Sequence record: PQ400057.1 | Strand: one strand, 5' to 3' | DNA length: 32,592 nucleotides | Source: a phage | Part shown: one piece after another, positions 1 to 32,592 of the stretch | Numbering within the stretch: the first letter of the stretch is position 1 | How the letters are laid out: each line of letters starts with the position of its first letter | The notes under the pieces: generated by a model | Told to the model about the DNA's origin: nothing | Databases searched by the model: none | What the model saw: only the letters and a program-made list of their open reading frames with translations | Position numbers and translations under genes: made by a program

Positions 1-323
1 AGCAGGTCAATGATGTTCTTAATGAAGATGGAGTTAGCGTCTGCACGTTCCTTAGAGGCTGATACGATGAGTATCTTCAACTGAGGGTCTCTCCATAAGG
101 ACCACACAACGAACGCACATGTGATGAACGACTTACCTATACCACGGAAAGCCTGTAGGATGAACTTCTTGTTGTCCCCATTCGCCAGTACCTTAGCCAT
201 GTCAATCTGACACTTAGTGGGCACCGGAAGGTTTAACGCCTTCCACAATACGAACAGGAAGGCCACGAAGTCTCCTTTCAGTTGCGCCACTACGAGCGCA
301 TTACGATTGGATTGAGTAGACAC
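1..323 (-). CDS. 19: terminase large subunit (DNA maturase B), N-terminal part; continues at window end (31156..32592)
   Basis: Minus-strand translation from 323 reads [17 protein letters not shown]..., matching the T7 gp19 N-terminus. The in-frame start is GTG at 323..321; the overlapping ATG at 325..323 is out of frame. GGAGG lies just upstream. The ORF runs off window position 1. Confidence 0.85.
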
Positions 324-332
324 ATTACCTCC

Positions 333-776
333 TTACTTGGTTTCCTGCTTACGTTGCAGTTCACGAATAGTATCCTGTAACGCACGAATCCATGCGTCAC
401 CCTTCTGGGTCACTGCGAGAATACGCTTAGCATCTCGGTCGTCAAGTTCGGCTCGACCATCAGGCTCGAATCCACACTGACCATCGGAGGCTCCGGTAGT
501 TTTGACTCTGACGCGCAGCCGCTTATTGTCGCTACGCAAATCAGAAATAATCCTATCAGTGCTCCCTTCCAGCGCGGCAAGGTCTTCTTGATACTTAGCC
601 GATATTTCATTGAGCGCTCTTTGAGTGCTCGCCGTAGCCTCAACTCTCTTAACGTACTCATTGAGTACCTCCTGTTTCCATTTAGCGTCCATTGAGTCTG
701 ACCCTAGATGCCATCCTAATCCGAATAGCATCCCAGCGAGAACCCAAGGGATTAGCTTACGTAAAAATTCCAGCAT
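333..776 (-). CDS. 18.5: i-spanin (Rz-like lysis protein)
   Basis: The internal ATG at 776 gives MLEFLRKLIPWVLAGMLFGLGW..., matching T7 gp18.5, with an N-terminal transmembrane segment. The track ORF 333..989 extends further 5' from an upstream alternative start. Confidence 0.9.
   Translation of the reverse strand: MLEFLRKLIPWVLAGMLFGLGWHLGSDSMDAKWKQEVLNEYVKRVEATASTQRALNEISAKYQEDLAALEGSTDRIISDLRSDNKRLRVRVKTTGASDGQCGFEPDGRAELDDRDAKRILAVTQKGDAWIRALQDTIRELQRKQETK
410..661 (-). CDS. 18.7: o-spanin (Rz1-like lipoprotein), embedded out of frame in 18.5
   Basis: The 83-aa ORF MSTLRELRLRR...ATISGCASESKLPEPP carries a lipobox-like ISGC and a Pro-rich tail, and is nested within the spanin gene as in T7. 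Confidence 0.85.
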   Translation of the reverse strand: MSTLRELRLRRALKERSMKYRLSIKKTLPRWKGALIGLFLICVATISGCASESKLPEPPMVSVDSSLMVEPNLTTEMLSVFSQ

Positions 777-870
777 AATGCCTCCCGTTAACTTGCAGAT
801 TTCACGTGGGATCATCTCGTGTAGACAATGACATCCATAAAGACCACTATAGGTAGTGGCCTTGAGTATA

Positions 871-1140
871 TCACTGTAATGTGTAAATATCGTCATCTGT
901 AAGACCGTTATCACCGACTTTCTCTTTGTACTCTTCAAGAGCACCAGCAAGTCCACCCAAGATGTGAACATCCGGCTGCAACTTACCAATCTGGAACTTG
1001 TGTCGGTCTAACAGTTTATTGATGGCGTTATAGAGTTGTGGAGAACGACGCTCAGGGTCCGAAAGGTCCGCAAGCATACGCTGAGCCATCGCAGTGTCCA
1101 ACATCTCTAAGAACGTAATTAGGCTCTTATCCTTTTCCAT
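871..1140 (-). CDS. 18: terminase small subunit (DNA maturase A)
   Basis: MEKDKSLITFLEMLDTAMAQRML... (89 aa) matches T7 gp18. AAGGAG sits 8 nt upstream of the ATG at 1140. Confidence 0.9.
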   Translation of the reverse strand: MEKDKSLITFLEMLDTAMAQRMLADLSDPERRSPQLYNAINKLLDRHKFQIGKLQPDVHILGGLAGALEEYKEKVGDNGLTDDDIYTLQ

Positions 1141-1145
1141 ATACA

Positions 1146-1349
1146 TCACTCCTTATTGGCTTTCTTCCAGTCAATCATCTTATCGACTACCTTGGCACCA
1201 ATCTGAACCACTGTGTAGGCGATAGCGGCAATATAGAACCACTCATTAAGACTCAGCCCGAAGAAAAGCCTCGCAGCACCATCAGCCACACCTGTTCCAA
1301 CAATAGGTGCAGCCTTGACTAACTCGTTGTTAAAATCCAAAGACAGCAT
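1146..1349 (-). CDS. 17.5: class II holin
   Basis: The 67-aa ORF MLSLDFNNELVKAAPIVGTGVAD...KMIDWKKANKE matches T7 gp17.5, with a hydrophobic core and charged C-terminus. Confidence 0.9.
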   Translation of the reverse strand: MLSLDFNNELVKAAPIVGTGVADGAARLFFGLSLNEWFYIAAIAYTVVQIGAKVVDKMIDWKKANKE

Positions 1350-1402
1350 GTATCCTCCTTATAAGGTCCATCCGTGGACTGAATGGCTTTCCTAGGTTGT
1401 AA

Positions 1403-1927
1403 TTATTCCTCAGGCTTCTCAGGCCAGTCATAGAAAGGCAGTACACTCAGGTCTACTTTGTATACAGCAAGACGGTAAATTCGCCACGCGTTTAGGAGAC
1501 CTTCTAATCCATCCTCCCCAAGTGCCATGAAGTCAGCATACTGCTCAATCTTCTTGGAGGCCATAGAGACTAGACTAGCCTTCTGGTTCTCAAAGTATCG
1601 CGGATACCAAGTTAGCTTCTCACCATCCCACCACCACTGCATCATATTGTAACGAGAGTATTCAGCTGGGATTTCCTCAAGTTCAACAACACCAGCAGAA
1701 CCCTGAACGGCTAACTCCTGAACATCCTGTTCACACTGAATTACCGAACCGTCTTTGGCATAGACAAGTTTCCATGTATCCTCACGGAATGTCTTACGTA
1801 GTTCATACCAGTCATTCCCATTCTCGTCCTTTGAGAAGCCAACTCCGTGGTCCAGAAGGTCTGCATTCTCTTTGGTGCGCTCTGGAATATAGTTTACGAA
1901 GTTCTTATAGTGGCGTAAAGTCTTCAT
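1403..1927 (-). CDS. tail fiber assembly protein (lambda Tfa-like chaperone)
   Basis: The 174-aa ORF starts MKTLRHY at the ATG at 1927, with GGAGG 7 nt upstream, immediately downstream of gp17. Its C-terminus ...LLNAWRIYRLAVYKVDLSVLPFYDWPEKP resembles the conserved Tfa C-terminal motif (lambda ...[25 protein letters not shown]). There is no counterpart in T7. Confidence 0.65.
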   Translation of the reverse strand: MKTLRHYKNFVNYIPERTKENADLLDHGVGFSKDENGNDWYELRKTFREDTWKLVYAKDGSVIQCEQDVQELAVQGSAGVVELEEIPAEYSRYNMMQWWWDGEKLTWYPRYFENQKASLVSMASKKIEQYADFMALGEDGLEGLLNAWRIYRLAVYKVDLSVLPFYDWPEKPEE

Positions 1928-1943
1928 GTTGTACCCTCCCCCT

Positions 1944-3620
1944 TTAGTAAATATTAAAGCGTTGACCATCGTTGCGTACATACTGCATAACACGCCACTG
2001 GCAACCATCTACCGCACCATCAGCGTTACCGTTTGTGATTCCTGTGATCACCTTACCGCCACCATCTTCTATGCCGTAAGCATTCCACAGTTGCGACCAG
2101 TTAACTCCACCCATCGCAATGTGGTTAACGGTATTTGCAACAAGCCAGCCAGCTAGATGACCATGACCACCCCATACAGAGCCTGCAATGTTTCCGTCAG
2201 TGGACATTGCGGCACCACCTGCCTTAATCGTAGTTGGGAATTGAACCTCGCCATTTGGGTTTAGCCAAATGTCATAAGATGTCGCTTGAGATGCTTCCGG
2301 TTTCCACCGGATTAGGCCGTTGCCGTTCGTAGAACCACCTCGAACCCATCCAATTTCTAACCCTGCATCGTAGAAACTCCAACGAGTGTTACAGACCCAT
2401 CCACCTTGGGTCAAATCACCCGGACCATATGCCACCGTCTTAACGGCAGTATTGGCCTGATTAGTAACACCTAGCGGTTTGTTGAATCCTTCTACCTGCA
2501 AACCATTGTAGCAATGCATGAAGTCCCCGAAGTGCATCTCCCACGTAGCCGAATCATTAGCTTTACTTTGAACCTGAAATGGAACATGCCAGTCCCCTCT
2601 ATGTGGGTGCTTAATGGCCCAAAACGTATTTGATACATATTGTCCCTCAGCAGGGTTATACTCATGTACCATCTGCCCCATAGAGCCAGCTTCGGCAGTT
2701 GCCCTCAGGGTTGAAGCACGATTAGCAATAAGTTCACCGTTAAACTTAGCAGTAGCCGCCCACGAAACAACGTGGTCTTGGCTTACTTCCTCAATGGCAC
2801 CTGCAAGTGCATTCCAGTTACCAAGTTTGTCTGCCTCCAACTTAGCGCGGTCTGCTTGCTGTTCTGCCGAATGGGCAGAGTTAGCGGATGCCGTGGCATA
2901 GTTCTCAGCGTTTACCTCAGATTGATGCGCAGCAGTAGCAGAGTTACCAGCAGATGTAGCGTATTGACCAGCCGTATTCTTGAACTGCTCGGCTTCGTCT
3001 CTGAAACCCTTGGTCTCATCACGCCACTGCTTCGTATTCGTAGCGTTAGTGCTGGACTCGTTCTTAAAGCCCTCCGCTTGATTTCTGAAAGTCTCAGCCT
3101 CATTGCGGAACTGTAGGGCCTCATTACGCGCCTGCCATGAGTTCTGGTTCATGGTCTTAAGTTGACCAAACGGAACAGCGTCACGGTCATCCACGGCGTT
3201 CGCTAGGTTCACAATTCGACGACCACGGGCATCCAAGTGACCATCATTATTGACACCGATAGTATCCGCAGTGAGGTCACGGGCCTCTTCTGCTACGTGC
3301 ATCGTTTGAATCTGAGCGACGTTAAGGTCATATGCACGGAGGATTGAACCATCCGTAAAGTCAACCAATCGGTCTGTCGTGGAGGTTACTCGACGTAACT
3401 CAATGGTCGTGTAGCCATCAGCTGTACCCCAAGCCTTGGTCAGTGAGATGGTAGTGCGAGTAGCAAAGCGGTAGTCTGTATTAATAGTAAGGACCTTTCG
3501 GTCTACGCCAATAAGGGTTACTACTACGAACTTACGGGCTAGATACTCAAACGGGATATTAAAATCACGAGTGGAGCCGTCTAACTGGTAAGTCAAAACG
3601 GTTTTAATTACGTTAGCCAT
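1944..3620 (-). CDS. 17: tail fiber protein; T7-like N-terminal and shaft regions, divergent C-terminal receptor-binding region
   Basis: The 558-aa ORF begins MANVIKTVLTYQLDGS...; roughly the first 260 residues closely match T7 gp17. The distal half (..WEMHFGDFMHCYNG..WGGHGHLAGW..) does not match the T7 tip as I recall it. Confidence 0.9.
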   Translation of the reverse strand: MANVIKTVLTYQLDGSTRDFNIPFEYLARKFVVVTLIGVDRKVLTINTDYRFATRTTISLTKAWGTADGYTTIELRRVTSTTDRLVDFTDGSILRAYDLNVAQIQTMHVAEEARDLTADTIGVNNDGHLDARGRRIVNLANAVDDRDAVPFGQLKTMNQNSWQARNEALQFRNEAETFRNQAEGFKNESSTNATNTKQWRDETKGFRDEAEQFKNTAGQYATSAGNSATAAHQSEVNAENYATASANSAHSAEQQADRAKLEADKLGNWNALAGAIEEVSQDHVVSWAATAKFNGELIANRASTLRATAEAGSMGQMVHEYNPAEGQYVSNTFWAIKHPHRGDWHVPFQVQSKANDSATWEMHFGDFMHCYNGLQVEGFNKPLGVTNQANTAVKTVAYGPGDLTQGGWVCNTRWSFYDAGLEIGWVRGGSTNGNGLIRWKPEASQATSYDIWLNPNGEVQFPTTIKAGGAAMSTDGNIAGSVWGGHGHLAGWLVANTVNHIAMGGVNWSQLWNAYGIEDGGGKVITGITNGNADGAVDGCQWRVMQYVRNDGQRFNIY

Positions 3621-3672
3621 TTGACCTCCTTAAAGTAAATCTAATAGACTACAGGGAGAAGATTCTTTCGTC

Positions 3673-3695
3673 TCTCCCTATAGTGAGTCGTATTA
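3673..3695 (-). promoter_or_regulatory. phage RNAP promoter phi17 (class III consensus)
   Basis: The reverse complement is TAATACGACTCACTATAGGGAGA exactly, upstream of gene 17 and overlapping the gene 16 stop. Confidence 0.85.
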
Positions 3696-6600
3696 TTTCC
3701 TAGGTGTCTCCTTGATGTGGATACCGTTGGCCTCATAAATTTTCATAATTAGTTGCTGCGTGATAGGGTCGTTCGGAACAATCTCACGCATGGTATTAAA
3801 CATCCCTGTACGAAACTCCATCTCGGTAGCCTTGTTAGGCGCTTTCAGTAGCGATACAGCATTAAGTGCCGTACCACCGACCTGCCCTGCGAACCCCAAA
3901 GCAGGAATCTGATCACCTAGAGCACCACTAATCATACCAGTCACTTGACGACCTGTTACCGCTTTTGTGCGATCGCGTTCTTCTGGTTGCTTCGGTAGTA
4001 CCGTGGAGCGTGTGTACTTATAGGTATCATCACCAAACACACCAGCGATCATATCGTAGATGCTAAGTGGCGAACCTAAGTGTGAGCTACGGGAGATAGA
4101 CGCATGAGCAATCATCTTCGGGTCTAGTGCCATCTTAAGGTACTCCTTACGTTTGTCCTCAGGTAAGGCAGCGGCCTTTAGGTGCGCCTGTCCAACGAAG
4201 TAGCCACCAGCAAGCCCACAGGAAACAATGTGAGTTAACGCTTGGTCTAACGCACGGTTGTTCTTTGTGGCCTCATAGAAGCTACGGACAAATCGAGCAT
4301 TAAGCGACTTGATAACGAAGTTCTTAAATTGCATCACCATCTTTACGCCAGCACCATACGCAACGGAATCTTGAGAGGAAATCTTATGTGGTCGCATGAT
4401 TGTCTCTCCAGCCACTTTGTCAGCAAGCCTCCACAAATCCATTGTGCGTGGGTCGTAGGTGAACGCCCTTTTGTCCTTGATTGTGAACTTACCGTTAGCA
4501 TCACGAGTGGTGTGGTCCCGAAATAATTGCTTGATACCATTCCACTGCTCAGGACTGATTGAGGCAGACTTAAGATAATTTGCCTTACCAAACTTGGCAC
4601 CAGTCCCTGATAGCACAGCACTTGCAATATCCCCTAGCACACCCTGACGGGCTGCGTCGATAATGTAGTTTGTTGTTCCATTAAGCATTACCGTCCATGG
4701 GGAGCGGGCTGCTAACTCCTGCGTCCCGAAACGAAGAGTACCAACCACATTAGCCAACACAGCGTTGGTGTCTGTAGACTCCCTAAGTCTGCGAATGTGA
4801 TCTTCACGACTCGGACGGATTAGCTGGTCTAGTTCCTTCCCGAATACCATACTGTGGAGTTCTTTAATCTCAGAGGCTCGCATTGGTTTCCTACGGTTAA
4901 CCCAGTCGTTAATCATAGGGATTCCATGAGTCACCGCAGAGACATTACCTTTGATCAACATAGCACCTATCTCCGTGAAGTTCTGGAGAGGCATATAGAA
5001 GTTCTTAGCGAAGAACGTCAGGTCATTCAGAGAGCGTAAAGCTGTCCCTAAAGCACCTTCTGGGCTACGACGGGCGCGACCAGTTAGAATCTTCACTGTA
5101 TCCTTAAGAGCTTCTACTTCGCCCTTCAACTTCCCGTTGCCTTCGGCCTGCTTACTCAGTGCCATAATTTCATCCTTGAGTTCCTTGGTAGTTTTACCAG
5201 AGCTACCCATGATAGCAATATCGCCATTTACACGACGGTCATATGCTGGCATAAGGATGCGCTGGCTGAACACTCGAATGTCATCTACTGAGAACATAGA
5301 GCCATCTGGTAACGTGATTGGTACATCGGTGTCAAAGAGGTTACGTGCTTCCAGAAAGTTATTGTTCTCGATACCAACAAGCCCCGTGATATTCTCATCA
5401 ACAATAGAAGACGCCGAGAACTGGTCTGTATGGGAGATACCATATGCCTTGTCCATAGCATACTTCCGGACCATTTCGTGTGTTACGTCTTTAGTTGACT
5501 TAAGCCCGTTGACTTCCATCAGGTGCTCGTCGATACGTGCCTTAACTGGTGGACGCAGATAGTATGACGCAAGGGAGCTTTCAGCGATAGCCCTCTGGAA
5601 AGCCTCTCGACTCCCCAAACGTTGAATATGAAAATTCTTCAATTGGGTGTCATACACTCGCGGAATGTATGTACCTTTGTTGCGACTGTCGGGGAAGATA
5701 CTAACCGCCTTTGAATTACCAAACACAGCAGGGTTTTCCATAAGTTCACGCTTGAGGTCATAGTGACCTTTAACGTGGCGCATCAGGTCTAGCTCTTTGG
5801 GAGACAAGTTGACCTGCATTTCAGGATGTTCGATAGCAAGAGCAATTTTACGGTCGATGAACTCAACGGCCTCTGCTTTGCTCATCTTAGGCGCACCTAC
5901 TGTGAACTCAGGGTCTTTCATGACTTCCTTCATCTTATCATAGTATAGGTTCCAATCGCGGTTATCGTTGGATGATAGCCTACTATGGATATCATCAGCG
6001 GTCGAGCCGAACTTACCGTTAGACCCTGATTCCATACCAGTTGGAGAGCGCACTAGGTCACGCGCAATGGAGCGAACTCCCGTGTTCTCAGAGCGTAGTG
6101 TCTTAAGGCCAATCTCAGTGAACCCACCTAAGGAGATACCTCTGGCTGAACGCTCAGGATTTATCGCCTCAAACTCACTTAGTGTCTGTGGGTTCAGTGG
6201 GTTAGTGTCACTGAGGATTTGACCTTGAGGGAGGACGACTGCACCTGGCTCGGTGTCCAATGGTGCGTAGTTAACCCCACTGTACTCTCGGTCGAATTTG
6301 GTACTGTCTGTGTTCATCTTAGACATGTCCACAGAGTTGGCGTTAAAGGCAGTCTCACGGGCTTCCATACGCATCAACGGTCCGACGAACTCGTTGTTAA
6401 ACTCAGCCTCAGGTTTGCTACGCCTCAATCCAGCGGCTATAGTGTCACTGATTGCAGACATTCCTGCCCCAAACACAAGGCCACCTAGTACCGCACCAGT
6501 ATAATTAGCGTCTCCACCAACTATAGACGTTCGCAACCCTTCTGAGGCCATGTTAATAGCTGCACTCTCAGCACCGACAACAAGAGCCTTATTGATTAAC

Positions 6601-7667
6601 TTAAATCCCTTACCTGTTACACCAACCAACGGAACATACGATAGAGGGTCGAATGCCGCACCAATAACGCCAGCGGAAAGCTGTGCCCCGATACCTGCAT
6701 CAGCTTTCTTTAGGTCATTCTCGTAGTTACGCTTAGCTAGATTGATAAGGTCATCCCAGTTCTCACCGTCACCACCAGTAACCACAGAGTAATAACTAGG
6801 AGGCAACCCACTGTTACGTAGTTTGTCCAAGTCTTCCTTGGTAGGCTGGTAGGAGTTCCAACGCGTAGGCGTGATAACATCCTTAAACACATCAAAACCA
6901 TTATCGAGGCGACCAGCACGGAAGGCCATGCCGAGGACTGAGTTGTCAATTTCTGCACTTGCAGCGTCTTTGAATCCGAAGAATATTGAGCGGTCGTCAT
7001 ACTCAGATAGTTCCTGTTTATGGTGGTCCCAAAAGTCAGTAGCGAATGATTTCGCTGGGGCCTCCTGCTCGATACCTTTAATGTCCAATCCAGTTGACTC
7101 AGGGATAGCATCCGTTACTTTGCGCTTCCCTTCTACCTGAATGTCTCCTAAACCAACATCAGAAGGGATACCTTTACCCTTTGGGGTGATTCCACCGAAC
7201 GCTTCCAACTGACCACTCATTGGCGACCTAGCTACATCCATGAGGTTACGTATGTAGTTACGACCCTCCTCGGAGATAGCTGAGAAGTCGCCCTTTGTGT
7301 ATGCTTCAAGTTGTGGACTCCCTAAGCGTCCCTCACCTTGATTGTACGCAAGGGCAGCTTTGAGTTCATCCCCATCGAATTTACTCACCAGTCCAGCAAG
7401 GTGCTTGGCAGCAGCATCAATAGCCAACTCAGGGTTCAGTCGGTCGTCGTCTGGACCATCGGTGACTCGCAACCCCATAGCCTTAGCTGTAGCCTTGGTG
7501 AATTGCATCATGCCTAACGGTCCAGTCTTAGATTTAGCTGTTGGTTGAAACCGTGATTCTGTCCAAGCGACTTTACGTAAAAGGTCATAAGAGACCCCTG
7601 TGGCATCAGCCGCCTTCTGGAACAGACCATCATACTCACTTGGTACGTTCTTATCGTACTTATCCAT
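3693..7667 (-). CDS. 16: internal virion protein D with N-terminal lytic transglycosylase domain (ejection/core protein)
   Basis: The 1324-aa ORF begins MDKYDKNVPSEYDGLFQKAADATGVSYDLLRKVAWTESRF... (an SLT-like motif with catalytic E); overall gp16 architecture. Confidence 0.95.
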   Translation of the reverse strand: MDKYDKNVPSEYDGLFQKAADATGVSYDLLRKVAWTESRFQPTAKSKTGPLGMMQFTKATAKAMGLRVTDGPDDDRLNPELAIDAAAKHLAGLVSKFDGDELKAALAYNQGEGRLGSPQLEAYTKGDFSAISEEGRNYIRNLMDVARSPMSGQLEAFGGITPKGKGIPSDVGLGDIQVEGKRKVTDAIPESTGLDIKGIEQEAPAKSFATDFWDHHKQELSEYDDRSIFFGFKDAASAEIDNSVLGMAFRAGRLDNGFDVFKDVITPTRWNSYQPTKEDLDKLRNSGLPPSYYSVVTGGDGENWDDLINLAKRNYENDLKKADAGIGAQLSAGVIGAAFDPLSYVPLVGVTGKGFKLINKALVVGAESAAINMASEGLRTSIVGGDANYTGAVLGGLVFGAGMSAISDTIAAGLRRSKPEAEFNNEFVGPLMRMEARETAFNANSVDMSKMNTDSTKFDREYSGVNYAPLDTEPGAVVLPQGQILSDTNPLNPQTLSEFEAINPERSARGISLGGFTEIGLKTLRSENTGVRSIARDLVRSPTGMESGSNGKFGSTADDIHSRLSSNDNRDWNLYYDKMKEVMKDPEFTVGAPKMSKAEAVEFIDRKIALAIEHPEMQVNLSPKELDLMRHVKGHYDLKRELMENPAVFGNSKAVSIFPDSRNKGTYIPRVYDTQLKNFHIQRLGSREAFQRAIAESSLASYYLRPPVKARIDEHLMEVNGLKSTKDVTHEMVRKYAMDKAYGISHTDQFSASSIVDENITGLVGIENNNFLEARNLFDTDVPITLPDGSMFSVDDIRVFSQRILMPAYDRRVNGDIAIMGSSGKTTKELKDEIMALSKQAEGNGKLKGEVEALKDTVKILTGRARRSPEGALGTALRSLNDLTFFAKNFYMPLQNFTEIGAMLIKGNVSAVTHGIPMINDWVNRRKPMRASEIKELHSMVFGKELDQLIRPSREDHIRRLRESTDTNAVLANVVGTLRFGTQELAARSPWTVMLNGTTNYIIDAARQGVLGDIASAVLSGTGAKFGKANYLKSASISPEQWNGIKQLFRDHTTRDANGKFTIKDKRAFTYDPRTMDLWRLADKVAGETIMRPHKISSQDSVAYGAGVKMVMQFKNFVIKSLNARFVRSFYEATKNNRALDQALTHIVSCGLAGGYFVGQAHLKAAALPEDKRKEYLKMALDPKMIAHASISRSSHLGSPLSIYDMIAGVFGDDTYKYTRSTVLPKQPEERDRTKAVTGRQVTGMISGALGDQIPALGFAGQVGGTALNAVSLLKAPNKATEMEFRTGMFNTMREIVPNDPITQQLIMKIYEANGIHIKETPRK

Positions 7668-7693
7668 TTAGGGCCTCCTTATGTAGCCTTTAG

Positions 7694-9955
7694 TTACTCC
7701 TTACGCCCATAGATGAACTTCGGAGTCTGTTTACGTTTCTCTCGGACTCGTTTAGCAGCAGCTTCACGAGCTTTCTTAGCGGCAACTATAGGTGCTCGCT
7801 TGGTGGCATCATTAATAGCCTCATCACGGGCCTTCTCAACGGCTTCCGTTGCGAGACGCTCTTGTGTTTCCTTCCAGACCTTGGACAACATCTCCTTGTC
7901 GTAACGAACCCGTGGGCCAGTCCCTGTAGTTGGCATGATGTAGATAGACTTCCCGATTACCGAGACGGTCATCTTATCAGAGGCCATACTTGGGTTAGCC
8001 GCTATGATTCCTTTAAGAGCAGCGTCAATAATATCCTTACCTTGCTTCCAAGATTTAGGGTCATCGTTTACCTGTAGATAGTTCCTCGGAATTACCCCAA
8101 TGACTCCCTCACTGTCTGAGCTATCGTCATTAAAGGTCGTAGTGGACTCCTTGAGGAACTTCTGCATCTCAGTCATAGCCATATCGACATTATTGGTACG
8201 ATACTTAACCGAGTCATAAATCTTACGAGCAAGTCCCCTTAGTTCTGTCGGCATATTAGCTATCTCCGGAACTTTAGAGTCATTAAGTGCTTGCTCAAAG
8301 GCTCTATCATCTTCGAATCGTTGCTCCTTGGAACGTGTGGCCATCTGACGGTCAGCATCAATCAACTCCTGCACATCAACACCCTGTCTGTCAGCTAAGT
8401 CCATGGTCAAGAATAGCTCAGCTTGCTCAGGGTACAGTGACGCTATTAGGTATGGGTCTGCGTTGCGGATTCTGCGTAAGGCATCCATCGCTGGAGTCTT
8501 ATCTGCTAACTTACCATTCATCACAGAAGAAGACCACTCCTGAGCCGCATCCTGAACCATCGTTCCTATTGCAGTCCTGAAAGGCCCGTCCTTAGAGTCT
8601 GATTGCAGGTACTGTAGTTTGAGTCTATCTTTGGCTCCATCTGGGATGTCCATAGCGTCTATGTCAGCCAGCTTCTTGTTAGCGTAGTTTACAATGTCGC
8701 TATGCTTGAACTCCCCAGTGTTATCGTTTGTAGGCATATCCTTAAAGTCCGTAGAGACCCACTCTCCATTGATTCGCTTCTGATACTGAGCGTCAATAAC
8801 CCTAAACTTATTATCGGCCTTCTGAGCCTTATCGAGTGCTTTGGCCTCGTTCTTGGCCCACTCCACCATCTTGGCTCGGAGTTGCTTCTGTGCCTCTATA
8901 AGCGTGGCGCGTTGAGGGGTCATCTGCTCTCCGGGCTGGTGTTTATCTAACTCAGCCTTTATTCCTTGGAGCTTCTCCCAACCAACACGAGGGTCGTCTA
9001 CGAACAACGCAGAGTTGACATCAAGTTGAAACTTCTCATTCAGTTTCGCATCGTTGTCATATTGTGCTCTCTGGGCGGTCACCATAAGAGCGTTCCACTG
9101 CTCTTCACCCATAAGTTCCTTATAGGTCGTAGTGGCTCCGTTGAGTGTTACCTTCTTATCACCAACTCGCATCAGGAAGTCAGCACCACCAGCACGGCTA
9201 GAAGCATCACTGAATGCTTGGCTTATAAGCTGGGTAGCTTGGGCATCGGAAGGGATGGCACCAGTCACTAGACCATTGGAGATATAATTCTCAAAGAAGT
9301 CAGCAGAGTCTGGGCGACGAAGCATATCAGGGTCTTGAAGGACACCGTTGAGTTCCACTCGGCTGTTAATCACTGCGCCCTTCTGAGCCTGTTGACTCAA
9401 GAAGCTATCGTGTGCCCCATACAGTGAGATGTTACGCTCAGTGATGTCCCCATTGAAACCACGCTGATAATCAACATCCTCAGGGTCAATCCCGAACTGC
9501 TCAGCGTATGCCTTAGCGCCCTCTTGAAGACGACTATGGCGATACTGTTCCATCTCTTCACGAGTACGGAAGACACCCTCTTTGACCTTCTGCATAACGT
9601 CATCGTCCACAAGGTACGCAGCGTTACGCCCAGTCTTGACTCGGAGTGCTTCCATAGCGTATGGGTCATCCTGATACAGAAGGGTCCCGTTGTTGAGAGC
9701 TTCTCGGCGTTGCTCAGGGGTCAACTTACGAATAATCTCGTTAGAGCGTTCGTCAGCTAGGTCACGTGCTCGTTGTTCCTTAGCGGTATACATATCGGCA
9801 CCAGCCTTAGCGAACCGACCAATGGCGTCCAATAGGCTTGACCTTGGCTGTTCGGCCTGAGTGGTTGCTGCACGATAGCCCATACCACCAGCGCCACCAC
9901 GTAGCCGAGAGAGTCCCGGTTGTGCCGCTTGAAGGGCAGATTCAATTTTACTCAT
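7694..9955 (-). CDS. 15: internal virion protein C (core/ejection protein)
   Basis: The 753-aa ORF has the size and position of gp15 between genes 14 and 16; the sequence is gp15-like. Confidence 0.9.
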   Translation of the reverse strand: MSKIESALQAAQPGLSRLRGGAGGMGYRAATTQAEQPRSSLLDAIGRFAKAGADMYTAKEQRARDLADERSNEIIRKLTPEQRREALNNGTLLYQDDPYAMEALRVKTGRNAAYLVDDDVMQKVKEGVFRTREEMEQYRHSRLQEGAKAYAEQFGIDPEDVDYQRGFNGDITERNISLYGAHDSFLSQQAQKGAVINSRVELNGVLQDPDMLRRPDSADFFENYISNGLVTGAIPSDAQATQLISQAFSDASSRAGGADFLMRVGDKKVTLNGATTTYKELMGEEQWNALMVTAQRAQYDNDAKLNEKFQLDVNSALFVDDPRVGWEKLQGIKAELDKHQPGEQMTPQRATLIEAQKQLRAKMVEWAKNEAKALDKAQKADNKFRVIDAQYQKRINGEWVSTDFKDMPTNDNTGEFKHSDIVNYANKKLADIDAMDIPDGAKDRLKLQYLQSDSKDGPFRTAIGTMVQDAAQEWSSSVMNGKLADKTPAMDALRRIRNADPYLIASLYPEQAELFLTMDLADRQGVDVQELIDADRQMATRSKEQRFEDDRAFEQALNDSKVPEIANMPTELRGLARKIYDSVKYRTNNVDMAMTEMQKFLKESTTTFNDDSSDSEGVIGVIPRNYLQVNDDPKSWKQGKDIIDAALKGIIAANPSMASDKMTVSVIGKSIYIMPTTGTGPRVRYDKEMLSKVWKETQERLATEAVEKARDEAINDATKRAPIVAAKKAREAAAKRVREKRKQTPKFIYGRKE

Positions 9956-9961
9956 AGTTCA

Positions 9962-10552
9962 TTACCTCCCCGTCTTGGTTCCTTTAGCGGCAACAATAGG
10001 TGCCTTAGTGGTTGGCTTAGAGTCGAACGCCCCAGACGCATAAGCACTAGCAGCAGATGACCCCATGATAGCCAGTGGGTCAAGAACCATCTGTAGCTTA
10101 CTCTTCTGTTTCTGTTCGCCCTTGTAGATTTCGTCAATCTGACTTGCAGCACTTTGAGTACCACCAAGTTGCTGTGCGAAGATTGCTTGGTAGTCTCTAC
10201 GGTAGTTCTCCGTGACCATGTTGGCCTCCCGAATGAACTGACCTTCTGAGACTCGCTTAATGCGGTCCATTGAGGAACCTTCAAGCATACTTTCTCCGAT
10301 AGCCGCTCGGATAGACCCCATAGCTTGGACCTTCTGCATGTTCTGTGAGGTCAACTCAGCGGACGCTTCCTCAAGTTTACTTCGAGCTTGCAACGATAGG
10401 TCAGCATTCTGGATGTTCGTCTGCTTCATAAGTTCTACTGCTTGACGACGACCAGCGGCGGTCTGTGAAGCTATCATTTTAGCTTGAGCGTTCTGGCTAC
10501 CGATAGCCTGAGCACCAGCTAGTGCGATTGGTATTGCAGCAGGCCAACACAT
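9962..10552 (-). CDS. 14: internal virion protein B
   Basis: The 196-aa ORF MCWPAAIPIALAGAQAIGSQNAQAKMIA... matches T7 gp14. Confidence 0.9.
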   Translation of the reverse strand: MCWPAAIPIALAGAQAIGSQNAQAKMIASQTAAGRRQAVELMKQTNIQNADLSLQARSKLEEASAELTSQNMQKVQAMGSIRAAIGESMLEGSSMDRIKRVSEGQFIREANMVTENYRRDYQAIFAQQLGGTQSAASQIDEIYKGEQKQKSKLQMVLDPLAIMGSSAASAYASGAFDSKPTTKAPIVAAKGTKTGR

Positions 10553-10556
10553 ATAA

Positions 10557-10973
10557 TCACCCTCCTTTCGTTATTGTGAATAATTGAAATTGACCATCGC
10601 GTGTGTACTCTTCATGGAATACCGCACCGATAGTCTTGAGGAAACGAATGTGAGACGTATTGCCTACCCACACGTAATTCCAAAGAGTATCATACTTCTC
10701 AAGCATCTTATCGCGATACTCCATGATTAACTTACGGAACTCTCGCTTAGCTTTTCCACTAAGTCGCCACACTTGGTCGCTCGTAACGAACCAGCACTGG
10801 TCCCCACAGTTACCACCGATGGCTAGAGGGAACCCATAGAGGCTCAACGTGACACACTCGGAAGCATCAGGGAAACTCGGCTCAATACCAGCAGCCTTAG
10901 CTTCAAGAATGTCATGGTGAGCCGGAGTGAATACCTCAAAGTCTGTACTTTTAGTAGGTCTTATAATCATCAT
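10557..10973 (-). CDS. 13: internal virion protein A
   Basis: The ATG at 10973 gives MMIIRPTKSTDFEVFTPAHHDILEAK... (138 aa), matching T7 gp13, with GGGAGGG upstream. The track ORF extends further 5' with no support. Confidence 0.9.
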   Translation of the reverse strand: MMIIRPTKSTDFEVFTPAHHDILEAKAAGIEPSFPDASECVTLSLYGFPLAIGGNCGDQCWFVTSDQVWRLSGKAKREFRKLIMEYRDKMLEKYDTLWNYVWVGNTSHIRFLKTIGAVFHEEYTRDGQFQLFTITKGG

Positions 10974-10999
10974 AAGAAACCCTCCCGTAGTCGTATTGT

Positions 11000-11022
11000 T
11001 CTCCCTATAGTGAGTCGTATTA
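11000..11022 (-). promoter_or_regulatory. phage RNAP promoter phi13 (class III consensus)
   Basis: The reverse complement is TAATACGACTCACTATAGGGAGA, just upstream of gene 13. Confidence 0.85.
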
Positions 11023-11052
11023 ATTTCGAGCCACCACAGGGAGAACATTTAA

Positions 11053-13443
11053 TTAAATACCGGAACTTCTCCGTAAGTAGTTACCTTCCCAGCCACACCC
11101 AATGATGTTCAGAGGGGTAGTCTCATCTGACAAGATGTATACTGTATTGAACTTGGCGTTGCCCACCACAGGGAATCGGTATTGTCCGGTCCCTAAGTTC
11201 AATCTCCCAGCCCTCAGAGCGTTAGAGCCTAATCGCGCGCCAGCCATTGTGTACTTCCAGTTGGACGATTGGTTCTCAACATAAATGTCAAATGTGCCAG
11301 ACTCCTCATAGTTAACCCACGCTCGGCGTAACTGTAAACGACCAATGTCTTCCGTGGAGGTAGACCCATCGTCGGCAGTTTGCTTAATGAGGAACTTAGA
11401 GAACTCATAGACGAAGTGTATGTTGAACCCAATGAACACTTCACGTCCCTCTAAGTTACCACTGAGTCTCAGCCAAGGGTCACTATTCCACCCACCAGTT
11501 GGTTGCTCACATACGGTTATCTTACCATCAGGCTCCAATACTGTGATTGTGTCCCTCCCGAAGTTTGCACCACCATAAATGGTTGGAATATGGATAGAGG
11601 TAGTGAACGTGTCATCGTTGTATGTTCCACTCGGAATCGTGTAGCGAATCTTCATGTCCATAAAGGCACGGTAAGGTTCACCTTGTAAATCAATGGCGTT
11701 CTTAGTGAAAGAGATTTTAGCTAGGAACGTATTGAATTCATTACGAAGAATAACGTACATATCTGAGTTGATGCTCTGGCACGCTAGAACCTGCACGTTT
11801 GCCCCAAAGTCCCAATGGGACCACGACTGTTGTCTTAACTCTTCGTTCAGGTACAGGAATTTGTACATGAAGATTTTACTTGGGTCCCCTTGAGATAGTA
11901 CCGAACAGAAGTTTTCCGTACCACTGCCGCAAATACTAAACACACCATTTGGGATATAGTTAGGAACATGTGCTGTAATGTCCTCAGCGTTCTTAACGGA
12001 ACTGACATCCTGCACAGCGTAGTACCTGTGGATGGACGTGTAGCTGGACCTCGGACTAGCAAAGTAGACATTACGCCCAATCCCATAAGGTCTCGCTCGG
12101 TCCTGTACATCAAACTGGGTCGTTAGGTTCAACTCAACTGACTTCGACGTGAGAGTACCGGAAGCAGTCAGGACGAACTGAGCTTCGTCTGACCAAATGA
12201 GCAACTCCTCAGAGAACGGAACGGCATACTTAAGGATTGCGATTCGGTTGGTACTCACAGCCACATCAATAGGGTCATCGTCACTCAAGTTAGCGATTGA
12301 CGCTGGGTAGAAGTTGAAGTACTTAGCGGTTCTACTCAGGATGATATTCTCACCACTAAGGAAACCCAAACGGTTACGGAAGAAGAACACATCGTTGATT
12401 GTGGAGTCCATGAAGGAAGGCCATGGGTTTGTATCGTCATCACCGCAGGTTTTAGGGTTCCACTCAAGCCATCTGAACTCAAAGTTGCCATCAGAAGCCC
12501 TAACGAGTGCATGTGGCATCGTTTCATATAGAAGCTGATTGTTAACGTTCCATCCCAGTGTCTCCACCCATACTTTGCGAGTAGCATCATATCTGACGTA
12601 ATATTGATCAGCAGACTTTGACGCATCCCCTACGATTTTCACCATGTATCCATCAGGAGCGTTAGGTGGCAGCTTAGAGAACGACTGAGCGTAGTGAGTA
12701 ACAGGATTAATCAACTGGTCCGCATAACCATCCTTAGTCACTAGGGAGTTAATCTCACCAGCAGCGTCAGCAATAATGTGAATGAAACCCTGTCCAACGT
12801 TAAAGGTCCATCCGGGAGTATTTGCCCGAAGTTGTCGCGCAAGTTCCTCAGCGAGCCATTGAGCATCCGTGTTATTAACATGTGCTGGCTGTGAGCCATC
12901 AGGAATCTGGTAGCTTGCTTGGGTTCCACCGTTTATCTGAATCTGTAGTGTTCTACCATATTGACCACCACGAACGTTGATTAGCGCATCCTTCTTAGGG
13001 TTAAACCCAGGAAGGTTTACCGAGTTGGGATTGCGTGCTACCCTTACGTTTCTGTTAACGATGAACGTATAATCAGCCACAGTGACCATCCTCAAGTCAT
13101 TCCTTGGGTTTGCAGTGTTTATATACGAGGAACCATCTGTAGGGTATCGCACCTGTTTTTCGTTACCAGCAAGGTCAAACACACGGATTCCTGTCCCAGT
13201 GAACACAGCGTAATACTGTTCGTTTTCGTCACGGTTAATCAGATGGATGTAAGGTGCTTGTCCTAAATCACCGCTTCCTCCTAGGGTCTTAAGGAAAACC
13301 ATAGGTGGACGCTTTTGGAGGCCCTCGGTCTCCGAAGACCAACCGTTAACCTGACGTGACCCTTGGTCTGGATAACGAAGGATGTCAGGCTGTTGACTGA
13401 TACCACCCTTCAAGTTCTTAATTGATTGGCTAATGAGTGCCAT
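11053..13443 (-). CDS. 12: tail tubular protein B
   Basis: The 796-aa ORF MALISQSIKNLKGGISQQPDILRYPDQGSRQVNGW... matches T7 gp12. Confidence 0.95.
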   Translation of the reverse strand: MALISQSIKNLKGGISQQPDILRYPDQGSRQVNGWSSETEGLQKRPPMVFLKTLGGSGDLGQAPYIHLINRDENEQYYAVFTGTGIRVFDLAGNEKQVRYPTDGSSYINTANPRNDLRMVTVADYTFIVNRNVRVARNPNSVNLPGFNPKKDALINVRGGQYGRTLQIQINGGTQASYQIPDGSQPAHVNNTDAQWLAEELARQLRANTPGWTFNVGQGFIHIIADAAGEINSLVTKDGYADQLINPVTHYAQSFSKLPPNAPDGYMVKIVGDASKSADQYYVRYDATRKVWVETLGWNVNNQLLYETMPHALVRASDGNFEFRWLEWNPKTCGDDDTNPWPSFMDSTINDVFFFRNRLGFLSGENIILSRTAKYFNFYPASIANLSDDDPIDVAVSTNRIAILKYAVPFSEELLIWSDEAQFVLTASGTLTSKSVELNLTTQFDVQDRARPYGIGRNVYFASPRSSYTSIHRYYAVQDVSSVKNAEDITAHVPNYIPNGVFSICGSGTENFCSVLSQGDPSKIFMYKFLYLNEELRQQSWSHWDFGANVQVLACQSINSDMYVILRNEFNTFLAKISFTKNAIDLQGEPYRAFMDMKIRYTIPSGTYNDDTFTTSIHIPTIYGGANFGRDTITVLEPDGKITVCEQPTGGWNSDPWLRLSGNLEGREVFIGFNIHFVYEFSKFLIKQTADDGSTSTEDIGRLQLRRAWVNYEESGTFDIYVENQSSNWKYTMAGARLGSNALRAGRLNLGTGQYRFPVVGNAKFNTVYILSDETTPLNIIGCGWEGNYLRRSSGI

Positions 13444-13463
13444 TAGAGCCTCCTTATTTACTA

Positions 13464-14054
13464 TTAGCGAGTCAGTAGACCAGAAGTGAACGCATCGCCA
13501 TCCAGCATATTGTACCCACCGTAGTCCACTTCGTACTCCATACAGAGACGTCTAGCCTCATCTTCCTCTTCTTGGAGTACACCCTCTACTTCCGGTGCCC
13601 CAAAGAATCGGTTGTTGAACTGACGGGAAGCCTTGGTGACAATCCAATAACGGAAACATTCAGGCATCTCGTCGTAGTCACGAAGGCGAATAATGTTAAC
13701 GGTAATACCAGAGTCAAATCGGTCTGTCTGGCTCGTTCGGTCATACACATAGCCACCTCGGTTCACGTAGATTGATTGACCGGAAGTAGCCATTAGGGAC
13801 AAATAGTCGTCACTGTATACAATCAGGTTGGAGTAAACATCAGGTAATAGCGTTATGCCTTCCTCAATGTTGAACGTCCATCCACGAGACTGAATCTGAC
13901 GGTTAATCTTGTTGAGAATACGCCGAGCGTTCGCTACGTCTGCGTTAGAGTCACCTTCCAGCGTCGATACCGGAGGTTCTCCGATAGATGCCAGAATGTC
14001 GTTCACAGCGGATAACTCAGCGGCAGTCTCAACGTTCATATCGTATGAGCGCAT
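13464..14054 (-). CDS. 11: tail tubular protein A
   Basis: The 196-aa [31 protein letters not shown]... matches T7 gp11. Confidence 0.95.
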
Positions 14055-14070
14055 ATAGTTCCTCCTTTAA

Positions 14071-14119
14071 GCAAAAAACCCCTCAAGACCCGTTTAGAGG
14101 CCCCAAGGGGTTATGCTAG
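14071..14119 (-). terminator. Tphi-type terminator for phage RNAP (GC hairpin plus U-tract)
   Basis: The reverse complement is CTAGCATAACCCCTTGGGGCCTCTAAACGGGTCTTGAGGGGTTTTTTGC, the T7 Tphi hairpin sequence, between genes 10 and 11. Confidence 0.85.
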
Positions 14120-15315
14120 TTATTGCTCAGCAGTGGCAGCAGCCAACTCAGCTTCCTTTCGGGCTTTGTTAGCAGCGCGGGTGCGTGCGGCCTTCTGTGC
14201 TGGCGTTAAGGTTTCTTCTGTTGAAGTAACACTCACCTCTTCGGGACTAGCAGCGACCGTTGAGGTCACTCCCAGCATTACTCCCCCGTGAAAACCACTG
14301 CACCAGCAGCTTCTGGGCGCAGACCACCGTGGCCCATTGCGTACTTAGCGATAATCTGGTCCGCTTGGAAGTTAGCACGGCGAGCGCGCTCCAGAGCCAA
14401 GTCACGCAGCTTAACAGTACCTACCGCAGAGCGGTGCATGAACAGGCCGATAACGTTGTCCTTAGCAACCTTGGCATTACCATCACCTTTATTGGCAGGG
14501 AAGACGTGCTTCTGACCAGTAGTGCCCTCGCGAGTGGTACCAGCGCCACCAGCGGTGAGGTGCGGAACTTCTACAACCTCAAAGCCCATAACGTTGCGGA
14601 TAGAACCCTTCTCAGGGTCAATCAGAGCAGCGTAGTTTGCTGCGTTCGGCATAAGTGCTGCCAGAATCGCAGAGTAGCTATCTGGGTCACAGTAGAACAC
14701 ACGGTCAGCAGCCGGAACGTAGTTCTTGGTCAGAGCCGCACGAGCCTTAGTCAGAGCCGCAATAATCTCCTTACCAAGCGCAACTTGGTCGGTAAGTGCA
14801 GACTTGTTCTGAGTGGTCTCAATTACGGTAGCAGTACCTAAGCCCTCGATGTTCTCATTATATTGGCTTTCCACGTTACACAGACCAGCAATCTCTGCCA
14901 GAACCGCACCGTCCGCAGCCATCGCCAGAGATTCACCTAACTGAGAGGTGTACTCGGAGCGAACATCATAATGGTTCATCGCGTCCTCAATATCGTAAAT
15001 CAGAACGTCAGCCGTCAGGAGACCATCAATGGTGATTACCTTCTCGGTGTGTTTGATGTCCTTACGTTTATCGTCGAGGTTCTCACCCGGAGCCAGATAC
15101 GCTGCCTGAGTGCGACCCAGAACAGGGAACTGAGCGGATTTACCGCTGGAGATGGAACGGACCATGTGGCGAGAAGTGGTCACAGAGGTACGAGCGAATG
15201 CGGTCAGAACTTCACCGCCAAATACCTTCAAGAACAACGCCAGTTTATCGGCACCAGCACTTACGCCTTTACCTTGGTTAGTACCAATTTGCTGTCCACC
15301 AGTCATGTTAGCCAT
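14120..15315 (-). CDS. 10B: minor capsid protein 10B, predicted -1 frameshift extension of 10A
   Basis: The slippery G GTT TTC lies just before the 10A stop. The -1 frame stays open about 52 codons to a TAA at 14120 and encodes ...SPEEVSVTSTEETLTPAQKAARTRAANKARKEAELAAATAEQ, like the T7 10B tail. The frame offset is consistent with a -1 shift. Confidence 0.5.
14278..15315 (-). CDS. 10A: major capsid protein 10A
   Basis: The 345-aa ORF MANMTGGQQIGTNQGKG... is near-identical to T7 10A (T7 has MASMTGGQQMG). It is preceded by the strong gene 10 leader with AAGGAG. Confidence 0.95.
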   Translation of the reverse strand: MANMTGGQQIGTNQGKGVSAGADKLALFLKVFGGEVLTAFARTSVTTSRHMVRSISSGKSAQFPVLGRTQAAYLAPGENLDDKRKDIKHTEKVITIDGLLTADVLIYDIEDAMNHYDVRSEYTSQLGESLAMAADGAVLAEIAGLCNVESQYNENIEGLGTATVIETTQNKSALTDQVALGKEIIAALTKARAALTKNYVPAADRVFYCDPDSYSAILAALMPNAANYAALIDPEKGSIRNVMGFEVVEVPHLTAGGAGTTREGTTGQKHVFPANKGDGNAKVAKDNVIGLFMHRSAVGTVKLRDLALERARRANFQADQIIAKYAMGHGGLRPEAAGAVVFTGE

Positions 15316-15377
15316 ATGTATGTCTCCTTCTTAAGAAAGTTAAACAAAGAATAATTTCTAGAGGGAAACCGTTGTGG

Positions 15378-15400
15378 TCTCCCTATAGTGAGTCGTATTA
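15378..15400 (-). promoter_or_regulatory. phage RNAP promoter phi10 (class III consensus) with GGGAGACCACAACGGTTTCCC leader stem-loop
   Basis: The reverse complement is TAATACGACTCACTATAGGGAGACCACAACGGTTTCCCTCTAGAAATAA...AAGAAGGAGACATACATATG, the gene 10 promoter and leader. Confidence 0.9.
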
Positions 15401-15413
15401 ATTTCAGAGTCTA

Positions 15414-16337
15414 TCAGAAGTTCGAATCGATTACTTTCTGTTCGACTTGACGACGATAGTTGGCATCTGTGCGATACCGAGGGTCACTCATAGCTTTAAT
15501 CATCTCGCTACGGTCCGCAAAGCCTTCACGCTTGGTAGCCTGAGGTTTAGCCGGAATAGCACGATTAGTTACACTACGAGTTGGCTTACGACCAAATGCC
15601 TTAGCGCGAGACTCACCAGCCAAGTTGATGATAGCCTTAACGGTCGCTAAGTCACGATTGGTCAGAGCATTGTCCAGCGACTGTGCAGCCTCAGGGTTGT
15701 GCGTCTCAAGGTGATTATACAGTGCGTCAAAGCGTTCACGACCACCAGCGTACTCAATGACACTGTTTACGTACTGCTCCACCAGAGCTTCTTGACCACG
15801 AATGTATGAGTCAATGAAAGCCTTCGTGTAGCCAATTTCAGCCAGCTTAGCGTAGGACTCAGCGGACAACTCTTCGTTCTCCTCGTACTCACGCTGGATA
15901 GCCTCAATGGTCTCGACACTCATTCCACGCTCGGCAGCAATGTTAATCATCTCTTGGAAGCCTTCTTCGTGCTCGCCAAGTTGCTCAGAGGCAGCTACCA
16001 GTTCTTCTGGGGTCTCACCCAGTGGGGTAAACTCTTCGGAACCTTCGGTGCCCTCAACGCCTTCTTCTCCAGTGTCCACATCGGTCGGCTCTGAACCATC
16101 ACCAATACGAACCTGAATGCGCCCCTCATCGTCCTCTTGACCGAACGGGTCAGAGTTGTCATACAGGTCACGTTCTGTTTCCACTTCGTCGGACGCTAAC
16201 TCGATTGCATCATCGCCATCACGGGCAGCAACATCAAGAGCCAGCATGTTCTGCTCATGTTCCTCAACGGAACCACCAGACATCACAGCGGAGTTCACGC
16301 CAAAAGATGCATATACGTCTGCATTAGATTCAGCCAT
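15414..16337 (-). CDS. 9: capsid assembly (scaffolding) protein
   Basis: The 307-aa acidic ORF MAESNADVYASFGVNSAVMSGGSVEEHEQNMLALD... matches T7 gp9. Confidence 0.95.
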   Translation of the reverse strand: MAESNADVYASFGVNSAVMSGGSVEEHEQNMLALDVAARDGDDAIELASDEVETERDLYDNSDPFGQEDDEGRIQVRIGDGSEPTDVDTGEEGVEGTEGSEEFTPLGETPEELVAASEQLGEHEEGFQEMINIAAERGMSVETIEAIQREYEENEELSAESYAKLAEIGYTKAFIDSYIRGQEALVEQYVNSVIEYAGGRERFDALYNHLETHNPEAAQSLDNALTNRDLATVKAIINLAGESRAKAFGRKPTRSVTNRAIPAKPQATKREGFADRSEMIKAMSDPRYRTDANYRRQVEQKVIDSNF

Positions 16338-16416
16338 TATTATTGTCTCCTTAAAGTTGAACTACAGGAAGACCGAGTACTCCAACCTCTTGTCATCGCT
16401 CATTTCAAAGATGAGG

Positions 16417-16439
16417 TCTCCCTATAGTGAGTCGTATTA
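16417..16439 (-). promoter_or_regulatory. phage RNAP promoter phi9 (class III consensus)
   Basis: The reverse complement is TAATACGACTCACTATAGGGAGA, upstream of gene 9 and overlapping the gene 8 stop. Confidence 0.85.
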
Positions 16440-18047
16440 AATGCCCGGCTGTAGACCTACGGAATCAGCAGCAGCAGCCATAGCCTCAGGTGAAGCTGTA
16501 GCCTGTGCAGCCATACCTTGAGCCAGCGCAGCAGCACCATTATCCATACCCATTTGCATAGACTGTTGGGCCATCTTCTGTTGCTTCTGTTCTTCGGTGA
16601 GAAGGATACCAGAAGTGTCAATACCGATAGCGTTCGCAATGCGCAACTTAATCATCGCAAGGTTGATGTCAGGGTCATCGCGCATAGGAGCTAGGGCAGC
16701 CCACGCAGTGACACAACGCTCCAACTTATCAAGGTCTTGACCTCGACCAATTGCTTCCAGACCTGTACTAATAGTTGGCTCTACGGCTTCCTTAGGTAAC
16801 TCAGGAATCTGTTGCGTGGCTTGTAGTTGCTTCAAGAGCACTCGTACCAGAGGCAATTGTAATTCTTGAGAAAGGATAGAGTAGACACCGCCCAGAGTAT
16901 CTTCAAGTTCAGAAGCTACATACCGAATCTCTTCGGCGGTCACACGTTCGCCTGTACGCTGAACCGCAGAGTTCAACATGAAGGCAAACGAAAGGCGAGC
17001 CTCGATAGCGTCACTTACGGCTTTAGCTACAGTAAAGTCTGCTTGCTTCTCCAGTTGGAGGAACGAGATGTCTTCTGGACGACCTGTAACGAAGTCACCA
17101 GTCTGAGCTTTGGTAAGTCGGCGTGGCTGGGTGATACCAGCAGGATTCACTAAGCCGATAACCTTAGAGCTAATCATGGACATCTTGACGATAGCCTCTT
17201 GGAGATTCTCAAGGGACCGTAAGTCACCTAAGTATTCCTCAATGTACGAACGACCGTAGGATTCACCATCCAGACGAACCATTCGAATCGGGATGTATGG
17301 GCAAGCCTCTTTAGGGTAAGACCCATCGGAGCCTTGTATCTCCATACCTTCAACCTCTTCGTAGCGGAGATATTCGTCTGACTCTTCGTCCAAGTAAATG
17401 TGAGTGTACACATCAATGGTCTCATCAGGTTTCTTCTCGCCGCCTTGACCTTCTACAGCCTTACGGATGTCCTCAGGGAGAGCACCAAAAGCTATCTGGT
17501 CACGAGTCACCATTTGCAGAACGTTGCCGAATGCGTCTCGTTGGACCACATAAGAAGACAATCGGTACAGCTTCATGGGATTATAGTTTGACCCTTCTGG
17601 TTCCGGTAGGTACAGCAGGACGTTACCAGCTACGACTAACTGCTTGAGAGCCTCAAAGAGAGTCACTCGGTAACTGTTAGACTCAATGTAGTTCATGATG
17701 ATACGCTCTACCATCGAGAGACCCTCATCGACCTTAGCGAGTCCATCGGGGTCGTCCAGTAACTGTTTAGCCTCATACTCAGAGATGGTCAGCTTCATCC
17801 ACGTTTGCATCGGGAAGAGAGCCAGCATGAGCTTAGAGGCCAAGTTATTGAGACCGCGAGCACCCACAGCTTGCCACGGAGTCGTGTAGTCTGTTGATGC
17901 GTTATCGGAATCCTTAGGGAAGAGGGACGGAATGGTGTACTGAGCGCAGTTTTGAGCACGAGTCTCATACGGAGCGCGGTCGTTCTTCAATCGCTCATAG
18001 ACCGACTTTGCGCCTTCCTCGGCTAGACCTGTACGCTTCTCAGCCAT
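16437..18047 (-). CDS. 8: portal (head-tail connector) protein
   Basis: The 536-aa ORF MAEKRTGLAEEGAKSVYERLKNDRAPYETRAQN... matches T7 gp8. Confidence 0.95.
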   Translation of the reverse strand: MAEKRTGLAEEGAKSVYERLKNDRAPYETRAQNCAQYTIPSLFPKDSDNASTDYTTPWQAVGARGLNNLASKLMLALFPMQTWMKLTISEYEAKQLLDDPDGLAKVDEGLSMVERIIMNYIESNSYRVTLFEALKQLVVAGNVLLYLPEPEGSNYNPMKLYRLSSYVVQRDAFGNVLQMVTRDQIAFGALPEDIRKAVEGQGGEKKPDETIDVYTHIYLDEESDEYLRYEEVEGMEIQGSDGSYPKEACPYIPIRMVRLDGESYGRSYIEEYLGDLRSLENLQEAIVKMSMISSKVIGLVNPAGITQPRRLTKAQTGDFVTGRPEDISFLQLEKQADFTVAKAVSDAIEARLSFAFMLNSAVQRTGERVTAEEIRYVASELEDTLGGVYSILSQELQLPLVRVLLKQLQATQQIPELPKEAVEPTISTGLEAIGRGQDLDKLERCVTAWAALAPMRDDPDINLAMIKLRIANAIGIDTSGILLTEEQKQQKMAQQSMQMGMDNGAAALAQGMAAQATASPEAMAAAADSVGLQPGI

Positions 18048-18061
18048 GTGTCACCTCCTGA

Positions 18062-18364
18062 TTAAATATTGATGCCGCCACCGGAGCTACGAGCCACACT
18101 CAAGGATTTCTTACCACCAGCACGGGCTTTCTTACGTCCGCTTTCGGTCTGTGCTTCGTCCTCAGTGGAGACCTCTTTCTCAGGTACGTCAACAATCTGT
18201 GCAGCAGGAGTTGCAGCAGCCTGTGGCACTTCCACTACCTGCGCTTCACCAGCGCCACCAGCCAGACCACTGGCAACCTGTTTAACCGGACGAGCCACTT
18301 CCTTAACGACTTTCTTAACGGACTTAGTGACTTTCTTCACGGCCTTCTTGACTTTCTTACCCAT
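18062..18364 (-). CDS. 7.3: tail/host-range protein 7.3
   Basis: The 100-aa Lys-rich ORF MGKKVKKAVKKVTKSVKKVVKE... matches T7 gp7.3. Confidence 0.85.
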   Translation of the reverse strand: MGKKVKKAVKKVTKSVKKVVKEVARPVKQVASGLAGGAGEAQVVEVPQAAATPAAQIVDVPEKEVSTEDEAQTESGRKKARAGGKKSLSVARSSGGGINI

Positions 18365-18367
18365 AAC

Positions 18368-18769
18368 TTATACCTCCTTAAAGTATACACGCATTGTCTC
18401 GCCTTCATGTTTACAGCGGGACACCCAATTGCAATCGTGGAGTTCTGCAAGGTTCTTAAAGCGTTTCGCTATGAATCGCTGTAAGCCCTTAGAGTCTGCC
18501 TCAGGATTAATAACAACGGACGTTATATCCAGAATGTCTCCTTTGTGGTGAATGTCACAGCTTACGCACCACGCGAAGTACGCTACATGTTTTCCGGTAG
18601 AGTCCAGAATGTACTCTTCACGACAACCGGACATGTCCATTACTTCGTCTACGTAGAGGCTGTAGCCCACAAAGTGTCCTTCGAATCCTTTAGGCAACCC
18701 AAGGTGCTCTACAGTCCACCGGATTGCACGGAAGCGACTCTTGGCCTCCACACATGTGAACGCAGACAT
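18368..18769 (-). CDS. 7: gene 7 protein (host range / virion)
   Basis: MSAFTCVEAKSRFRAIRWTVEHLGLPKGFEGHF... (133 aa from the ATG at 18769) matches T7 gp7. Confidence 0.85.
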   Translation of the reverse strand: MSAFTCVEAKSRFRAIRWTVEHLGLPKGFEGHFVGYSLYVDEVMDMSGCREEYILDSTGKHVAYFAWCVSCDIHHKGDILDITSVVINPEADSKGLQRFIAKRFKNLAELHDCNWVSRCKHEGETMRVYFKEV

Positions 18770-19035
18770 CACTTCTTGCCTCCAAATGCGGACTTACGGA
18801 TTGAAGATTTCATACGAGCGGAGCCATTGCCGCTGGCTTTAGACTTCGCTACGGAATCATCGCGTTCGACCTTGAGGTCTTTGCGTCCAGACACTTCGGT
18901 GCCTTCGGTATCCGTCTCATCAGAAGACCCACCGAACTCTACGCCAGACACTTCTTGGGTCAGTGGCGCTGGCTCAACGGCTCGAATCTGATTGGTATCC
19001 ATCTTCGGAACTTTAACTTTCGGTGAGAAACACAT
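18769..19035 (-). CDS. 6.7: virion protein 6.7
   Basis: The internal ATG at 19035 gives MCFSPKVKVPKMDTNQIRAVEPAPLTQEVSG... (88 aa), matching T7 gp6.7. GGGAGG is upstream. Confidence 0.8.
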   Translation of the reverse strand: MCFSPKVKVPKMDTNQIRAVEPAPLTQEVSGVEFGGSSDETDTEGTEVSGRKDLKVERDDSVAKSKASGNGSARMKSSIRKSAFGGKK

Positions 19036-19039
19036 AAGG

Positions 19040-19294
19040 TCAATCCTCCCCATCATCTCTTAGTTGTTCCTTGCGTAACTCAATCTCGTCAATGACGTTA
19101 GAGGCATACTGTAGGCCCTGAATGAAACCCAAGATGTGGGCTTCACTGCAACCATTGGCACGCATAAGTCCTATATGACCAGACGCTTCGAGGTACGCAT
19201 AGTTGAATCGAACCTGTAGATACTCAGCGGTTGCACGAGGTACATCTGGAATATCGTTAGGGTTCTTAAGTAAATGGTTAATAGGTGTTAGCAT
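19040..19294 (-). CDS. 6.5: gene 6.5 protein
   Basis: The 84-aa [33 protein letters not shown]... matches T7 gp6.5. Confidence 0.85.
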
Positions 19295-19348
19295 AATAAA
19301 GATTCCTCTTAGAGTTAAATCTTAAAGTAATAATCATAAAGGCCCCTA

Positions 19349-19371
19349 TCTCCCTATAGTGAGTCGTATTA
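19349..19371 (-). promoter_or_regulatory. phage RNAP promoter phi6.5 (class III consensus)
   Basis: The reverse complement is TAATACGACTCACTATAGGGAGA, upstream of gene 6.5. Confidence 0.85.
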
Positions 19372-19391
19372 ATTTAGGGACCTTGAGTTTA

Positions 19392-19505
19392 TCACTTAGT
19401 GTCGTGTAACGACTTGATTATTCGGGCTAAGTCCCAAAGGCCCCACGCAATGAGGCACACTCCGAGACCACAAAGACCAAGACCAATATACGCTACGGTC
19501 TCCAC
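19392..19505 (-). CDS. 6.3: small membrane protein 6.3 (37 aa)
   Basis: A short ORF (GTG start, AAGGAG 8 nt upstream) encodes ...YIGLGLCGLGVCLIAWGLWDLARIIKSLHDTK, resembling T7 gp6.3, between genes 6 and 6.5. The start codon is uncertain. Confidence 0.5.
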   Translation of the reverse strand: METVAYIGLGLCGLGVCLIAWGLWDLARIIKSLHDTK

Positions 19506-20395
19506 AGGTAAATCTCCTTGTCAATAAAGTTGTACTCGTTGAACCGGAGGATGCGAGCCATCTGGCCCTGCTTGATAATATCCTCTTCAGTCATACCAGC
19601 CTTAGCACCAATGGACTTAATGCAGTCCCAAAGCGTCTCATGAGGCTCAGGGTCGCGTTTAACCCATTTAGTGACCTCTTGGCCTTTGTTCTTGCCAGAC
19701 TTAAGCACAGACGTTTTAGGCTCGGTTATGAACGGGTTATTCAAGAAGTCCTCGGCAGTGTCTCCCCACCCAGCAATCCCTGAGTAACCATCGGTGATGT
19801 CACCTTTGATTGTCTGGAAGAGGTGCCACCAGTCAGCGGACTCTTCTGTCTGAGTAAGGATGTTACCAGTGGTACACCACAGGAAGTCACAGTTAGGTAT
19901 GGTCTTAAAGTCCTTATCGCACGAGATGATTACAGCCTTACGAGCACCGAATGCAGACGGATTGGAGGCAATAACTCCCATAACGTCATCACCCTCAAGC
20001 ATAGGCTCACGGATGCAATAGAACTCTTCGCGCTCAAAGAGAGCCTCAAGGAACTCAAAGTAACCTACAGGTTTCTTAGTTGCCTTACGGTTGGCCTTGT
20101 AGTTAGGGTCCACGAGTTCCTTACGCCAGTTCACACTATCGGTGAACGCAAGGACAATCGGAGCGCCTACCCAAGCCTTCTTGCGGGTCTCGTAGGACTT
20201 GATGGAATCCTCAAGAATCTGACGGGCCTTAGCGTGGTCACAGCAGCGGTGCCAAATCTCTTCCTCCCATGAGGCATCAAACTCAGCAGCACTCATTGCT
20301 TGGAAGACCAGCCAGTCACCGTCCATCACGAGGATACCCTTGTCATCACAGCCTTCGCGTAACTCATAAAATTGTTTAAGGTCAAGAAGTGCCAT
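19493..20395 (-). CDS. 6: 5'-3' exonuclease
   Basis: The 300-aa ORF MALLDLKQFYELREGCDDKGILVMDGDWLVFQAM... matches T7 gp6. Confidence 0.95.
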   Translation of the reverse strand: MALLDLKQFYELREGCDDKGILVMDGDWLVFQAMSAAEFDASWEEEIWHRCCDHAKARQILEDSIKSYETRKKAWVGAPIVLAFTDSVNWRKELVDPNYKANRKATKKPVGYFEFLEALFEREEFYCIREPMLEGDDVMGVIASNPSAFGARKAVIISCDKDFKTIPNCDFLWCTTGNILTQTEESADWWHLFQTIKGDITDGYSGIAGWGDTAEDFLNNPFITEPKTSVLKSGKNKGQEVTKWVKRDPEPHETLWDCIKSIGAKAGMTEEDIIKQGQMARILRFNEYNFIDKEIYLWRP

Positions 20396-20540
20396 TAAGT
20401 TTCTCCTCTAGCTCAGCCACGTATTCGTCAGCCTCCATCAGTTGATTCTTAAGGCTATCGTTCTCACGTTCCAGAGAGTCGATGTAGCCCTGCATATCGT
20501 TCCACGCATCGCGAGGAATTGTTACAGTGTCACGCACCAT
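20382..20540 (-). CDS. 5.9: RecBCD inhibitor 5.9
   Basis: The internal ATG at 20540 gives MVRDTVTIPRDAWNDMQGYIDSLERENDSLKNQLMEADEYVAELEEKLNGTS (52 aa), matching T7 gp5.9. The track ORF starts at an upstream TTG. Confidence 0.8.
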   Translation of the reverse strand: MVRDTVTIPRDAWNDMQGYIDSLERENDSLKNQLMEADEYVAELEEKLNGTS

Positions 20541-20749
20541 CAGACACACCCTCCCATACGTTTCAGAAAGCGAGTACCAGAAGCCGTGATTTCCCAAGCG
20601 CCACCATTACGTCCACTCGTAGTCAGACACGAGATGTGACCACGGGATGCGGCCTCAGCTACGAGGCTCGCGTTGTTACGTACATAGTTTGACTGGAAAG
20701 TCTTAGGGCAACTTTTGATTGCTTGCAGCACTTTCAGGTAGTCAGACAT
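20540..20749 (-). CDS. 5.7: gene 5.7 protein
   Basis: The 69-aa ORF MSDYLKVLQAIKSCPKTFQSNYVRNNASLVAEAAS... matches T7 gp5.7. Confidence 0.85.
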   Translation of the reverse strand: MSDYLKVLQAIKSCPKTFQSNYVRNNASLVAEAASRGHISCLTTSGRNGGAWEITASGTRFLKRMGGCV

Positions 20750-21048
20750 CAGAACACCTCCCGTACTGTTGCAGGAGATAGCTTGAAGGAGTCCTTATCT
20801 GAATACTCTTCGTGCATGTCCTTGATTGCCTCACGGAATGCTGTACGTACTACGAATGTCATCAAGCCTTCCATACCGTATGTCAGGAACTGGACAATCA
20901 TTTCCTTCTGTTTACCATTGGGGACAATTGCACCAGAGCCTACCTGCTTACACAGGTGCAGCATGTCTTTCTCTAAGATTGCCTGAACGTCAGACGACAT
21001 CTTGGCGGTAACGTCGAAGGACACTTTAAATTTCTTTGTCATAGCCAT
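20749..21048 (-). CDS. 5.5: gene 5.5 protein (H-NS binding in T7)
   Basis: The internal ATG at 21048 gives MAMTKKFKVSFDVTAKMSSDVQAILEKDMLHLCKQ... (99 aa), matching T7 gp5.5. GGAG is upstream. Confidence 0.85.
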   Translation of the reverse strand: MAMTKKFKVSFDVTAKMSSDVQAILEKDMLHLCKQVGSGAIVPNGKQKEMIVQFLTYGMEGLMTFVVRTAFREAIKDMHEEYSDKDSFKLSPATVREVF

Positions 21049-21067
21049 AATAATTTCTCCTATAGAA

Positions 21068-23182
21068 TTAGTGACATACAGCCCAATTAGGACCCATCTT
21101 ACCTTCGGTATCCAGAAGGCAACGGAAGTTCCAGTGGTCTCCAACCCAGCGCATTGCTTCTTGTGCTGTCTCAATGACAACCTGAGCAATCTCTTCGGTA
21201 CGGCAACCTACTTGTATTTCGTCATGTACCCATGCCATGTACGCAAAGTCCCCATCCCAGCCGTGCTTCAAGCCTTTCGCTACGAGCATCTCTTCGGTCT
21301 TGATAATCCAAAGTTTGCAGATGAGAGCACCAGCAGATTGCAGTAGGGTATTCAGGGCAGCGTGAGGACTACGAACGTGTACCTTACGACCATCCAGACC
21401 TTTAATCCAGCGGCGTTTCCACTTGACTTGTTGCTCACCAGCTACCCACTGAGAGGACTCGACAAGTGTCTGTTGGATAGACTCGCGGAGTGCTGCAATC
21501 GCAGGGGTGTTCTCAAGGAATTTCTTCTTGAGTTCCTTACCGCGCTCTTTACCAGCACCAACAATCTGTCCAATCTTCTCATCACCAGCACCATAAAGGA
21601 ACCCATAGATGAACGTCTTGGCGTTATCGCGGGTAGGCAATTCGGCAGCCATCTGGTTCTTAGTATGGATGTCACCGTTAAGAATCTCGTGGGCGTACTC
21701 ACCGTTATCAAAGCGAGCCATAAAGTGGGCTAAGCAGCGTAGCTCCAGACCGGATGCGTCGATGCCAGCCTGAACCCAAGGCTTACCAGTTAATCCATCC
21801 AAATGATGCTCAGCGCCAAAAGCAGCACGACACTGCTCCCCATAAGGAGAACGGACACCGGGTACCTGTGCTAGGTTAGGGAAAGCGTGAGTAGCGCGCC
21901 CAGTAACAGCGCCGTTGGGATTAACAGAACCATGAATCTTACCGTCCTCAGCAACGTAACGAAGCCATGCCTTGTCTCCCTCAGCAGCCTGTCCTATTCG
22001 CTTCTGAATCATCAAGTATTCTTTAATGAGGTCGATGGCAGCTTGCTTCTCAGGGTCATCTACACGTACTCCTTCGAGTACCTCATCGTCCACCACAGGT
22101 GCACCCTTATCGGTGTGCTTGGTCGGGACCCATCCAGCCTCTTGGAGTTTCTTCTGAATGTGGTCACGAGACGATGGGTTAAACACCACGTGCTCAACTG
22201 GGGTGTAAGGAGCACCAGCAACGTACTCTCGGGTATCCAGTTCGCAAGGCTCACGGCCTTCTCGCTGTGCCTTGTTCTTAGGCTTCTTAAAGATACCACC
22301 AACTTTAGGTGTCTTAATGCGAGGGTATTTAGGCAGTGGCTTGCCGGTCCTCGGATGGCAGAACATTTCGGTGCCACCTTTAGGTTGATACCATGAGCCG
22401 AACGTTTCTGTCAGCTTACGGAGCAACTCAGAGCGACGGGCAGCTAACTCTACGTACAACTCCTCGATTGCCTTAGCGTCAAATGGGAAACCATTACGCT
22501 CCTGTTTAGCCAACAACCAAGCTGCTCTATGTTCAACATCAACAGCTTCGATAGAGTCTTTCCAAAAGATTATAGCATCATAATTAACGTGCTCTAAACC
22601 TAAAGGGAAATAGTGTTTGTCAGAGAGTAGCTTCTCAAGGAGAGCCTTAGTGACCACAACGTCCTGAACGTTATAGGCCATCATCTCTTCGTTGAAGTTC
22701 CACCACTCCATTCCGTCAACGTATTCTTCACCCTGCTCTTCAAGCATACGCTTAAAGTCATCCTTGTATTCACCTTTCATTTCACCTAAGCGATAACCCC
22801 ACGCCTCCAGAGCGTGAGACCCAAAGCGTTTCCCCGGCAACTTACCTGAACGCAGAAGACCCATATCGGTGTCTTTCAGGTTGGAATGAATCAAGCGTGA
22901 CAGCACAAGGGTGTCAATACAGTTCTCACGAGGAAGGTGGAACTCTCGGTTCAATTGTAACTTTGCCAGTTTGGTCAATGCAGGAACGTCATACTTGTGA
23001 CCGTTGTGGAACACAATAAGACCGCCTCGTGCAACCTCGGCTTCCAGCGCATCCAGATACGCACCGAAGTCACTCGGACGGTAGCTTACGTACTCAGCGG
23101 TGGAGTAGTCGTAGATAACCCCGCAGTGGAACTTAGTGACGCTCTCTAAGAGGGCGTTAGCTTCGATGTCAGAAACGATCAT
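21068..23182 (-). CDS. 5: DNA polymerase (family A)
   Basis: The 704-aa ORF MIVSDIEANALLESVTKFHCGVIYDYSTAEYVSYRPSDF... matches T7 gp5. Confidence 0.95.
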   Translation of the reverse strand: MIVSDIEANALLESVTKFHCGVIYDYSTAEYVSYRPSDFGAYLDALEAEVARGGLIVFHNGHKYDVPALTKLAKLQLNREFHLPRENCIDTLVLSRLIHSNLKDTDMGLLRSGKLPGKRFGSHALEAWGYRLGEMKGEYKDDFKRMLEEQGEEYVDGMEWWNFNEEMMAYNVQDVVVTKALLEKLLSDKHYFPLGLEHVNYDAIIFWKDSIEAVDVEHRAAWLLAKQERNGFPFDAKAIEELYVELAARRSELLRKLTETFGSWYQPKGGTEMFCHPRTGKPLPKYPRIKTPKVGGIFKKPKNKAQREGREPCELDTREYVAGAPYTPVEHVVFNPSSRDHIQKKLQEAGWVPTKHTDKGAPVVDDEVLEGVRVDDPEKQAAIDLIKEYLMIQKRIGQAAEGDKAWLRYVAEDGKIHGSVNPNGAVTGRATHAFPNLAQVPGVRSPYGEQCRAAFGAEHHLDGLTGKPWVQAGIDASGLELRCLAHFMARFDNGEYAHEILNGDIHTKNQMAAELPTRDNAKTFIYGFLYGAGDEKIGQIVGAGKERGKELKKKFLENTPAIAALRESIQQTLVESSQWVAGEQQVKWKRRWIKGLDGRKVHVRSPHAALNTLLQSAGALICKLWIIKTEEMLVAKGLKHGWDGDFAYMAWVHDEIQVGCRTEEIAQVVIETAQEAMRWVGDHWNFRCLLDTEGKMGPNWAVCH

Positions 23183-23200
23183 ATTGATTTCTCCTGTTGA

Positions 23201-23608
23201 TTATTGTAACTTAACAATCTCTGCATATGAGACAACTGTCAAGAAACCTGTGTGAATCATATCGGTCTTATAGGCAACGATTGCACCTTGCGGGTTAACA
23301 CCGTTGATGTATGACACTTGTGCAAATTTGCCACTCACTGAGCGTACATAGCCATAGCCACCACAGACTCCAGTGTCAACCTTGACCCAATCTCCAGCCT
23401 TGATGTGGGTCATAGTGTCCTTATCGAACACCTTATGACTCAGCTTGGTAACTTCTGGTTTCTTCCAGCCAGTCTGTCTTGTCCAAGTCCAGCCTAAGTT
23501 CTTCAAGATATGAACAGCGGAGCGAGTCTTAGCTTCATGGTACTTAACGTCCTCAAGTTCAGCTTCCAGCTTAGCGATTTCTGCTTGGATAACTTTAGGG
23601 TCACGCAT
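23201..23608 (-). CDS. 4.7: gene 4.7 protein
   Basis: The internal ATG at 23608 gives MRDPKVIQAEIAKLEAELEDVKYHEAKTRSAVHIL... (135 aa), matching T7 gp4.7. Confidence 0.8.
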   Translation of the reverse strand: MRDPKVIQAEIAKLEAELEDVKYHEAKTRSAVHILKNLGWTWTRQTGWKKPEVTKLSHKVFDKDTMTHIKAGDWVKVDTGVCGGYGYVRSVSGKFAQVSYINGVNPQGAIVAYKTDMIHTGFLTVVSYAEIVKLQ

Positions 23609-23613
23609 GATAA

Positions 23614-23637
23614 TATCTCCTATAGTGAGTCGAATAG
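23614..23637 (-). promoter_or_regulatory. phage RNAP promoter phi4.7-like (class II variant)
   Basis: The reverse complement is CTATTCGACTCACTATAGGAGATA, with the core GACTCACTATAGGAGA and weaker upstream positions. It is immediately 5' of gene 4.7. Confidence 0.6.
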
Positions 23638-23681
23638 TATTCATGAAGGCCACCACTTTGGCGACCTTGGGTATACCACTC

Positions 23682-23951
23682 TTAGCTATCAATCTTGTCG
23701 AGGATAACCATAGCTTCATCTACGCGACCAGCTTCATGGATTGCTGTCACGGCAGCTTTGGTAAGCGCATTGACCAGACGCAGTGCTTGCTCATCTGTCA
23801 ACGTCATACGCTGAGTGTGATTCTTAGAGGACTTAGAGTCCTTCCAGCGGTAAACCATAGTCGCCTTACCGTTGCGAACGTTGATGTGGACTCGACGGTT
23901 CCACTGGTCAGCGGTATCGGATAGACGGATAGTTTCAGCTACGTTTGACAT
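23682..23951 (-). CDS. 4.5: gene 4.5 protein
   Basis: The 89-aa ORF MSNVAETIRLSDTADQWNRRVHINVRNGKATMVYRWKD... matches T7 gp4.5. Confidence 0.85.
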   Translation of the reverse strand: MSNVAETIRLSDTADQWNRRVHINVRNGKATMVYRWKDSKSSKNHTQRMTLTDEQALRLVNALTKAAVTAIHEAGRVDEAMVILDKIDS

Positions 23952-23971
23952 AATGGGTTTCTCCTGTTTGA

Positions 23972-24184
23972 TTACTCAAATAATTTGGAAAGCTGTTGAG
24001 CTTGGTTTGCTACGCGGGCAGCTTCTGTAACTTTATTGGATGCACTGTCAGCCAGTTCGTTGGAGCGAATCGCTAGTGCGCGTGACTGTGTGGCCTCTTT
24101 ACGAGCCTCATCGTTCAGCCGCTTGGCTTCCACGTTATACATACGAACCAGTAGTTGGCCTAATTTCTTAATCAGTTTGAACAT
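23972..24184 (-). CDS. 4.3: gene 4.3 protein
   Basis: The 70-aa ORF MFKLIKKLGQLLVRMYNVEAKRLNDEARKEATQSRALAIR... matches T7 gp4.3. Confidence 0.85.
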   Translation of the reverse strand: MFKLIKKLGQLLVRMYNVEAKRLNDEARKEATQSRALAIRSNELADSASNKVTEAARVANQAQQLSKLFE

Positions 24185-24188
24185 GGGT

Positions 24189-24211
24189 GTCTCCTTTAGT
24201 GAGTCGTATTG
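24189..24211 (-). promoter_or_regulatory. phage RNAP promoter phi4.3 (class II)
   Basis: The reverse complement is CAATACGACTCACTAAAGGAGAC, directly upstream of gene 4.3. Confidence 0.75.
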
Positions 24212-24229
24212 AAATCGTCAAGAATCCTG

Positions 24230-25936
<1,707 letters not shown>

Positions 25937-25998
25937 TCAAGTTAGACATGGCCTCTATAGCTTCCTCCTTGTGTTGAAAGAAAGGGAAACCGTTGTGG

Positions 25999-26021
25999 TC
26001 TCCCTTTAGTGAGTTCAATTA
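25999..26021 (-). promoter_or_regulatory. phage RNAP promoter phi3.8-type (class II) with the same GGGAGACCACAACGGTTTCCC leader as phi10
   Basis: The reverse complement is TAATTGAACTCACTAAAGGGAGACCACAACGGTTTCCC, lying between gene 3.5 and gene 4. No gene 3.8 follows it here. Confidence 0.75.
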
Positions 26022-26022
26022 A

Positions 26023-26478
26023 TTATCCACGGTCAGAAGTGACCAGTTCGTTCTTCTCCCACCAACGCTTAAGGTCGAACGATGGGCAAGCCTTAGGTGC
26101 CACATCGTGATGTGCGCGAAGAACAGCGCCTTCGTACTTAGCCAGAAGTGTGACAAGCAGTGAGCGGAGGGATTGCATTTGGGCTGGCGTAAAGTTAGCG
26201 TCGAACTTGCCTTTATCGTCGATACCGCCTACAAGGCAGACACCAATAGAGTTGTGGTTGTAACCCTTAGCGTGAGAGCCTACAGCCATCTCATCTCGGC
26301 CTTCCTCCACAGTACCATCGCGCTTGATGATAAAGTGATATCCCACATCGAGCCAACCTTGCTCTTTGTGCCACTGGCGAATCTCACGGACACCAACATT
26401 CTGACTCGGCTTGGTAGCAGAGCAGTGAACAAAGATTGCGTCGGTAGATTCACGTTGTTTAAACTGTACACGAGCCAT
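26023..26478 (-). CDS. 3.5: lysozyme (N-acetylmuramoyl-L-alanine amidase; in T7 also an inhibitor of the phage RNAP)
   Basis: The 151-aa ORF MARVQFKQRESTDAIFVHCSATKPSQNVGVREIRQWHKEQGW... matches T7 gp3.5. Confidence 0.95.
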   Translation of the reverse strand: MARVQFKQRESTDAIFVHCSATKPSQNVGVREIRQWHKEQGWLDVGYHFIIKRDGTVEEGRDEMAVGSHAKGYNHNSIGVCLVGGIDDKGKFDANFTPAQMQSLRSLLVTLLAKYEGAVLRAHHDVAPKACPSFDLKRWWEKNELVTSDRG

Positions 26479-26933
26479 TATTTCTTTCCTCCCTTCGATT
26501 GTTTCAGCTTGTCAAATGGCACCTCCTTTTTGGGTTCTTTGAGCCATTCTACAGGAATTAATTTGTCAGCAAACAGAATACCATGCTTCTCACACCATTC
26601 ACCGTAACTGGTCGGAGACCCTTTGTACAGCTTGGTGCGCGAGCTTGAGAACACCAGTCGGATGTCCAGTTCAGGAAACTGTTCGCGAATCAATAAGTGT
26701 TTCTTTCGGTCGTCACTCTCCCATAAACCTTTGGTTTCAATAAAGATTCCGTTAGGCAGCAGGAAGTCTGGAGTATACACATGGTTGCTCGCAGGGACAA
26801 CGTAAGGGATTTTCCACAGTTCATAGTCGAACTTAATTCCCTTACCCTCTAGCTGCTTAGAGACCTTATCTTCTAGGCCGGAACGGAATGTCCCGACCTT
26901 TCTGATACCACGCGCAGCGTATGCGCCAGCCAC
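26478..26933 (-). CDS. 3: endonuclease I (Holliday junction resolvase)
   Basis: The 151-aa ORF MAGAYAARGIRKVGTFRSGLEDKVSKQLEGKGIKFDYE... matches T7 gp3. It overlaps 3.5 by TAATG. Confidence 0.95.
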   Translation of the reverse strand: MAGAYAARGIRKVGTFRSGLEDKVSKQLEGKGIKFDYELWKIPYVVPASNHVYTPDFLLPNGIFIETKGLWESDDRKKHLLIREQFPELDIRLVFSSSRTKLYKGSPTSYGEWCEKHGILFADKLIPVEWLKEPKKEVPFDKLKQSKGGKK

Positions 26934-27632
26934 TTAGAAGTCTCCGTCTGAGTCTTCTTCGTAAGAGCCTTCGTCGTCTTCGTCCCAGCTTTCTTCGTCG
27001 CGTGGTTTGCTCGCTTTGGCAGAACCAGAGGCAACATAGCCGTTCTCTTCAACTTCGTCAGCCCAATCGTCTTCACCACCACCAAAGGTAGCCAGTTCGA
27101 CCAGCATTACGGATTCCAGTTGCAGCTTAACGCTCGCACCTACAGCAGTGTTCCACTTGTACGGAACCAGAGAGTATTTGACTTTCAGTTTAGAGCCACC
27201 ACCGATAATCGGAACGTCTTCCATCTTCTTACCTTTGGAGTCAACCACAACAAGATTGATGTGCTTGGTCTCTTTGGTCTTCTTGTCTTGGAAAGACGCG
27301 TAGCATTTGAACTTAAAGGTAGTCGTACCGTCACCGTTATCGAAGAACGGCATGTCACCTTCATACGGTTTCAGCGGTTTCTTACCACGAGCTACCGCAG
27401 GCGGGTTCGCTTCGTATTCCTCAACGGCAGCAGCATAAGCCTCTTCGTGACACTTCACGATTTCATCGACCATGCGTTGGCAGCGCGGGTCTTTGTTGGG
27501 AATAGTCAGGTCAACTTTGTAGACACCGCGAGGGTTCCCAAAGCCACGCTCTTCGTTACCGTAGTCAGGCTTAGAGATGTAAGCGTAAGGTTCAGCAGTG
27601 CCCAGCGCAGAGGTGAAAATCTTCTTAGCCAT
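26934..27632 (-). CDS. 2.5: single-stranded DNA-binding protein
   Basis: The internal ATG at 27632 gives MAKKIFTSALGTAEPYAYISKPDYGNEERGFGNPRG..., with an acidic C-terminal tail ending DGDF, matching T7 gp2.5 (232 aa). Confidence 0.95.
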   Translation of the reverse strand: MAKKIFTSALGTAEPYAYISKPDYGNEERGFGNPRGVYKVDLTIPNKDPRCQRMVDEIVKCHEEAYAAAVEEYEANPPAVARGKKPLKPYEGDMPFFDNGDGTTTFKFKCYASFQDKKTKETKHINLVVVDSKGKKMEDVPIIGGGSKLKVKYSLVPYKWNTAVGASVKLQLESVMLVELATFGGGEDDWADEVEENGYVASGSAKASKPRDEESWDEDDEGSYEEDSDGDF

Positions 27633-27677
27633 AATATTAATCTCCTTTAGGTTTCGTTTGTTTCTCAAAGGGAGTCT

Positions 27678-27697
27678 TCTCCCAATAGTGAGTCGTA

Positions 27698-27700
<3 letters not shown>
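27678..27700 (-). promoter_or_regulatory. phage RNAP promoter phi2.5
   Basis: The reverse complement is TAATACGACTCACTATTGGGAGA (-1 is T instead of A), overlapping the end of gene 2 and upstream of gene 2.5. Confidence 0.8.
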
Positions 27701-28005
<305 letters not shown>

Positions 28006-28016
<11 letters not shown>

Positions 28017-28545
28017 AGCACTTATCCTTATGTTTCTCATACAGTTCACCATAGAATCCAGCTTTCGCCATGTCTTTCTCTAAGTAAGCCAGTTCTGACT
28101 TCTTACCAGCGCGTAGGCGGTACTTAAGGATGTTCCCTAAGCAATATCCTTTGAACTGCTCACGAGTCATTGAACGGGCAATCACTTCGATAGCCTCAAT
28201 GTCGTCGAACAGCATGTAATGGGAAGGCTTAGTGACACCTTCAATTGACTCAGCGGAAGGCTGGTCATCTGTCGGAGTTACCTCAAGTTTATTCAGATGA
28301 GGCTTACGCGGGTCCATCGCTCGGATTTCACCTAAGGTTATCTTTTGATCATTGTTTGCGGGGCAGAGGTGGCAAGGGACATTTGAGCAGAGCATCCCGC
28401 AGCCATTCAAATCATCCGGGCGACCATCGTTATTGTCTACCAACTTCATGATCATCTCTTGTTCACGTTCGGTCATACTGTTAGCTCCTTTATTACAGGT
28501 GTGTGGATAACGGTCGTCTTTCTCTAAGCAAGCTATGCATCCCAT
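28006..28545 (-). CDS. 1.7: gene 1.7 protein (nucleotide kinase in T7)
   Basis: The 179-aa [53 protein letters not shown]... matches the T7 gp1.7 core. Confidence 0.85.
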
Positions 28546-28805
28546 CAGAACACCTCCTTGATACGTTTGAGTAACAGACGGACGAACGGGAAGCGGGTCA
28601 CTGCCACACTAAGAACCGGACGTTTCTTGTCTATTGCTTTCTCAAAGTCACCACGGGTGATAATGATGTGGACGCTCGGTGCCAGAGGAACTGTGTTACC
28701 AATGAGAGGTAACTTAGCTCGGCGCTCGCTCGCACATACGATTGAACGGTCAGCACGGCGAACCGTGAAATTCTCAAGACTTTTGTTGTAATGAAGTCGA
28801 AACAT
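28545..28805 (-). CDS. 1.6: gene 1.6 protein
   Basis: The 86-aa [43 protein letters not shown]... matches T7 gp1.6. Confidence 0.85.
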
Positions 28806-28810
28806 ATGGT

Positions 28811-28833
28811 GTCTCCTTTAGTGAGTCGTATTA
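28811..28833 (-). promoter_or_regulatory. phage RNAP promoter phi1.6 (class II)
   Basis: The reverse complement is TAATACGACTCACTAAAGGAGAC, immediately upstream of gene 1.6. Confidence 0.8.
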
Positions 28834-28920
28834 GGCGTGACCATCTGGCATATCGTCATCACTACAGTGGAGCGAAAGGCATCCTATGATGACAATGAGT
28901 AATGGCATTAAGTACATCAT
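28831..28920 (-). CDS. 1.5: gene 1.5 protein (29 aa)
   Basis: A small ORF MMYLMPLLIVIIGCLSLHCSDDDMPDGHA, with AAGGAGG 8 nt upstream, sits between phi1.5 and phi1.6. It is not on the ORF track. Confidence 0.55.
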   Translation of the reverse strand: MMYLMPLLIVIIGCLSLHCSDDDMPDGHA

Positions 28921-28926
28921 GATGTG

Positions 28927-28949
28927 TACCTCCTTTAGTGAGTCGTATT
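28927..28949 (-). promoter_or_regulatory. phage RNAP promoter phi1.5 (class II)
   Basis: The reverse complement is TAATACGACTCACTAAAGGAGGTAC; it is the first promoter encountered from the genome left end. Confidence 0.8.
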
Positions 28950-28987
28950 AAACGCAGAAAAGCCCACCCTAAGGTGAGCCAGTGTGT

Positions 28988-30007
28988 TTACATCTTCTCT
29001 TGAGGGTTGTCCTCGGTGCCACGGAAGCAGGTGAAGGAGGGGTGTCTGAGACTCCCATCGTTAGTTACCTCCATAAATCCAATCTGGCAAGCCCAGCCAT
29101 TATAGTAGTCCTCGCCATGTTCTTTAACGTTAGCTGTAAATTCATCCATTAAGGCGCGAGAGATGTTATTGGCATCGACAAGACGACCAGTCTCAAGAAG
29201 CACCTTGAATCCAATTACCTTACCTTCGTTAGCAAGTCCTTCTGTTCCCCAGTTTACACCATTAATGATTCCGTCAGCTTCCTCAAGAGGCTTAAGTTTC
29301 CACCAGCCGGACTTCTTACCGCGCTTGTAGATGCACATCGGGTCTTTCACAATGAGACCCTCATGTCCTTCTTCACGCTTCTTCTCGTACAGTTGCTGTA
29401 GTTCTACCATATCGTAGACCTCGTAAGACTCAGCCGCTTGCCATTCGATTTCAGGGAAGTATTCCTGTAGCAGAGGCAGCATGTTCTTAACGTGTTCCTG
29501 CATGAGCAACGTCATGACATCACAGTCTTCCCCAGACTCCACGATGTGCAGAGGGAGGATAGCGTACAGTCGGACACTCAGATGTTTGGTATCCAACGCG
29601 AACTCAACCTTGGACCCCTTGAGTGGTGGTACACCGCCAACGTCGAACTCAAAGTTATTCTTGTTGAGCCACTTGGTACGCAGTAGGCCGGACCCTGTGT
29701 TAAAGTCTACGCCCTTGACCATTAGTTCCCCATCGAGCATAAAGCCATCCTTGTAGAAACAACGGTCATCGTTAAGCAGACGCTTCCAGCGAACATCAAA
29801 CCCGTTTAAGTGCTCCAGTGCCGGAATCGTTTTAGATACACGAGAGAGCCAGCAACTGTTAGCTGTATTGTCTACGCAGATGTTACCGCGCACACCATCG
29901 TACTTAATGTCAGCGATAAGATACCCAGCGTTATCCAGAGCTTTCTTAATGGCAGACTCTACGAAAGATACTGCCTTGTATGGTGAAGTCTTAAAGTTAA
30001 TAATCAT
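28988..30007 (-). CDS. 1.3: ATP-dependent DNA ligase
   Basis: The 339-aa ORF MIINFKTSPYKAVSFVESAIKKALDNAGYLIADIKYDGVRG... has the ligase KxDG adenylation motif and matches T7 gp1.3. GAGG is 8 nt upstream of the ATG. Confidence 0.95.
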   Translation of the reverse strand: MIINFKTSPYKAVSFVESAIKKALDNAGYLIADIKYDGVRGNICVDNTANSCWLSRVSKTIPALEHLNGFDVRWKRLLNDDRCFYKDGFMLDGELMVKGVDFNTGSGLLRTKWLNKNNFEFDVGGVPPLKGSKVEFALDTKHLSVRLYAILPLHIVESGEDCDVMTLLMQEHVKNMLPLLQEYFPEIEWQAAESYEVYDMVELQQLYEKKREEGHEGLIVKDPMCIYKRGKKSGWWKLKPLEEADGIINGVNWGTEGLANEGKVIGFKVLLETGRLVDANNISRALMDEFTANVKEHGEDYYNGWACQIGFMEVTNDGSLRHPSFTCFRGTEDNPQEKM

Positions 30008-30408
30008 ATGTATTTCCTCAGTTTGCCATTTCGTATGTAGTGTATTGTTGAAGCAGCCACATTAAGTGCCCTTGCTAGCTCCCTGCCGGAGCGAGGGTCC
30101 GTCCGTATCATATCGACCTGCTCATTAGTTATCTTTCTAGCACCACGGCCTTTGATAGCCATGTCTCTAAGGTTGTCTGCCTGTGTGCCCTTGGTTAGAT
30201 GTGCAGGATTTACACACCACCTATTGTCACAGGAGTGTAGGACTATATCGCTCTTATTCAACTCACCGTTGAACAGAATGTACGAAGCCCTATGGGCATA
30301 TATAGGCTTACCATGCAGGCGGAACCGTCCGTAACCATTGGGCTGGATACTACCAATCCAACGGGACAAGAAGAGACACCAAAAGGTAAACCCAAGGGTC
30401 AACCCCAA
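30004..30408 (-). CDS. HNH (His-Me finger, HNH_3-like) endonuclease ORF; no canonical start, open frame runs into the terminal repeat, possibly 5'-truncated or a pseudogene
   Basis: The translation ...NGYGRFRLHGKPIYAHRASYILFNGELNKSDIVLHSCDNRWCVNPAHLTKGTQADNLRDMAIKG contains the GYGRF...AHR...HxCDN..C.NP.HL core. The first in-frame ATG is downstream of the catalytic motif; the track start is a TTG inside the repeat with no SD. The stop overlaps the ligase ATG (ATGA). Confidence 0.55.
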   Translation of the reverse strand: MGLTLGFTFWCLFLSRWIGSIQPNGYGRFRLHGKPIYAHRASYILFNGELNKSDIVLHSCDNRWCVNPAHLTKGTQADNLRDMAIKGRGARKITNEQVDMIRTDPRSGRELARALNVAASTIHYIRNGKLRKYI

Positions 30409-30507
30409 CCCTTAGGGACCCTCAAAGTCAACTGAAAGTTGACTCAAGGTGATTGGCTGGACTTTAGGGACCCCTATGGGGGAACTTTAGGTCCGTAAAC
30501 TGTGAGA
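30361..30507. repeat. terminal repeat homolog (single copy in this circular-style window); concatemer junction at about 30507/30508
   Basis: The reverse complement starts TCTCACAGTTTACGGACCTAAAGTTCCCCCATAGGGG...GTCAACTTTCAGTTGAC...GGGTTGGGGTTGACCCTTGGGTTT..., colinear with the 160-bp T7 terminal repeat (TCTCACAGTGTACGGACCTAAAG...), and is preceded by ...AAAATCTGAGTGACTA as at the T7 right end. The inner boundary is approximate. Confidence 0.7.
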
Positions 30508-30747
30508 TAGTCACTCAGATTTTTATGGTATATTTTAAAGGACCCTCTAGGAACTCCCTATGCCCTCTCTAAGACCCTCTTTAGGTTCCACTGATAGGAG
30601 GGCCTATCTTTAGGTATAGACCTTACGGATAGACCATTAGAGGCTCTTTATGGGTATACCTTAAGACTTGACTCTATAGGGATGAAGTGGTGTGATGCAA
30701 TCATACCGCTGAATCCCTCGGTGAGCCATCAGTCGGTCAGGAAGACC

Positions 30748-30897
30748 CTAATCGCTACAAGTGAGTAGAGAGCAAACTGTAGACTCCAGTGAACTGAGGT
30801 CTCCAGTAAGAGATGCGTACCCAAGGGCAGCACAAAGTACCACAAGAAATCGGTAGGTGACTCTATGCCGCAACAAGGTCAACAATAAGCGGAACAT
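30748..30897 (-). CDS. 19.5: gene 19.5 protein (49 aa)
   Basis: The ORF MFRLLLTLLRHRVTYRFLVVLCAALGYASLTGDLSSLESTVCSLLTCSD, with AAAGGAGGG upstream, lies downstream of phiOR and matches T7 gp19.5. It is not on the ORF track. Confidence 0.7.
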   Translation of the reverse strand: MFRLLLTLLRHRVTYRFLVVLCAALGYASLTGDLSSLESTVCSLLTCSD

Positions 30898-31051
30898 GAG
30901 TCTCCCTCCTTTATGTTGGTCTTTAAGTTAAGGTGATATTAATACAATATAATCACCATTCTTGGAGGTCACTTTAGGTACACCATTATGCATACTTTAT
31001 GCACTCTATAAGTATTCATTCAGTATCTATATAGTAACCTTTCGTCCCTCC

Positions 31052-31074
31052 TCTCCCTATAGTGAGTCGTATTA
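31052..31074 (-). promoter_or_regulatory. phage RNAP promoter phiOR (class III consensus) near the genome right end
   Basis: The reverse complement is TAATACGACTCACTATAGGGAGA, between gene 19 and gene 19.5. Confidence 0.8.
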
Positions 31075-31155
31075 ATTTATCGTGTCTTTTCAGTAACTTA
31101 AAGAACTGACCATCCGTGGTCTATAGTGCATCCCTATGCAGTCTCAGTGAATAAA

Positions 31156-32592
31156 TCACCACTCAATGAAAGACGTACCGTAACCCTCATCGTCCTCAGA
31201 GTATACATCAACTCCTCCCACAGACATCTCAATGATGTGCGTAGCAGCGACCGTAGGGCGCATCATGTGCTCCTCAAGGAAGTCAGCAAGCACTTCACCT
31301 TCTACCTTAACGGAATCCAACTGCATGGACTCGCGGAGATACTCAATGCCTAACGCAAGGGCATCCAATCGGTCATCATGTGCCAGAGCGCCTTTCTCAC
31401 GAGTGATACGGGTCATCTGGTAGAACAGTGAATACTTAACGTCATGCTTACCGTCTACGTCACGAGCGGACTGGTAGTCGGCCCTAATGACCTCATCACG
31501 AATGACAAGGCGGTGAGTCTGCATGACTGGCTCAAGGGTATCACAAATACGCATCTCCTTCATACCACGAGCACGAATCTCCTCCATTGCACAGTTGTGG
31601 TGTTTAAGAAGGATAGGACTGAACACCTTACCAAACATGCCGTCACCGAAGTTACTCTCATAGACGACCGTCTGGACTCCCCATTGCTTAGCTTTCCTAG
31701 CGAGCAACTCAAGGGTCTTATCGGAGTAACCATCGCGGAAACCTCCAGCTTCCATTAGGTAGATGTAACCGTTCAGGGTGAACAGCACAGCGTAACCTGT
31801 TTCGTCCTTACCGCGACCACTAGGGTCAATGACCAGAATCTTCTGTTGGTACTGACCAGAGTTGTTGGAGCAATCATGGTAAGTATGCAGGTCATCACCC
31901 TTAAGGCCAACGTTAGGAAGGTCCTCAATGATGTTCTGACGGTTCGGAAGCCATTGGTAATGCATTGGAGCCTTCTCTAAGTCTAAGGCCGCTACGATAG
32001 CGTCACGGAGCCTCAGAGGGTACTTCTCGGCATCACTCAGGTTCGGGTTAAGCATGAACTGTAGTGTGAAGCCAGCCTTACCGTATTCCAACTCACGCTC
32101 ACGGAGGTCCTCTCGGTCGAAGCGCACAGGGTCCGTAGGAGTCCCGGCGAGGGCCTCAGGGTTCTCATCGTACTCAGCACGTAGCATAGGGGCAAGTCGC
32201 TGTGCGTAATAGAGGTTCTCTTCGCGAGTCCTTGGGTACAGAGCAGGCCAGATGATAGTGGTATACCCACGGTTATCCTCAAGTTCCTTATAGAGAGTCA
32301 TCTCGGTCTGAGGTGTGCCAAGGTAGATAACACGAGAGGAAGGCAGCGGTTTAAGCAACGCAGCGAACTCCTGAACTAGAGTCCATAGCTTCTCACGGGC
32401 ACCCATAGTCGCACTGTTAGACGGAATCTCAACATCATCCGCAATGATAATGTCAGCACGGCTACCAGTTAACTGACCAGTGATACCTACCGATTTTACA
32501 CTAGGAGAGTGGTCAGGGTTAGCTGGACCTACATCAAAGCTAATTACAGAATCACGCTGTCCGGGTCTTGGCTTCAATTCAGCAAGGAAAGG
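31156..32592 (-). CDS. 19: terminase large subunit (DNA maturase B), C-terminal part; 5' portion is at window start (1..323)
   Basis: The ORF is open to the window edge and ends ...[17 protein letters not shown], matching the T7 gp19 C-terminus. Upstream codons at the edge ([14 protein letters not shown]) continue the window-start fragment (...[10 protein letters not shown]), with one nucleotide missing across the join. Confidence 0.95.

Follow-up and report, generated by a model that had tools for sequence, protein, structure and literature searches.

A three-module T7-like tail fibre followed by a Mu-like tail fibre assembly gene in a podovirus genome

T7 is the main chassis for phages engineered in their host range, and the tail fibre is the part usually swapped. 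The locus described here raises the question of how a T7-like fibre gene came to be followed by a gene that T7 does not have at this place, and what that gene does for the fibre. We analyzed it within a phage sequence of 32,592 nucleotides (record PQ400057.1), the whole of which is referred to as the window. We read the locus, with considerable confidence, as a late operon for the tail fibre in a T7-like (Teseptimavirus-type) phage whose fibre gene was rebuilt by modular recombination, the cognate chaperone gene having arrived with the new tip.

Gene 17, encoding the tail fibre protein gp17, has gene 16 on one side and the holin gene 17.5 on the other, with the phi17 promoter ahead of it; a 174-aa ORF follows it on the same strand after a gap of 16 nt (Table 1). 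The promoter agrees with TAATACGACTCACTATAGGGAGA at 0 mismatches, where 0 matches are expected by chance, and no further promoter match was found between 3673 and 1100; one late transcript from phi17 would cover both gene 17 and the Tfa (tail fibre assembly protein) ORF. The latter had been listed as 1403-2008 from an in-frame ATG further upstream, but its true start codon is the one at 1927, 5' of which lies the Shine-Dalgarno sequence AAGGGGGAGGG at approximately 1933-1943. DNA homology to T7 stops at window position 2791 and restarts at 1393, 10 nt past the Tfa stop codon; in T7 itself, the gap between genes 17 and 17.5 is only 58 nt. Regional GC content is 0.45-0.53, matching the surroundings, and a compositional island was therefore rejected. 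Elsewhere in the window, the early region is missing at a junction at about 30351-30363, which may reflect either a genuine deletion or the closing of a truncated contig on itself.

Table 1. Features of the tail-fibre locus, in the direction of transcription (window coordinates).
Feature	Position	Strand	Basis or extent
phi17 class III T7 promoter	3673..3695	-	exact 23-nt consensus
Gene 17, tail fibre protein	1944..3620	-	558 aa + stop codon
Module A1, aa 1-150, T7-type N-terminal tail-attachment domain	3171..3620	-	PF03906, E=2.9e-72
Module A2, aa 151-261, T7-type shaft (in T7 a coiled coil)	2838..3170	-	aa identity
Joint 1, aa 262-277 (EADKLGNWNALAGAIE), conserved shaft end	2790..2837	-	DNA breakpoints
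Module B, aa 278-470, rare middle domain	2211..2789	-	aa identity to Bas67, Yanou and Bas103
Joint 2, aa 471-495 (STDGNIAGSVWGGHGHLAGWLVANT), conserved linker motif	2136..2210	-	comparison with Bas67 and T7
Module C, aa 496-558, small C-terminal tip domain	1947..2135	-	homology to Mu/P1 S' tip
Tfa gene (tail fibre assembly protein; Kvp1 gene 17.2)	1403..1927	-	174 aa + stop codon
Gene 17.5, type II holin, right-hand boundary	1146..1349	-	PF10746, E=9e-36

The fibre consists of three modules, A, B and C, and not of two, a division that rests on the alignment of fibres, the identities per module and the DNA breakpoints. Module A (aa 1-277), the T7-like N-terminal domain and shaft, is 94-98% identical at the amino acid level, and residues 1-298 match T7 gp17 (PDB 7boz) with E=2.5e-169. 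The first-pass annotation had described the N-terminal 260 or so residues as T7-like, and this was confirmed, the identity being 98% in aa 1-150 and 94% in aa 151-261. Module A1 also matches 7boz, 8e4g and 8dsp in the PDB, and the PF03906 N-terminal domain is found at aa 1-162 with 241.9 bits against a cut-off of 25.2. The shaft, module A2, is in addition 89% identical to that of PGX1, with merely 16-32% identity to Yanou, Bas103, Kvp1 and LL2. Joint 1, which is 62-75% identical across all eight fibres compared, is the crossover zone between T7-like and Yanou/Bas67-like DNA: by blastn, T7 homology extends to 2791, and homology to Yanou, Bas103 and Bas67 begins at 2837.

Module B is most similar to that of Bas67 (77% identity), followed by Yanou (72%) and Bas103 (71%); a second comparison gave 71-74% for the last two. 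No full-length match beyond these three was found among 50,697 phage records. An exhaustive HMMER search of 1.84 billion protein cluster representatives returned only P0005 and the distant P0008 as covering the module, with partial matches in P0010, P0028 and P0033; a shallow, word-indexed protein search yielded one match for the distal 303 aa and three for Tfa. In a forced alignment, aa 278-470 are 15% identical to T7. The AF2 model has pLDDT values of 76-86 at aa 401-461 but below 50 at aa 295-393, and we therefore make no claim as to the fold of the first half of this module.

The tip is swapped at joint 2, where the conserved motif DGNIxGSxWGG..GWL separates the middle domain from either a T7-type or a Mu S'-type tip. 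Bas67 is collinear with the window through ...GWL and thereafter has a T7-type tip; its Tfa gene is absent, and the holin gene directly follows gene 17. The motif also occurs in T7 gp17, at aa 434-458, and DNA homology to PGX1, LL2, ESh2 and Kvp1 starts at 2147-2132. Module C is 79-84% identical in all Tfa-carrying T7-like fibres. By BLASTP it is 44% identical to Mu S' over 50 aa (E=5e-10), with no match to the Mu S of the G(+) orientation; it matches 8ju3_A by phmmer (E=1.8e-4), and the family profile matches residues 423-487 of the same chain (E=2.8e-27), the likeness to Mu S' spanning merely some 50-65 residues. The tip is modelled by AF2 with pLDDT of at least 90 and is presumably the client of Tfa.

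An ordinary T7/T3 tip was rejected for this fibre. Forced alignment of aa 496-558 with T7 gave 22% identity, giving a range of 15-22% for modules B and C, phmmer of the distal half against T7 matched the linker motif alone, and the T7-type C-terminal pyramid and tip domains (4A0T) were not found in gp17. When the model of distal gp17 was compared with the PDB by Foldseek, 5yvq_A came first and the C-terminal structure of T7 gp17, 4a0u, second, with TM-scores that are low (0.24-0.40) owing to the extended shape that a trimeric fibre takes when modelled as a monomer; a BFVD fold search returned generic tail-fibre proteins only. The initial view that the distal half is unrelated to the T7 tip thus holds at 15% and 22% identity for the two modules, but must be qualified in that the TDGNIxGxxWGG linker is shared and 4a0u ranks second in Foldseek.

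The 174-aa ORF encodes a bona fide tail-fibre assembly protein. It matches Pfam PF02413 (Caudo_TAP) with 38.7 bits, above the cut-off of 22.1, over model positions 3-131 of 131, as well as PHROG 136 (E=7e-39) and, over its full length, Mu gpU (5yvq_B, E=3.7e-11); by BLASTP, it is 31% identical to Mu U' (E=2e-18) and 29% identical to Mu U (E=5e-15). No NCBIfam model was matched by gp17 or Tfa. The AF2 model of Tfa (pLDDT 91.6) has an N-terminal alpha/beta domain, with strands and helices in aa 1-107, then two long helices (109-135 and 142-156), and its sole significant Foldseek match in the PDB is 5yvq_B (target-normalised TM 0.81, rmsd 2.7 A). Along with this two-domain build, the protein has a WP-x-x-PE motif in its C-terminus, ...DWPEKPEE. 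A Tfa-family gene between genes 17 and 17.5 had been proposed by the first-pass annotation, correctly on this evidence; the further description as lambda-Tfa-like is apt as to Pfam family, but the closest characterised relatives are the U'-S' pairs of Mu and P1 and not lambda Tfa-Stf.

Tip and Tfa are found in the identical 15 of the 50,697 phage records, and the metagenome contigs L012-L015 carry the same tip and Tfa with different middle domains. Tfa lies immediately 3' of the fibre gene and is co-inherited with the tip. As judged from sequence comparison, it is only module C that travels with the chaperone gene, module B appearing to be independent of it. The exact combination of modules A, B and C was found in none of the phage records, although one metagenome scaffold has it, at 87-92% nucleotide identity; an exact-sequence look-up of gp17 and Tfa in a collection of 15 billion proteins found neither. 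These data support the horizontal acquisition of the distal part of the fibre. The acquired part, initially taken for one module, comprises two, and only the last 63-90 residues or so are linked to the Tfa gene. Given that dS seems larger in the tip than in Tfa, an estimate that is noisy for a tip of only 63 codons, tip and Tfa may not always have moved as one unit; dN in the tip is 3-10 times that in Tfa.

In the mechanism that we infer with regard to chaperone activity, stoichiometry, virion retention and receptor, the T7-type N-terminal domain (aa 1-150) would dock the gp17 trimer on the tail and the T7-type shaft, up to approximately aa 277, would extend the fibre, both by analogy with T7. 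Module B (aa 278-470) would come next, followed by the DGNIxGSxWGG..GWL linker and the Mu S'-type tip (aa 496-558). The tip of T7 itself folds without a chaperone helper. For module C, homology and co-occurrence suggest a dependence on the Tfa chaperone. By inference from Mu, Tfa would be a two-domain U/U'-like protein whose N-terminal alpha/beta domain binds the fibre and whose C-terminal helices mediate trimerisation; it would bind the distal tip 3:3, drive the trimerisation and folding of module C and, as reported for Mu, may remain on the finished fibre (the domain roles and virion retention of Mu Tfa are summarised in PMC9608196).

The receptor is most probably an LPS glycan, either core or O-antigen, bound via modules B and/or C, although our confidence in this assignment is low. 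The first BASEL Studiervirinae isolates were reported to be LPS-core-dependent, like T7 (PMC11990801). The claim of the first-pass annotation that the receptor differs from that of T7 goes further than the data, since Bas67, which carries module B, was isolated on E. coli K-12, and Bas103, which carries module B, module C and Tfa, needs the O16 O-antigen (PMC11990801).

It is possible, if on balance unlikely, that module B (aa 278-470) determines the host specificity, with module C and Tfa forming a generic, interchangeable cap for folding and trimerisation that is equivalent to a T7-type tip or to an intramolecular chaperone. In T7 and Mu, receptor binding is established as belonging to the most distal domain, which speaks against such a role for the middle domain. 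Module B is nevertheless entirely different among the Tfa-carrying fibres of phages with different hosts, with module C conserved at 79-84%; moreover, the same module B pairs either with the T7-type tip of Bas67 or with module C, and Bas102 has a C-terminal intramolecular chaperone instead (PMC11990801). Variable positions, however, cluster also in the loops of module C and in joint 2. Furthermore, the difference between Bas67, with module B and a T7-type tip, from rough K-12, and Bas103, with modules B and C and a requirement for O16, implies that the tip, or the approximately 25% difference within module B, matters.

A role of Tfa mainly as a structural co-adhesin on the fibre tip of the virion, rather than as a transient chaperone, with its N-terminal domain helping directly to bind the LPS receptor, a role already suggested for Mu Tfa, strikes us as rather improbable. 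The N-terminal domain does superpose on that of Mu Tfa, which is fibre-bound in 5yvq, and the chaperones of Mu and Ur-lambda are stated to be part of the mature particle and to help in recognising the receptor (PMC9608196, introduction), but Pam3 virions are without the related chaperone (PMC9608196). A host-range adhesin would also be expected to vary with the host, whereas Tfa is 91-97% identical across phages of E. coli, Shigella, Cedecea, Leclercia and Serratia, with dN/dS values of 0.03-0.08 against eight relatives, and the fibre modules diverge far more than Tfa does. Over phages of seven host genera, the alignment columns of Tfa are on average 92% identical, which together with dN/dS indicates that the Tfa gene is functional. 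That the ORF is instead a decaying and at present functionless remnant of past recombination is scarcely conceivable, even though T7 needs no such gene: the reading frame is unbroken and has a strong Shine-Dalgarno sequence, a pseudogene is rejected by the low dN/dS at dS of up to 0.67, and the gene is present in 15 of 15 tip-bearing phage records and in none without the tip, and on several metagenome contigs. Purifying selection, like gene order, the homologies, the module boundaries and the tip-Tfa co-occurrence, is demonstrated for this locus.

Returning to the reading of a fibre rebuilt from modules, with a cognate chaperone gene, the locus adds to the natural examples of T7-like fibres assembled from three or more exchangeable modules. 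A Mu-type chaperone gene accompanies one class of tip, so that transplanting such a tip would require the gene to be carried too, and the comparison with Bas67 pinpoints a natural exchange joint between presumably chaperone-dependent and chaperone-independent tips. Beyond this practical point, current understanding is unchallenged. More speculatively, and with doubts outweighing our belief, one and the same middle domain may generally receive, with the DGNIxGSxWGG..GWL joint as a natural socket, either a T7-type tip that needs no chaperone or a Mu S'-type tip that depends on Tfa, and Tfa may stay on the virion as part of the adhesin in this podovirus lineage. If the joint is such a socket, the window, Yanou and Bas103 would form with Bas67 a natural matched set from which the determinant of host range (rough LPS core versus O-antigen) could be read, and T7 fibres could be retargeted by a portable design rule.

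When compared with known systems, the window matches T7 gp17 (4A0T/4A0U, 7BOZ) in the N-terminal domain and shaft to approximately aa 277 and has the TDGNIxGxxWGG linker in common with it, and the overall distal layout of T7 is recognised by Foldseek; the T7 pyramid and tip domains, however, are replaced (15-22% identity), and T7 is without a chaperone gene after gene 17. With Mu S'-U' (G(-)), P1 S'-U' and 5YVQ/8JU3, the window shares a Tfa that is homologous over its full length with the same N-domain fold, and in Mu and P1 the chaperone gene is likewise directly 3' of the fibre gene. Those phages are long-fibred myoviruses in which an invertible G/C segment encodes two tip-chaperone sets as alternatives, whereas the window has one fixed set on a podovirus fibre. 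Inverted repeats of at least 14 nt were absent within 900-3800, as was a second tip or Tfa ORF on the opposite strand, and a Mu-like invertible segment was rejected on these grounds; the pair would work like Mu S'-U' without being a G-segment system. With identity at only 30-44%, recent transfer from either Mu or P1 was likewise rejected.

This arrangement was known before: a fibre gene followed by a Tfa gene has been annotated in Kvp1 (gene 17.2, 2008), LL2 and Leclercia 10164-302, and was described for Bas103 in 2025. The Kluyvera phage Kvp1 (Berlinvirus; FJ194439 / NC_011534) has the same order of 16, phi17, 17, Tfa, 17.5 and 18, a Tfa 81% and a tip 79% identical to those of the window, and a gene 17.2 annotated as tail fibre assembly protein; it differs in its Berlinvirus-type N-terminal domain (75%) and shaft (16%) and in an unrelated middle domain (12%). 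The Kvp1 paper noted genes 17-17.2 merely as differing from phage Berlin, and a literature search on Kvp1 tail fibre assembly and on the Cedecea phage Yanou found nothing.

Among Teseptimavirus members, Escherichia phage EmilieLinder (Bas103) and Yanou share module B (71-74%), module C (79-84%) and Tfa (93-95%) with the window, Yanou being the closest genome overall (92% nucleotide identity over 98% of 25 kb). In both, the shaft is an unrelated coiled coil (29-32% identity) that is longer by approximately 40 residues, whereas the window keeps that of T7. The published description of Bas103 calls its Tfa 'Mu-like' and predicts that fibre and Tfa form a hexameric complex (PMC11990801). Escherichia phage ErnstBeyeler (Bas67, Berlinvirus) provides the best match to module B and has the same DGNIxGSxWGG..GWL joint, but the T7-type tip past this joint is 48% identical to T7 aa 435-553 and is without a Tfa gene. 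Escherichia phage PGX1 has a T7-type N-terminal domain (97%) and shaft (89%), a tip that is 83% identical and the closest Tfa found (97%), with another middle domain (17% identity), and the blastn pattern is the same for the Shigella phage ESh2, the Tfa of which is 94% identical. The window therefore looks like a PGX1/ESh2-type fibre in which the middle domain has been swapped for that of the Yanou/Bas67 type.

The alignment of eight tail fibres, scored per segment, indicates that gp17, the product of gene 17, is a three-part mosaic of a T7-like N-terminal portion (module A, aa 1-277), a rare middle domain (module B, aa 278-470) and a tip (module C, aa 496-558). The first-pass annotation had correctly spotted a mosaic fibre gene accompanied by a gene for a Tfa-like putative tip chaperone, and the feature is real. 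At the DNA level, blastn breakpoints agree with the protein segment boundaries: T7 homology covers 3700-2791 (92%) and begins again at 1393; homology to Cedecea phage Yanou and Escherichia phages Bas103 and Bas67 runs from 2837 on; and homology to PGX1, ESh2, LL2 and Kvp1 restarts at 2147-2132 and extends across Tfa and into the holin gene. In the window, 1397 nt replace 845 nt of T7 (T7 35454-36298).

Amino acid identity of gp17 segments to the fibres of other phages
Segment	T7	PGX1	Yanou/Bas103	Kvp1/LL2/Leclercia
aa 1-150	98%	97%	93-95%	75-79%
Shaft, aa 151-261	94%	89%	29-32%	16-23%
Module B, aa 278-470	15%	17%	73-74%	11-12%
Module C, aa 496-558	22%	83%	79-84%	79-81%

The minus strand of the window reads as a T7-like genome. 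Given that phi17 lies upstream and that a consensus scan found no other T7-consensus promoter match between it and the holin gene, gene 17 and the Tfa ORF would be co-transcribed as one late transcript. The ORF listing gave the Tfa ORF as 201 aa, from an in-frame upstream ATG overlapping gene 17. The ATG at 1927, which is preceded by AAGGGGGAGGG, lies 16 nt past the gene 17 stop and is the start in all annotated relatives, is the plausible Tfa start, and with it the coordinates and lengths originally assigned to both ORFs are borne out.

Features of the fibre region
Feature	Coordinates	Strand	Remark
Gene 16	3693-7667	minus	
phi17 promoter	3673-3695		exact match to 23-nt T7 consensus
Gene 17	1944-3620	minus	558 aa
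Tfa ORF	1403-1927	minus	174 aa
Holin gene 17.5	1146-1349	minus	
Gene 18	871-1149	minus	

Several independent tests, on sequence and on predicted structure, assign the 174-aa product to the tail-fibre assembly protein family. It scored 38.7 bits against Pfam PF02413 (cut-off 22.1), covering almost the entire model, and matched PHROG 136, "tail fiber assembly protein", with E=7e-39. Its sole sequence match in the PDB was Mu gpU (5yvq_B), end to end (E=3.7e-11), and pairwise BLASTP put its identity to Mu U' at 31% (E=2e-18) and to Mu U at 29% (E=5e-15). An AF2 model built from 35 homologues (mean pLDDT 91.6) has two long helices after an alpha/beta domain at the N-terminus (aa 1-107); 5yvq_B was again the sole significant Foldseek match in the PDB (TM 0.81 on target, rmsd 2.7 A). 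The Tfa gene is under strong purifying selection, with dN/dS of 0.03-0.08 and dS up to 0.67 against eight relatives. Phages from E. coli, Shigella, Cedecea, Leclercia and Serratia carry a 91-97% identical Tfa, and those of Kvp1 (Kluyvera) and SPLA4 (Salmonella) are ~80% identical.

Among the fibre modules, only the tip goes with the Tfa gene. In a phage collection of 50,697 records, Tfa (at least 80% identity) and the 85-aa tip (at least 60%) occurred in an identical set of 15 records, i.e., PGX1, ESh2, ESh6, ESh10, Yanou, Bas103, LL2 (two records), Leclercia 10164-302 (two records), 10164RH, Seera, Kvp1 (two records) and SPLA4; the annotated phages represent three Studiervirinae genera. The metagenome contigs L012-L015 again carry tip and Tfa, with still other middle domains. 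Full-length module B was found in only three records of the collection, including Bas67 (Escherichia phage ErnstBeyeler, MZ501064). The Bas67 module B is 77% identical to that of the window and collinear with it as far as a DGNIxGSxWGG..GWL motif, past which Bas67 has a tip of T7 type (48% identity with T7 aa 435-553) and lacks a Tfa gene, the holin gene being next in the record. T7 shares this motif. Its presence before a T7-type tip in Bas67, and before the phage's own tip in T7, argues that this linker is the natural site of exchange between tips that need a chaperone and tips that do not. Bas67 thereby offers a control, made by nature, on the question of which tips require the chaperone.

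The window's linker (2136-2210) carries a two-residue insertion at gp17 aa 484-485 (GG-HG-HLAGWL) that is absent from all aligned relatives, in a motif of otherwise conserved length. Against the same relatives, dS was about 0.9-2.8 for the tip (1947-2135), a noisy estimate from only 63 codons, versus 0.37-0.67 for Tfa. This difference hints that recombination also had a breakpoint between the tip and Tfa.

Module C is homologous to the tips of Mu S' (the G(-) fibre), P1 S' and D108 S'. Pairwise, it matched Mu S' (50 residues aligned at 44% identity, E=5e-10) and not Mu S; phmmer matched it to 8ju3_A (E=1.8e-4), and its family profile matched residues 423-487 of 8ju3_A (E=2.8e-27). When the distal 297 residues were modelled with AF2, aa 461-558 were confident (pLDDT >=90), aa 401-461 moderate and aa 295-393 poor. 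The only significant Foldseek matches of this model in the PDB (E <= 0.001) were 5yvq_A, the Mu fibre complexed with its chaperone (E=5e-5), and 4a0u_B, a C-terminal fragment of T7 gp17 (E=6e-4), with low TM-scores, as expected when an intertwined trimer is modelled as a monomer. Among 1.84 billion cluster representatives, module C had relatives in about 30 clusters, some of them long fibres of myovirus or siphovirus type, and module B in essentially two, one Yanou-like and the other a 545-aa fibre 34% identical. Because dN of the tip (0.13-0.15) and module B (0.17) is 3-10 times that of Tfa (0.01-0.05), the sequences fit a conserved chaperone serving diversifying receptor-binding parts.

Homology with Mu predicts that three Tfa molecules bind distally on the gp17 trimer as it forms; the N-domain would bind the fibre, the C-terminal helices would trimerise, and both together would seed the proper folding of the small tip. 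The binding model follows the summary of the 5YVQ work in PMC9608196; the Mu chaperone remains on the virion, while that of Pam3 does not (PMC9608196).

As a best guess, the receptor of the window phage would be an LPS glycan. Bas102-104 reportedly need restored O16 O-antigen (PMC11990801). The earlier proposal that the receptor must differ from that of T7 does not follow, given that LPS core is the reported receptor of earlier BASEL Studiervirinae isolates and that the recorded isolation host of Bas67 is E. coli K-12.

Aligned to T7, the window looks like a circular permutation, its two ends abutting inside gene 19 (T7 37692 and 37694); the segment 30376-32592 aligns with T7 37694-39911, from gene 19 to the right end. 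Within the junction region (30018-30510), a stretch at about 30351-30507 matches the T7 terminal repeat, ending about where we take that repeat to end; the blastn breakpoint at this junction is at about 30363. Here the repeat abuts an HNH endonuclease gene truncated at its 5' end: the fusion is at codon ~19, 54 nt into the Bas104 homologue, and the ligase gene lies just downstream. T7 135-6460 has no counterpart in the window, which thus lacks the early region, genes 0.3-1.2 and the gene for RNA polymerase, yet has seven T7-consensus promoters. Because the junction appears to coincide with a physical genome end, the simplest reading is that the window is probably a truncated linear contig with ends joined or rotated, although a genuine polymerase-less deletion derivative would also be compatible with the sequence. 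Blastn found no window counterpart of T7 9860-10278 (gene 2.8), 11206-11742 (gene 3.8 region), 16468-16834 (gene 5.3) or 19843-20240 (gene 7.7), whose sites lie at about 26909-26930, 25753-25978, 21065-21067 and 18047-18053, so the endonuclease-type accessory genes of T7 are absent or replaced. A different HNH endonuclease precedes the ligase gene, as it does in Bas104.

The gene 17 / Tfa / gene 17.5 layout itself is known from Kvp1 (GenBank, 2008), whose gene 17.2 is annotated as "putative phage tail fiber assembly protein", and LL2, Leclercia 10164-302, Yanou and Bas103 are annotated with it as well. What is new is only the joining of a T7 shaft to module B, module C and Tfa, which none of the 50,697 records carries: the shaft of Yanou and Bas103 is of another kind and longer, and PGX1 and ESh2 have an unlike middle domain. 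The same combination occurs on a metagenome scaffold (ENA ERZ28588614) at 87-92% nucleotide identity; the exact gp17 and Tfa sequences were absent from a 15-billion-sequence collection. That scaffold (HAYD20-1 scaffold_1323) is the closest relative of the entire fibre-Tfa-holin block. In it, two ORFs of 170 and 243 aa are called for gene 17, and some 150 nt matching window 2745-2908 are missing, reflecting either a shaft deletion or frameshift, or else an assembly error. Since the fibre locus has neither the inverted repeats nor the second tip-chaperone set of the Mu G segment, it is not a G-segment system, yet it would work like the Mu S'-U' pair.

Follow-up and report, generated by a model that had tools for sequence, protein, structure and literature searches.

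The gene 10 slip site, -1 frame tail and Tphi terminator of a mosaic T7-group phage and their conservation among relatives

Introduction

The 10A/10B frameshift of phage T7 goes back to the work of Dunn and Studier (1983), Condron, Atkins and Gesteland (1991) and Sipley et al. (1991) (cited in PMC1635266 and PMC5009743). The T7 heptamer is given as G_GU U_UUC, a G_GU variant of the X_XXY_YYZ pattern on bacterial ribosomes (PMC5009743). About 10% of the product is reported to be 10B, with 10A and 10B standing at about 9:1, and this ratio is described as variable without harm to the particles (PMC1635266; PMC8365609). 10B itself is reported as a 397-residue fusion (PMC8365609). Moreover, the CCCC run of the Tphi terminator is the distal element reported to stimulate the frameshifting of T7 gene 10 (PMC5009743).

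Related systems differ from that of T7 in several respects. T3 and phiYeO3-12 also shift to the -1 frame a few codons before the 10A stop and carry a C-terminal extension on a fraction of the capsid subunits, but their heptamer is C CCA AAG and their tail is longer, with 84-94 residues that form an Ig-like Big_2 domain. Another comparison is with the bacterial -1 sites of E. coli dnaX and of the IS911/IS3 type, which share with the locus studied here the tandem tRNA slippage on a heptamer, the use of bacterial ribosomes and a fixed ratio of two products. Their heptamer is a strict X XXY YYZ (A AAA AAG), and it is accompanied by an upstream Shine-Dalgarno sequence and by a stem-loop 5-9 nt downstream. 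In contrast, the X XX of our locus is G GU, its nearest hairpin lies 13 nt downstream, and the reported stimulator is about 180 nt away in a terminator (PMC5009743).

Results

Genome context

The window is the whole stretch of phage DNA that was analysed, sequence record PQ400057.1 of 32,592 nt, with the late region on the minus strand. Over 25 kb, all catalogued phages are at most 92% identical to it, the top one being Cedecea phage Yanou, and because none exceeds this level the window is classed, from sequence comparison, as a mosaic and uncatalogued Teseptimavirus. Gene 10 has its best matches in T7 records, at 96.1-96.2% nucleotide identity. The last 371 bases of the gene 10 region match best with phage 13a (EU734174), at 98.7%, and the heptamer context TTCACGGGGGAGTAATG is identical in both phages, whereas 13a is not among the 40 best full-gene matches and the body of the capsid gene is that of T7 at 96.1%.

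The features of the region are collected in Table 1. The product of gene 10A matches the Pfam family Gp10A-like (E 1.5e-113) and the T7 10A chains in the PDB (E 5e-216, residues 1-342 aligned), and its C-terminus is ...AAGAVVFTGE, followed by TAA. The promoter of the gene 10 transcript stands at the place equivalent to that where phi10 is annotated in T7. The 23-nt consensus of T7 class III promoters was found at seven sites in the window and at none in shuffled sequences; six of the copies are perfect and one has a single mismatch, and the phage therefore uses promoters of T7 RNA polymerase specificity. These occur despite an overall identity of at most 92% to any catalogued genome. Gene 11 starts after Tphi, and the -1 frame tail is therefore not an extension into the neighbouring gene.

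Table 1. Features of the gene 10 region and T7-type promoters in the window (positions of the whole stretch)
Feature	Position	Strand	Basis or remark
Gene 11 (tail tubular protein A)	13464..14054	-	ORF list and annotation of T7, 13a and phiA1122
Tphi intrinsic terminator	14071..14112	-	terminator scan: 15-bp hairpin 14112..14077 and T run
CCCC run, Tphi 5' arm	14110..14107	-	180 nt after the heptamer; identical to T7
-1 frame tail of 10B	14120..14290	-	translation: 56 codons (HGGVMLGV...AATAEQ), TAA 14122..14120
Conserved tail core LTPAQKAARTRAANKA	14162..14209	-	tail residues 28-43
Predicted proximal hairpin, candidate cis element	14246..14276	-	MFE folds; GCUGG.AGUGACC-UCAAC-GGUCGCU.CUAGU
Gene 10A, major capsid protein	14278..15315	-	ORF list; 345 codons, zero frame, stop TAA 14280..14278
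Slippery heptamer G GTT TTC	14290..14296	-	Val341-Phe342 in the 10A frame, -1 shift site
phi10-type T7 RNA polymerase promoter	15378..15400	-	perfect match to TAATACGACTCACTATAGGGAGA; starts the gene 10 transcript
Perfect promoter consensus copies	3673-3695, 11000-11022, 15378-15400, 16417-16439, 19349-19371, 31052-31074	-	
Promoter consensus copy, single mismatch	27678-27700	-	

Slip site

An earlier note on this DNA had located G GTT TTC three codons ahead of the 10A stop and had called it a conserved gene 10 -1 frameshift site, and both points were borne out. Exactly three sense codons (ACG GGG GAG) stand between the heptamer and the TAA, and the heptamer and its distance to the stop are the same in T7, where G GUU UUC occupies codons 341-342. 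T7 differs in the four bases directly after the heptamer (post-heptamer bases ACGGGG in the window, AAAGTG in T7); its 10A ends in FKVE and that of the window in FTGE, while the -1 frame reads QSGV in T7 and HGGV in the window. The efficiency of the shift could differ from the roughly 10% of T7, because these post-heptamer bases and base 31 of the proximal hairpin (A versus G) are not the same.

The window heptamer is not a strict X XXY YYZ with full re-pairing of both tRNAs, because the P-site re-pairing from GUU to GGU has a central mismatch. No GGAG-like element was seen upstream of the heptamer in the window sequence. Right after it lies a run of five G (CGGGGGA, 14282-14288 on the minus strand), where T7 has AAAGTGG. 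The run lets tRNA-Gly re-pair perfectly after a -1 slip, and it yields a GGGGGAG, similar to a Shine-Dalgarno sequence, immediately ahead of the ATG at 14278. It is common to the window, 13a and several relatives and is not conserved group-wide.

The heptanucleotide GGTTTTC is by itself not above chance, with 3 copies in the window where 3.8 are expected, but relatives conserve it to a degree that far exceeds chance. Gene 12 contains another in-frame G GTT TTC (Met-Val-Phe), at 13294-13300 on the minus strand. There the -1 frame stops after one codon, and a slip would only truncate gp12. This copy serves as an internal control, and the heptamer alone is not diagnostic.

For the comparison we used 80 loci that encode relatives of 10A with 77-97% amino-acid identity. 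An in-frame G GTT TTC stands 2-6 codons before the stop in 71 of 81 sequences, the window counted. Five T3-type loci (L022, L024, L025, L026 and L028) have C CCA AAG instead, and their -1 tails are Ig-like Big_2 domains; five other loci have the variants A GTT TTC (L013, L020), C GTT TTC (L019), T TTA AAG (L030) and G GTA AAG (L069). Among the distinct sequences that encode x-Val-Phe at this place, 70 of 73 keep the heptamer, against 16.7% expected from the codon usage elsewhere in the gene. The nominal P values of this comparison are overstated because related sequences were treated as independent, but its direction is unambiguous.

The -1 frame tail

The -1 frame from base 14290 is HGGVMLGVTSTVAASPEEVSVTSTEETLTPAQKAARTRAANKARKEAELAAATAEQ and opens with CAC GGG GGA GTA ATG. 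The predicted 10B consists of residues 1-342 of 10A and the tail of 56 residues; it is 398 codons long as in T7, exceeds 10A by 53 residues and has an expected size of about 41-42 kDa. Its junction would read ...AAGAVVFHGGVMLGVTSTVAASPEEVSVTSTEETLTPAQK, with the predicted tryptic junction peptide YAMGHGGLRPEAAGAVVFHGGVMLGVTSTVAASPEEVSVTSTEETLTPAQK. The earlier note had described a 10B-like tail of about 52 codons that ends in the TAA at 14120, just before the Tphi hairpin. The likeness to 10B holds, with 51 of 56 residues identical to the T7 tail (five substitutions), and so do the position of the stop and its neighbourhood to the hairpin: the gap is 8 nt, as in T7. The length has to be corrected, because the figure of about 52 codons takes the ATG overlapping the 10A stop as its starting point, and from the slip there are 56.

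An open frame of this length is only slightly unusual against shuffled tails, 11% of which are stop-free over 56 codons, but none of 7219 stretches of 56 codons in the -1 frame of other minus-strand genes is stop-free, and gene 10 is the only gene of the window whose long -1 extension past the stop ends short of the next gene. Among the 80 relatives, all but one keep the -1 frame open for 37-92 codons past the stop, and the +1 frame closes within 2-17 codons. The tails fall into three families: a short T7-type family of 44-58 residues, which includes the window; the T3-type family, which is Ig-like (Pfam Big_2, E 9.6e-16); and a third family of 96 residues in genomes like those of Klebsiella phages, with 36 loci among L029-L084. 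A Pfam search of the window's own tail found no family.

Within the short family, the dN/dS of the tail against the window is 0.17-0.66, and the minimum changes by codon position of the -1 frame are 52/56/92, with most in third positions. The core LTP[AQ]QKAA[RI]TRAxNKA is nearly invariant in 32 distinct short-type tails and stays fixed even where synonymous sites are near saturation (pS 0.6-0.77). Moreover, the indels of the tail come in multiples of 3. The pattern is that of a tail under purifying selection in the -1 frame, which evolves as coding sequence. Six close relatives, once aligned, show column-by-column conservation of heptamer, tail frame and Tphi. In 60 of the 80 relatives, no ATG of the -1 frame lies close to where the tail begins; in a Vi06-type phage with a window-like tail, a 24-nt in-frame deletion is present and the overlapping ATG is lost (TAACAC versus TAATG).

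The public records treat this tail in different ways. For T7 (NC_001604) the record gives a joined CDS for 10B and also Tphi, both at homologous positions. The record of Yersinia phage phiA1122 likewise has a joined 10B CDS, for a minor capsid protein 'translated via frameshift'. In the 13a record the tail is left as a misc_feature that 'may be translated via slippery sequence', and in the record of Serratia phage Pila it is a CDS of its own with a ribosome binding site.

Terminator and proximal hairpin

Tphi of the window is identical to that of T7, CCCC run included, and is invariant in 15 T7-type sequences, which is why no covariation could be obtained for it. The segment 14071-14125 on the minus strand, that is Tphi and the preceding 12 bases (TAACTAGCATAACCCCTTGGGGCCTCTAAACGGGTCTTGAGGGGTTTTTT), is essentially invariant in 15 T7-type genomes (L006-L019 and L030). 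This conservation is stronger than that of the neighbouring coding sequence, and the tails and flanks differ. An alternative partner for the 5' arm of Tphi was also sought. The best duplex fell on the region of the proximal hairpin in 9 of 12 T7-type sequences; it was rejected because it surpasses shuffled sequences by just about 1.8 sd and the GUGACC variant of the window weakens it.

The predicted proximal hairpin has 12 bp and starts 13 nt after the heptamer, against a usual spacing of 5-9 nt; a weaker outer stem that starts 1 nt downstream of the heptamer is not conserved. Between window and T7 two pairs differ, A-U in the former and G-U in the latter. In 17 distinct T7-type sequences, 96.1% of the cells of this hairpin are paired; the variation among them is confined to A/G opposite U, and none of it is double-sided. 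The data are thus compatible with the hairpin of the window's lineage but do not demonstrate it as a conserved RNA element. An Rfam search of 13900..14500 at E<=1 gave no match.

Strong hairpins are also predicted in other lineages with unrelated tail sequences, 13-27 nt downstream of the heptamer. The loci with the 96-residue tail have an 18-bp hairpin from about +27 to +69, counted from the heptamer (alignment columns 27-69). In it, two stacked pairs change on both sides: 9 distinct sequences have G-C in place of A-U, and 7 have U-A in place of C-G. Of the cells, 98.8% are paired versus 35-52% for slid controls. Read in the -1 frame, the double-sided changes alter the amino acid (Thr/Val and Ser/Pro). 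For that lineage the covariation suggests that the RNA structure itself is under selection within the 10B-type coding region. Taken with the hairpins of the other lineages, it hints at an RNA element conserved in position.

On visual inspection the proximal hairpin, in its 5' arm and loop (CCUCAACGGUC, 14250-14266, minus strand), looks similar to the matching part of Tphi (CCUCUAAACGGGUC, 14085-14103, minus strand), and the similarity reaches to GGGG(G)..GGCCUC in T7. It could be due to chance or be the remnant of a duplication.

Discussion

We consider it very probable that the site is the programmed -1 ribosomal frameshift of T7 gene 10. The comparison with relatives marks it as orthologous to the T7 site, which is known from experiments, and in this sense it is already known and ordinary. 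The conservation of the heptamer, the selection on the tail and the lack of a start codon in most lineages together support a fusion made by frameshifting.

One other reading is that the tail is a separate gene, with ribosomes restarting at UAAUG (ATG 14278..14276) after the 10A stop and making a free peptide of 52 residues. The ATG does overlap the stop, the purine-rich GGGGGAG lies just upstream, the Pila record has the tail as its own CDS, and PHROG has a 52-residue profile named 'head protein' (phrog_12582) that begins at the Met of the tail. However, only 2 nt lie between the GGAG and the ATG, a spacing shorter than a normal Shine-Dalgarno sequence requires. The -1 frame ATG is missing in three-quarters of the relatives and was lost in the Vi06-type phage, and in those phages the tail can be reached only from the 10A frame. 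The PHROG profile is a product of gene callers that are unable to model frameshifts, and a start codon with a ribosome binding site of this type was not found conserved among the homologues. T7 10B is, moreover, reported as a fusion (PMC8365609). We regard a restart as highly improbable. Still less credible is the reading in which there is no recoding at all, the open -1 frame being a by-product of an untranslated spacer and terminator and the heptamer being plain Val-Phe codons. The chance-level frequency of GGTTTTC, the in-frame copy in gene 12 without a -1 ORF and the share of shuffled tails that are stop-free would all fit it. Against it stand the purifying selection on the tail, its frame-preserving indels and its invariant core across near-saturated lineages, the conservation of the heptamer at synonymous sites, and the folded domains (Big_2) that other lineages carry at the same -1 position.

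A further reading keeps the frameshift and moves the slip wholly or partly to the G run, where tRNA-Gly would pass from GGG 14286..14284 to the GGG one base upstream in C GGG GGA. The product would have the same length and read ...VVFTGGVMLG..., with FTGGVM in place of the FHGGVM of a slip on the heptamer. Five G follow the heptamer (ACGGGGGAG) in the window, in 13a and in several relatives, and the P-site re-pairing would be perfect in the -1 frame. But T7 is without the run (AAAGTGGAG), and the group as a whole does not conserve it, having AAAGTG in T7, AAGACG in the phiA1122 type and AAGCCG in the Vi06 type, whereas the heptamer is kept in all of them. Besides, slippage of a single tRNA is generally inefficient unless the A site holds a hungry or stop codon. 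As the site of the shift the G run is therefore about as improbable as the restart, and at most it would be a minor additional route.

For the preferred reading, a slip on the heptamer, we propose the following course of events. Most ribosomes on the capsid mRNA from phi10 to Tphi would read GUU UUC ACG GGG GAG and stop at UAA, giving 10A of 345 codons. A minority would slip back by one base when GUU occupies the P site and UUC the A site, tRNA-Val re-pairing on GGU at two of three positions and tRNA-Phe on UUU. These ribosomes would continue with CAC GGG GGA GUA AUG until UAA 14122..14120 and yield 10B. From experiments on T7 we infer that slippage occurs in the window phage at roughly 10%, that its 10B is made and enters the capsid with an exposed tail, and that Tphi, through the CCCC run of its 5' arm, probably boosts the shift.

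The question touched by this locus is how a terminator some 180-200 nt downstream stimulates the shift. A tentative and rather unlikely possibility is that the hairpin at 14276..14246 represents an element that is conserved in position and variable in sequence after the slip sites of T7-like genes 10, and that it cooperates or competes with the 5' arm of Tphi. If true, the interplay of hairpin and Tphi would be a concrete model for the long-range effect of the terminator on T7 gene 10 frameshifting. The downstream hairpins of several lineages and the invariant Tphi offer testable constructs and do not give an answer by themselves. Slip site, tail and terminator travel together here, as a nearly unchanging module within a T7-group genome that is mosaic elsewhere.

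In annotation, the tail of 10B should be given as a joined, frameshifted CDS, and neither as a free 52-residue 'head protein' nor as non-coding sequence; both misannotations occur in public records. In one relative (L078, IMGVR_UViG_2700988866_000001) the heptamer is intact, and a premature stop leaves a tail of 19 codons that ends just before the LTPxQKAA core. This locus may be a natural truncation of the 10B tail.

Finally, the end of the tail (14120-14180, minus strand; AANKARKEAELAAATAEQ) is found at the C-terminus of many unrelated PDB chains (for example 4iqz_A, 4pg4_A and 6kuq_A), and an acidified version of it near the N-terminus of 8rcx_A. We rejected these matches as natural homologues; most likely they reflect read-through of pET-type vectors into the T7 terminator fragment and a tag derived from 10B.

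Follow-up and report, generated by a model that had tools for sequence, protein, structure and literature searches.

A promoterless ligase in a T7-like genome that has probably lost its early region by deletion

In phage sequence record PQ400057.1, an HNH endonuclease gene and a DNA ligase gene lie ahead of the first phage promoter of the linear genome, which raises the question of how they are transcribed. The original prediction was that only phiOR, reading across the genome junction, could reach them, and that both genes would be expressed from replicated or concatemeric DNA rather than from the infecting genome. We analyzed the whole stretch of 32,592 nt (here called the window), which is an entire circularly permuted T7-like genome with 1 nt absent at the window ends. 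When the window was circularized and one base was inserted, T7 gp19 spanned the ends at full length (586 aa, 99%; tblastn); the single absent base sits inside gene 19 at a wobble position that is variable among relatives. From gene 1.3 through gene 19.5 the genome is collinear with T7, with blocks of 80 to 94% identity (blastn) and an identity to T7 of ∼90%, and Cedecea phage Yanou matches it at 92% identity across 98% of a 25-kb query. Exact-protein look-ups of ligase, gp17, and gp2.5 returned no identical record.

The essential genes downstream of the ligase are all intact. T7 gp2, 2.5, 3, 3.5, 4A, 5, 6, 8 to 16, 18, and 19 all gave full-length tblastn matches, while T7 gp17 aligned over residues 1 to 296 only, the window reading frame being an intact 558 aa. 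The T7 set of virion, DNA-packaging (gp18 and gp19), and lysis genes is complete and intact, unlike in phage satellites (P4, PICI, PLE, and similar), which carry few virion genes and exploit the capsid of a helper. A laboratory T7 construct is ruled out by the identity to T7 of just ∼90%. The class II and class III genes are all intact, as are their 12 promoters.

Table 1. Features around the phiOR-to-phi1.6 region of the window
Feature	Position	Strand	Sequence or basis
phiOR, consensus T7 class III promoter	31052..31074	-	exact 23-mer TAATACGACTCACTATAGGGAGA; 40.1 bits
Gene 19.5 (49 aa), first gene downstream of phiOR	30748..30897	-	94.6% identity to T7 gp19.5 (tblastn)
Direct terminal repeat, 145 nt, one collapsed copy	30363..30507	-	TCTCACAG... 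to ...CTTGTCCC
Conserved hairpin within terminal repeat	30427..30443	-	GTCAACTTTCAGTTGAC; also in predicted fold
Deletion junction	30362..30363	.	last C of repeat (30363) abuts HNH nt 55/56 (30362)
HNH homing-endonuclease gene, 5'-truncated (HNH')	30004..30362	-	alignment with 137-aa orthologs; Pfam HNH_3
Gene 1.3, ATP-dependent DNA ligase (339 aa), intact, own Shine-Dalgarno sequence and ATG	28988..30007	-	
Counterpart of T7 early terminator TE (host RNA polymerase), just past ligase	28951..28986	-	CACACTGGCTCACCTTAGGGTGGGCTTTTCTGCGTT
phi1.5 promoter	28928..28950	-	TAATACGACTCACTAAAGGAGGT; promoter matrix; aligns with T7 7761 onward
phi1.6 promoter	28811..28833	-	promoter matrix

Thirteen T7-type promoters were found in the window, all on the minus strand and scoring 27 to 40 bits, with an exact consensus in 6 of the 13. 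They match T7 phiOR, 1.5, 1.6, 2.5, 3.8, 4c, 4.3, 4.7, 6.5, 9, 10, 13, and 17. With a position weight matrix derived from the 13 sites, the next-best site anywhere in the window reached 6.4 bits. No T7-type promoter was found on the minus strand from phiOR to the ligase ATG (30008..31051), where the best site scored -10.4 bits, and a sigma-70 scan of 28700..31200 returned 0 sites against 3.5 expected from shuffles. These two scans rule out a cryptic promoter ahead of the ligase and bear out the claim that no promoter-like sequence precedes the HNH-ligase pair. phiOR lies exactly where it had been placed and, along the direction of transcription, is the sole promoter ahead of HNH'-ligase; it could reach the two genes only over the repeat, in concatemeric or circular DNA, as had been proposed. 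phi1.5 is, as stated, downstream of the ligase and, counted from the left end, the first of the T7-type promoters, with coordinates one base off those first given (28927..28949). Its first base falls at nt 1,558 of the genome and its +1 at about nt 1,575, and the first 1,557 nt contain neither a T7-type nor a sigma-70-like promoter by the same scans. Rotated positions 1408 to 1559 align with T7 7442 to 7593 (blastn), including TE at 7588. Taken alone, a promoter-free stretch of this kind is not improbable by chance; it is abnormal only against relatives, in which phi1.3 lies directly upstream of HNH.

The genes that precede the ligase in T7 are also missing. T7 gp1, the RNA polymerase, had no tblastn match in the circularized window, which has no open reading frame of ∼880 aa, and the absence of a match rules out transfer of the gene to another place in the window. 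T7 gp0.3, 0.4, 0.5, 0.6A, 0.7, 1.1, and 1.2 likewise gave zero tblastn matches in the window. Among the features that mark Autographiviridae and Teseptimavirus, T7-specificity promoters and a T7-collinear gene order are both present, and an own single-subunit RNA polymerase is absent. Because the polymerase gene was deleted too, no T7-type promoter, phiOR included, would fire unaided. The genome would be unable to transcribe itself, and a T7-type polymerase would therefore be needed in trans.

Comparison with relatives defines what was lost. In Escherichia phage Bas104, Yersinia phage WW2, and Logan contig SRR24155047_30427 (L005), orthologs of HNH and ligase (87 to 97% nucleotide identity; 96.9% for the Logan contig over HNH'/ligase) stand in the order RNAP, 1.1, 1.2, phi1.3, HNH (137 aa), and ligase, with the T7-type promoter a few nucleotides upstream of the HNH ATG. 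In the window, unlike these three, the terminal repeat directly precedes the HNH-ligase module, and its match to each of them begins at HNH nt 55. NCBI contig PUSW01000046.1 (L006) encodes an identical gp19.5; there the repeat (...CTTGTCCCT) comes next, then ATCTGTT and an early region of the usual kind (ocr, kinase, RNAP, 1.1, 1.2, and ligase). The lost interval amounts to 6,552 bp in Bas104 coordinates. In relatives it holds ATCTGTT, phiOL, host promoters A1 to A3, genes 0.3 to 0.7, gene 1, phi1.1A/B, genes 1.1 and 1.2, phi1.3, and the first 18 HNH codons; from its placement in T7, the primary replication origin presumably lay within the interval as well. HNH'-ligase has no promoter of its own because the deletion of the early region took phi1.3, phi1.1A/B, A1 to A3, and phiOL, which transcribe the ligase in relatives. 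The promoterless ligase is a consequence of the missing early region and no new mode of ligase regulation.

The HNH gene carries the mark of the same event. It is a 5'-truncated remnant without its first 18 codons, ATG, ribosome-binding site, and N-terminal CxxC; in place of the lost codons (MxDxxRFNxKTEPCGDCL) stands sequence derived from the repeat. The reading frame continues upstream without a stop as far as a TTG at 30408, inside the repeat, and no other in-frame start precedes the domain. From residue 19 onward HNH' equals its orthologs, bar a few substitutions, and it still matches Pfam HNH_3 at 32.6 bits (cutoff, 24.8; profile positions 2 to 46 of 46). Homologs in the protein collection are 130 to 154 aa long, mostly 137 to 138 aa, and their coverage of the query never exceeds 95%; HNH' is shorter than all 17 homologs found and than the Bas104 and WW2 orthologs. 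The ligase is 79% identical to T7 gp1.3 over its full length (residues 1 to 359; tblastn), with Pfam matches to DNA_ligase_A_M (PF01068, 114.8 bits) and DNA_ligase_C (PF17879, 122.4 bits). Since neither the HNH remnant nor the ligase has decayed, the deletion looks recent.

These findings bear on the reading of the window as a normal autonomous phage with ligase and HNH deliberately placed for concatemer-only expression via phiOR. phiOR is indeed the only upstream promoter. However, a genome without an RNA polymerase gene and without a host promoter is not autonomous, its HNH is truncated relative to every homolog found and to the Bas104 and WW2 orthologs, and in every relative HNH comes straight after phi1.3 and early transcription extends as far as TE. 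We consider this reading scarcely credible. The idea that the arrangement is the expression strategy of a normal phage was not supported, the promoterless state being a deletion scar, and while the phiOR route survives, the contrast drawn between replicated and infecting DNA is moot when the first 1,557 nt contain no usable promoter at all.

At the junction itself, right-end matches stop and HNH/ligase matches begin at one and the same base in megablast comparisons, and the junction was borne out by direct comparison with Bas104, WW2, and the Logan and NCBI contigs. The repeat is homologous to both ends of T7 and of phiA1122 by alignment, and the left end of the genome is at 30507 (TCTCACAG...), as in those two phages. 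The hairpin that had been pointed to within the repeat is there in both sequence and predicted fold, and T7 has GTCAACCTTCGGTTGAC at the equivalent place in its own repeat. The fusion point lies 0 to 2 nt from the place where the mature right end falls in related phages. Yersinia phage R and phage CQ615 have linear records that stop at the junction base itself (30363), and the records of YpYeO9 and phiA1122 extend past it by 1 nt and 2 nt, respectively. At most 1 nt of microhomology is shared at the junction. Deletion between direct repeats is ruled out, as just 1 nt is common to both sides; a nearby CTGTT/CTGTT pair would yield another product than the junction observed. A junction in which an end meets an interior site with ≤1 nt of homology suggests an origin by end-joining or by template switching, at a right end that was either mature or generated by processing.

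No second instance of the junction was found. With a 311-nt probe over the junction (blastn, 50,697 phage records), the two halves never occurred together in one record. The junction had no exact-pattern match in IMG/VR, JGI metagenomes, or GTDB genomes and was absent from plasmids and Escherichia coli genomes by megablast, while an IMG/VR scan for the window's own repeat sequence also gave no match. A search of the repeat-HNH fusion reading frame against a 5.8-billion-protein collection returned no fusion, only full-length homologs.

This uniqueness across all collections searched would fit an artefact of assembly or data processing, in which the actual phage has an ordinary early region of ∼6.5 kb and the join is chimeric or stems from lost sequence. 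The left endpoint falls at a physical end of the DNA, the kind of place at which ligation chimeras form during library preparation and contigs stop, and the predicted genome looks nonviable under the T7 model of entry and packaging. The junction, however, offers no repeat common to the two sides that could mislead an assembler, its microhomology being ≤1 nt, and a chimera with a random partner site would not normally win the consensus. The contig is unbroken over the repeat/HNH junction and breaks elsewhere, inside gene 19, where the one-base break would fit a de Bruijn cycle with one single-nucleotide polymorphism; that signature would mean that the assembly had no alternative path, either at the repeat or within HNH. 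The other genes are all clean. We therefore regard an artefact as unlikely, and less likely than the explanation we prefer: the window is probably, judging from its sequence, a complete genome of the T7-like (Teseptimavirus) type that lost its whole early region, a defective deletion derivative.

How such a derivative would fare is a separate matter. Without transcription only ∼850 bp of T7 DNA enters the cell (PMC8954989), whereas the first promoter of any kind here begins at nt 1,558. Three named gp16 mutations allow DNA entry independent of transcription, and the window has none of them: gp16 retains G737, I754, and E761. All three positions being wild type, compensating gp16 entry mutations are ruled out there. 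ATCTGTT, the CJ pause site, occurs nowhere on the coding strand of the window. T7 and phiA1122 read ...TGTCCC(C)T and then ATCTGTT, and the motif also follows the repeat in Bas104 and the NCBI contig; the window differs from all four in its absence. A connection between the CJ site and the initiation of packaging has been described (PMC3276506). With its late first promoter, wild-type gp16, and loss of both the CJ site and the primary origin, this genome might propagate poorly even with polymerase supplied in trans.

Known deletion genomes of T7 resemble the window in part. Mutant 4107 is a laboratory deletion limited to gene 1 that retains A1 to A3, phiOL, the CJ site, genes 0.3 to 0.7 and 1.1 to 1.2, the primary origin, and phi1.3. 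Viable spontaneous T7 early deletions spare both the entry promoters and the essential gene 1, and many of them arose between short direct repeats. The window, in contrast to these spontaneous deletions, has lost gene 1, has its left endpoint at the genome terminus, and shows microhomology of ≤1 nt. It shares with 4107 (T7 delta-1, the "T7 tester phage") the absence of gene 1 and the retention of T7 promoters and later genes, but all of the left-end elements that 4107 retains, promoters A1 to A3 and phiOL among them, are gone, and T7 identity is ∼90%. Lacking gene 1, phage 4107 can be grown only in hosts that produce T7 RNA polymerase, e.g., BL21(DE3) (PMC545050, PMC11011186). A study of T7 under UV selection describes fixation of a 2.1-kb early-gene deletion and indicates that T7 tolerates, and sometimes selects, loss of nonessential class I genes, which shortens the genome and leaves the late genes intact (PMC6042481).

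For the defective deletion derivative, then, the polymerase would come either from a host expressing T7 polymerase or from a coinfecting full-length relative. We lean slightly toward the host, because the contig has no branch to a wild-type path. In the second case, a sub-case of the preferred explanation with polymerase supplied by a phage and not by the host, the window would be a real deletion genome maintained as a helper-dependent cheater in mixed infection with its full-length parent, drawing on that parent's RNA polymerase and early functions and profiting from its own ∼17% shorter length. It would resemble defective interfering or cheater genomes in being shortened and in lacking an essential trans-acting gene (RNAP) while keeping structural and some cis-acting parts: the virion genes and the class II and III promoters all remain, as do phiOR, the repeat, and the right-end region, and the deletion looks recent, with HNH remnant and ligase undecayed. 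The window differs in having lost the CJ site, phiOL and the entry promoters, and the primary origin. The CJ site and primary origin are cis elements that a successful cheater should keep; the DNA-entry problem is unchanged, the contig bears no apparent sign of a coassembled wild-type branch, and our literature search found no defective interfering genome described for T7-like phages. We view a cheater in mixed infection as possible but doubtful. It seems to us quite improbable that a polymerase-less derivative of this kind, formed when a mature right end became joined to a break in the interior, propagates naturally as a parasite that exploits coinfecting full-length relatives for RNA polymerase and early functions despite the loss of the entry promoters, CJ site, and primary origin.

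Whatever the source of the polymerase, the defective deletion derivative would express its later genes from their own promoters once the enzyme is present. HNH'-ligase would be reached only by transcripts from phiOR or by read-through from further upstream. Reading of T7 polymerase across the repeat in concatemers is established (PMC3276506; bioRxiv 10.1101/2021.01.11.426313), and the wild-type T7 concatemer junction and the window are alike in having a phiOR-type promoter, gene 19.5, and a repeat with the same hairpins. In concatemers, phiOR transcripts would pass gene 19.5 and the terminal repeat and then enter HNH'-ligase along a path no longer blocked by the CJ pause site; with ATCTGTT absent, they would continue into these genes without a packaging pause. 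They would also run on through TE, which stops the host enzyme and not the phage enzyme. T7-type ligase is dispensable on ligase-proficient hosts, and the promoterless arrangement is therefore probably tolerated, not selected.

For annotation, these results mean that the genome is not to be treated as a complete autonomous phage and that its "promoterless ligase" is not to be read as regulatory design. Should the junction be an artefact, it would be a warning about circularized contigs of linear-genome phages with terminal repeats. Should the genome be real and propagating, it would test the need for transcription from the first ∼850 bp to pull the genome in and for the concatemer-junction polymerase pause to start packaging, as well as whether the primary origin matters, and it would mean that illegitimate joining at a mature terminus can make large left-end deletions. 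If it does live as a parasite on full-length relatives, the T7 model would overstate how indispensable the entry promoters, CJ site, and primary origin are, and phiOR would act at once as origin, packaging promoter, and only ligase promoter.

All long open reading frames of the window lie on the minus strand, and T7 and T7-like phages (Cedecea phage Yanou, EG1, and Bas104) cover 84 to 98% of it at 90 to 92% identity. On the minus strand, gene 19 begins near position 323, exits at position 1, and resumes at 32592. T7 gp19 aligned over its full length (586 residues, 99% identity) after one base was added between the window ends. Because gp19 is continuous across the ends with this single insertion, the window is a circularly permuted whole genome less exactly 1 base, which falls between 32592 and 1 inside gene 19. 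The absent base is the wobble position of the Leu108 codon (CT?), a G in T7 and an A in phiA1122 and Bas104. It looks as if a single polymorphic site broke the cycle of the de Bruijn graph at gene 19; if so, the sample would contain two variants, without a branch at the deletion junction described below.

Searches with all T7 proteins (tblastn) found the class II and class III essential genes intact, and no counterpart of gp0.3 to gp1.2, RNA polymerase included, anywhere in the window. The absent stretch amounts to 6,552 bp in Bas104 coordinates. For genes 1.4, 2.8, 3.8, 5.3, and 7.7, the whole window likewise has no homologue where T7 carries the gene. Megablast matches of 27500..32592 split at a single base, 30363. 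On the upstream side, the stretch with the terminase gene, phiOR, gene 19.5, and the terminal repeat aligns with the right-hand termini of T7-like phages, as far as the final bases of the linear records. On the downstream side, the match shifts to a site inside an "endonuclease" gene preceding ligase in Escherichia phage Bas104 and Yersinia phage WW2, beginning at nucleotide 55 of this HNH gene. The gene order in both is RNA polymerase, 1.1, 1.2, HNH (137 amino acids), and ligase, and phi1.3, a T7-type promoter (TAATACGACTCAGTATAGGG in Bas104, TAATACGACTCACTAAAGGA in WW2), lies directly 5' of the HNH ATG. A Logan contig (SRR24155047) keeps the normal order and shares 96.9% identity with the window over the truncated HNH gene (HNH') and ligase, and its match also breaks at nucleotide 55. 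An NCBI contig with identical gp19.5 runs from the repeat (...CTTGTCCCT) through ATCTGTT into ocr, kinase, RNA polymerase, 1.1, 1.2, and ligase.

The terminal repeat is 145 nucleotides long and ends ...CTTGTCCC. The repeats of T7 and phiA1122 end ...TGTCCCT and ...TGTCCCCT, respectively, and ATCTGTTAC comes next in the left end of each. In a search with a 311-nucleotide probe, two linear records (Yersinia phage R and phage CQ615) terminated exactly at the junction base, and those of YpYeO9 and phiA1122 ended 1 and 2 nucleotides past it, respectively. Since these records end 0 to 2 nucleotides from the junction base, we place the left endpoint of the deletion at the mature right terminus, within that distance. 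The two sides of the junction share at most one base (C), a pattern inconsistent with short-repeat recombination as the deletion route; it fits end-joining or a template switch where a DNA molecule ends. The CJ site, the ATCTGTT pause site that follows the repeat in relatives and is linked to the start of packaging (PMC3276506), is deleted here, and no ATCTGTT occurs on the coding strand anywhere in the window. The hairpin and the left end at 30507 both match the original prediction. The repeat also contains a terminator-like hairpin plus T-run (CCTAAGGGTTGGGGTTGACCCTTGGG TTTACCTTTT), kept in the T7 repeat, which could attenuate phiOR transcripts ahead of HNH'-ligase.

The junction is unique, being absent from 50,697 phage records, IMG/VR, JGI metagenomes, GTDB genomes, plasmids, and E. 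coli genomes, and a repeat-derived N terminus occurs in none of the 17 HNH homologues found in the protein collection. That the deletion endpoint is a physical DNA end is what an assembly artefact might produce, but we regard this as unlikely: no repeat is present to mislead the assembler, the contig is unbroken through the junction with its sole break at one wobble base in gene 19, and that break would resemble a bubble caused by one SNP in a cycle without other branches. A real deletion genome is the probable reading, in which either a host or a co-infecting helper may supply the polymerase.

The window contains six exact copies of the 23-mer T7 promoter consensus, phiOR included. A relaxed search yielded 13 T7-type promoters, all on the minus strand, the counterparts of T7 phiOR, 1.5, 1.6, 2.5, 3.8, 4c, 4.3, 4.7, 6.5, 9, 10, 13, and 17. 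With a weight matrix derived from these 13 sites, they scored 27 to 40 bits, and the best other site genome-wide scored 6.4 bits. No T7-type promoter lies between phiOR and the ligase ATG (top matrix score, -10.4 bits), and a sigma-70 scan of both strands of 28700..31200, which takes in the leftmost ~1.8 kb of the genome, returned 0 host-type promoter sites versus 3.5 ± 1.7 in shuffles. These scans bear out the claim that no promoter precedes HNH-ligase; phi1.5, predicted at 28927..28949, is present, shifted by one base.

Coordinates of the features discussed
Feature	Position	Strand	Basis
phiOR	31052..31074	-	exact 23-mer consensus
phi1.5	28928..28950	-	relaxed search and matrix
Terminal repeat	30363..30507	-	
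Hairpin	30427..30443		
Terminator-like element	30391..30416	-	
Repeat part of open HNH frame	30363..30408	-	
HNH'	30004..30362	-	
Ligase gene 1.3	28988..30007	-	
gp15/gp16 region	3693..7667	-	
gp17 and the 201-amino-acid ORF together	1403..3620	-	
201-amino-acid ORF	1403..2008		

HNH' retains the HNH_3 domain (32.6 bits) and has lost its first 18 codons, hence the ATG and a CxxC, along with the ribosome-binding site. Its frame happens to run open through 45 nucleotides of repeat back to a TTG, so a gene caller would give a 134-amino-acid "HNH" whose first 15 residues are repeat encoded, a pitfall for annotation. Because T7 gp2.8 and gp7.7 queries match only the truncated HNH (38 to 39% identity), this damaged gene is evidently the sole HNH-type gene of the genome. 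Ligase is complete, with both Pfam domains and 79% identity to T7 gp1.3, and is followed by a counterpart of terminator TE.

The genome cannot make the polymerase needed by all 13 of its own promoters, and its expression would need a T7-specificity polymerase in trans. T7 mutant 4107, which is restricted to hosts producing T7 RNA polymerase (PMC545050, PMC11011186), is a precedent for growth dependent on polymerase from the host. With such a supply, class II and class III genes would be driven by their own promoters, and HNH'-ligase would be reachable only by polymerase from phiOR or further upstream, via the repeat in concatemers. Such crossing occurs in the wild type, because polymerase pauses at the CJ site past the repeat (PMC3276506; bioRxiv 10.1101/2021.01.11.426313). 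Here, no CJ site would obstruct phiOR-derived polymerase on its way to HNH'-ligase. The original prediction was thus right about the phiOR route through concatemers, but the arrangement is a by-product of the deletion, not a designed one. Ligase is dispensable where the host is ligase proficient. The primary origin with phi1.1A/B falls inside the deleted stretch, and phiOR would be left as a secondary origin.

Without transcription, only ~850 bp of T7 DNA enters the cell, a limit removed by the gp16 missense changes G737D, I754T, and E761K (PMC8954989). The first promoter here begins at nucleotide 1,558 from the left end, and gp16 is wild type at positions 737, 754, and 761. Given these features, and with the CJ site and primary origin gone, efficient propagation is uncertain even with polymerase in trans.

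Tail-fibre gp17 is T7-like over residues 1 to 296 only, with a different C-terminal receptor-binding part. Next comes a 201-amino-acid ORF, overlapping the end of gp17, that encodes a tail-fibre assembly domain (Caudo_TAP, 38 bits), a gene T7 does not have; together they suggest an exchanged host-range module. Identity to T7 falls to 66% in gp16 and 80% in gp15, below most neighbours (90 to 100%; gp9, 100%), a pattern pointing to mosaic exchange among the ejection-protein genes.

We classify the genome as a derivative of a T7-like phage that has lost its early region by deletion, unusual in that one deletion endpoint lies at the terminus. Functionally, it is comparable to T7 mutants deleted for gene 1, but without the entry promoters retained in that class. 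The presence of all virion genes rules out a satellite; there is a resemblance to defective interfering genomes, although a helper is only hypothetical here. As ligase regulation, the finding is ordinary; a possible polymerase-less T7-like genome dominating a sample would be moderately interesting.

What the first reader, a model, noticed from the sequence alone, without database searches (positions are those of the whole stretch)
30004..30897. T7-type genome with a full set of phage-RNAP promoters but no RNA polymerase gene and no early region
On the minus strand the order is gene 19, phiOR, 19.5, right-end junction, terminal-repeat homolog, then immediately an HNH ORF and ligase 1.3. In T7 the roughly 5.8 kb between the terminal repeat and gene 1.3 carries the host-RNAP promoters A1-A3, 0.3 (Ocr), 0.7 kinase, gene 1 (883-aa RNAP), 1.1, 1.2, the primary origin and phiOL/phi1.1/phi1.3. 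None of that is present, and no ORF in any frame has the size or character of a single-subunit RNAP. Yet 13 promoters match the T7 RNAP consensus and sit in front of essentially every operon. As written, this genome cannot transcribe itself and has no host-RNAP entry promoters. Candidate explanations are (a) a defective or satellite-like T7 derivative using a helper's RNAP, (b) a deletion phage maintained on an RNAP-expressing host, or (c) an assembly artefact at the terminal repeat.
Basis: partly seen in the sequence, partly recalled or inferred. Interest (0 to 1): 0.9.

Follow-up and report, generated by a model that had tools for sequence, protein, structure and literature searches.

The report
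T7-like phage genome missing early region
The window is an otherwise intact T7-type phage genome whose 6.5 kb early region, including the RNA polymerase gene, has been replaced by one clean join at the natural end of the phage DNA, so it is most likely a truncated or defective copy of an ordinary phage and not a phage that lives without its polymerase.

Summary
The window is one circularly closed unit (1 nt short, inside gene 19) of a T7-group phage. It is 93-94% identical to coliphages Bas102 and Bas104. Every T7 gene from 1.3 to 19.5 is intact, and 13 T7-consensus promoters lie on one strand. There is no gp0.3-0.7, gp1 (RNAP), gp1.1 or gp1.2, no phiOL/1.1A/1.1B/1.3, and no A1-A3-type host promoters.

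About 6.55 kb is missing relative to Bas104. The join (30363|30362) fuses the terminal repeat, 1-2 nt short of the mature right end (...TTGTCCC[T]), to codon 19 of an HNH gene, with at most 1 nt of shared sequence. The conserved partner half-site ATCTGTTA, present in 21 T7/T3-type relatives, is gone. The first promoter lies 1.56 kb from the left end. gp16 carries no known transcription-independent ejection mutation.

As written, the genome can neither transcribe itself nor, by the T7 model, enter a cell or be matured normally. The best reading is a one-off join of a matured DNA end to an internal break (chimeric or dead-end molecule, or incomplete assembly). A helper-dependent defective genome is the main rival. 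Reads are needed to decide. There is a precedent: RefSeq Enterobacter phage E-3. Interest is low to moderate.

The parts
31159..32592 (-). Gene 19 (large terminase), C-terminal part, aa 109-586, plus stop at 31156-31158
   Evidence: tblastn with T7 gp19 gives 99% identity. It runs off the window end.
3..323 (-). Gene 19 N-terminal part, aa 1-107. With the window end it closes a circle lacking exactly 1 nt (codon 108).
   Evidence: Against Bas104, the window's minus strand starts at base 1350 and ends at base 1348.
31052..31074 (-). phiOR, an exact 23-nt T7 consensus promoter
30748..30897 (-). Gene 19.5 (49 aa)
   Evidence: Sequence read. tblastn matches T7 gp19.5 at 95%.
30363..30507 (-). Terminal repeat, single copy, 145 nt. 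It starts TCTCACAGTTTACGG and ends ...GTGTCTCTTCTTGTCCC. It lacks the universal final T and the following ATCTGTTA.
   Evidence: Alignment to the T7, phiA1122, T3 and Bas104 ends. No second copy is present.
30362..30363 (-). Non-homologous junction between the mature right end (minus 1-2 nt) and codon 19 of an HNH gene. At most 1 nt (C) is shared. 6,551 bp are missing relative to Bas104 (3578 to 10130).
30004..30363 (-). HNH endonuclease remnant (codons 19-137 plus stop). The HNH_3 domain is kept. The start codon, RBS, the first 18 codons including CxxC, and the upstream phi1.3 promoter are lost.
   Evidence: tblastn gives 93.5% to the Bas104 endonuclease. Pfam HNH_3 E = 6e-8. DNA identity is 97.8%.
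28988..30007 (-). Gene 1.3 DNA ligase, intact (339 aa)
   Evidence: The best database relative is 93% identical.
28928..28950 (-). phi1.5, the first phage promoter downstream of the left end, 1,557 nt from the terminal repeat start
3673..28833 (-). Remaining class II/III promoters. Promoter start positions are phi1.6 28833, phi2.5 27700, phi3.8 26021, phi4c 24841, phi4.3 24211, phi4.7 about 23637, phi6.5 19371, phi9 16439, phi10 15400, phi13 11022 and phi17 3695. The span also holds intact genes 1.5 to 17.

Best explanation
The window is a truncated copy of an ordinary T7-group (Teseptimavirus-like) coliphage, not a phage lineage that lives without an RNA polymerase. One non-homologous join connects a matured right genome end (the terminal repeat, 1-2 nt short of its last base) to an internal break at codon 19 of the HNH gene upstream of ligase 1.3. 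This removes about 6.5 kb: the left-end repeats, phiOL, the A1-A3 promoters, genes 0.3-0.7, gene 1, the origin region with phi1.1A/B, genes 1.1 and 1.2, and phi1.3. Shown: the anatomy and the losses. Inferred: the left partner is an already cleaved DNA end and the product lacks what T7-type genomes need to enter, transcribe and be matured. The join is therefore most likely a one-off event captured by sequencing or assembly. It could be a chimeric or dead-end circularised sub-genomic molecule, or an incomplete assembly. The real, propagating phage in the sample would carry a normal early region with its own T7-type RNAP.
For: (1) The junction lies 1-2 nt from the mature end. The window reads ...TCTTCTTGTCCC|GTTGG. 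T7, T3, phiA1122, Bas102, Bas104 and 16 further loci read ...TCCCT|ATCTGTTA, and in linear records that boundary equals the annotated repeat length. A random deletion endpoint would land there less than about 1% of the time. (2) The right partner is mid-gene (HNH codon 19) with at most 1 nt of homology and no repeat. This is an accident, not a designed or selected boundary. (3) Several functions are lost. There is no RNAP or any early protein. There is no sigma-70-like promoter near the left end, although the same scan finds the A1-A3 trio in Bas104. The first phage promoter lies 1,557 nt in, whereas T7 gp16 clamps entry at about 850 bp pending transcription (PMC8954989). gp16 is wild type at G737, I754 and E761. 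The conserved ATCTGTTA half of the boundary motif is gone. (4) All other genes are intact with no decay, so the event is very recent. (5) Every relative with readable upstream sequence has RNAP in the canonical place, including the closest ligase relative. (6) Incomplete T7-like 'genomes' lacking the early region exist in RefSeq. In KNP3 the early region is simply a run of Ns.
Against: The window closes as a circle inside gene 19, far from the junction. The junction is therefore internal to the assembled sequence and was presumably spanned by reads, and no repeat could have caused a collapse. A rare chimeric link should normally lose to the full-coverage true path. The missing terminal T and the 1-nt overlap fit in vivo microhomology joining or template switching better than simple blunt ligation of an intact end. 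Enterobacter phage E-3 shows a clean internal early-region deletion that may be a real defective genome. No reads are available, so the frequency of the junction in the sample is unknown. The entry and maturation arguments are extrapolated from T7 to a phage whose gp16 is only 66% identical.
Confidence: 0.5

Rival explanations
1. It is a real, transmissible defective viral genome (a cheater or DI-type particle) of a wild T7-like phage. It arose by joining a genome right end to an internal break. It is packaged from concatemers through its retained terminal repeat and right-end signals. It is expressed from its 13 promoters by the RNAP of a co-infecting full-length helper.
For: The junction is internal to a closed assembly with no repeat to explain a misjoin. 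All class II/III genes and promoters are intact. The terminal repeat, phiOR and the right-end region are retained. T7 genomes deleted for gene 1 are known to arise (about 1e-8) and to outgrow wild type when RNAP is supplied in trans (Yin 1993, as summarised in PMC8877645). E-3 is a possible second natural example that retains phiOL.
Against: No promoter of either kind lies within 1.56 kb of the left end, and gp16 is wild type at the known clamp-release positions. The conserved ATCTGTTA half of the repeat-boundary motif is lost. phiOL and the primary origin region are lost. The coincidence of the endpoint with the mature end is unexplained by selection. Dominance of such a genome needs many high-multiplicity passages.
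Confidence: 0.27
2. It is a deletion phage propagated, deliberately or accidentally, on a host that makes T7 RNA polymerase, such as a DE3 lysogen or an RNAP plasmid strain. On such a host, loss of gene 1 is tolerated or even favoured.
For: The promoters are exact T7 consensus. The RNAPs of close relatives are 98-99% identical to T7 gp1, so T7 RNAP from a DE3 host would serve. Gene-1 deletion mutants overtake wild type on RNAP-supplying hosts (PMC8877645). BL21-type strains are used as isolation hosts for related phages (host fields). This would explain a clean single-genotype assembly.
Against: The entry and maturation objections are the same as for the helper model. The known laboratory gene-1 deletions keep the left-end promoters (own knowledge). 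Nothing in the sequence points to engineering: the mid-codon HNH break has no scar or vector.
Confidence: 0.08
3. It is an autonomous or satellite-type T7-like element with a new way of obtaining a T7-type RNAP, such as a virion-packaged enzyme, a second genome segment, or a host-encoded enzyme in nature.
For: The only support is the bare observation that promoters are present and the polymerase gene is absent.
Against: The boundary cuts a gene mid-codon and coincides with a DNA end. There is no compensating feature, no novel ORF, and no integrase or satellite-type functions. The full structural module is present. No relative out of about 70 with readable context shares the architecture except E-3, which has a different junction.
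Confidence: 0.02

Closest known systems
Coliphages MeretOppenheim_Bas102 (PQ850620) and AnnaIndermaur_Bas104 (PQ850595), and phage T7 itself
   Same: The gene order from 1.3 to 19.5 is colinear. DNA identity over 24 kb is 93-94% to Bas102 and Bas104 and about 90% to T7. The consensus promoters are identical, the terminal repeat and right end are the same type, and Bas104 has the same HNH insertion upstream of ligase.
   Different: They carry the 6.5 kb left region with phiOL, A1-A3, ocr, kinase, RNAP, 1.1, 1.2 and phi1.3, and the window does not. At 93-94% identity the window is a distinct lineage. No closer relative was found (best ligase match 93%).
T7 gene-1 deletion genomes (defective genomes of Yin 1993; laboratory gene-1 deletion testers)
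   Same: The RNAP gene is deleted while T7 promoters are retained, so growth depends entirely on T7 RNAP supplied in trans (PMC8877645).
   Different: As far as I know, those deletions are internal to the early region and keep the left-end promoters and the repeat boundary. Here the whole left end up to the last base of the terminal repeat is gone and the other endpoint truncates an HNH gene.
Enterobacter phage E-3 (NC_028795, 31,522 bp; RefSeq exemplar of Teetrevirus E3)
   Same: It is a T3/T7-type 'complete genome' deposited as a permuted, exactly closed circle in reverse orientation. It has no early region and no RNAP, and gene 19, 19.5 and the terminal repeat are followed directly by a truncated gene at the start of class II.
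   Different: The E-3 deletion runs from about 420 to 6777 in T3 coordinates. It keeps the full repeat boundary motif and phiOL and truncates the ligase. It is an internal deletion, not a join at the DNA end.
Enterobacter phage KNP3 (NC_047856, 44,911 bp)
   Same: It is a T3-type record with no RNAP anywhere and with the early region missing between the left end and phi1.3.
   Different: The missing region is a run of Ns (a scaffold gap) and the record has duplicated genes. It is an evident assembly problem rather than a clean junction.

Membership tests
T7-group phage (Autographiviridae, Studiervirinae, Teseptimavirus-like) | Colinear T7 gene order and homologous class II/III proteins | tested here: met
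   All T7 genes from 1.3 to 19.5 that the lineage carries match at full length. DNA identity is 93-94% to Bas102 and Bas104.
T7-group phage (Autographiviridae, Studiervirinae, Teseptimavirus-like) | Phage-encoded single-subunit RNA polymerase (the family hallmark) | tested here: not met
   tblastn with T7 and Bas104 gp1 gives a best E of 0.44. No unassigned large ORF remains.
T7-group phage (Autographiviridae, Studiervirinae, Teseptimavirus-like) | Phage-RNAP promoters of T7 specificity in front of the operons | tested here: met
   13 sites, all on one strand, 7 within 1 mismatch of the 23-mer; shuffles give about 0.1.
T7-group phage (Autographiviridae, Studiervirinae, Teseptimavirus-like) | Direct terminal repeat with the conserved boundary ...TCCCT|ATCTGTTA | tested here: not met
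   The repeat is present (30507..30363), but the final T and the ATCTGTTA half are absent. 21 relatives have the full motif.
Defective viral genome / DI-type helper-dependent deletion mutant | Lacks an essential trans-acting function but is otherwise derived from the parent virus | tested here: met
   RNAP and the whole early region are absent, and the rest is intact.
Defective viral genome / DI-type helper-dependent deletion mutant | Retains the cis signals for entry, replication and packaging | tested here: inconclusive
   The terminal repeat, phiOR and the right-end region are kept. Lost are phiOL, A1-A3, the phi1.1A/B origin region and half of the boundary motif, and the first promoter lies 1,557 nt in.
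Defective viral genome / DI-type helper-dependent deletion mutant | Co-occurs with and is propagated by a full-length helper | not testable with these tools
   No reads and no sample are available. The junction was not found in any searchable collection.
Phage satellite (P4/PICI-type) | Lacks its own virion genes and hijacks those of a helper; carries its own integration or replication and interference functions | tested here: not met
   The complete T7 structural, packaging, lysis and replication modules are present, with no extra ORFs.
Assembly misjoin or incomplete assembly | The breakpoint coincides with a natural DNA or contig end | tested here: met
   The left partner ends 1-2 nt from the mature right terminus.
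Assembly misjoin or incomplete assembly | A repeat is shared by the two joined sides (repeat collapse) | tested here: not met
   At most 1 nt is shared. The window contains no repeat other than the promoters.
Assembly misjoin or incomplete assembly | Junction-spanning reads are lacking or under-represented, and an early-region contig is present in the same data | not testable with these tools
   No reads are available. The source was not found, and three proteins are absent from the exact-match index.

The most novel reading that the evidence does not exclude
The window is a naturally arisen, transmissible RNAP-less cheater genome of a wild T7-like coliphage. It was made by joining a matured right end to an internal break and is maintained by co-infection with its full-length parent. 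Together with Enterobacter phage E-3, it would indicate that early-region-less defective genomes recurrently dominate T7-type phage stocks or populations. It would also show that such a genome can enter cells and be matured without left-end promoters or the ATCTGTTA half-site.
Probability: 0.2. Interest if true: 0.55.

Novelty: new member of a known kind. Interest (0 to 1): 0.25.

Why it matters
If the junction is an artefact or a dead-end molecule, the value is practical. It flags a 'complete circular' T7-like genome that is really about 82% of a genome. It also shows that two RefSeq species exemplars (E-3 and KNP3) have the same defect, which matters for taxonomy, completeness benchmarks and gene-content statistics of Autographiviridae. 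If it is a real transmissible defective genome, it would be a natural example of a DNA-phage cheater. It would also challenge parts of the T7 model, namely transcription-dependent genome entry from left-end promoters and the sequence requirements at the terminal-repeat boundary for maturation. Either way it is not evidence for RNAP-independent transcription of a T7-type genome.

Tried and rejected
Source tracing failed. The junction sequence gave no hit in IMG/VR, JGI metagenomes, GTDB genome contigs, PLSDB, RefSeq E. coli genomes or INPHARED (no record covering at least 80%). Exact-protein look-ups of the ligase, the HNH ORF and the capsid found nothing. The closest ligase is 93% identical and sits in a normal 40.2 kb contig with RNAP.

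RNAP hidden elsewhere or diverged is rejected by tblastn and by full ORF accounting.

Repeat-mediated collapse at the junction is rejected, because at most 1 nt is shared and the terminal repeat is present only once.

A satellite-like element is rejected, because the full virion and replication modules are present.

Adaptation to a promoterless left end through known gp16 clamp-release mutations was not seen.

Long-read error as the cause of the oddities is rejected, because there are no frameshifts in any conserved gene.

I considered host-read subtraction against a DE3 genome, but it would remove only gene 1, not positions 161 to 6.5 kb, and would not create a clean join.

I considered that the window is a rotated linear record whose ends were abutted. 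This does not explain the 1-nt gap lying exactly at the window boundary in gene 19, so I rate it less likely, but I cannot exclude it.

Literature searches for T7 packaging-signal requirements and for comments on E-3's missing RNAP gave nothing usable. Yin 1993 itself is not held.
Full report
WHAT IS THERE

All genes of the window lie on the minus strand, in T7 order. tblastn with the T7 proteome gives full-length, gap-free or nearly gap-free matches for gp1.3, 1.5, 1.6, 1.7, 2, 2.5, 3, 3.5, 4A, 4.2, 4.3, 4.5, 4.7, 5, 5.5, 5.7, 5.9, 6, 6.3, 6.5, 6.7, 7, 7.3, 8, 9, 10A, 11-19 and 19.5. It gives no hit for gp0.3, 0.4, 0.5, 0.6A, 0.7, 1, 1.1 or 1.2. The same holds with the early proteins of the closer relative Bas104 (best RNAP hit E = 0.44). 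Every ORF over 150 aa is accounted for, so no diverged polymerase is hidden.

The closest genomes are coliphages Bas102 (93.6% over 24 kb) and Bas104 (93.0%); T7 is about 90%. The best ligase relative among 5.8 billion proteins is 93% identical. It lies in a normal 40.2 kb contig ordered terminase, ocr, kinase, RNAP, 1.1, 1.2, ligase.

THE WINDOW IS ONE CLOSED UNIT

gp19 residues 1-107 are encoded at 323..3 and residues 109-586 at 32592..31159. Against Bas104, the minus strand of the window starts at base 1350 and ends at base 1348. The sequence is therefore a circular or concatemeric unit of 32,593 nt with one base lost at the closure. No conserved gene has a frameshift. I infer that the natural ends of the assembled sequence are in gene 19 and that the junction discussed below is internal to it.

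PROMOTERS

Twelve sites within 6 mismatches of TAATACGACTCACTATAGGGAGA lie on the minus strand. None lie on the plus strand, and shuffles give 0.08. A core search adds phi4.7 near 23637.

The 13 sites correspond one-to-one to T7 phi1.5, 1.6, 2.5, 3.8, 4c, 4.3, 4.7, 6.5, 9, 10, 13, 17 and OR. The four missing T7 promoters (OL, 1.1A, 1.1B, 1.3) are present in Bas104 at 3892, 9468, 9544 and 10048, all inside the segment the window lacks.

A sigma-70 scan finds nothing in 28700..31200 (expected 3.5) and only chance-level hits elsewhere. In Bas104 the same scan recovers three rightward A1-A3-like promoters at 3979, 4105 and 4213.

THE JUNCTION

Relative to Bas104, 6,551 bp (3578 to 10130) are absent.

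On the left of the join is the terminal repeat, 30507..30363. It starts TCTCACAGTTTACGG, like T7 and phiA1122. It ends ...GGTGTCTCTTCTTGTCCC.

In T7, T3, phiA1122, Bas102, Bas104 and 16 further T7/T3-type loci the repeat ends ...TCCCT and is followed by ATCTGTTA. In the linear records with determined ends this boundary falls exactly at the annotated repeat length: 160, 148 and 231 nt. Two relatives (L073, L081) have the identical GTGTCTCTTCTTGTCCC followed by TATCTGTTA.

The window therefore stops 1-2 nt short of the mature right terminus and lacks the conserved downstream half-site.

On the right of the join the sequence continues at codon 19 (CGT TGG...) of the HNH endonuclease that Bas104 carries between genes 1.2 and 1.3. 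DNA identity there is 97.8%.

At most one base (C) is shared by the two sides. The terminal repeat occurs only once, and the only repeats in the window are the promoters.

The HNH remnant keeps its HNH_3 domain. It has lost its start codon, ribosome-binding site, 18 codons including a CxxC pair, and its promoter. The TTG 'start' at 30408 is just an open frame running back into the repeat.

FUNCTIONAL CONSEQUENCES

As written, the genome has several defects.
- It has no RNAP.
- It has no host-RNAP promoters.
- It has no phiOL.
- It lacks the phi1.1A/B region, which in T7 is the primary origin (own knowledge).
- Its first phage promoter, phi1.5, lies 1,557 nt from the left end.

In T7, gp16 is thought to clamp the entering genome at about 850 bp, and the rest enters by transcription. 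The mutations G737D, I754T and E761K release this clamp (PMC8954989). The window's gp16 is wild type at all three positions, as are its relatives.

The right half of the 17-nt motif spanning the maturation cut is missing. Its conservation between T3 and T7, whose repeats are otherwise dissimilar, suggests that it matters for end formation. That is an inference and was not tested.

Even with RNAP supplied in trans, this genome should therefore be handicapped at both entry and maturation. This extrapolates from T7 to a phage whose gp16 is 66% identical.

INTERPRETATION

An endpoint within 2 nt of a physical DNA end is very unlikely for a random deletion. It points to an event that used an already cleaved, matured right end. 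The other endpoint, mid-codon in a non-essential homing-endonuclease gene with no homology, looks accidental. All other genes are pristine, so the event is recent.

The most economical reading (confidence about 0.5) is a one-off join that does not represent a propagating lineage. It could be a chimeric or dead-end circularised sub-genomic molecule, or an incomplete assembly. The true phage would have a normal early region.

Several points count against this reading. The junction is internal to a closed assembly, and no repeat can explain a collapse. The loss of the terminal T with a 1-nt overlap looks more like in vivo microhomology joining or template switching than like blunt ligation.

The main rival (about 0.27) is a real helper-dependent defective genome. 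Gene-1-deleted T7 genomes are known to arise at about 1e-8 and to outgrow wild type when RNAP is provided in trans (Yin 1993, cited in PMC8877645).

A variant of that rival (about 0.08) is propagation on a T7-RNAP-expressing host. This is plausible because the promoters are exact T7 consensus and the RNAPs of relatives are 98-99% identical to T7 gp1.

A genuinely new RNAP-independent or satellite lifestyle has no support (about 0.02). The element carries the complete virion, packaging, lysis and replication modules and nothing extra.

PRECEDENTS FOUND

Among 80 IMG/VR loci carrying a ligase relative, every locus with readable upstream sequence has RNAP between the left end and the ligase, with one exception.

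The exception is Enterobacter phage E-3 (NC_028795, 31,522 bp), the RefSeq exemplar of Teetrevirus E3. It is an exactly closed, permuted, reverse-oriented circle lacking T3 coordinates of about 420 to 6777. It keeps the full repeat boundary and phiOL and truncates the ligase.

Enterobacter phage KNP3 (NC_047856) also has no RNAP. There the early region (T3 641 to 6509) is a run of Ns, and several genes are duplicated, so it is an evident assembly problem.

RNAP-less T7-type 'genomes' are therefore already in the databases, for reasons that include assembly failure. The window differs from them in having its junction at the DNA end.

WHAT COULD NOT BE DONE

The source of the window could not be found. 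Junction read support, coverage, and the presence of an early-region contig or helper could therefore not be checked. Those data, or the simple PCR and plaque tests listed under next steps, would decide between the explanations.

VERDICT

This is a truncated or defective T7-group genome of a known kind. The exact coincidence of the junction with the mature DNA end is a curiosity. Interest is 0.25.

Noticed in passing
window 1..3 and 32592 (gene 19 codon 108): The window closes on itself with exactly one nucleotide missing. Against Bas104, base 1349 is absent and gp19 residue 108 is split. This would frameshift the large terminase if the circle were taken literally. It is probably an end-trimming or closure error of the assembly.
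   Followed up: yes
L066/L084 = Enterobacter phage E-3, NC_028795 (junction at L066 about 9992-10000): This RefSeq species exemplar (Teetrevirus E3, 31,522 bp) has no early region and no RNAP. It is an exactly closed circle lacking T3 coordinates of about 420 to 6777. phiOL is fused to a ligase truncated at residue 62. It is either a real defective genome or an incomplete assembly.
   Followed up: partly
L086 = Enterobacter phage KNP3, NC_047856 (about 14634-14734, and 1-11400): This RefSeq record has no RNAP anywhere. The early region (T3 641 to 6509) is replaced by a run of Ns. The genes for the ssDNA-binding protein, the RNAP inhibitor and the capsid are duplicated, which indicates a poor assembly.
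   Followed up: partly
window 1403..2008 (-) and 1944..3620 (-): A 201-aa ORF with a Caudo_TAP tail-fibre-assembly domain (E = 2e-9) follows and overlaps the end of gene 17. Gene 17 matches T7 only over residues 1-296. The receptor-binding half and a chaperone have apparently been swapped in, unlike T7.
   Followed up: partly
window 3693..9955 (-) versus 15414..16337 (-): Mosaicism is strong. gp16 and gp15 are only 66% and 80% identical to T7 (94% to Bas104 for gp16), whereas gp9, gp5.7 and the first 107 residues of gp19 are 100% identical to T7.
   Followed up: no
window 30391..30416 (-), inside the terminal repeat: A terminator-like hairpin (11 pairs, followed by TTTACCTTTT) lies in the terminal repeat between phiOR/19.5 and the junction. 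It is shared with relatives and its function was not examined.
   Followed up: no
whole window: Apart from the truncated remnant at 30004..30363, the genome lacks all the HNH-type and small optional T7 genes (1.4, 1.8, 2.8, 3.8, 5.3, 7.7). It also lacks the intron-borne HNH that Bas104 has in its DNA polymerase gene.
   Followed up: no
21 T7/T3-type loci (e.g. L003 160|161, L085 231|232, L001 3579|3580): The motif ...TCCCT|ATCTGTTA spanning the right boundary of the terminal repeat is conserved across T7- and T3-type phages whose repeats are otherwise dissimilar. This suggests that it is part of the maturation cleavage signal.
   Followed up: partly

What the first reader, a model, noticed from the sequence alone, without database searches (positions are those of the whole stretch)
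30004..30507. HNH endonuclease ORF that begins inside the terminal repeat and lacks any start codon: likely the scar of the early-region loss
The HNH catalytic core is intact, but reading upstream the frame runs straight into the conserved terminal repeat. There is no ATG or GTG before the motif and no Shine-Dalgarno. HNH_3 proteins normally have about 25 more N-terminal residues. The simplest reading is that one deletion endpoint lies inside an HNH gene that once sat between gene 1.2 and ligase, with the other endpoint at the inner edge of the terminal repeat. Alternatively a non-canonical start is used.
Basis: partly seen in the sequence, partly recalled or inferred. Interest (0 to 1): 0.6.

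Follow-up and report, generated by a model that had tools for sequence, protein, structure and literature searches.

The report
Truncated HNH gene at deletion junction
This is the dead 3' remnant of a mobile HNH endonuclease gene in a T7-like phage genome, marking where 6.5 kb of early genes, including the phage RNA polymerase, are missing from the assembled sequence.

Summary
On the minus strand, 30004-30363 encodes codons 19-137 of a 137-aa HNH_3 endonuclease. Relatives (Bas104, ESh1, ESh3, WW2, two Logan contigs) carry this gene intact between gene 1.2 and DNA ligase.

Homology to every relative stops at 30363. Upstream lies the single terminal repeat (30507-30363), complete except for its last base. 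The gap equals Bas104 3579-10129 (6551 bp): all class I genes, RNA polymerase, the early promoter region and the phi1.3 promoter. Class II/III genes are intact and collinear.

The remnant has no ATG or GTG, only TTGs inside a repeat hairpin. It lacks 18 residues, not about 25, including a Cys invariant in 63 homologues. I read it as a pseudogene scar.

The left breakpoint lies 1 nt from the physical genome end, with at most 1 nt of microhomology. So a DNA end was joined to an internal break. Whether this happened in vivo or during library preparation or assembly cannot be settled without reads. I favour in vivo, about 0.6, which gives an RNA-polymerase-dependent deletion genome. The window is a closed circle missing one base at a synonymous site, so the junction is probably inside the assembled path.

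Ordinary in kind, modest interest.

The parts
30004..30363 (-). 3' remnant of a free-standing HNH_3 homing-type endonuclease gene: codons 19-137 plus the stop. The stop overlaps the ligase ATG (ATGA).
   Evidence: 98% nucleotide identity to Bas104 10130-10593, beginning at codon 19 of its 137-aa endonuclease CDS 10076-10489. Pfam HNH_3 and PHROG HNH matches.
30363..30507 (-). Single copy of the direct terminal repeat, 145 nt, lacking only its final T.
   Evidence: Alignment with the right ends of the linear T7, 13a and phiA1122 records, and with the Bas104 junction. Megablast matches to the TR of many Teseptimavirus records end at 30363.
30362..30363 (-). Novel junction: TR ...CTTGTCCC | GTTGGATT... 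HNH codon 19. At most 1 nt (C) is shared between the two parental sequences.
   Evidence: The 40-mer spanning the junction is absent from viral, metagenome and genome contig collections. No phage, plasmid or E. coli record spans it.
30364..30408 (-). Fifteen TR-derived codons fused in frame to the HNH remnant, with TTG codons at 30408, 30402 and 30369. The upstream stop TAA lies at 30414-30412.
30391..30416 (-). 10-bp hairpin within the TR, followed by a T-rich tract (terminator-like). It sequesters the SD-like TAAGGG and the first two TTG codons.
   Evidence: region MFE -40.1 kcal/mol, z -2.6.
28988..30007 (-). DNA ligase (gene 1.3), intact. In this sequence it is the first complete gene after the TR. 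Its usual phi1.3 promoter is deleted.
   Evidence: 90% amino-acid identity to Bas104 ligase over its full length. The Bas104 phi1.3-like promoter at about 10050 lies inside the missing interval.
28928..28950 (-). First T7-type promoter after the left end (phi1.5-like), 1557 nt from the TR start.
   Evidence: No sigma-70-like site between 30507 and 28440.
31052..31074 (-). phiOR-type perfect T7 consensus promoter upstream of gene 19.5. It is the only detected promoter that could transcribe the remnant, by read-through across the TR in concatemers.
30748..30897 (-). Gene 19.5, the last gene before the TR.
1..32592 (-). Whole window: a circularly closed T7-like genome without class I genes. The two ends abut inside terL with one base missing, at the third position of Leu codon 108.

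Best explanation
The ORF is an inactive 5'-truncated remnant of a free-standing HNH_3 (His-Me finger) homing-type endonuclease gene. In the closest relatives this gene sits between gene 1.2 and the ligase gene.

A 6.55-kb segment is missing from the DNA that was assembled. It runs from 1 nt before the inner end of the terminal repeat to HNH codon 18. It comprises the whole early (class I) region, including the phage RNA polymerase gene.

One breakpoint is the physical end of mature phage DNA, and the two sides share at most 1 nt. The junction was therefore made by non-homologous joining, or template switching, between a genome right end and an internal break or 3' end inside the HNH gene. It was not made by the short-direct-repeat recombination that, from my recollection of the T7 literature, usually produces T7 deletions.

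The remnant has lost its promoter (phi1.3), its ATG, 18 residues, and an invariant Cys that I infer to be the first ligand of an I-PpoI-type CCCH zinc site. It is a scar, not a working gene.

The resulting genome keeps all class II/III genes and T7-consensus promoters. It could therefore multiply only where a T7-specificity RNA polymerase is supplied in trans, for example by a DE3-type host or a co-infecting helper.

Shown: the anatomy, the breakpoints, the lost residues, and the gene and promoter inventory.
Inferred: the in vivo origin, the dependence on polymerase in trans, and the zinc-ligand role.
For: Breakpoints:
- Homology to HNH-bearing relatives begins at window 30363 in every case.
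- TR homology ends at the same base, 1 nt short of the T7 and 13a ends.
- The missing interval equals Bas104 3579-10129.

Gene content:
- Nine of the ten Bas104 CDS lying wholly in the missing interval (0.3 to 1.2, including RNAP) have no tblastn hit in the window. The tenth, the HNH gene, survives only as the remnant. All class II/III essential genes are full length.
- Twelve T7-type promoters are retained, six of them perfect consensus.

State of the remnant:
- The HNH_3 domain is present, but C17 (invariant in 63 of 63 homologues) is lost. No homologue starts at the break.
- In the AF2 model of the full-length orthologue, residues 1-20 form a helix and a beta-hairpin with pLDDT 96. The best fold matches are I-PpoI and I-HmuI.
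- The TTG codons and the SD-like motif are buried in a TR hairpin.

Junction inside the assembled path:
- The window ends abut in terL with exactly one base missing, at a 4-fold degenerate codon position.
- That is what a circular assembly-graph path broken by one SNP bubble looks like. It places the junction inside an unbranched path.

Precedent:
- The T7 mutant D394-5904 has no left-end host promoters and has gene 1 moved downstream behind a lac promoter. Its genome entry is delayed, and gene 16 mutations that restore entry are readily selected (PMC3737178).
Against: - No reads are available, so the junction's support cannot be checked.
- A breakpoint exactly at the physical DNA end is also what an in vitro ligation chimera, or an end-to-end closure of a linear contig, would give.
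- The genome has no detectable promoter in the first 1557 nt. In T7 only about 1000 bp enter the cell without transcription (PMC3737178), so entry would be impaired.
- The window's gp16 carries no known fast-entry change (K825 is unchanged).
- The short-repeat array that follows the TR in relatives is also gone, with unknown effect on packaging.
- Neither the junction nor this strain is found in any public collection searched.
Confidence: 0.6

Rival explanations
1. The junction is an artefact. The real phage has an intact HNH gene and a full early region. The TR-end-to-HNH join was created by a library chimera (the physical right end ligated to another fragment), by mis-closure of a linear contig that ended at the true genome end and began at an arbitrary break, or by a later circularising or rotating step.
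For: - The left breakpoint is 1 nt from the physical end of mature DNA, where reads and contigs naturally stop.
- There is at most 1 nt of microhomology.
- A genome without RNA polymerase, early promoters and the primary origin is not autonomously viable.
- There is no promoter within the DNA that enters unaided (PMC3737178).
- Short-read assemblies of T7-like phages are known to mishandle terminal repeats and to come out rotated and reversed (PMC10438801).
Against: - The window's own ends lie in terL, not at the junction. They are separated by a single missing base at a synonymous site. This fits a graph cycle in which the junction is an internal, unbranched edge.
- A rare chimera should not out-compete the true TR-to-early-region path in an assembly.
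- A random contig break would not by itself produce a closed circle.
Confidence: 0.3
2. The fused ORF is expressed from an in-frame TTG (30408 or 30402) as a 132-134-aa N-terminally remodelled but active HNH endonuclease.
For: - The frame is open from the TR.
- TAAGGG lies 6 nt upstream of TTG 30402.
- A perfect phiOR promoter lies upstream.
- The ββα-Me residues and the C-terminal helical region are intact.
- By chance, a Cys occurs in the TR-derived part (WCLFLSRW).
Against: - The start codons and the SD-like motif are base-paired in a 10-bp hairpin that also looks like a terminator.
- The invariant Cys sits 3 residues before the conserved Trp in all 63 homologues, but 6 residues before it here.
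- The N-terminal helix and most of the first beta-hairpin of the fold are missing.
- The same TR sequence exists in all relatives without being coding.
Confidence: 0.05
3. The deletion was engineered deliberately, as an RNA-polymerase-less, biocontained T7-like phage propagated on a polymerase-supplying strain.
For: - Trans-complemented T7 deletion phages are in common use. One example is T7 lacking the DNA polymerase gene, grown on a complementing plasmid (PMC13236587). Another is D394-5904.
- The promoters here are exact T7 consensus, so T7 RNA polymerase would serve them.
Against: - The right end of the deletion falls at codon 19 of a gene, not at a gene boundary.
- It removes the phi1.3 promoter and all left-end non-coding DNA, including any promoter for entry. 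A designer would normally keep these.
- There is no scar, marker or vector sequence.
- The backbone is an undescribed wild-type-like strain, 92-93% identical to known phages.
Confidence: 0.05

Closest known systems
Free-standing HNH endonuclease between gene 1.2 and ligase in Escherichia phage Bas104 (XPK40403.1). Orthologues occur in Shigella phages ESh1 and ESh3, Yersinia phage WW2, and Logan contigs ERR9710127_2206 and SRR24155047_30427.
   Same: Same locus, directly upstream of and overlapping the ligase ATG. 98% nucleotide identity and about 94% amino-acid identity over codons 19-137. Same HNH_3 domain and C-terminal helical region.
   Different: The window copy lacks codons 1-18, its ATG and the phi1.3-type promoter, and is fused to the terminal repeat.
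T7 gp7.7 and other phage HNH_3 proteins (PF13392). Structural relatives: I-PpoI and I-HmuI.
   Same: About 40% identity to T7 gp7.7. Shares the invariant C...H...H-x-C-x4-C-x4-H...N pattern. The fold matches I-PpoI and I-HmuI.
   Different: All of these keep the N-terminal Cys (T7 gp7.7, from my memory of its sequence, starts only 3 residues before it). The window remnant starts 2 residues after it.
Laboratory T7 early-region deletion mutants: D394-5904 (4101 background) and the gene 1 deletion tester phage 4107.
   Same: Loss of gene 1 from its normal position and, in D394-5904, of all left-end host promoters. D394-5904 carries gene 1 downstream behind a lac promoter, whereas 4107 relies on polymerase from the host. 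Delayed, transcription-independent genome entry is compensable by gene 16 mutations (PMC3737178). The description of 4107 is from my own knowledge of the pET/DE3 literature.
   Different: The deletion here is larger. It starts at the last base of the TR, so it keeps none of the roughly 230 bp of left-end non-coding DNA retained in D394-5904. It also removes 1.1, 1.2 and phi1.3, and ends inside an HNH gene that T7 does not have. Its origin is unknown.
Classical spontaneous T7 deletions formed between short direct repeats (Studier and Masker laboratories; cited from my own knowledge).
   Same: Loss of non-essential early DNA is common, and was selected during experimental evolution of T7 (for example the 2.1-kb early deletion in PMC6042481).
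   Different: No direct repeat lies at the breakpoints (at most 1 nt shared). One breakpoint coincides with the genome terminus, and an essential gene is removed.

Membership tests
HNH_3 / His-Me finger homing-type endonuclease (PF13392) | Domain match above the curated Pfam threshold | tested here: met
   32.2 bits against a cut-off of 24.8, profile positions 2-46 of 46. PHROG HNH families score up to 6e-28.
HNH_3 / His-Me finger homing-type endonuclease (PF13392) | ββα-Me residues present (H61, N65/N70, H73, N82 in orthologue numbering) | tested here: met
   All invariant columns downstream of the break are conserved in the window sequence.
HNH_3 / His-Me finger homing-type endonuclease (PF13392) | Invariant N-terminal Cys (C17, CxxW), inferred to be the first ligand of a CCCH zinc site | tested here: not met
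   C17 is invariant in 63 of 63 homologues. The window's HNH-derived sequence starts at R19. The zinc-ligand role is inferred from the I-PpoI-like spacing and fold (plus my memory of I-PpoI C41/C100/C105/H110).
HNH_3 / His-Me finger homing-type endonuclease (PF13392) | Complete ORF with its own start codon and N-terminal helix and beta-hairpin | tested here: not met
   No ATG or GTG is present, and 18 residues are missing. Residues 1-20 are a confidently modelled part of the fold.
HNH_3 / His-Me finger homing-type endonuclease (PF13392) | Site-specific DNA cleavage and homing activity | not testable with these tools
   Only indirect evidence: a sporadic distribution. Orthologues at 80% amino-acid identity or more occur in 4 of 50,697 phage records.
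Teseptimavirus (T7-like, Autographiviridae) genome | Phage-encoded single-subunit RNA polymerase gene | tested here: not met
   Bas104 RNAP (883 aa) has no tblastn hit anywhere in the window.
Teseptimavirus (T7-like, Autographiviridae) genome | T7-type promoters and collinear class II/III genes | tested here: met
   Twelve promoters, six of them perfect consensus. Collinear with Bas104 at 90-96% identity.
Teseptimavirus (T7-like, Autographiviridae) genome | Direct terminal repeat flanked by the right-end and left-end non-coding regions | tested here: inconclusive
   One TR copy with a normal right-end flank is present. The left-end flank (short-repeat array, phiOL, A1-A3) is absent. The physical ends cannot be determined without reads.
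Deletion by recombination between short direct repeats | A direct repeat of several bp at both parental breakpoints, with one copy retained | tested here: not met
   Parental sequences are ...GTCCC|T ATCTG and ...GTTTGC|GTTGG, which share only C.
Trans-complemented T7 gene 1 deletion phage (4107 / D394-5904 type) | Growth only when T7 RNA polymerase is supplied in trans | not testable with these tools
   Inferred from the absence of gene 1 together with exact T7 consensus promoters.

The most novel reading that the evidence does not exclude
The contig is a genuine, replicating 'mini-T7' that is packaged and propagated. It would be a spontaneously arisen T7-like genome without RNA polymerase or early genes, acting as a parasite of polymerase supplied by a DE3-type host or a helper phage.

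It would have been created when a mature genome end (or polymerase run-off at the TR boundary) was joined to an aborted homing or repair intermediate inside the HNH gene.

If so, it would be a natural defective-interfering or satellite-like derivative of an autographivirus. It would also show that neither the left-end non-coding region nor any left-end promoter is needed for packaging and entry.
Probability: 0.2. Interest if true: 0.55.

Novelty: new member of a known kind. Interest (0 to 1): 0.3.

Why it matters
For annotation, the ORF should be labelled as a truncated HNH pseudogene, not as an endonuclease. The contig should be flagged as lacking about 6.5 kb, including the RNA polymerase gene, despite closing as a circle. 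Completeness tools that trust circularity would wrongly call it complete.

If the deletion is real, it gives a natural counterpart to the engineered T7 early-region deletions. It would also put a useful bound on what the left end of a T7-like genome must contain for packaging and entry.

If it is an artefact, it is a clean example of how a physical genome terminus can be mis-joined in a phage assembly.

Tried and rejected
1. Source of the sequence. The exact ligase protein is not on record. The junction 40-mer, a TR 21-mer and a strain-specific HNH 32-mer are absent from viral, metagenome and genome contig collections. There was no match in the E. coli complete genomes or PLSDB plasmids. The origin stays unknown.

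2. Recurrence of TR-to-internal-gene junctions. A scan of IMG/VR for a conserved TR 16-mer gave 20 loci. Only the reference genomes and one 39.4-kb contig were T7-like, and the TR homology in these loci reaches at most window 30363, never past it into the HNH region.

3. Microhomology or a direct repeat at the breakpoints. None beyond 1 nt. The repeat search around the junction found nothing relevant.

4. Compensatory fast-entry change in gp16. K825 is unchanged. The 38 window-unique substitutions against four relatives are uninformative, so this test is inconclusive.

5. Solved structure by sequence. None found. A fold search was needed instead.

6. Rfam found no RNA family in the window. The plus-strand ORFs in the region (30152-30334 and 30292-30435) lie antisense to the HNH remnant and the TR and were not pursued.

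7. Literature. I looked for a natural T7-like phage losing its early region on a polymerase-expressing host, and for the T7 pac requirements to the right of the TR. Nothing specific turned up in the open-access library.

8. Two ideas rejected on the evidence:
- The HNH is merely mis-started and has a short natural isoform. No homologue starts there.
- RNA polymerase has been relocated elsewhere in the genome. There is no hit anywhere in the window.

Full report
**What the window is**

All genes lie on the minus strand. The window is a T7-like (Teseptimavirus) genome, 92-93% identical at the nucleotide level to Escherichia phages Bas104, 13a and T7.

Its two ends meet inside the large terminase gene. 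When end and start are joined, they align to Bas104 with exactly one base missing. That base corresponds to Bas104 position 1349, the third position of a CTN leucine codon.

The window is therefore a circularly closed contig of about 32,593 bp. One missing base at a 4-fold degenerate site is what a circular assembly-graph path broken by a single SNP bubble would leave behind. That reading is an inference.

**Anatomy around the finding**

Reading the minus strand:
- terL ends at 31156.
- A perfect T7 consensus promoter (phiOR type) lies at 31074-31052.
- Gene 19.5 occupies 30897-30748.
- The terminal repeat (TR) begins with TCTCACAGT at 30507.
- The HNH reading frame runs to its stop at 30004.
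- The ligase gene (30007-28988) starts at an ATG that overlaps the HNH stop.

**Mapping the junction**

Megablast splits the region cleanly. Everything upstream of 30363 matches the right end and TR of many T7-like phages. Everything downstream matches only four records, which carry an HNH gene in front of the ligase gene.

- Local alignment to Bas104 puts the HNH match at Bas104 10130, which is codon 19 of its 137-aa endonuclease CDS 10076-10489. The TR match ends at Bas104 3578. Only one base (C, window 30363) is shared by the two matches.
- Two Logan contigs with the intact gene also begin to match at 30363.
- In the linear T7 and 13a records the repeat ends ...GTCCCT; in phiA1122 it ends ...GTCCCCT. 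The window reads ...GTCCC followed by GTTGGATT.

So the left breakpoint is 1 nt inside the inner edge of the repeat, which is the physical right end of mature DNA. The parental sequences share no more than 1 nt at the join.

**What is missing**

- The missing interval is Bas104 3579-10129, 6551 bp.
- Nine of the ten Bas104 CDS lying wholly in that interval have no tblastn hit anywhere in the window. These are a hypothetical protein, Ocr (0.3), three further small ORFs, the 0.7 kinase, RNA polymerase, 1.1 and 1.2. The tenth, the HNH gene, survives only as the remnant.
- Every class II and III gene from ligase to terL is full length and collinear.
- Twelve T7-type promoters remain, six of them identical to the T7 consensus.
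- The short-repeat array that follows the repeat in Bas104 and the phi1.3-type promoter in front of the HNH gene are gone. The left-end promoters (phiOL, A1-A3) and the primary origin lie in this interval in T7 (general knowledge), so I infer they are gone too.
- The first promoter after the repeat is at 28950, 1557 nt from the left end. No sigma-70-like site was found before 28439.

**State of the HNH remnant**

The product still matches Pfam HNH_3 above threshold over the whole profile and PHROG HNH families. Several things count against it being a working gene.

- The frame is closed by TAA at 30414-30412. It has no in-frame ATG or GTG before the motif, only TTG at 30408, 30402 and 30369.
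- A TAAGGG lies 6 nt before the second TTG. But it and the first two TTGs are paired in a 10-bp hairpin of the repeat, which also scores as terminator-like.
- In alignments of 25 and 63 homologues (136-224 aa), none begins at the break point. A Cys three residues before a conserved Trp (C17 in the orthologue) is invariant, and it is lost here.
- An AlphaFold model of the 98%-identical full-length orthologue P0001 has a mean pLDDT of 91. Residues 1-20 form a helix and a beta-hairpin at pLDDT 96. The deleted part therefore belongs to the fold.
- Foldseek's best solved matches are I-PpoI, I-HmuI and the Smad MH1 and NFI domains derived from them.
- The invariant pattern C17...C63-x4-C68-x4-H73 has the spacing of the first I-PpoI zinc site as I remember it. 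C17 is thus probably a zinc ligand. This step is inference.

I conclude that the remnant is a pseudogene.

**How the junction arose**

A breakpoint within 1 nt of the genome terminus is very unlikely for a random deletion. I estimate roughly 1 in 1000 for left endpoints that would remove gene 1. The lack of microhomology argues against the usual repeat-mediated T7 deletions. A DNA end was therefore joined to an internal break. There are two settings in which that could happen.

*In vivo.* A mature or nascent right end was ligated to, or switched template onto, a break inside the HNH gene. An aborted homing or repair intermediate is one conceivable source, but that is speculative. The result would be a genome that can grow only with T7-specificity RNA polymerase supplied in trans.

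There is a precedent. The engineered T7 D394-5904 has no left-end host promoters and carries gene 1 downstream behind a lac promoter. Its genome entry is delayed, and gene 16 mutations that restore entry are readily selected (PMC3737178). T7 also packages DNA that carries a T7 origin, a pac site and a terminal repeat (Chung and Hinkle 1990, as cited in PMC13236587).

*In vitro or in silico.* The join could be a ligation chimera or a mis-closure at the place where reads naturally stop.

I favour the in vivo reading, at about 0.6. The contig's own ends are elsewhere, in terL at a synonymous site, so the junction looks like an internal and unbranched part of the assembly path. A rare chimera should not displace the true path.

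The artefact remains a serious rival, at about 0.3. The genome as written has no promoter in the roughly 1 kb that enters unaided. It shows no known fast-entry change in gp16. It could not be found in any collection.

**Comparison with known systems**

The gene belongs to the known family of free-standing HNH_3 homing-type endonucleases. These are sporadically present at this locus: orthologues at 80% amino-acid identity or more occur in only 4 of 50,697 phage records. T7 gp7.7 is a paralogue at about 40% identity.

The remnant fails two membership features, the invariant Cys and a complete N-terminus. It should therefore be filed as a truncated relic of the family, not as a member in working order.

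The genome matches Teseptimavirus in everything except the hallmark RNA polymerase gene.

**Verdict**

The number of missing residues is 18, not about 25. A possible TTG start with an SD-like motif does exist but is unlikely to function.

The feature is ordinary in kind: a deletion scar and pseudogene. The only point of wider interest is the polymerase-less, terminus-joined genome it belongs to, and reads or a simple PCR would settle that question.

Noticed in passing
window 1 and 32592 (terL, minus strand): The window ends abut inside the large terminase gene with exactly one base missing. That base is the 4-fold degenerate third position of Leu codon 108. This suggests a circular assembly path broken at a single synonymous SNP, meaning a near-clonal but polymorphic population.
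   Followed up: partly
window 1403-2008 (-) and 1944-3620 (-): The tail fibre gp17 shares only its N-terminal ~330 residues (58% identity) with Bas104 and has a different C-terminal part. It is followed by a 201-aa Tfa-like tail fibre assembly protein (phrog_136, 1e-38), which T7 lacks. This looks like a receptor-binding module swap.
   Followed up: partly
window about 21223/21224 (DNA polymerase gene, minus strand): The HNH-containing insertion that interrupts the Bas104 DNA polymerase gene (Bas104 19927-20527) is absent here. The two phages therefore differ in their homing-endonuclease content at more than one locus.
   Followed up: no
window 20752-21048 (-): The gp5.5 (H-NS inhibitor) homologue is only 51% identical to that of Bas104, while its neighbouring genes are 92-100% identical. 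This is a locally diverged or exchanged gene.
   Followed up: no
window 30391-30416 (-), inside the terminal repeat: A conserved 10-bp GC-rich hairpin followed by a T-rich tract (terminator-like) lies within the terminal repeat. In T7, from my memory of its sequence, the equivalent position carries an ATG instead of the TTG seen here.
   Followed up: partly
window 28803-28950 (-), downstream of ligase: Small-ORF content between ligase and gene 1.7 differs from Bas104. Three Bas104 hypothetical CDS (11574-11729, 11873-11995 and 12810-13037) have no hit in the window.
   Followed up: no

Follow-up and report, generated by a model that had tools for sequence, protein, structure and literature searches.

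The defined ends and short direct terminal repeat (TR) of T7-type phage genomes have been textbook matter since the T7 genome was sequenced. By the mechanism established for intact phages of this type, replication produces head-to-tail concatemers in which neighboring genomes share one TR. T7 RNA polymerase transcribes into the resulting junction from the promoter phiOR, pauses at a class II site, ATCTGTT, immediately beyond the TR, and helps to bring in the terminase (gp18/gp19). Cleavage by the terminase at both TR boundaries is accompanied by duplication of the TR, leaving one copy at each end of the virion DNA. T7-type concatemers contain a single TR per junction, and assemblies either collapse the TR or place it in the middle of a contig (PMC10438801). 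The T7 elements with reported roles include the pacB and pacC sites (PMC9860248). The class II pause site has been described as a 7-base motif just beyond the TR (bioRxiv 10.1101/2021.01.11.426313; bioRxiv 10.64898/2026.02.12.705533), the start of maturation reportedly requires that the polymerase pause at the junction (PMC3276506), and a hairpin intermediate is reported to exist in T7 (PMC4281155).

We analyzed a 32,592-nt phage sequence (record PQ400057.1; the whole stretch is hereafter called the window), the minus strand of which corresponds to the conventional strand of T7. Judging from sequence comparison, the interval 30361-30760 is very probably part of the concatemer-junction region of a Teseptimavirus (T7-like) genome, lying on the minus strand, in which the distal side of the TR is non-native. 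The minus-strand order is gene 19, phiOR, gene 19.5, right-end unique DNA, cut-site block and TR, with CCTAAAG motifs and an imperfect inverted repeat located in the unique DNA ahead of the cut-site block. The phiOR homologue (31052-31074, minus strand) is a perfect match to the T7 class III promoter consensus, and its start site lies 550 bp upstream of the TR start, the same distance as in T7. Gene 19.5 (30748-30897, minus strand), which translates to 49 aa and corresponds to the annotated gene 19.5 in the matching segments of T7 and phiA1122, extends across the upper limit of the interval.

Over 30363-31150, the window shares 91-95% identity with the right ends of T7, phiA1122 and ESh3, and the match stops at the end of those records, which is the end of the TR. 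Identity to the junction region of T7, phiA1122 and Bas104 is likewise 91-95%, with an identical cut-site block, and the TR used as a query matched 289 phage records. This homology agrees with the frame proposed in a first-pass annotation of the window, namely, a T7-type phage with its left end at 30507. The two ends of the window adjoin inside gene 19 with one base missing between them, so the window represents a permuted sequence of approximately 32.6 kb that carries the TR once. Assemblies of such phages normally take this form, with one TR copy placed internally in a permuted sequence. After rotation, the window is colinear with Cedecea phage Yanou, apart from a break in colinearity between the TR and the ligase gene, and is approximately 32.6 kb long vs approximately 39.3 kb for the corresponding genome. 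The junction element is of a known kind, and all that it confirms is the T7-type character of the phage, with its defined ends and short direct repeat.

The TR is present as a single collapsed copy of the T7-type direct repeat, 144 nt in length (30364-30507, minus strand), that runs from TCTCACAG to CTTCTTGTCCC and lacks only the final 1-2 nt of a repeat of about 145 bp. The label "terminal repeat" denotes homology to the annotated TRs of T7, phiA1122, Yanou and Pila, the window itself holding one copy only; 30364-30507 aligns over its whole length with the TRs of T7 (160 bp), phiA1122 (148 bp), Yanou (159 bp), Pila and Bas104. The left-end cut site lies within a conserved block, AATATACCATAAAAATCTGAGTGACTA/TCTCACAG (30500-30534, minus strand), that is identical to T7. 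Conservation of the junction sequence with T7, as previously noted, is in fact complete: in two alignments, the minus-strand sequence ...AAAATCTGAGTGACTA/TCTCACAG..., with the boundary at 30508/30507, is identical to the right-end/TR boundary of T7. The 19-mer AATCTGAGTGACTATCTCA at the cut site shows no variation among the 16 genomes compared, one of which is a Pectobacterium Unyawovirus. The mature left end is predicted from these alignments to be position 30507. The TR also contains a mini-palindrome, CCCC-TAT-GGGGG (30471-30482), which is paired in the TR fold; the C-run, the ATA and the GG are kept in 16 of the 16 aligned genomes, with some variation in the length of the C-run.

The heptamer CCTAAAG was originally reported to occur four times on the minus strand in this region, and four exact copies are indeed found between 30462 and 30614, all aligning with copies in T7. 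Two of these are inside the TR (30462-30468 and 30485-30491) and two are in the right-end unique flank (30579-30585 and 30608-30614); a fifth copy (30972-30978) is located beyond the interval 30361-30760. The copy at 30608-30614 belongs to a 14-mer, TATACCTAAAGATA (30605-30618), that is invariant in 16 of 16 relatives, and the counterpart of the third TR heptamer of T7 reads CCTTGAG here (30443-30449); Bas104 has CCCAAAG. The whole window contains 15 copies, 13 of them on the minus strand, compared to 3.9 +/- 1.9 in shuffled sequences, and the four copies in the junction far exceed the approximately 0.05 expected by chance per 400 bp. To our knowledge, no role has been assigned to these heptamers.

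The inverted repeat GTCAACT-GAA-AGTTGAC, first described at 30427-30443, is present and is one pair longer than stated. A repeat search identified a perfect 8+3+8 inverted repeat inside the TR (30426-30444) that reads AGTCAACT-TTC-AGTTGACT on the minus strand and, as single-stranded DNA, folds with energies of -7.1/-6.3 kcal/mol (z about -3). Base-shuffled windows contain 2.7 +/- 1.8 perfect inverted repeats with 8-bp arms, and the actual window contains exactly one, the TR hairpin. Because such a repeat is not rare by chance, the weight of the hairpin rests on its conservation in relatives. Across 20 TRs, four of the eight stem pairs show changes on both sides, and the resulting covariation score was reached by none of 500 shuffles, with slid controls scoring near zero. 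The loop is either TTC or GAA and is flipped in several relatives. Several natural genomes have a mismatch at stem pair 2, EG1-like TRs possess a different stem in the same place, and no obvious counterpart was found in the TRs of the Unyawovirus and of another member of the Studiervirinae. Taken across the aligned TRs, the compensatory changes and the orientation-free loop indicate that the hairpin is a selected palindrome, suggesting that it is recognised in the form of a symmetric duplex or a cruciform. It is possibly a candidate part of the small-terminase site, a role that we infer from this pattern.

A second inverted repeat in the junction, unmentioned in the first-pass annotation, was detected by repeat search at 30678-30718. 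This repeat is imperfect (19-nt arms, 79% complementary, 3-nt spacer), is centered at 30698, 191 bp from the TR start, is homologous to T7 position about 39,587 and is almost invariant among the Teseptimavirus relatives. The predicted folding energy is -11.1 kcal/mol for the plus strand (z -4.3) and -7.2 kcal/mol for the minus strand. According to Chung, Nardone and Hinkle (1990), the T7 hairpin intermediate reportedly maps to an inverted repeat approximately 190 bp to the left of the TR, and we take 30678-30718 to be the homologue of that site.

The heptamers and the TR hairpin had been interpreted as packaging and concatemer-processing signals, but neither the present data nor the literature found show such a role. 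We consider it rather doubtful that these motifs themselves are terminase recognition or processing signals. Their clustering at the junction far above chance is what such signals would lead one to expect, as is the location of one heptamer within a 14-mer invariant in 16 genomes; for the hairpin, compensatory changes maintain the stem in both T7-like and T3-like TRs, and EG1-like TRs have a different stem there. However, we found no experimental assignment of this kind, the elements named in the open literature being pacB, pacC, the class II pause site and the hairpin intermediate (PMC9860248, PMC3276506, PMC4281155). Furthermore, the heptamers differ among close relatives (CCTTGAG here, CCCAAAG in Bas104) and are over-represented on the coding strand genome-wide, and the hairpin has a mismatched stem pair 2 in several natural genomes and no obvious equivalent in the Unyawovirus and the other Studiervirinae TR. 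It is still less probable, indeed highly improbable, that the hairpin works as RNA, as a pause, termination or processing element in transcripts reading through from phiOR. Transcription from phiOR runs towards the junction (PMC3276506), the stem is conserved with covariation, and a terminator-like stem follows just downstream in the TR (30391-30416, minus strand), but both loop orientations, TTC and GAA, occur in close relatives, as expected of a DNA palindrome and not of a strand-specific RNA, no U-run follows the 8-bp stem, and no Rfam family matches 30200-31200. The notion that the junction motifs are chance features of a non-coding stretch of mixed AT/GC composition deserves practically no credence: although chance alone could yield one perfect 8-bp inverted repeat in 32 kb, the heptamer cluster exceeds expectation about 80-fold, the motifs are kept in position and sequence across genera, and the stem covaries. 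The conservation data thus refute a chance origin. The compensatory evolution of the TR hairpin, read as a selected palindrome, makes it a cheap, testable candidate for a part of the T7/T3 packaging site, which is itself poorly mapped.

The far side of the TR is broken. At a non-native join (30362-30365), the minus strand reads ...GTCCC/GTTGGATTGG..., vs ...GTCCCT/ATCTGTT... in relatives. The jump occurs at 30363/30364, 1-2 bases short of the distal end of the TR, which is the last base of the mature chromosome in relatives, and involves a microhomology of 1 nt. In every relative examined that has DNA beyond the TR, GTCCCT/ATCTGTT is followed by a CCTAAAG array. The pause site is gone from the window, AACAGAT (ATCTGTT on the minus strand) being absent from the plus strand; the left-hand array of CCTAAAG-type repeats that would follow the TR is absent as well, with HNH coding sequence in its place and no array found by Tandem Repeats Finder within 30200-31200. 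This coding sequence is a 5'-truncated HNH homing endonuclease gene (30004-30363, minus strand; Pfam HNH_3 match), 89% identical to the full-length HNH of Bas104, that lacks approximately 18 codons, the start codon and the first CxxC among them; the open reading frame as called, to 30408, reads on into the TR. The first intact gene past the join encodes a DNA ligase, the gene 1.3 homologue (28988-30007, minus strand; Pfam DNA_ligase_A_M and DNA_ligase_C). The missing DNA, approximately 6.5-6.8 kb, comprises the pause site, the left repeat array, phiOL (a T7-type promoter at the left end), the early promoters A1-A3 used by E. coli RNA polymerase, and the block of genes from 0.3 to 1.2, to which the phage RNA polymerase gene belongs.

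Two parts of the first-pass annotation therefore require revision. The junction was said to carry the expected signals, but it is incomplete, with neither ATCTGTT nor the left array and with the TR adjoining a truncated HNH gene. The window was also taken to be a packaged phage-type genome, but as written it is not self-sufficient: it contains no ORF of the size of an RNA polymerase and no RNA polymerase gene, despite 12 T7-type promoter sites on the minus strand (6 perfect, 1 near-perfect and 5 weaker). From the TR start, the distance to the first T7-type promoter is 1.56 kb; no sigma-70-like site was detected within 29500-31150.

Exact 36-mer and 23-mer patterns spanning the join had no match in IMG/VR, JGI metagenome contigs or GTDB genomes, and a strain-specific 23-mer from the HNH gene had none in IMG/VR or metagenomes. 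A megablast search with 29900-30800 found no match in PLSDB plasmids or complete E. coli genomes. Look-ups of the exact ligase and capsid protein sequences gave no record either, and none of these searches revealed the same phage with its left end intact. An internal repeat was considered as the cause of the join and rejected, given that the window contains no second copy of the HNH fragment at the DNA or protein level and the microhomology is 1 nt. An IMG/VR contig of 32,448 bp, considered as a parallel short genome, was likewise set aside, with its left end and early genes found to be normal.

Because the break between the TR and the HNH gene lies at a physical end of the DNA, our interpretation is that the terminus of a linear molecule or contig was connected to an unrelated internal point. 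Judged from this position, the join probably arose in assembly, circularisation or library construction, and not in the phage. A plain contig end does not readily account for it, however, because a de Bruijn assembler would normally continue from the TR into the left unique DNA and would not stop at the TR end, so this scenario would hold only if long reads had been assembled, the sequence had been trimmed by hand or a molecule was chimeric. Moreover, there is a second public record without the early region, that of Enterobacter phage E-3, which could mean that such deletions are real and recurrent.

We regard it as unlikely that the join is a genuine in vivo deletion in which a mature or terminase-cut right end, at the TR boundary, would have been joined to an internal break in the HNH gene. 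The product would be a 32.7-kb genome without an RNA polymerase gene, whose replication and packaging would depend on a wild-type helper or on a host that supplies T7 RNA polymerase. All replication, structural and terminase genes indeed seem undamaged and are colinear with those of relatives; the left cut site is kept, as are the TR, phiOR and the inverted repeat at -191, and the break is at a site where real DNA ends exist in infected cells; the E-3 RefSeq genome (NC_028795.1, 31.5 kb) also has neither the early region nor the RNA polymerase, with other breakpoints. Against a deletion, no promoter of either type is present within 1.5 kb of the new left end, and under the established T7 entry model, uptake beyond about the first 850 bp depends on transcription. 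The flanking HNH gene is simply broken, the join sequence occurs in no public collection searched, and the ATCTGTT pause site, reported to be necessary for the start of maturation (PMC3276506), is gone. A broader proposal, which we consider quite improbable as a whole, holds jointly that T7-like phages recurrently yield packaged, helper-dependent genomes without RNA polymerase, cheaters of which the window and E-3 would be two cases, the window's genome persisting as such in phage populations, and that, separately, the TR palindrome may be an unrecognised part of the terminase site. If the deletion were real, defective, helper-dependent T7-like genomes would exist in nature. The practical value of the observation is as a warning: permuted records with one TR and no RNA polymerase can mislead analyses of genome size, completeness and taxonomy, and the RNA polymerase, a hallmark of the family, is also missing from at least one RefSeq exemplar, E-3.

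Compared with T7 (V01146/NC_001604; TR at 1-160 and 39778-39937), the TR of the window is about 85-91% identical, depending on the aligned extent of the query, and about 15 bp shorter, as it is in phiA1122 and Pila. The order of the heptamers, the CCCC/GGGG mini-palindrome, the place of the hairpin and the cut-site block are shared with T7, as are the inverted repeat 191 bp upstream, phiOR 550 bp upstream, and gene 19.5. The differences within the junction are the loop-closing pair of the hairpin (T-A in the window, C-G in T7) and one degenerate heptamer, whereas on the distal side T7 has ATCTGTT, the left repeat array, phiOL and A1-A3 where the window has the truncated HNH gene. The stem GTCAACT-TTC-AGTTGAC is common to the window, Bas104 (PQ850595), Yanou (ON568193), IME390/PHB20 and the IMG/VR genome UViG_3300045988_001011, and the overall genome identity of these same-hairpin Teseptimavirus relatives to the window is about 92-93%. 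Bas104 and Yanou resemble the window in having an HNH gene upstream of the ligase gene. Unlike the window, the same-hairpin relatives retain TR/ATCTGTT, the repeat array and a full early region with RNA polymerase, and the join is absent from all of them. The class II pause signal (CJ, HATCTGTT) immediately follows the TR in every intact relative examined and is absent from the relevant strand of the window, and the left CCTAAAG array, found in T7, Bas104, E-3 and the IMG/VR relatives, is not present in the window.

The Enterobacter phage E-3 genome (NC_028795.1, 31,522 bp, Teetrevirus) is, like the window, permuted and reverse-oriented, with one internal TR and with no early genes or RNA polymerase, and its TR region is joined to a truncated gene beside the ligase region. 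Beyond the TR, and unlike the window, it retains the pause site and the CCTAAAG array together with a T3-type promoter. The breakpoints also differ: E-3 is interrupted within the ligase gene, the window at the very end of the TR and within the HNH gene.

The window is a reverse-oriented T7-like (Teseptimavirus) genome: its minus strand corresponds to the conventional T7 strand, and on it ORFs sized as T7 gp4, 5, 6, 8, 9, 10, 11, 12, 14, 15, 16, and 17 lie in succession. The best public matches, Cedecea phage Yanou and the Basel phages Bas102 and Bas104, are ~92–93% identical over most of the length, and T7 itself is ~90% identical. Gene 19, encoding the terminase large subunit, is split over the window ends (1–326 and 31156–32592); translation across them, with NIIDLL at the window start, yields the T7 protein (...NIIDLL/PFLAELK...), with exactly 1 base absent between the two halves. 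Because the ends abut within gene 19, the window is essentially a whole circularly permuted sequence of ~32,593 bp and no slice of longer DNA, and the one-base gap is a defect or trim where the permuted sequence was opened.

Followed down the minus strand in order of falling coordinates, the right-end region begins at the lower end of gene 19 (31156) and continues through a perfect T7 promoter homologous to phiOR (31074–31052), which lies 550 bp before the terminal repeat (TR), the same spacing as in T7, to gene 19.5 (30897–30748). An imperfect inverted repeat follows at 30718–30678, with 19-nt arms that are 79% complementary, a 3-nt spacer, and a centre 191 bp before the TR start; absent from the first-pass annotation, it is almost invariant among Teseptimavirus relatives and corresponds to T7 position ~39,587. 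Between this repeat and the cut site, the right-unique flank carries two minus-strand copies of the heptamer CCTAAAG (30579 and 30608), one of them inside the 14-mer TATACCTAAAGATA (30618–30605, minus strand), which is invariant in 16 of 16 relatives including an Unyawovirus. The invariant cut-site block then separates the flank from the TR: as had been claimed, the junction AAAATCTGAGTGACTA/TCTCACAG, whose boundary falls at 30508/30507, matches the right-unique/TR boundary of T7 exactly, and the 19-mer spanning it is unchanged in all 16 aligned genomes, a Pectobacterium Unyawovirus among them. The TR itself (30507–30364, minus strand) contains two further heptamers, a conserved mini-palindrome, CCCC-TAT-GGGGG (30471–30482), and a hairpin. 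The length of the C-run in the mini-palindrome ranges over 5–11 in relatives, and both this element and the 14-mer are more conserved than the TR hairpin. T7-type phages carry one TR per concatemer junction, which is duplicated in maturation, and short-read assemblies often collapse the TR and place it mid-contig (PMC10438801). Since the window holds only one copy, “terminal repeat” is here a statement of homology to the annotated TRs of T7, phiA1122, Yanou, and Pila.

On its other side, part of the junction is missing. Wherever a relative has DNA past the TR (the T7 left end, Bas104, PHB20, 04922B, EFA-2, CICC 80001, six IMG/VR contigs, and Enterobacter phage E-3), the TR end ...GTCCCT is followed directly by ATCTGTT, the class II T7 RNA polymerase pause site, and then by an array of CCTAAAG-type repeats, without exception. 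The window instead reads ...CTTCTTGTCCC/GTTGGATTGGTAGTATCC... at 30364/30363, and ATCTGTT has no occurrence on the minus strand of the whole window. From 30363 downwards, the sequence has 89% protein identity to the HNH endonuclease that Bas104 encodes upstream of its ligase gene; the window gene begins ~18 codons in, without a start codon and without the first CxxC. A 134-aa ORF at 30004–30408, with a TTG start at 30408, is a fusion whose first ~15 codons are TR sequence in frame with the truncated HNH gene, and it therefore warrants no gene annotation. Features of a T7-type junction found here comprise the cut-site block, TR homology, heptamers in the TR and right flank, phiOR, and the upstream inverted repeat; a search for the class II pause site and for the left repeat array found neither.

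Colinearity with Yanou passes from the TR (Yanou 1–132) straight to the ligase gene (7355), beyond which it is unbroken as far as the right end, so that the DNA missing from the window amounts to ~6.5 kb by comparison with Bas104 or 6.8 kb by comparison with Yanou; restoring it gives ~39.3 kb, a normal genome size in the genus. Lost are the pause site, the left repeat array, phiOL, the host-type promoters, and genes 0.3 to 1.2 (ocr, kinase, RNA polymerase, 1.1, and 1.2); the RNA polymerase gene of its own that is the hallmark of the Autographiviridae is thus lacking from the window genome. T7-type promoter sites are retained, all on the minus strand (six perfect matches to the class III consensus, one near-perfect, and five weaker), and with no polymerase gene the genome therefore depends on a polymerase encoded elsewhere. 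The first two of these promoters past the TR, at 28950 and 28833, lie ~1.56 and 1.67 kb from its start; 29500–31150 contains no sigma-70-like site.

The break at 30363/30364 falls 1–2 nt from the mature chromosome's final base pair in T7, Yanou, and phiA1122. For a deletion endpoint placed at random, the chance of landing on the TR end is about 1e-4 to 3e-3, and one of the two joined partners was therefore almost certainly a physical DNA end. Microhomology between the TR and HNH partners is 1 nt, there is no second copy of the HNH fragment within the window, and the junction sequence was unmatched in every collection searched, including IMG/VR, JGI metagenome contigs, and GTDB genomes.

We consider the join probably artificial. 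It could have been created when a linear record or contig that stops at the genome's right end was handled as circular, or through a chimeric library molecule or misjoin that joined some internal fragment onto the abundant genome end. An artefact is favored by the loss of the essential pause site, by the lack of a promoter close to the new left end, by a flanking HNH gene that is merely broken, and by the 1-base defect in gene 19 where the window ends meet. That every other gene is intact would also suit a real end-joining deletion, which would have left a defective, helper-dependent genome, and so would the existence of a RefSeq genome, NC_028795.1 (Enterobacter phage E-3), that is likewise permuted, T7-like, and devoid of early genes and RNA polymerase; we regard such a deletion as less likely.

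Published descriptions of the packaging signal of T7-type phages name pacB, to which gp18 binds, and pacC, which gp19 cuts (PMC9860248); polymerase paused at the class II site is thought to interact with gp18/gp19 and so start maturation (PMC3276506), and during T7 infection a DNA intermediate with a hairpin has been observed (PMC4281155). The first-pass annotation took the heptamers and the TR hairpin for the expected packaging and concatemer-processing signals: the region is indeed a T7-type junction, but that these particular elements are the signals is unproven. The observation is thus confirmed, its interpretation partly supported, and the finding ordinary. CCTAAAG does recur four times near the junction on the minus strand (30462, 30485, 30579, and 30608), a fifth copy lying at 30972, and is enriched in the window as a whole (15 copies versus 3.9 ± 1.9 in shuffles), with a strong 13-to-2 bias towards the minus (coding) strand; eight of the 13 fall beyond the junction region, among the densely packed genes of the genome body. 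We know of no demonstrated role for these heptamers.

The inverted repeat GTCAACT-GAA-AGTTGAC reported at 30427–30443 is present and extends to a perfect 8+3+8 structure at 30426–30444. The T7 hairpin intermediate was reportedly mapped by Chung, Nardone and Hinkle in 1990 to an inverted repeat ~190 bp to the left of the TR; we take this to equal 30678–30718 here, not the hairpin within the TR. As single-stranded DNA the latter has modest stability (-7.1/-6.3 kcal/mol, z about -3), and it is the only perfect inverted repeat with 8-bp arms in the window, where shuffles give 2.7 ± 1.8; judged as sequence, such a repeat alone is not rare, and the significance of the hairpin rests on its relatives. 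Among 20 distinct TRs of T7-like and T3-like phages, four of the eight pairs are altered on both sides. At the loop-closing pair, 15 TRs have C-G and 5, the window included, have T-A; pair 3 is T-A in T3-like and C-G in T7-like TRs; and pair 2 is mostly T-A and C-G in one, with both single-step intermediates, C.A and T.G, occurring naturally. A doubly compensated stem, GCCAACC/GGTTGGC, occurs in one genome, L038 (with L004, L016, L029, and L037, among the relatives listed under loop or stem variants). The covariation score was reached by 0 of 500 shuffles, and slid-partner controls were near zero, although the sequences are related and independent compensatory events few, about three or four. 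These compensatory changes indicate that the TR palindrome is under selection. In its place, EG1-like TRs (L021, L026, and L034) have an unrelated 6-bp stem, CACTCC-TTT-GGAGTG. Among close relatives, the 3-nt loop is TTC or its exact complement GAA, the latter in several T7-like TRs, and this freedom of orientation speaks for action as symmetric duplex or cruciform DNA and against action as RNA; we infer that the palindrome may take part in small-terminase binding.

What this analysis adds is the recognition of the sequence as a permuted, one-TR version without the early region, probably an artefact, together with comparative evidence for selection on a small TR palindrome and a RefSeq exemplar with a matching problem. 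That exemplar, E-3 (L024/L039 in our comparison), has 31,522 bp, is labelled a “complete genome” in RefSeq, and represents Teetrevirus E3. Like the window, it is permuted and reverse-oriented, has one internal TR copy, and lacks the RNA polymerase and early genes; unlike the window, its TR is followed by ATCTGTT, a CCTAAAG array, a T3-type promoter (L024 3416–3435), and then the ligase gene. Compared with T7 ligase, that gene appears to be short of approximately 60 codons at its start, the motif I lysine among them. The phage described here is ~92% identical to described ones, and its junction is a fresh instance of an already known type of element.
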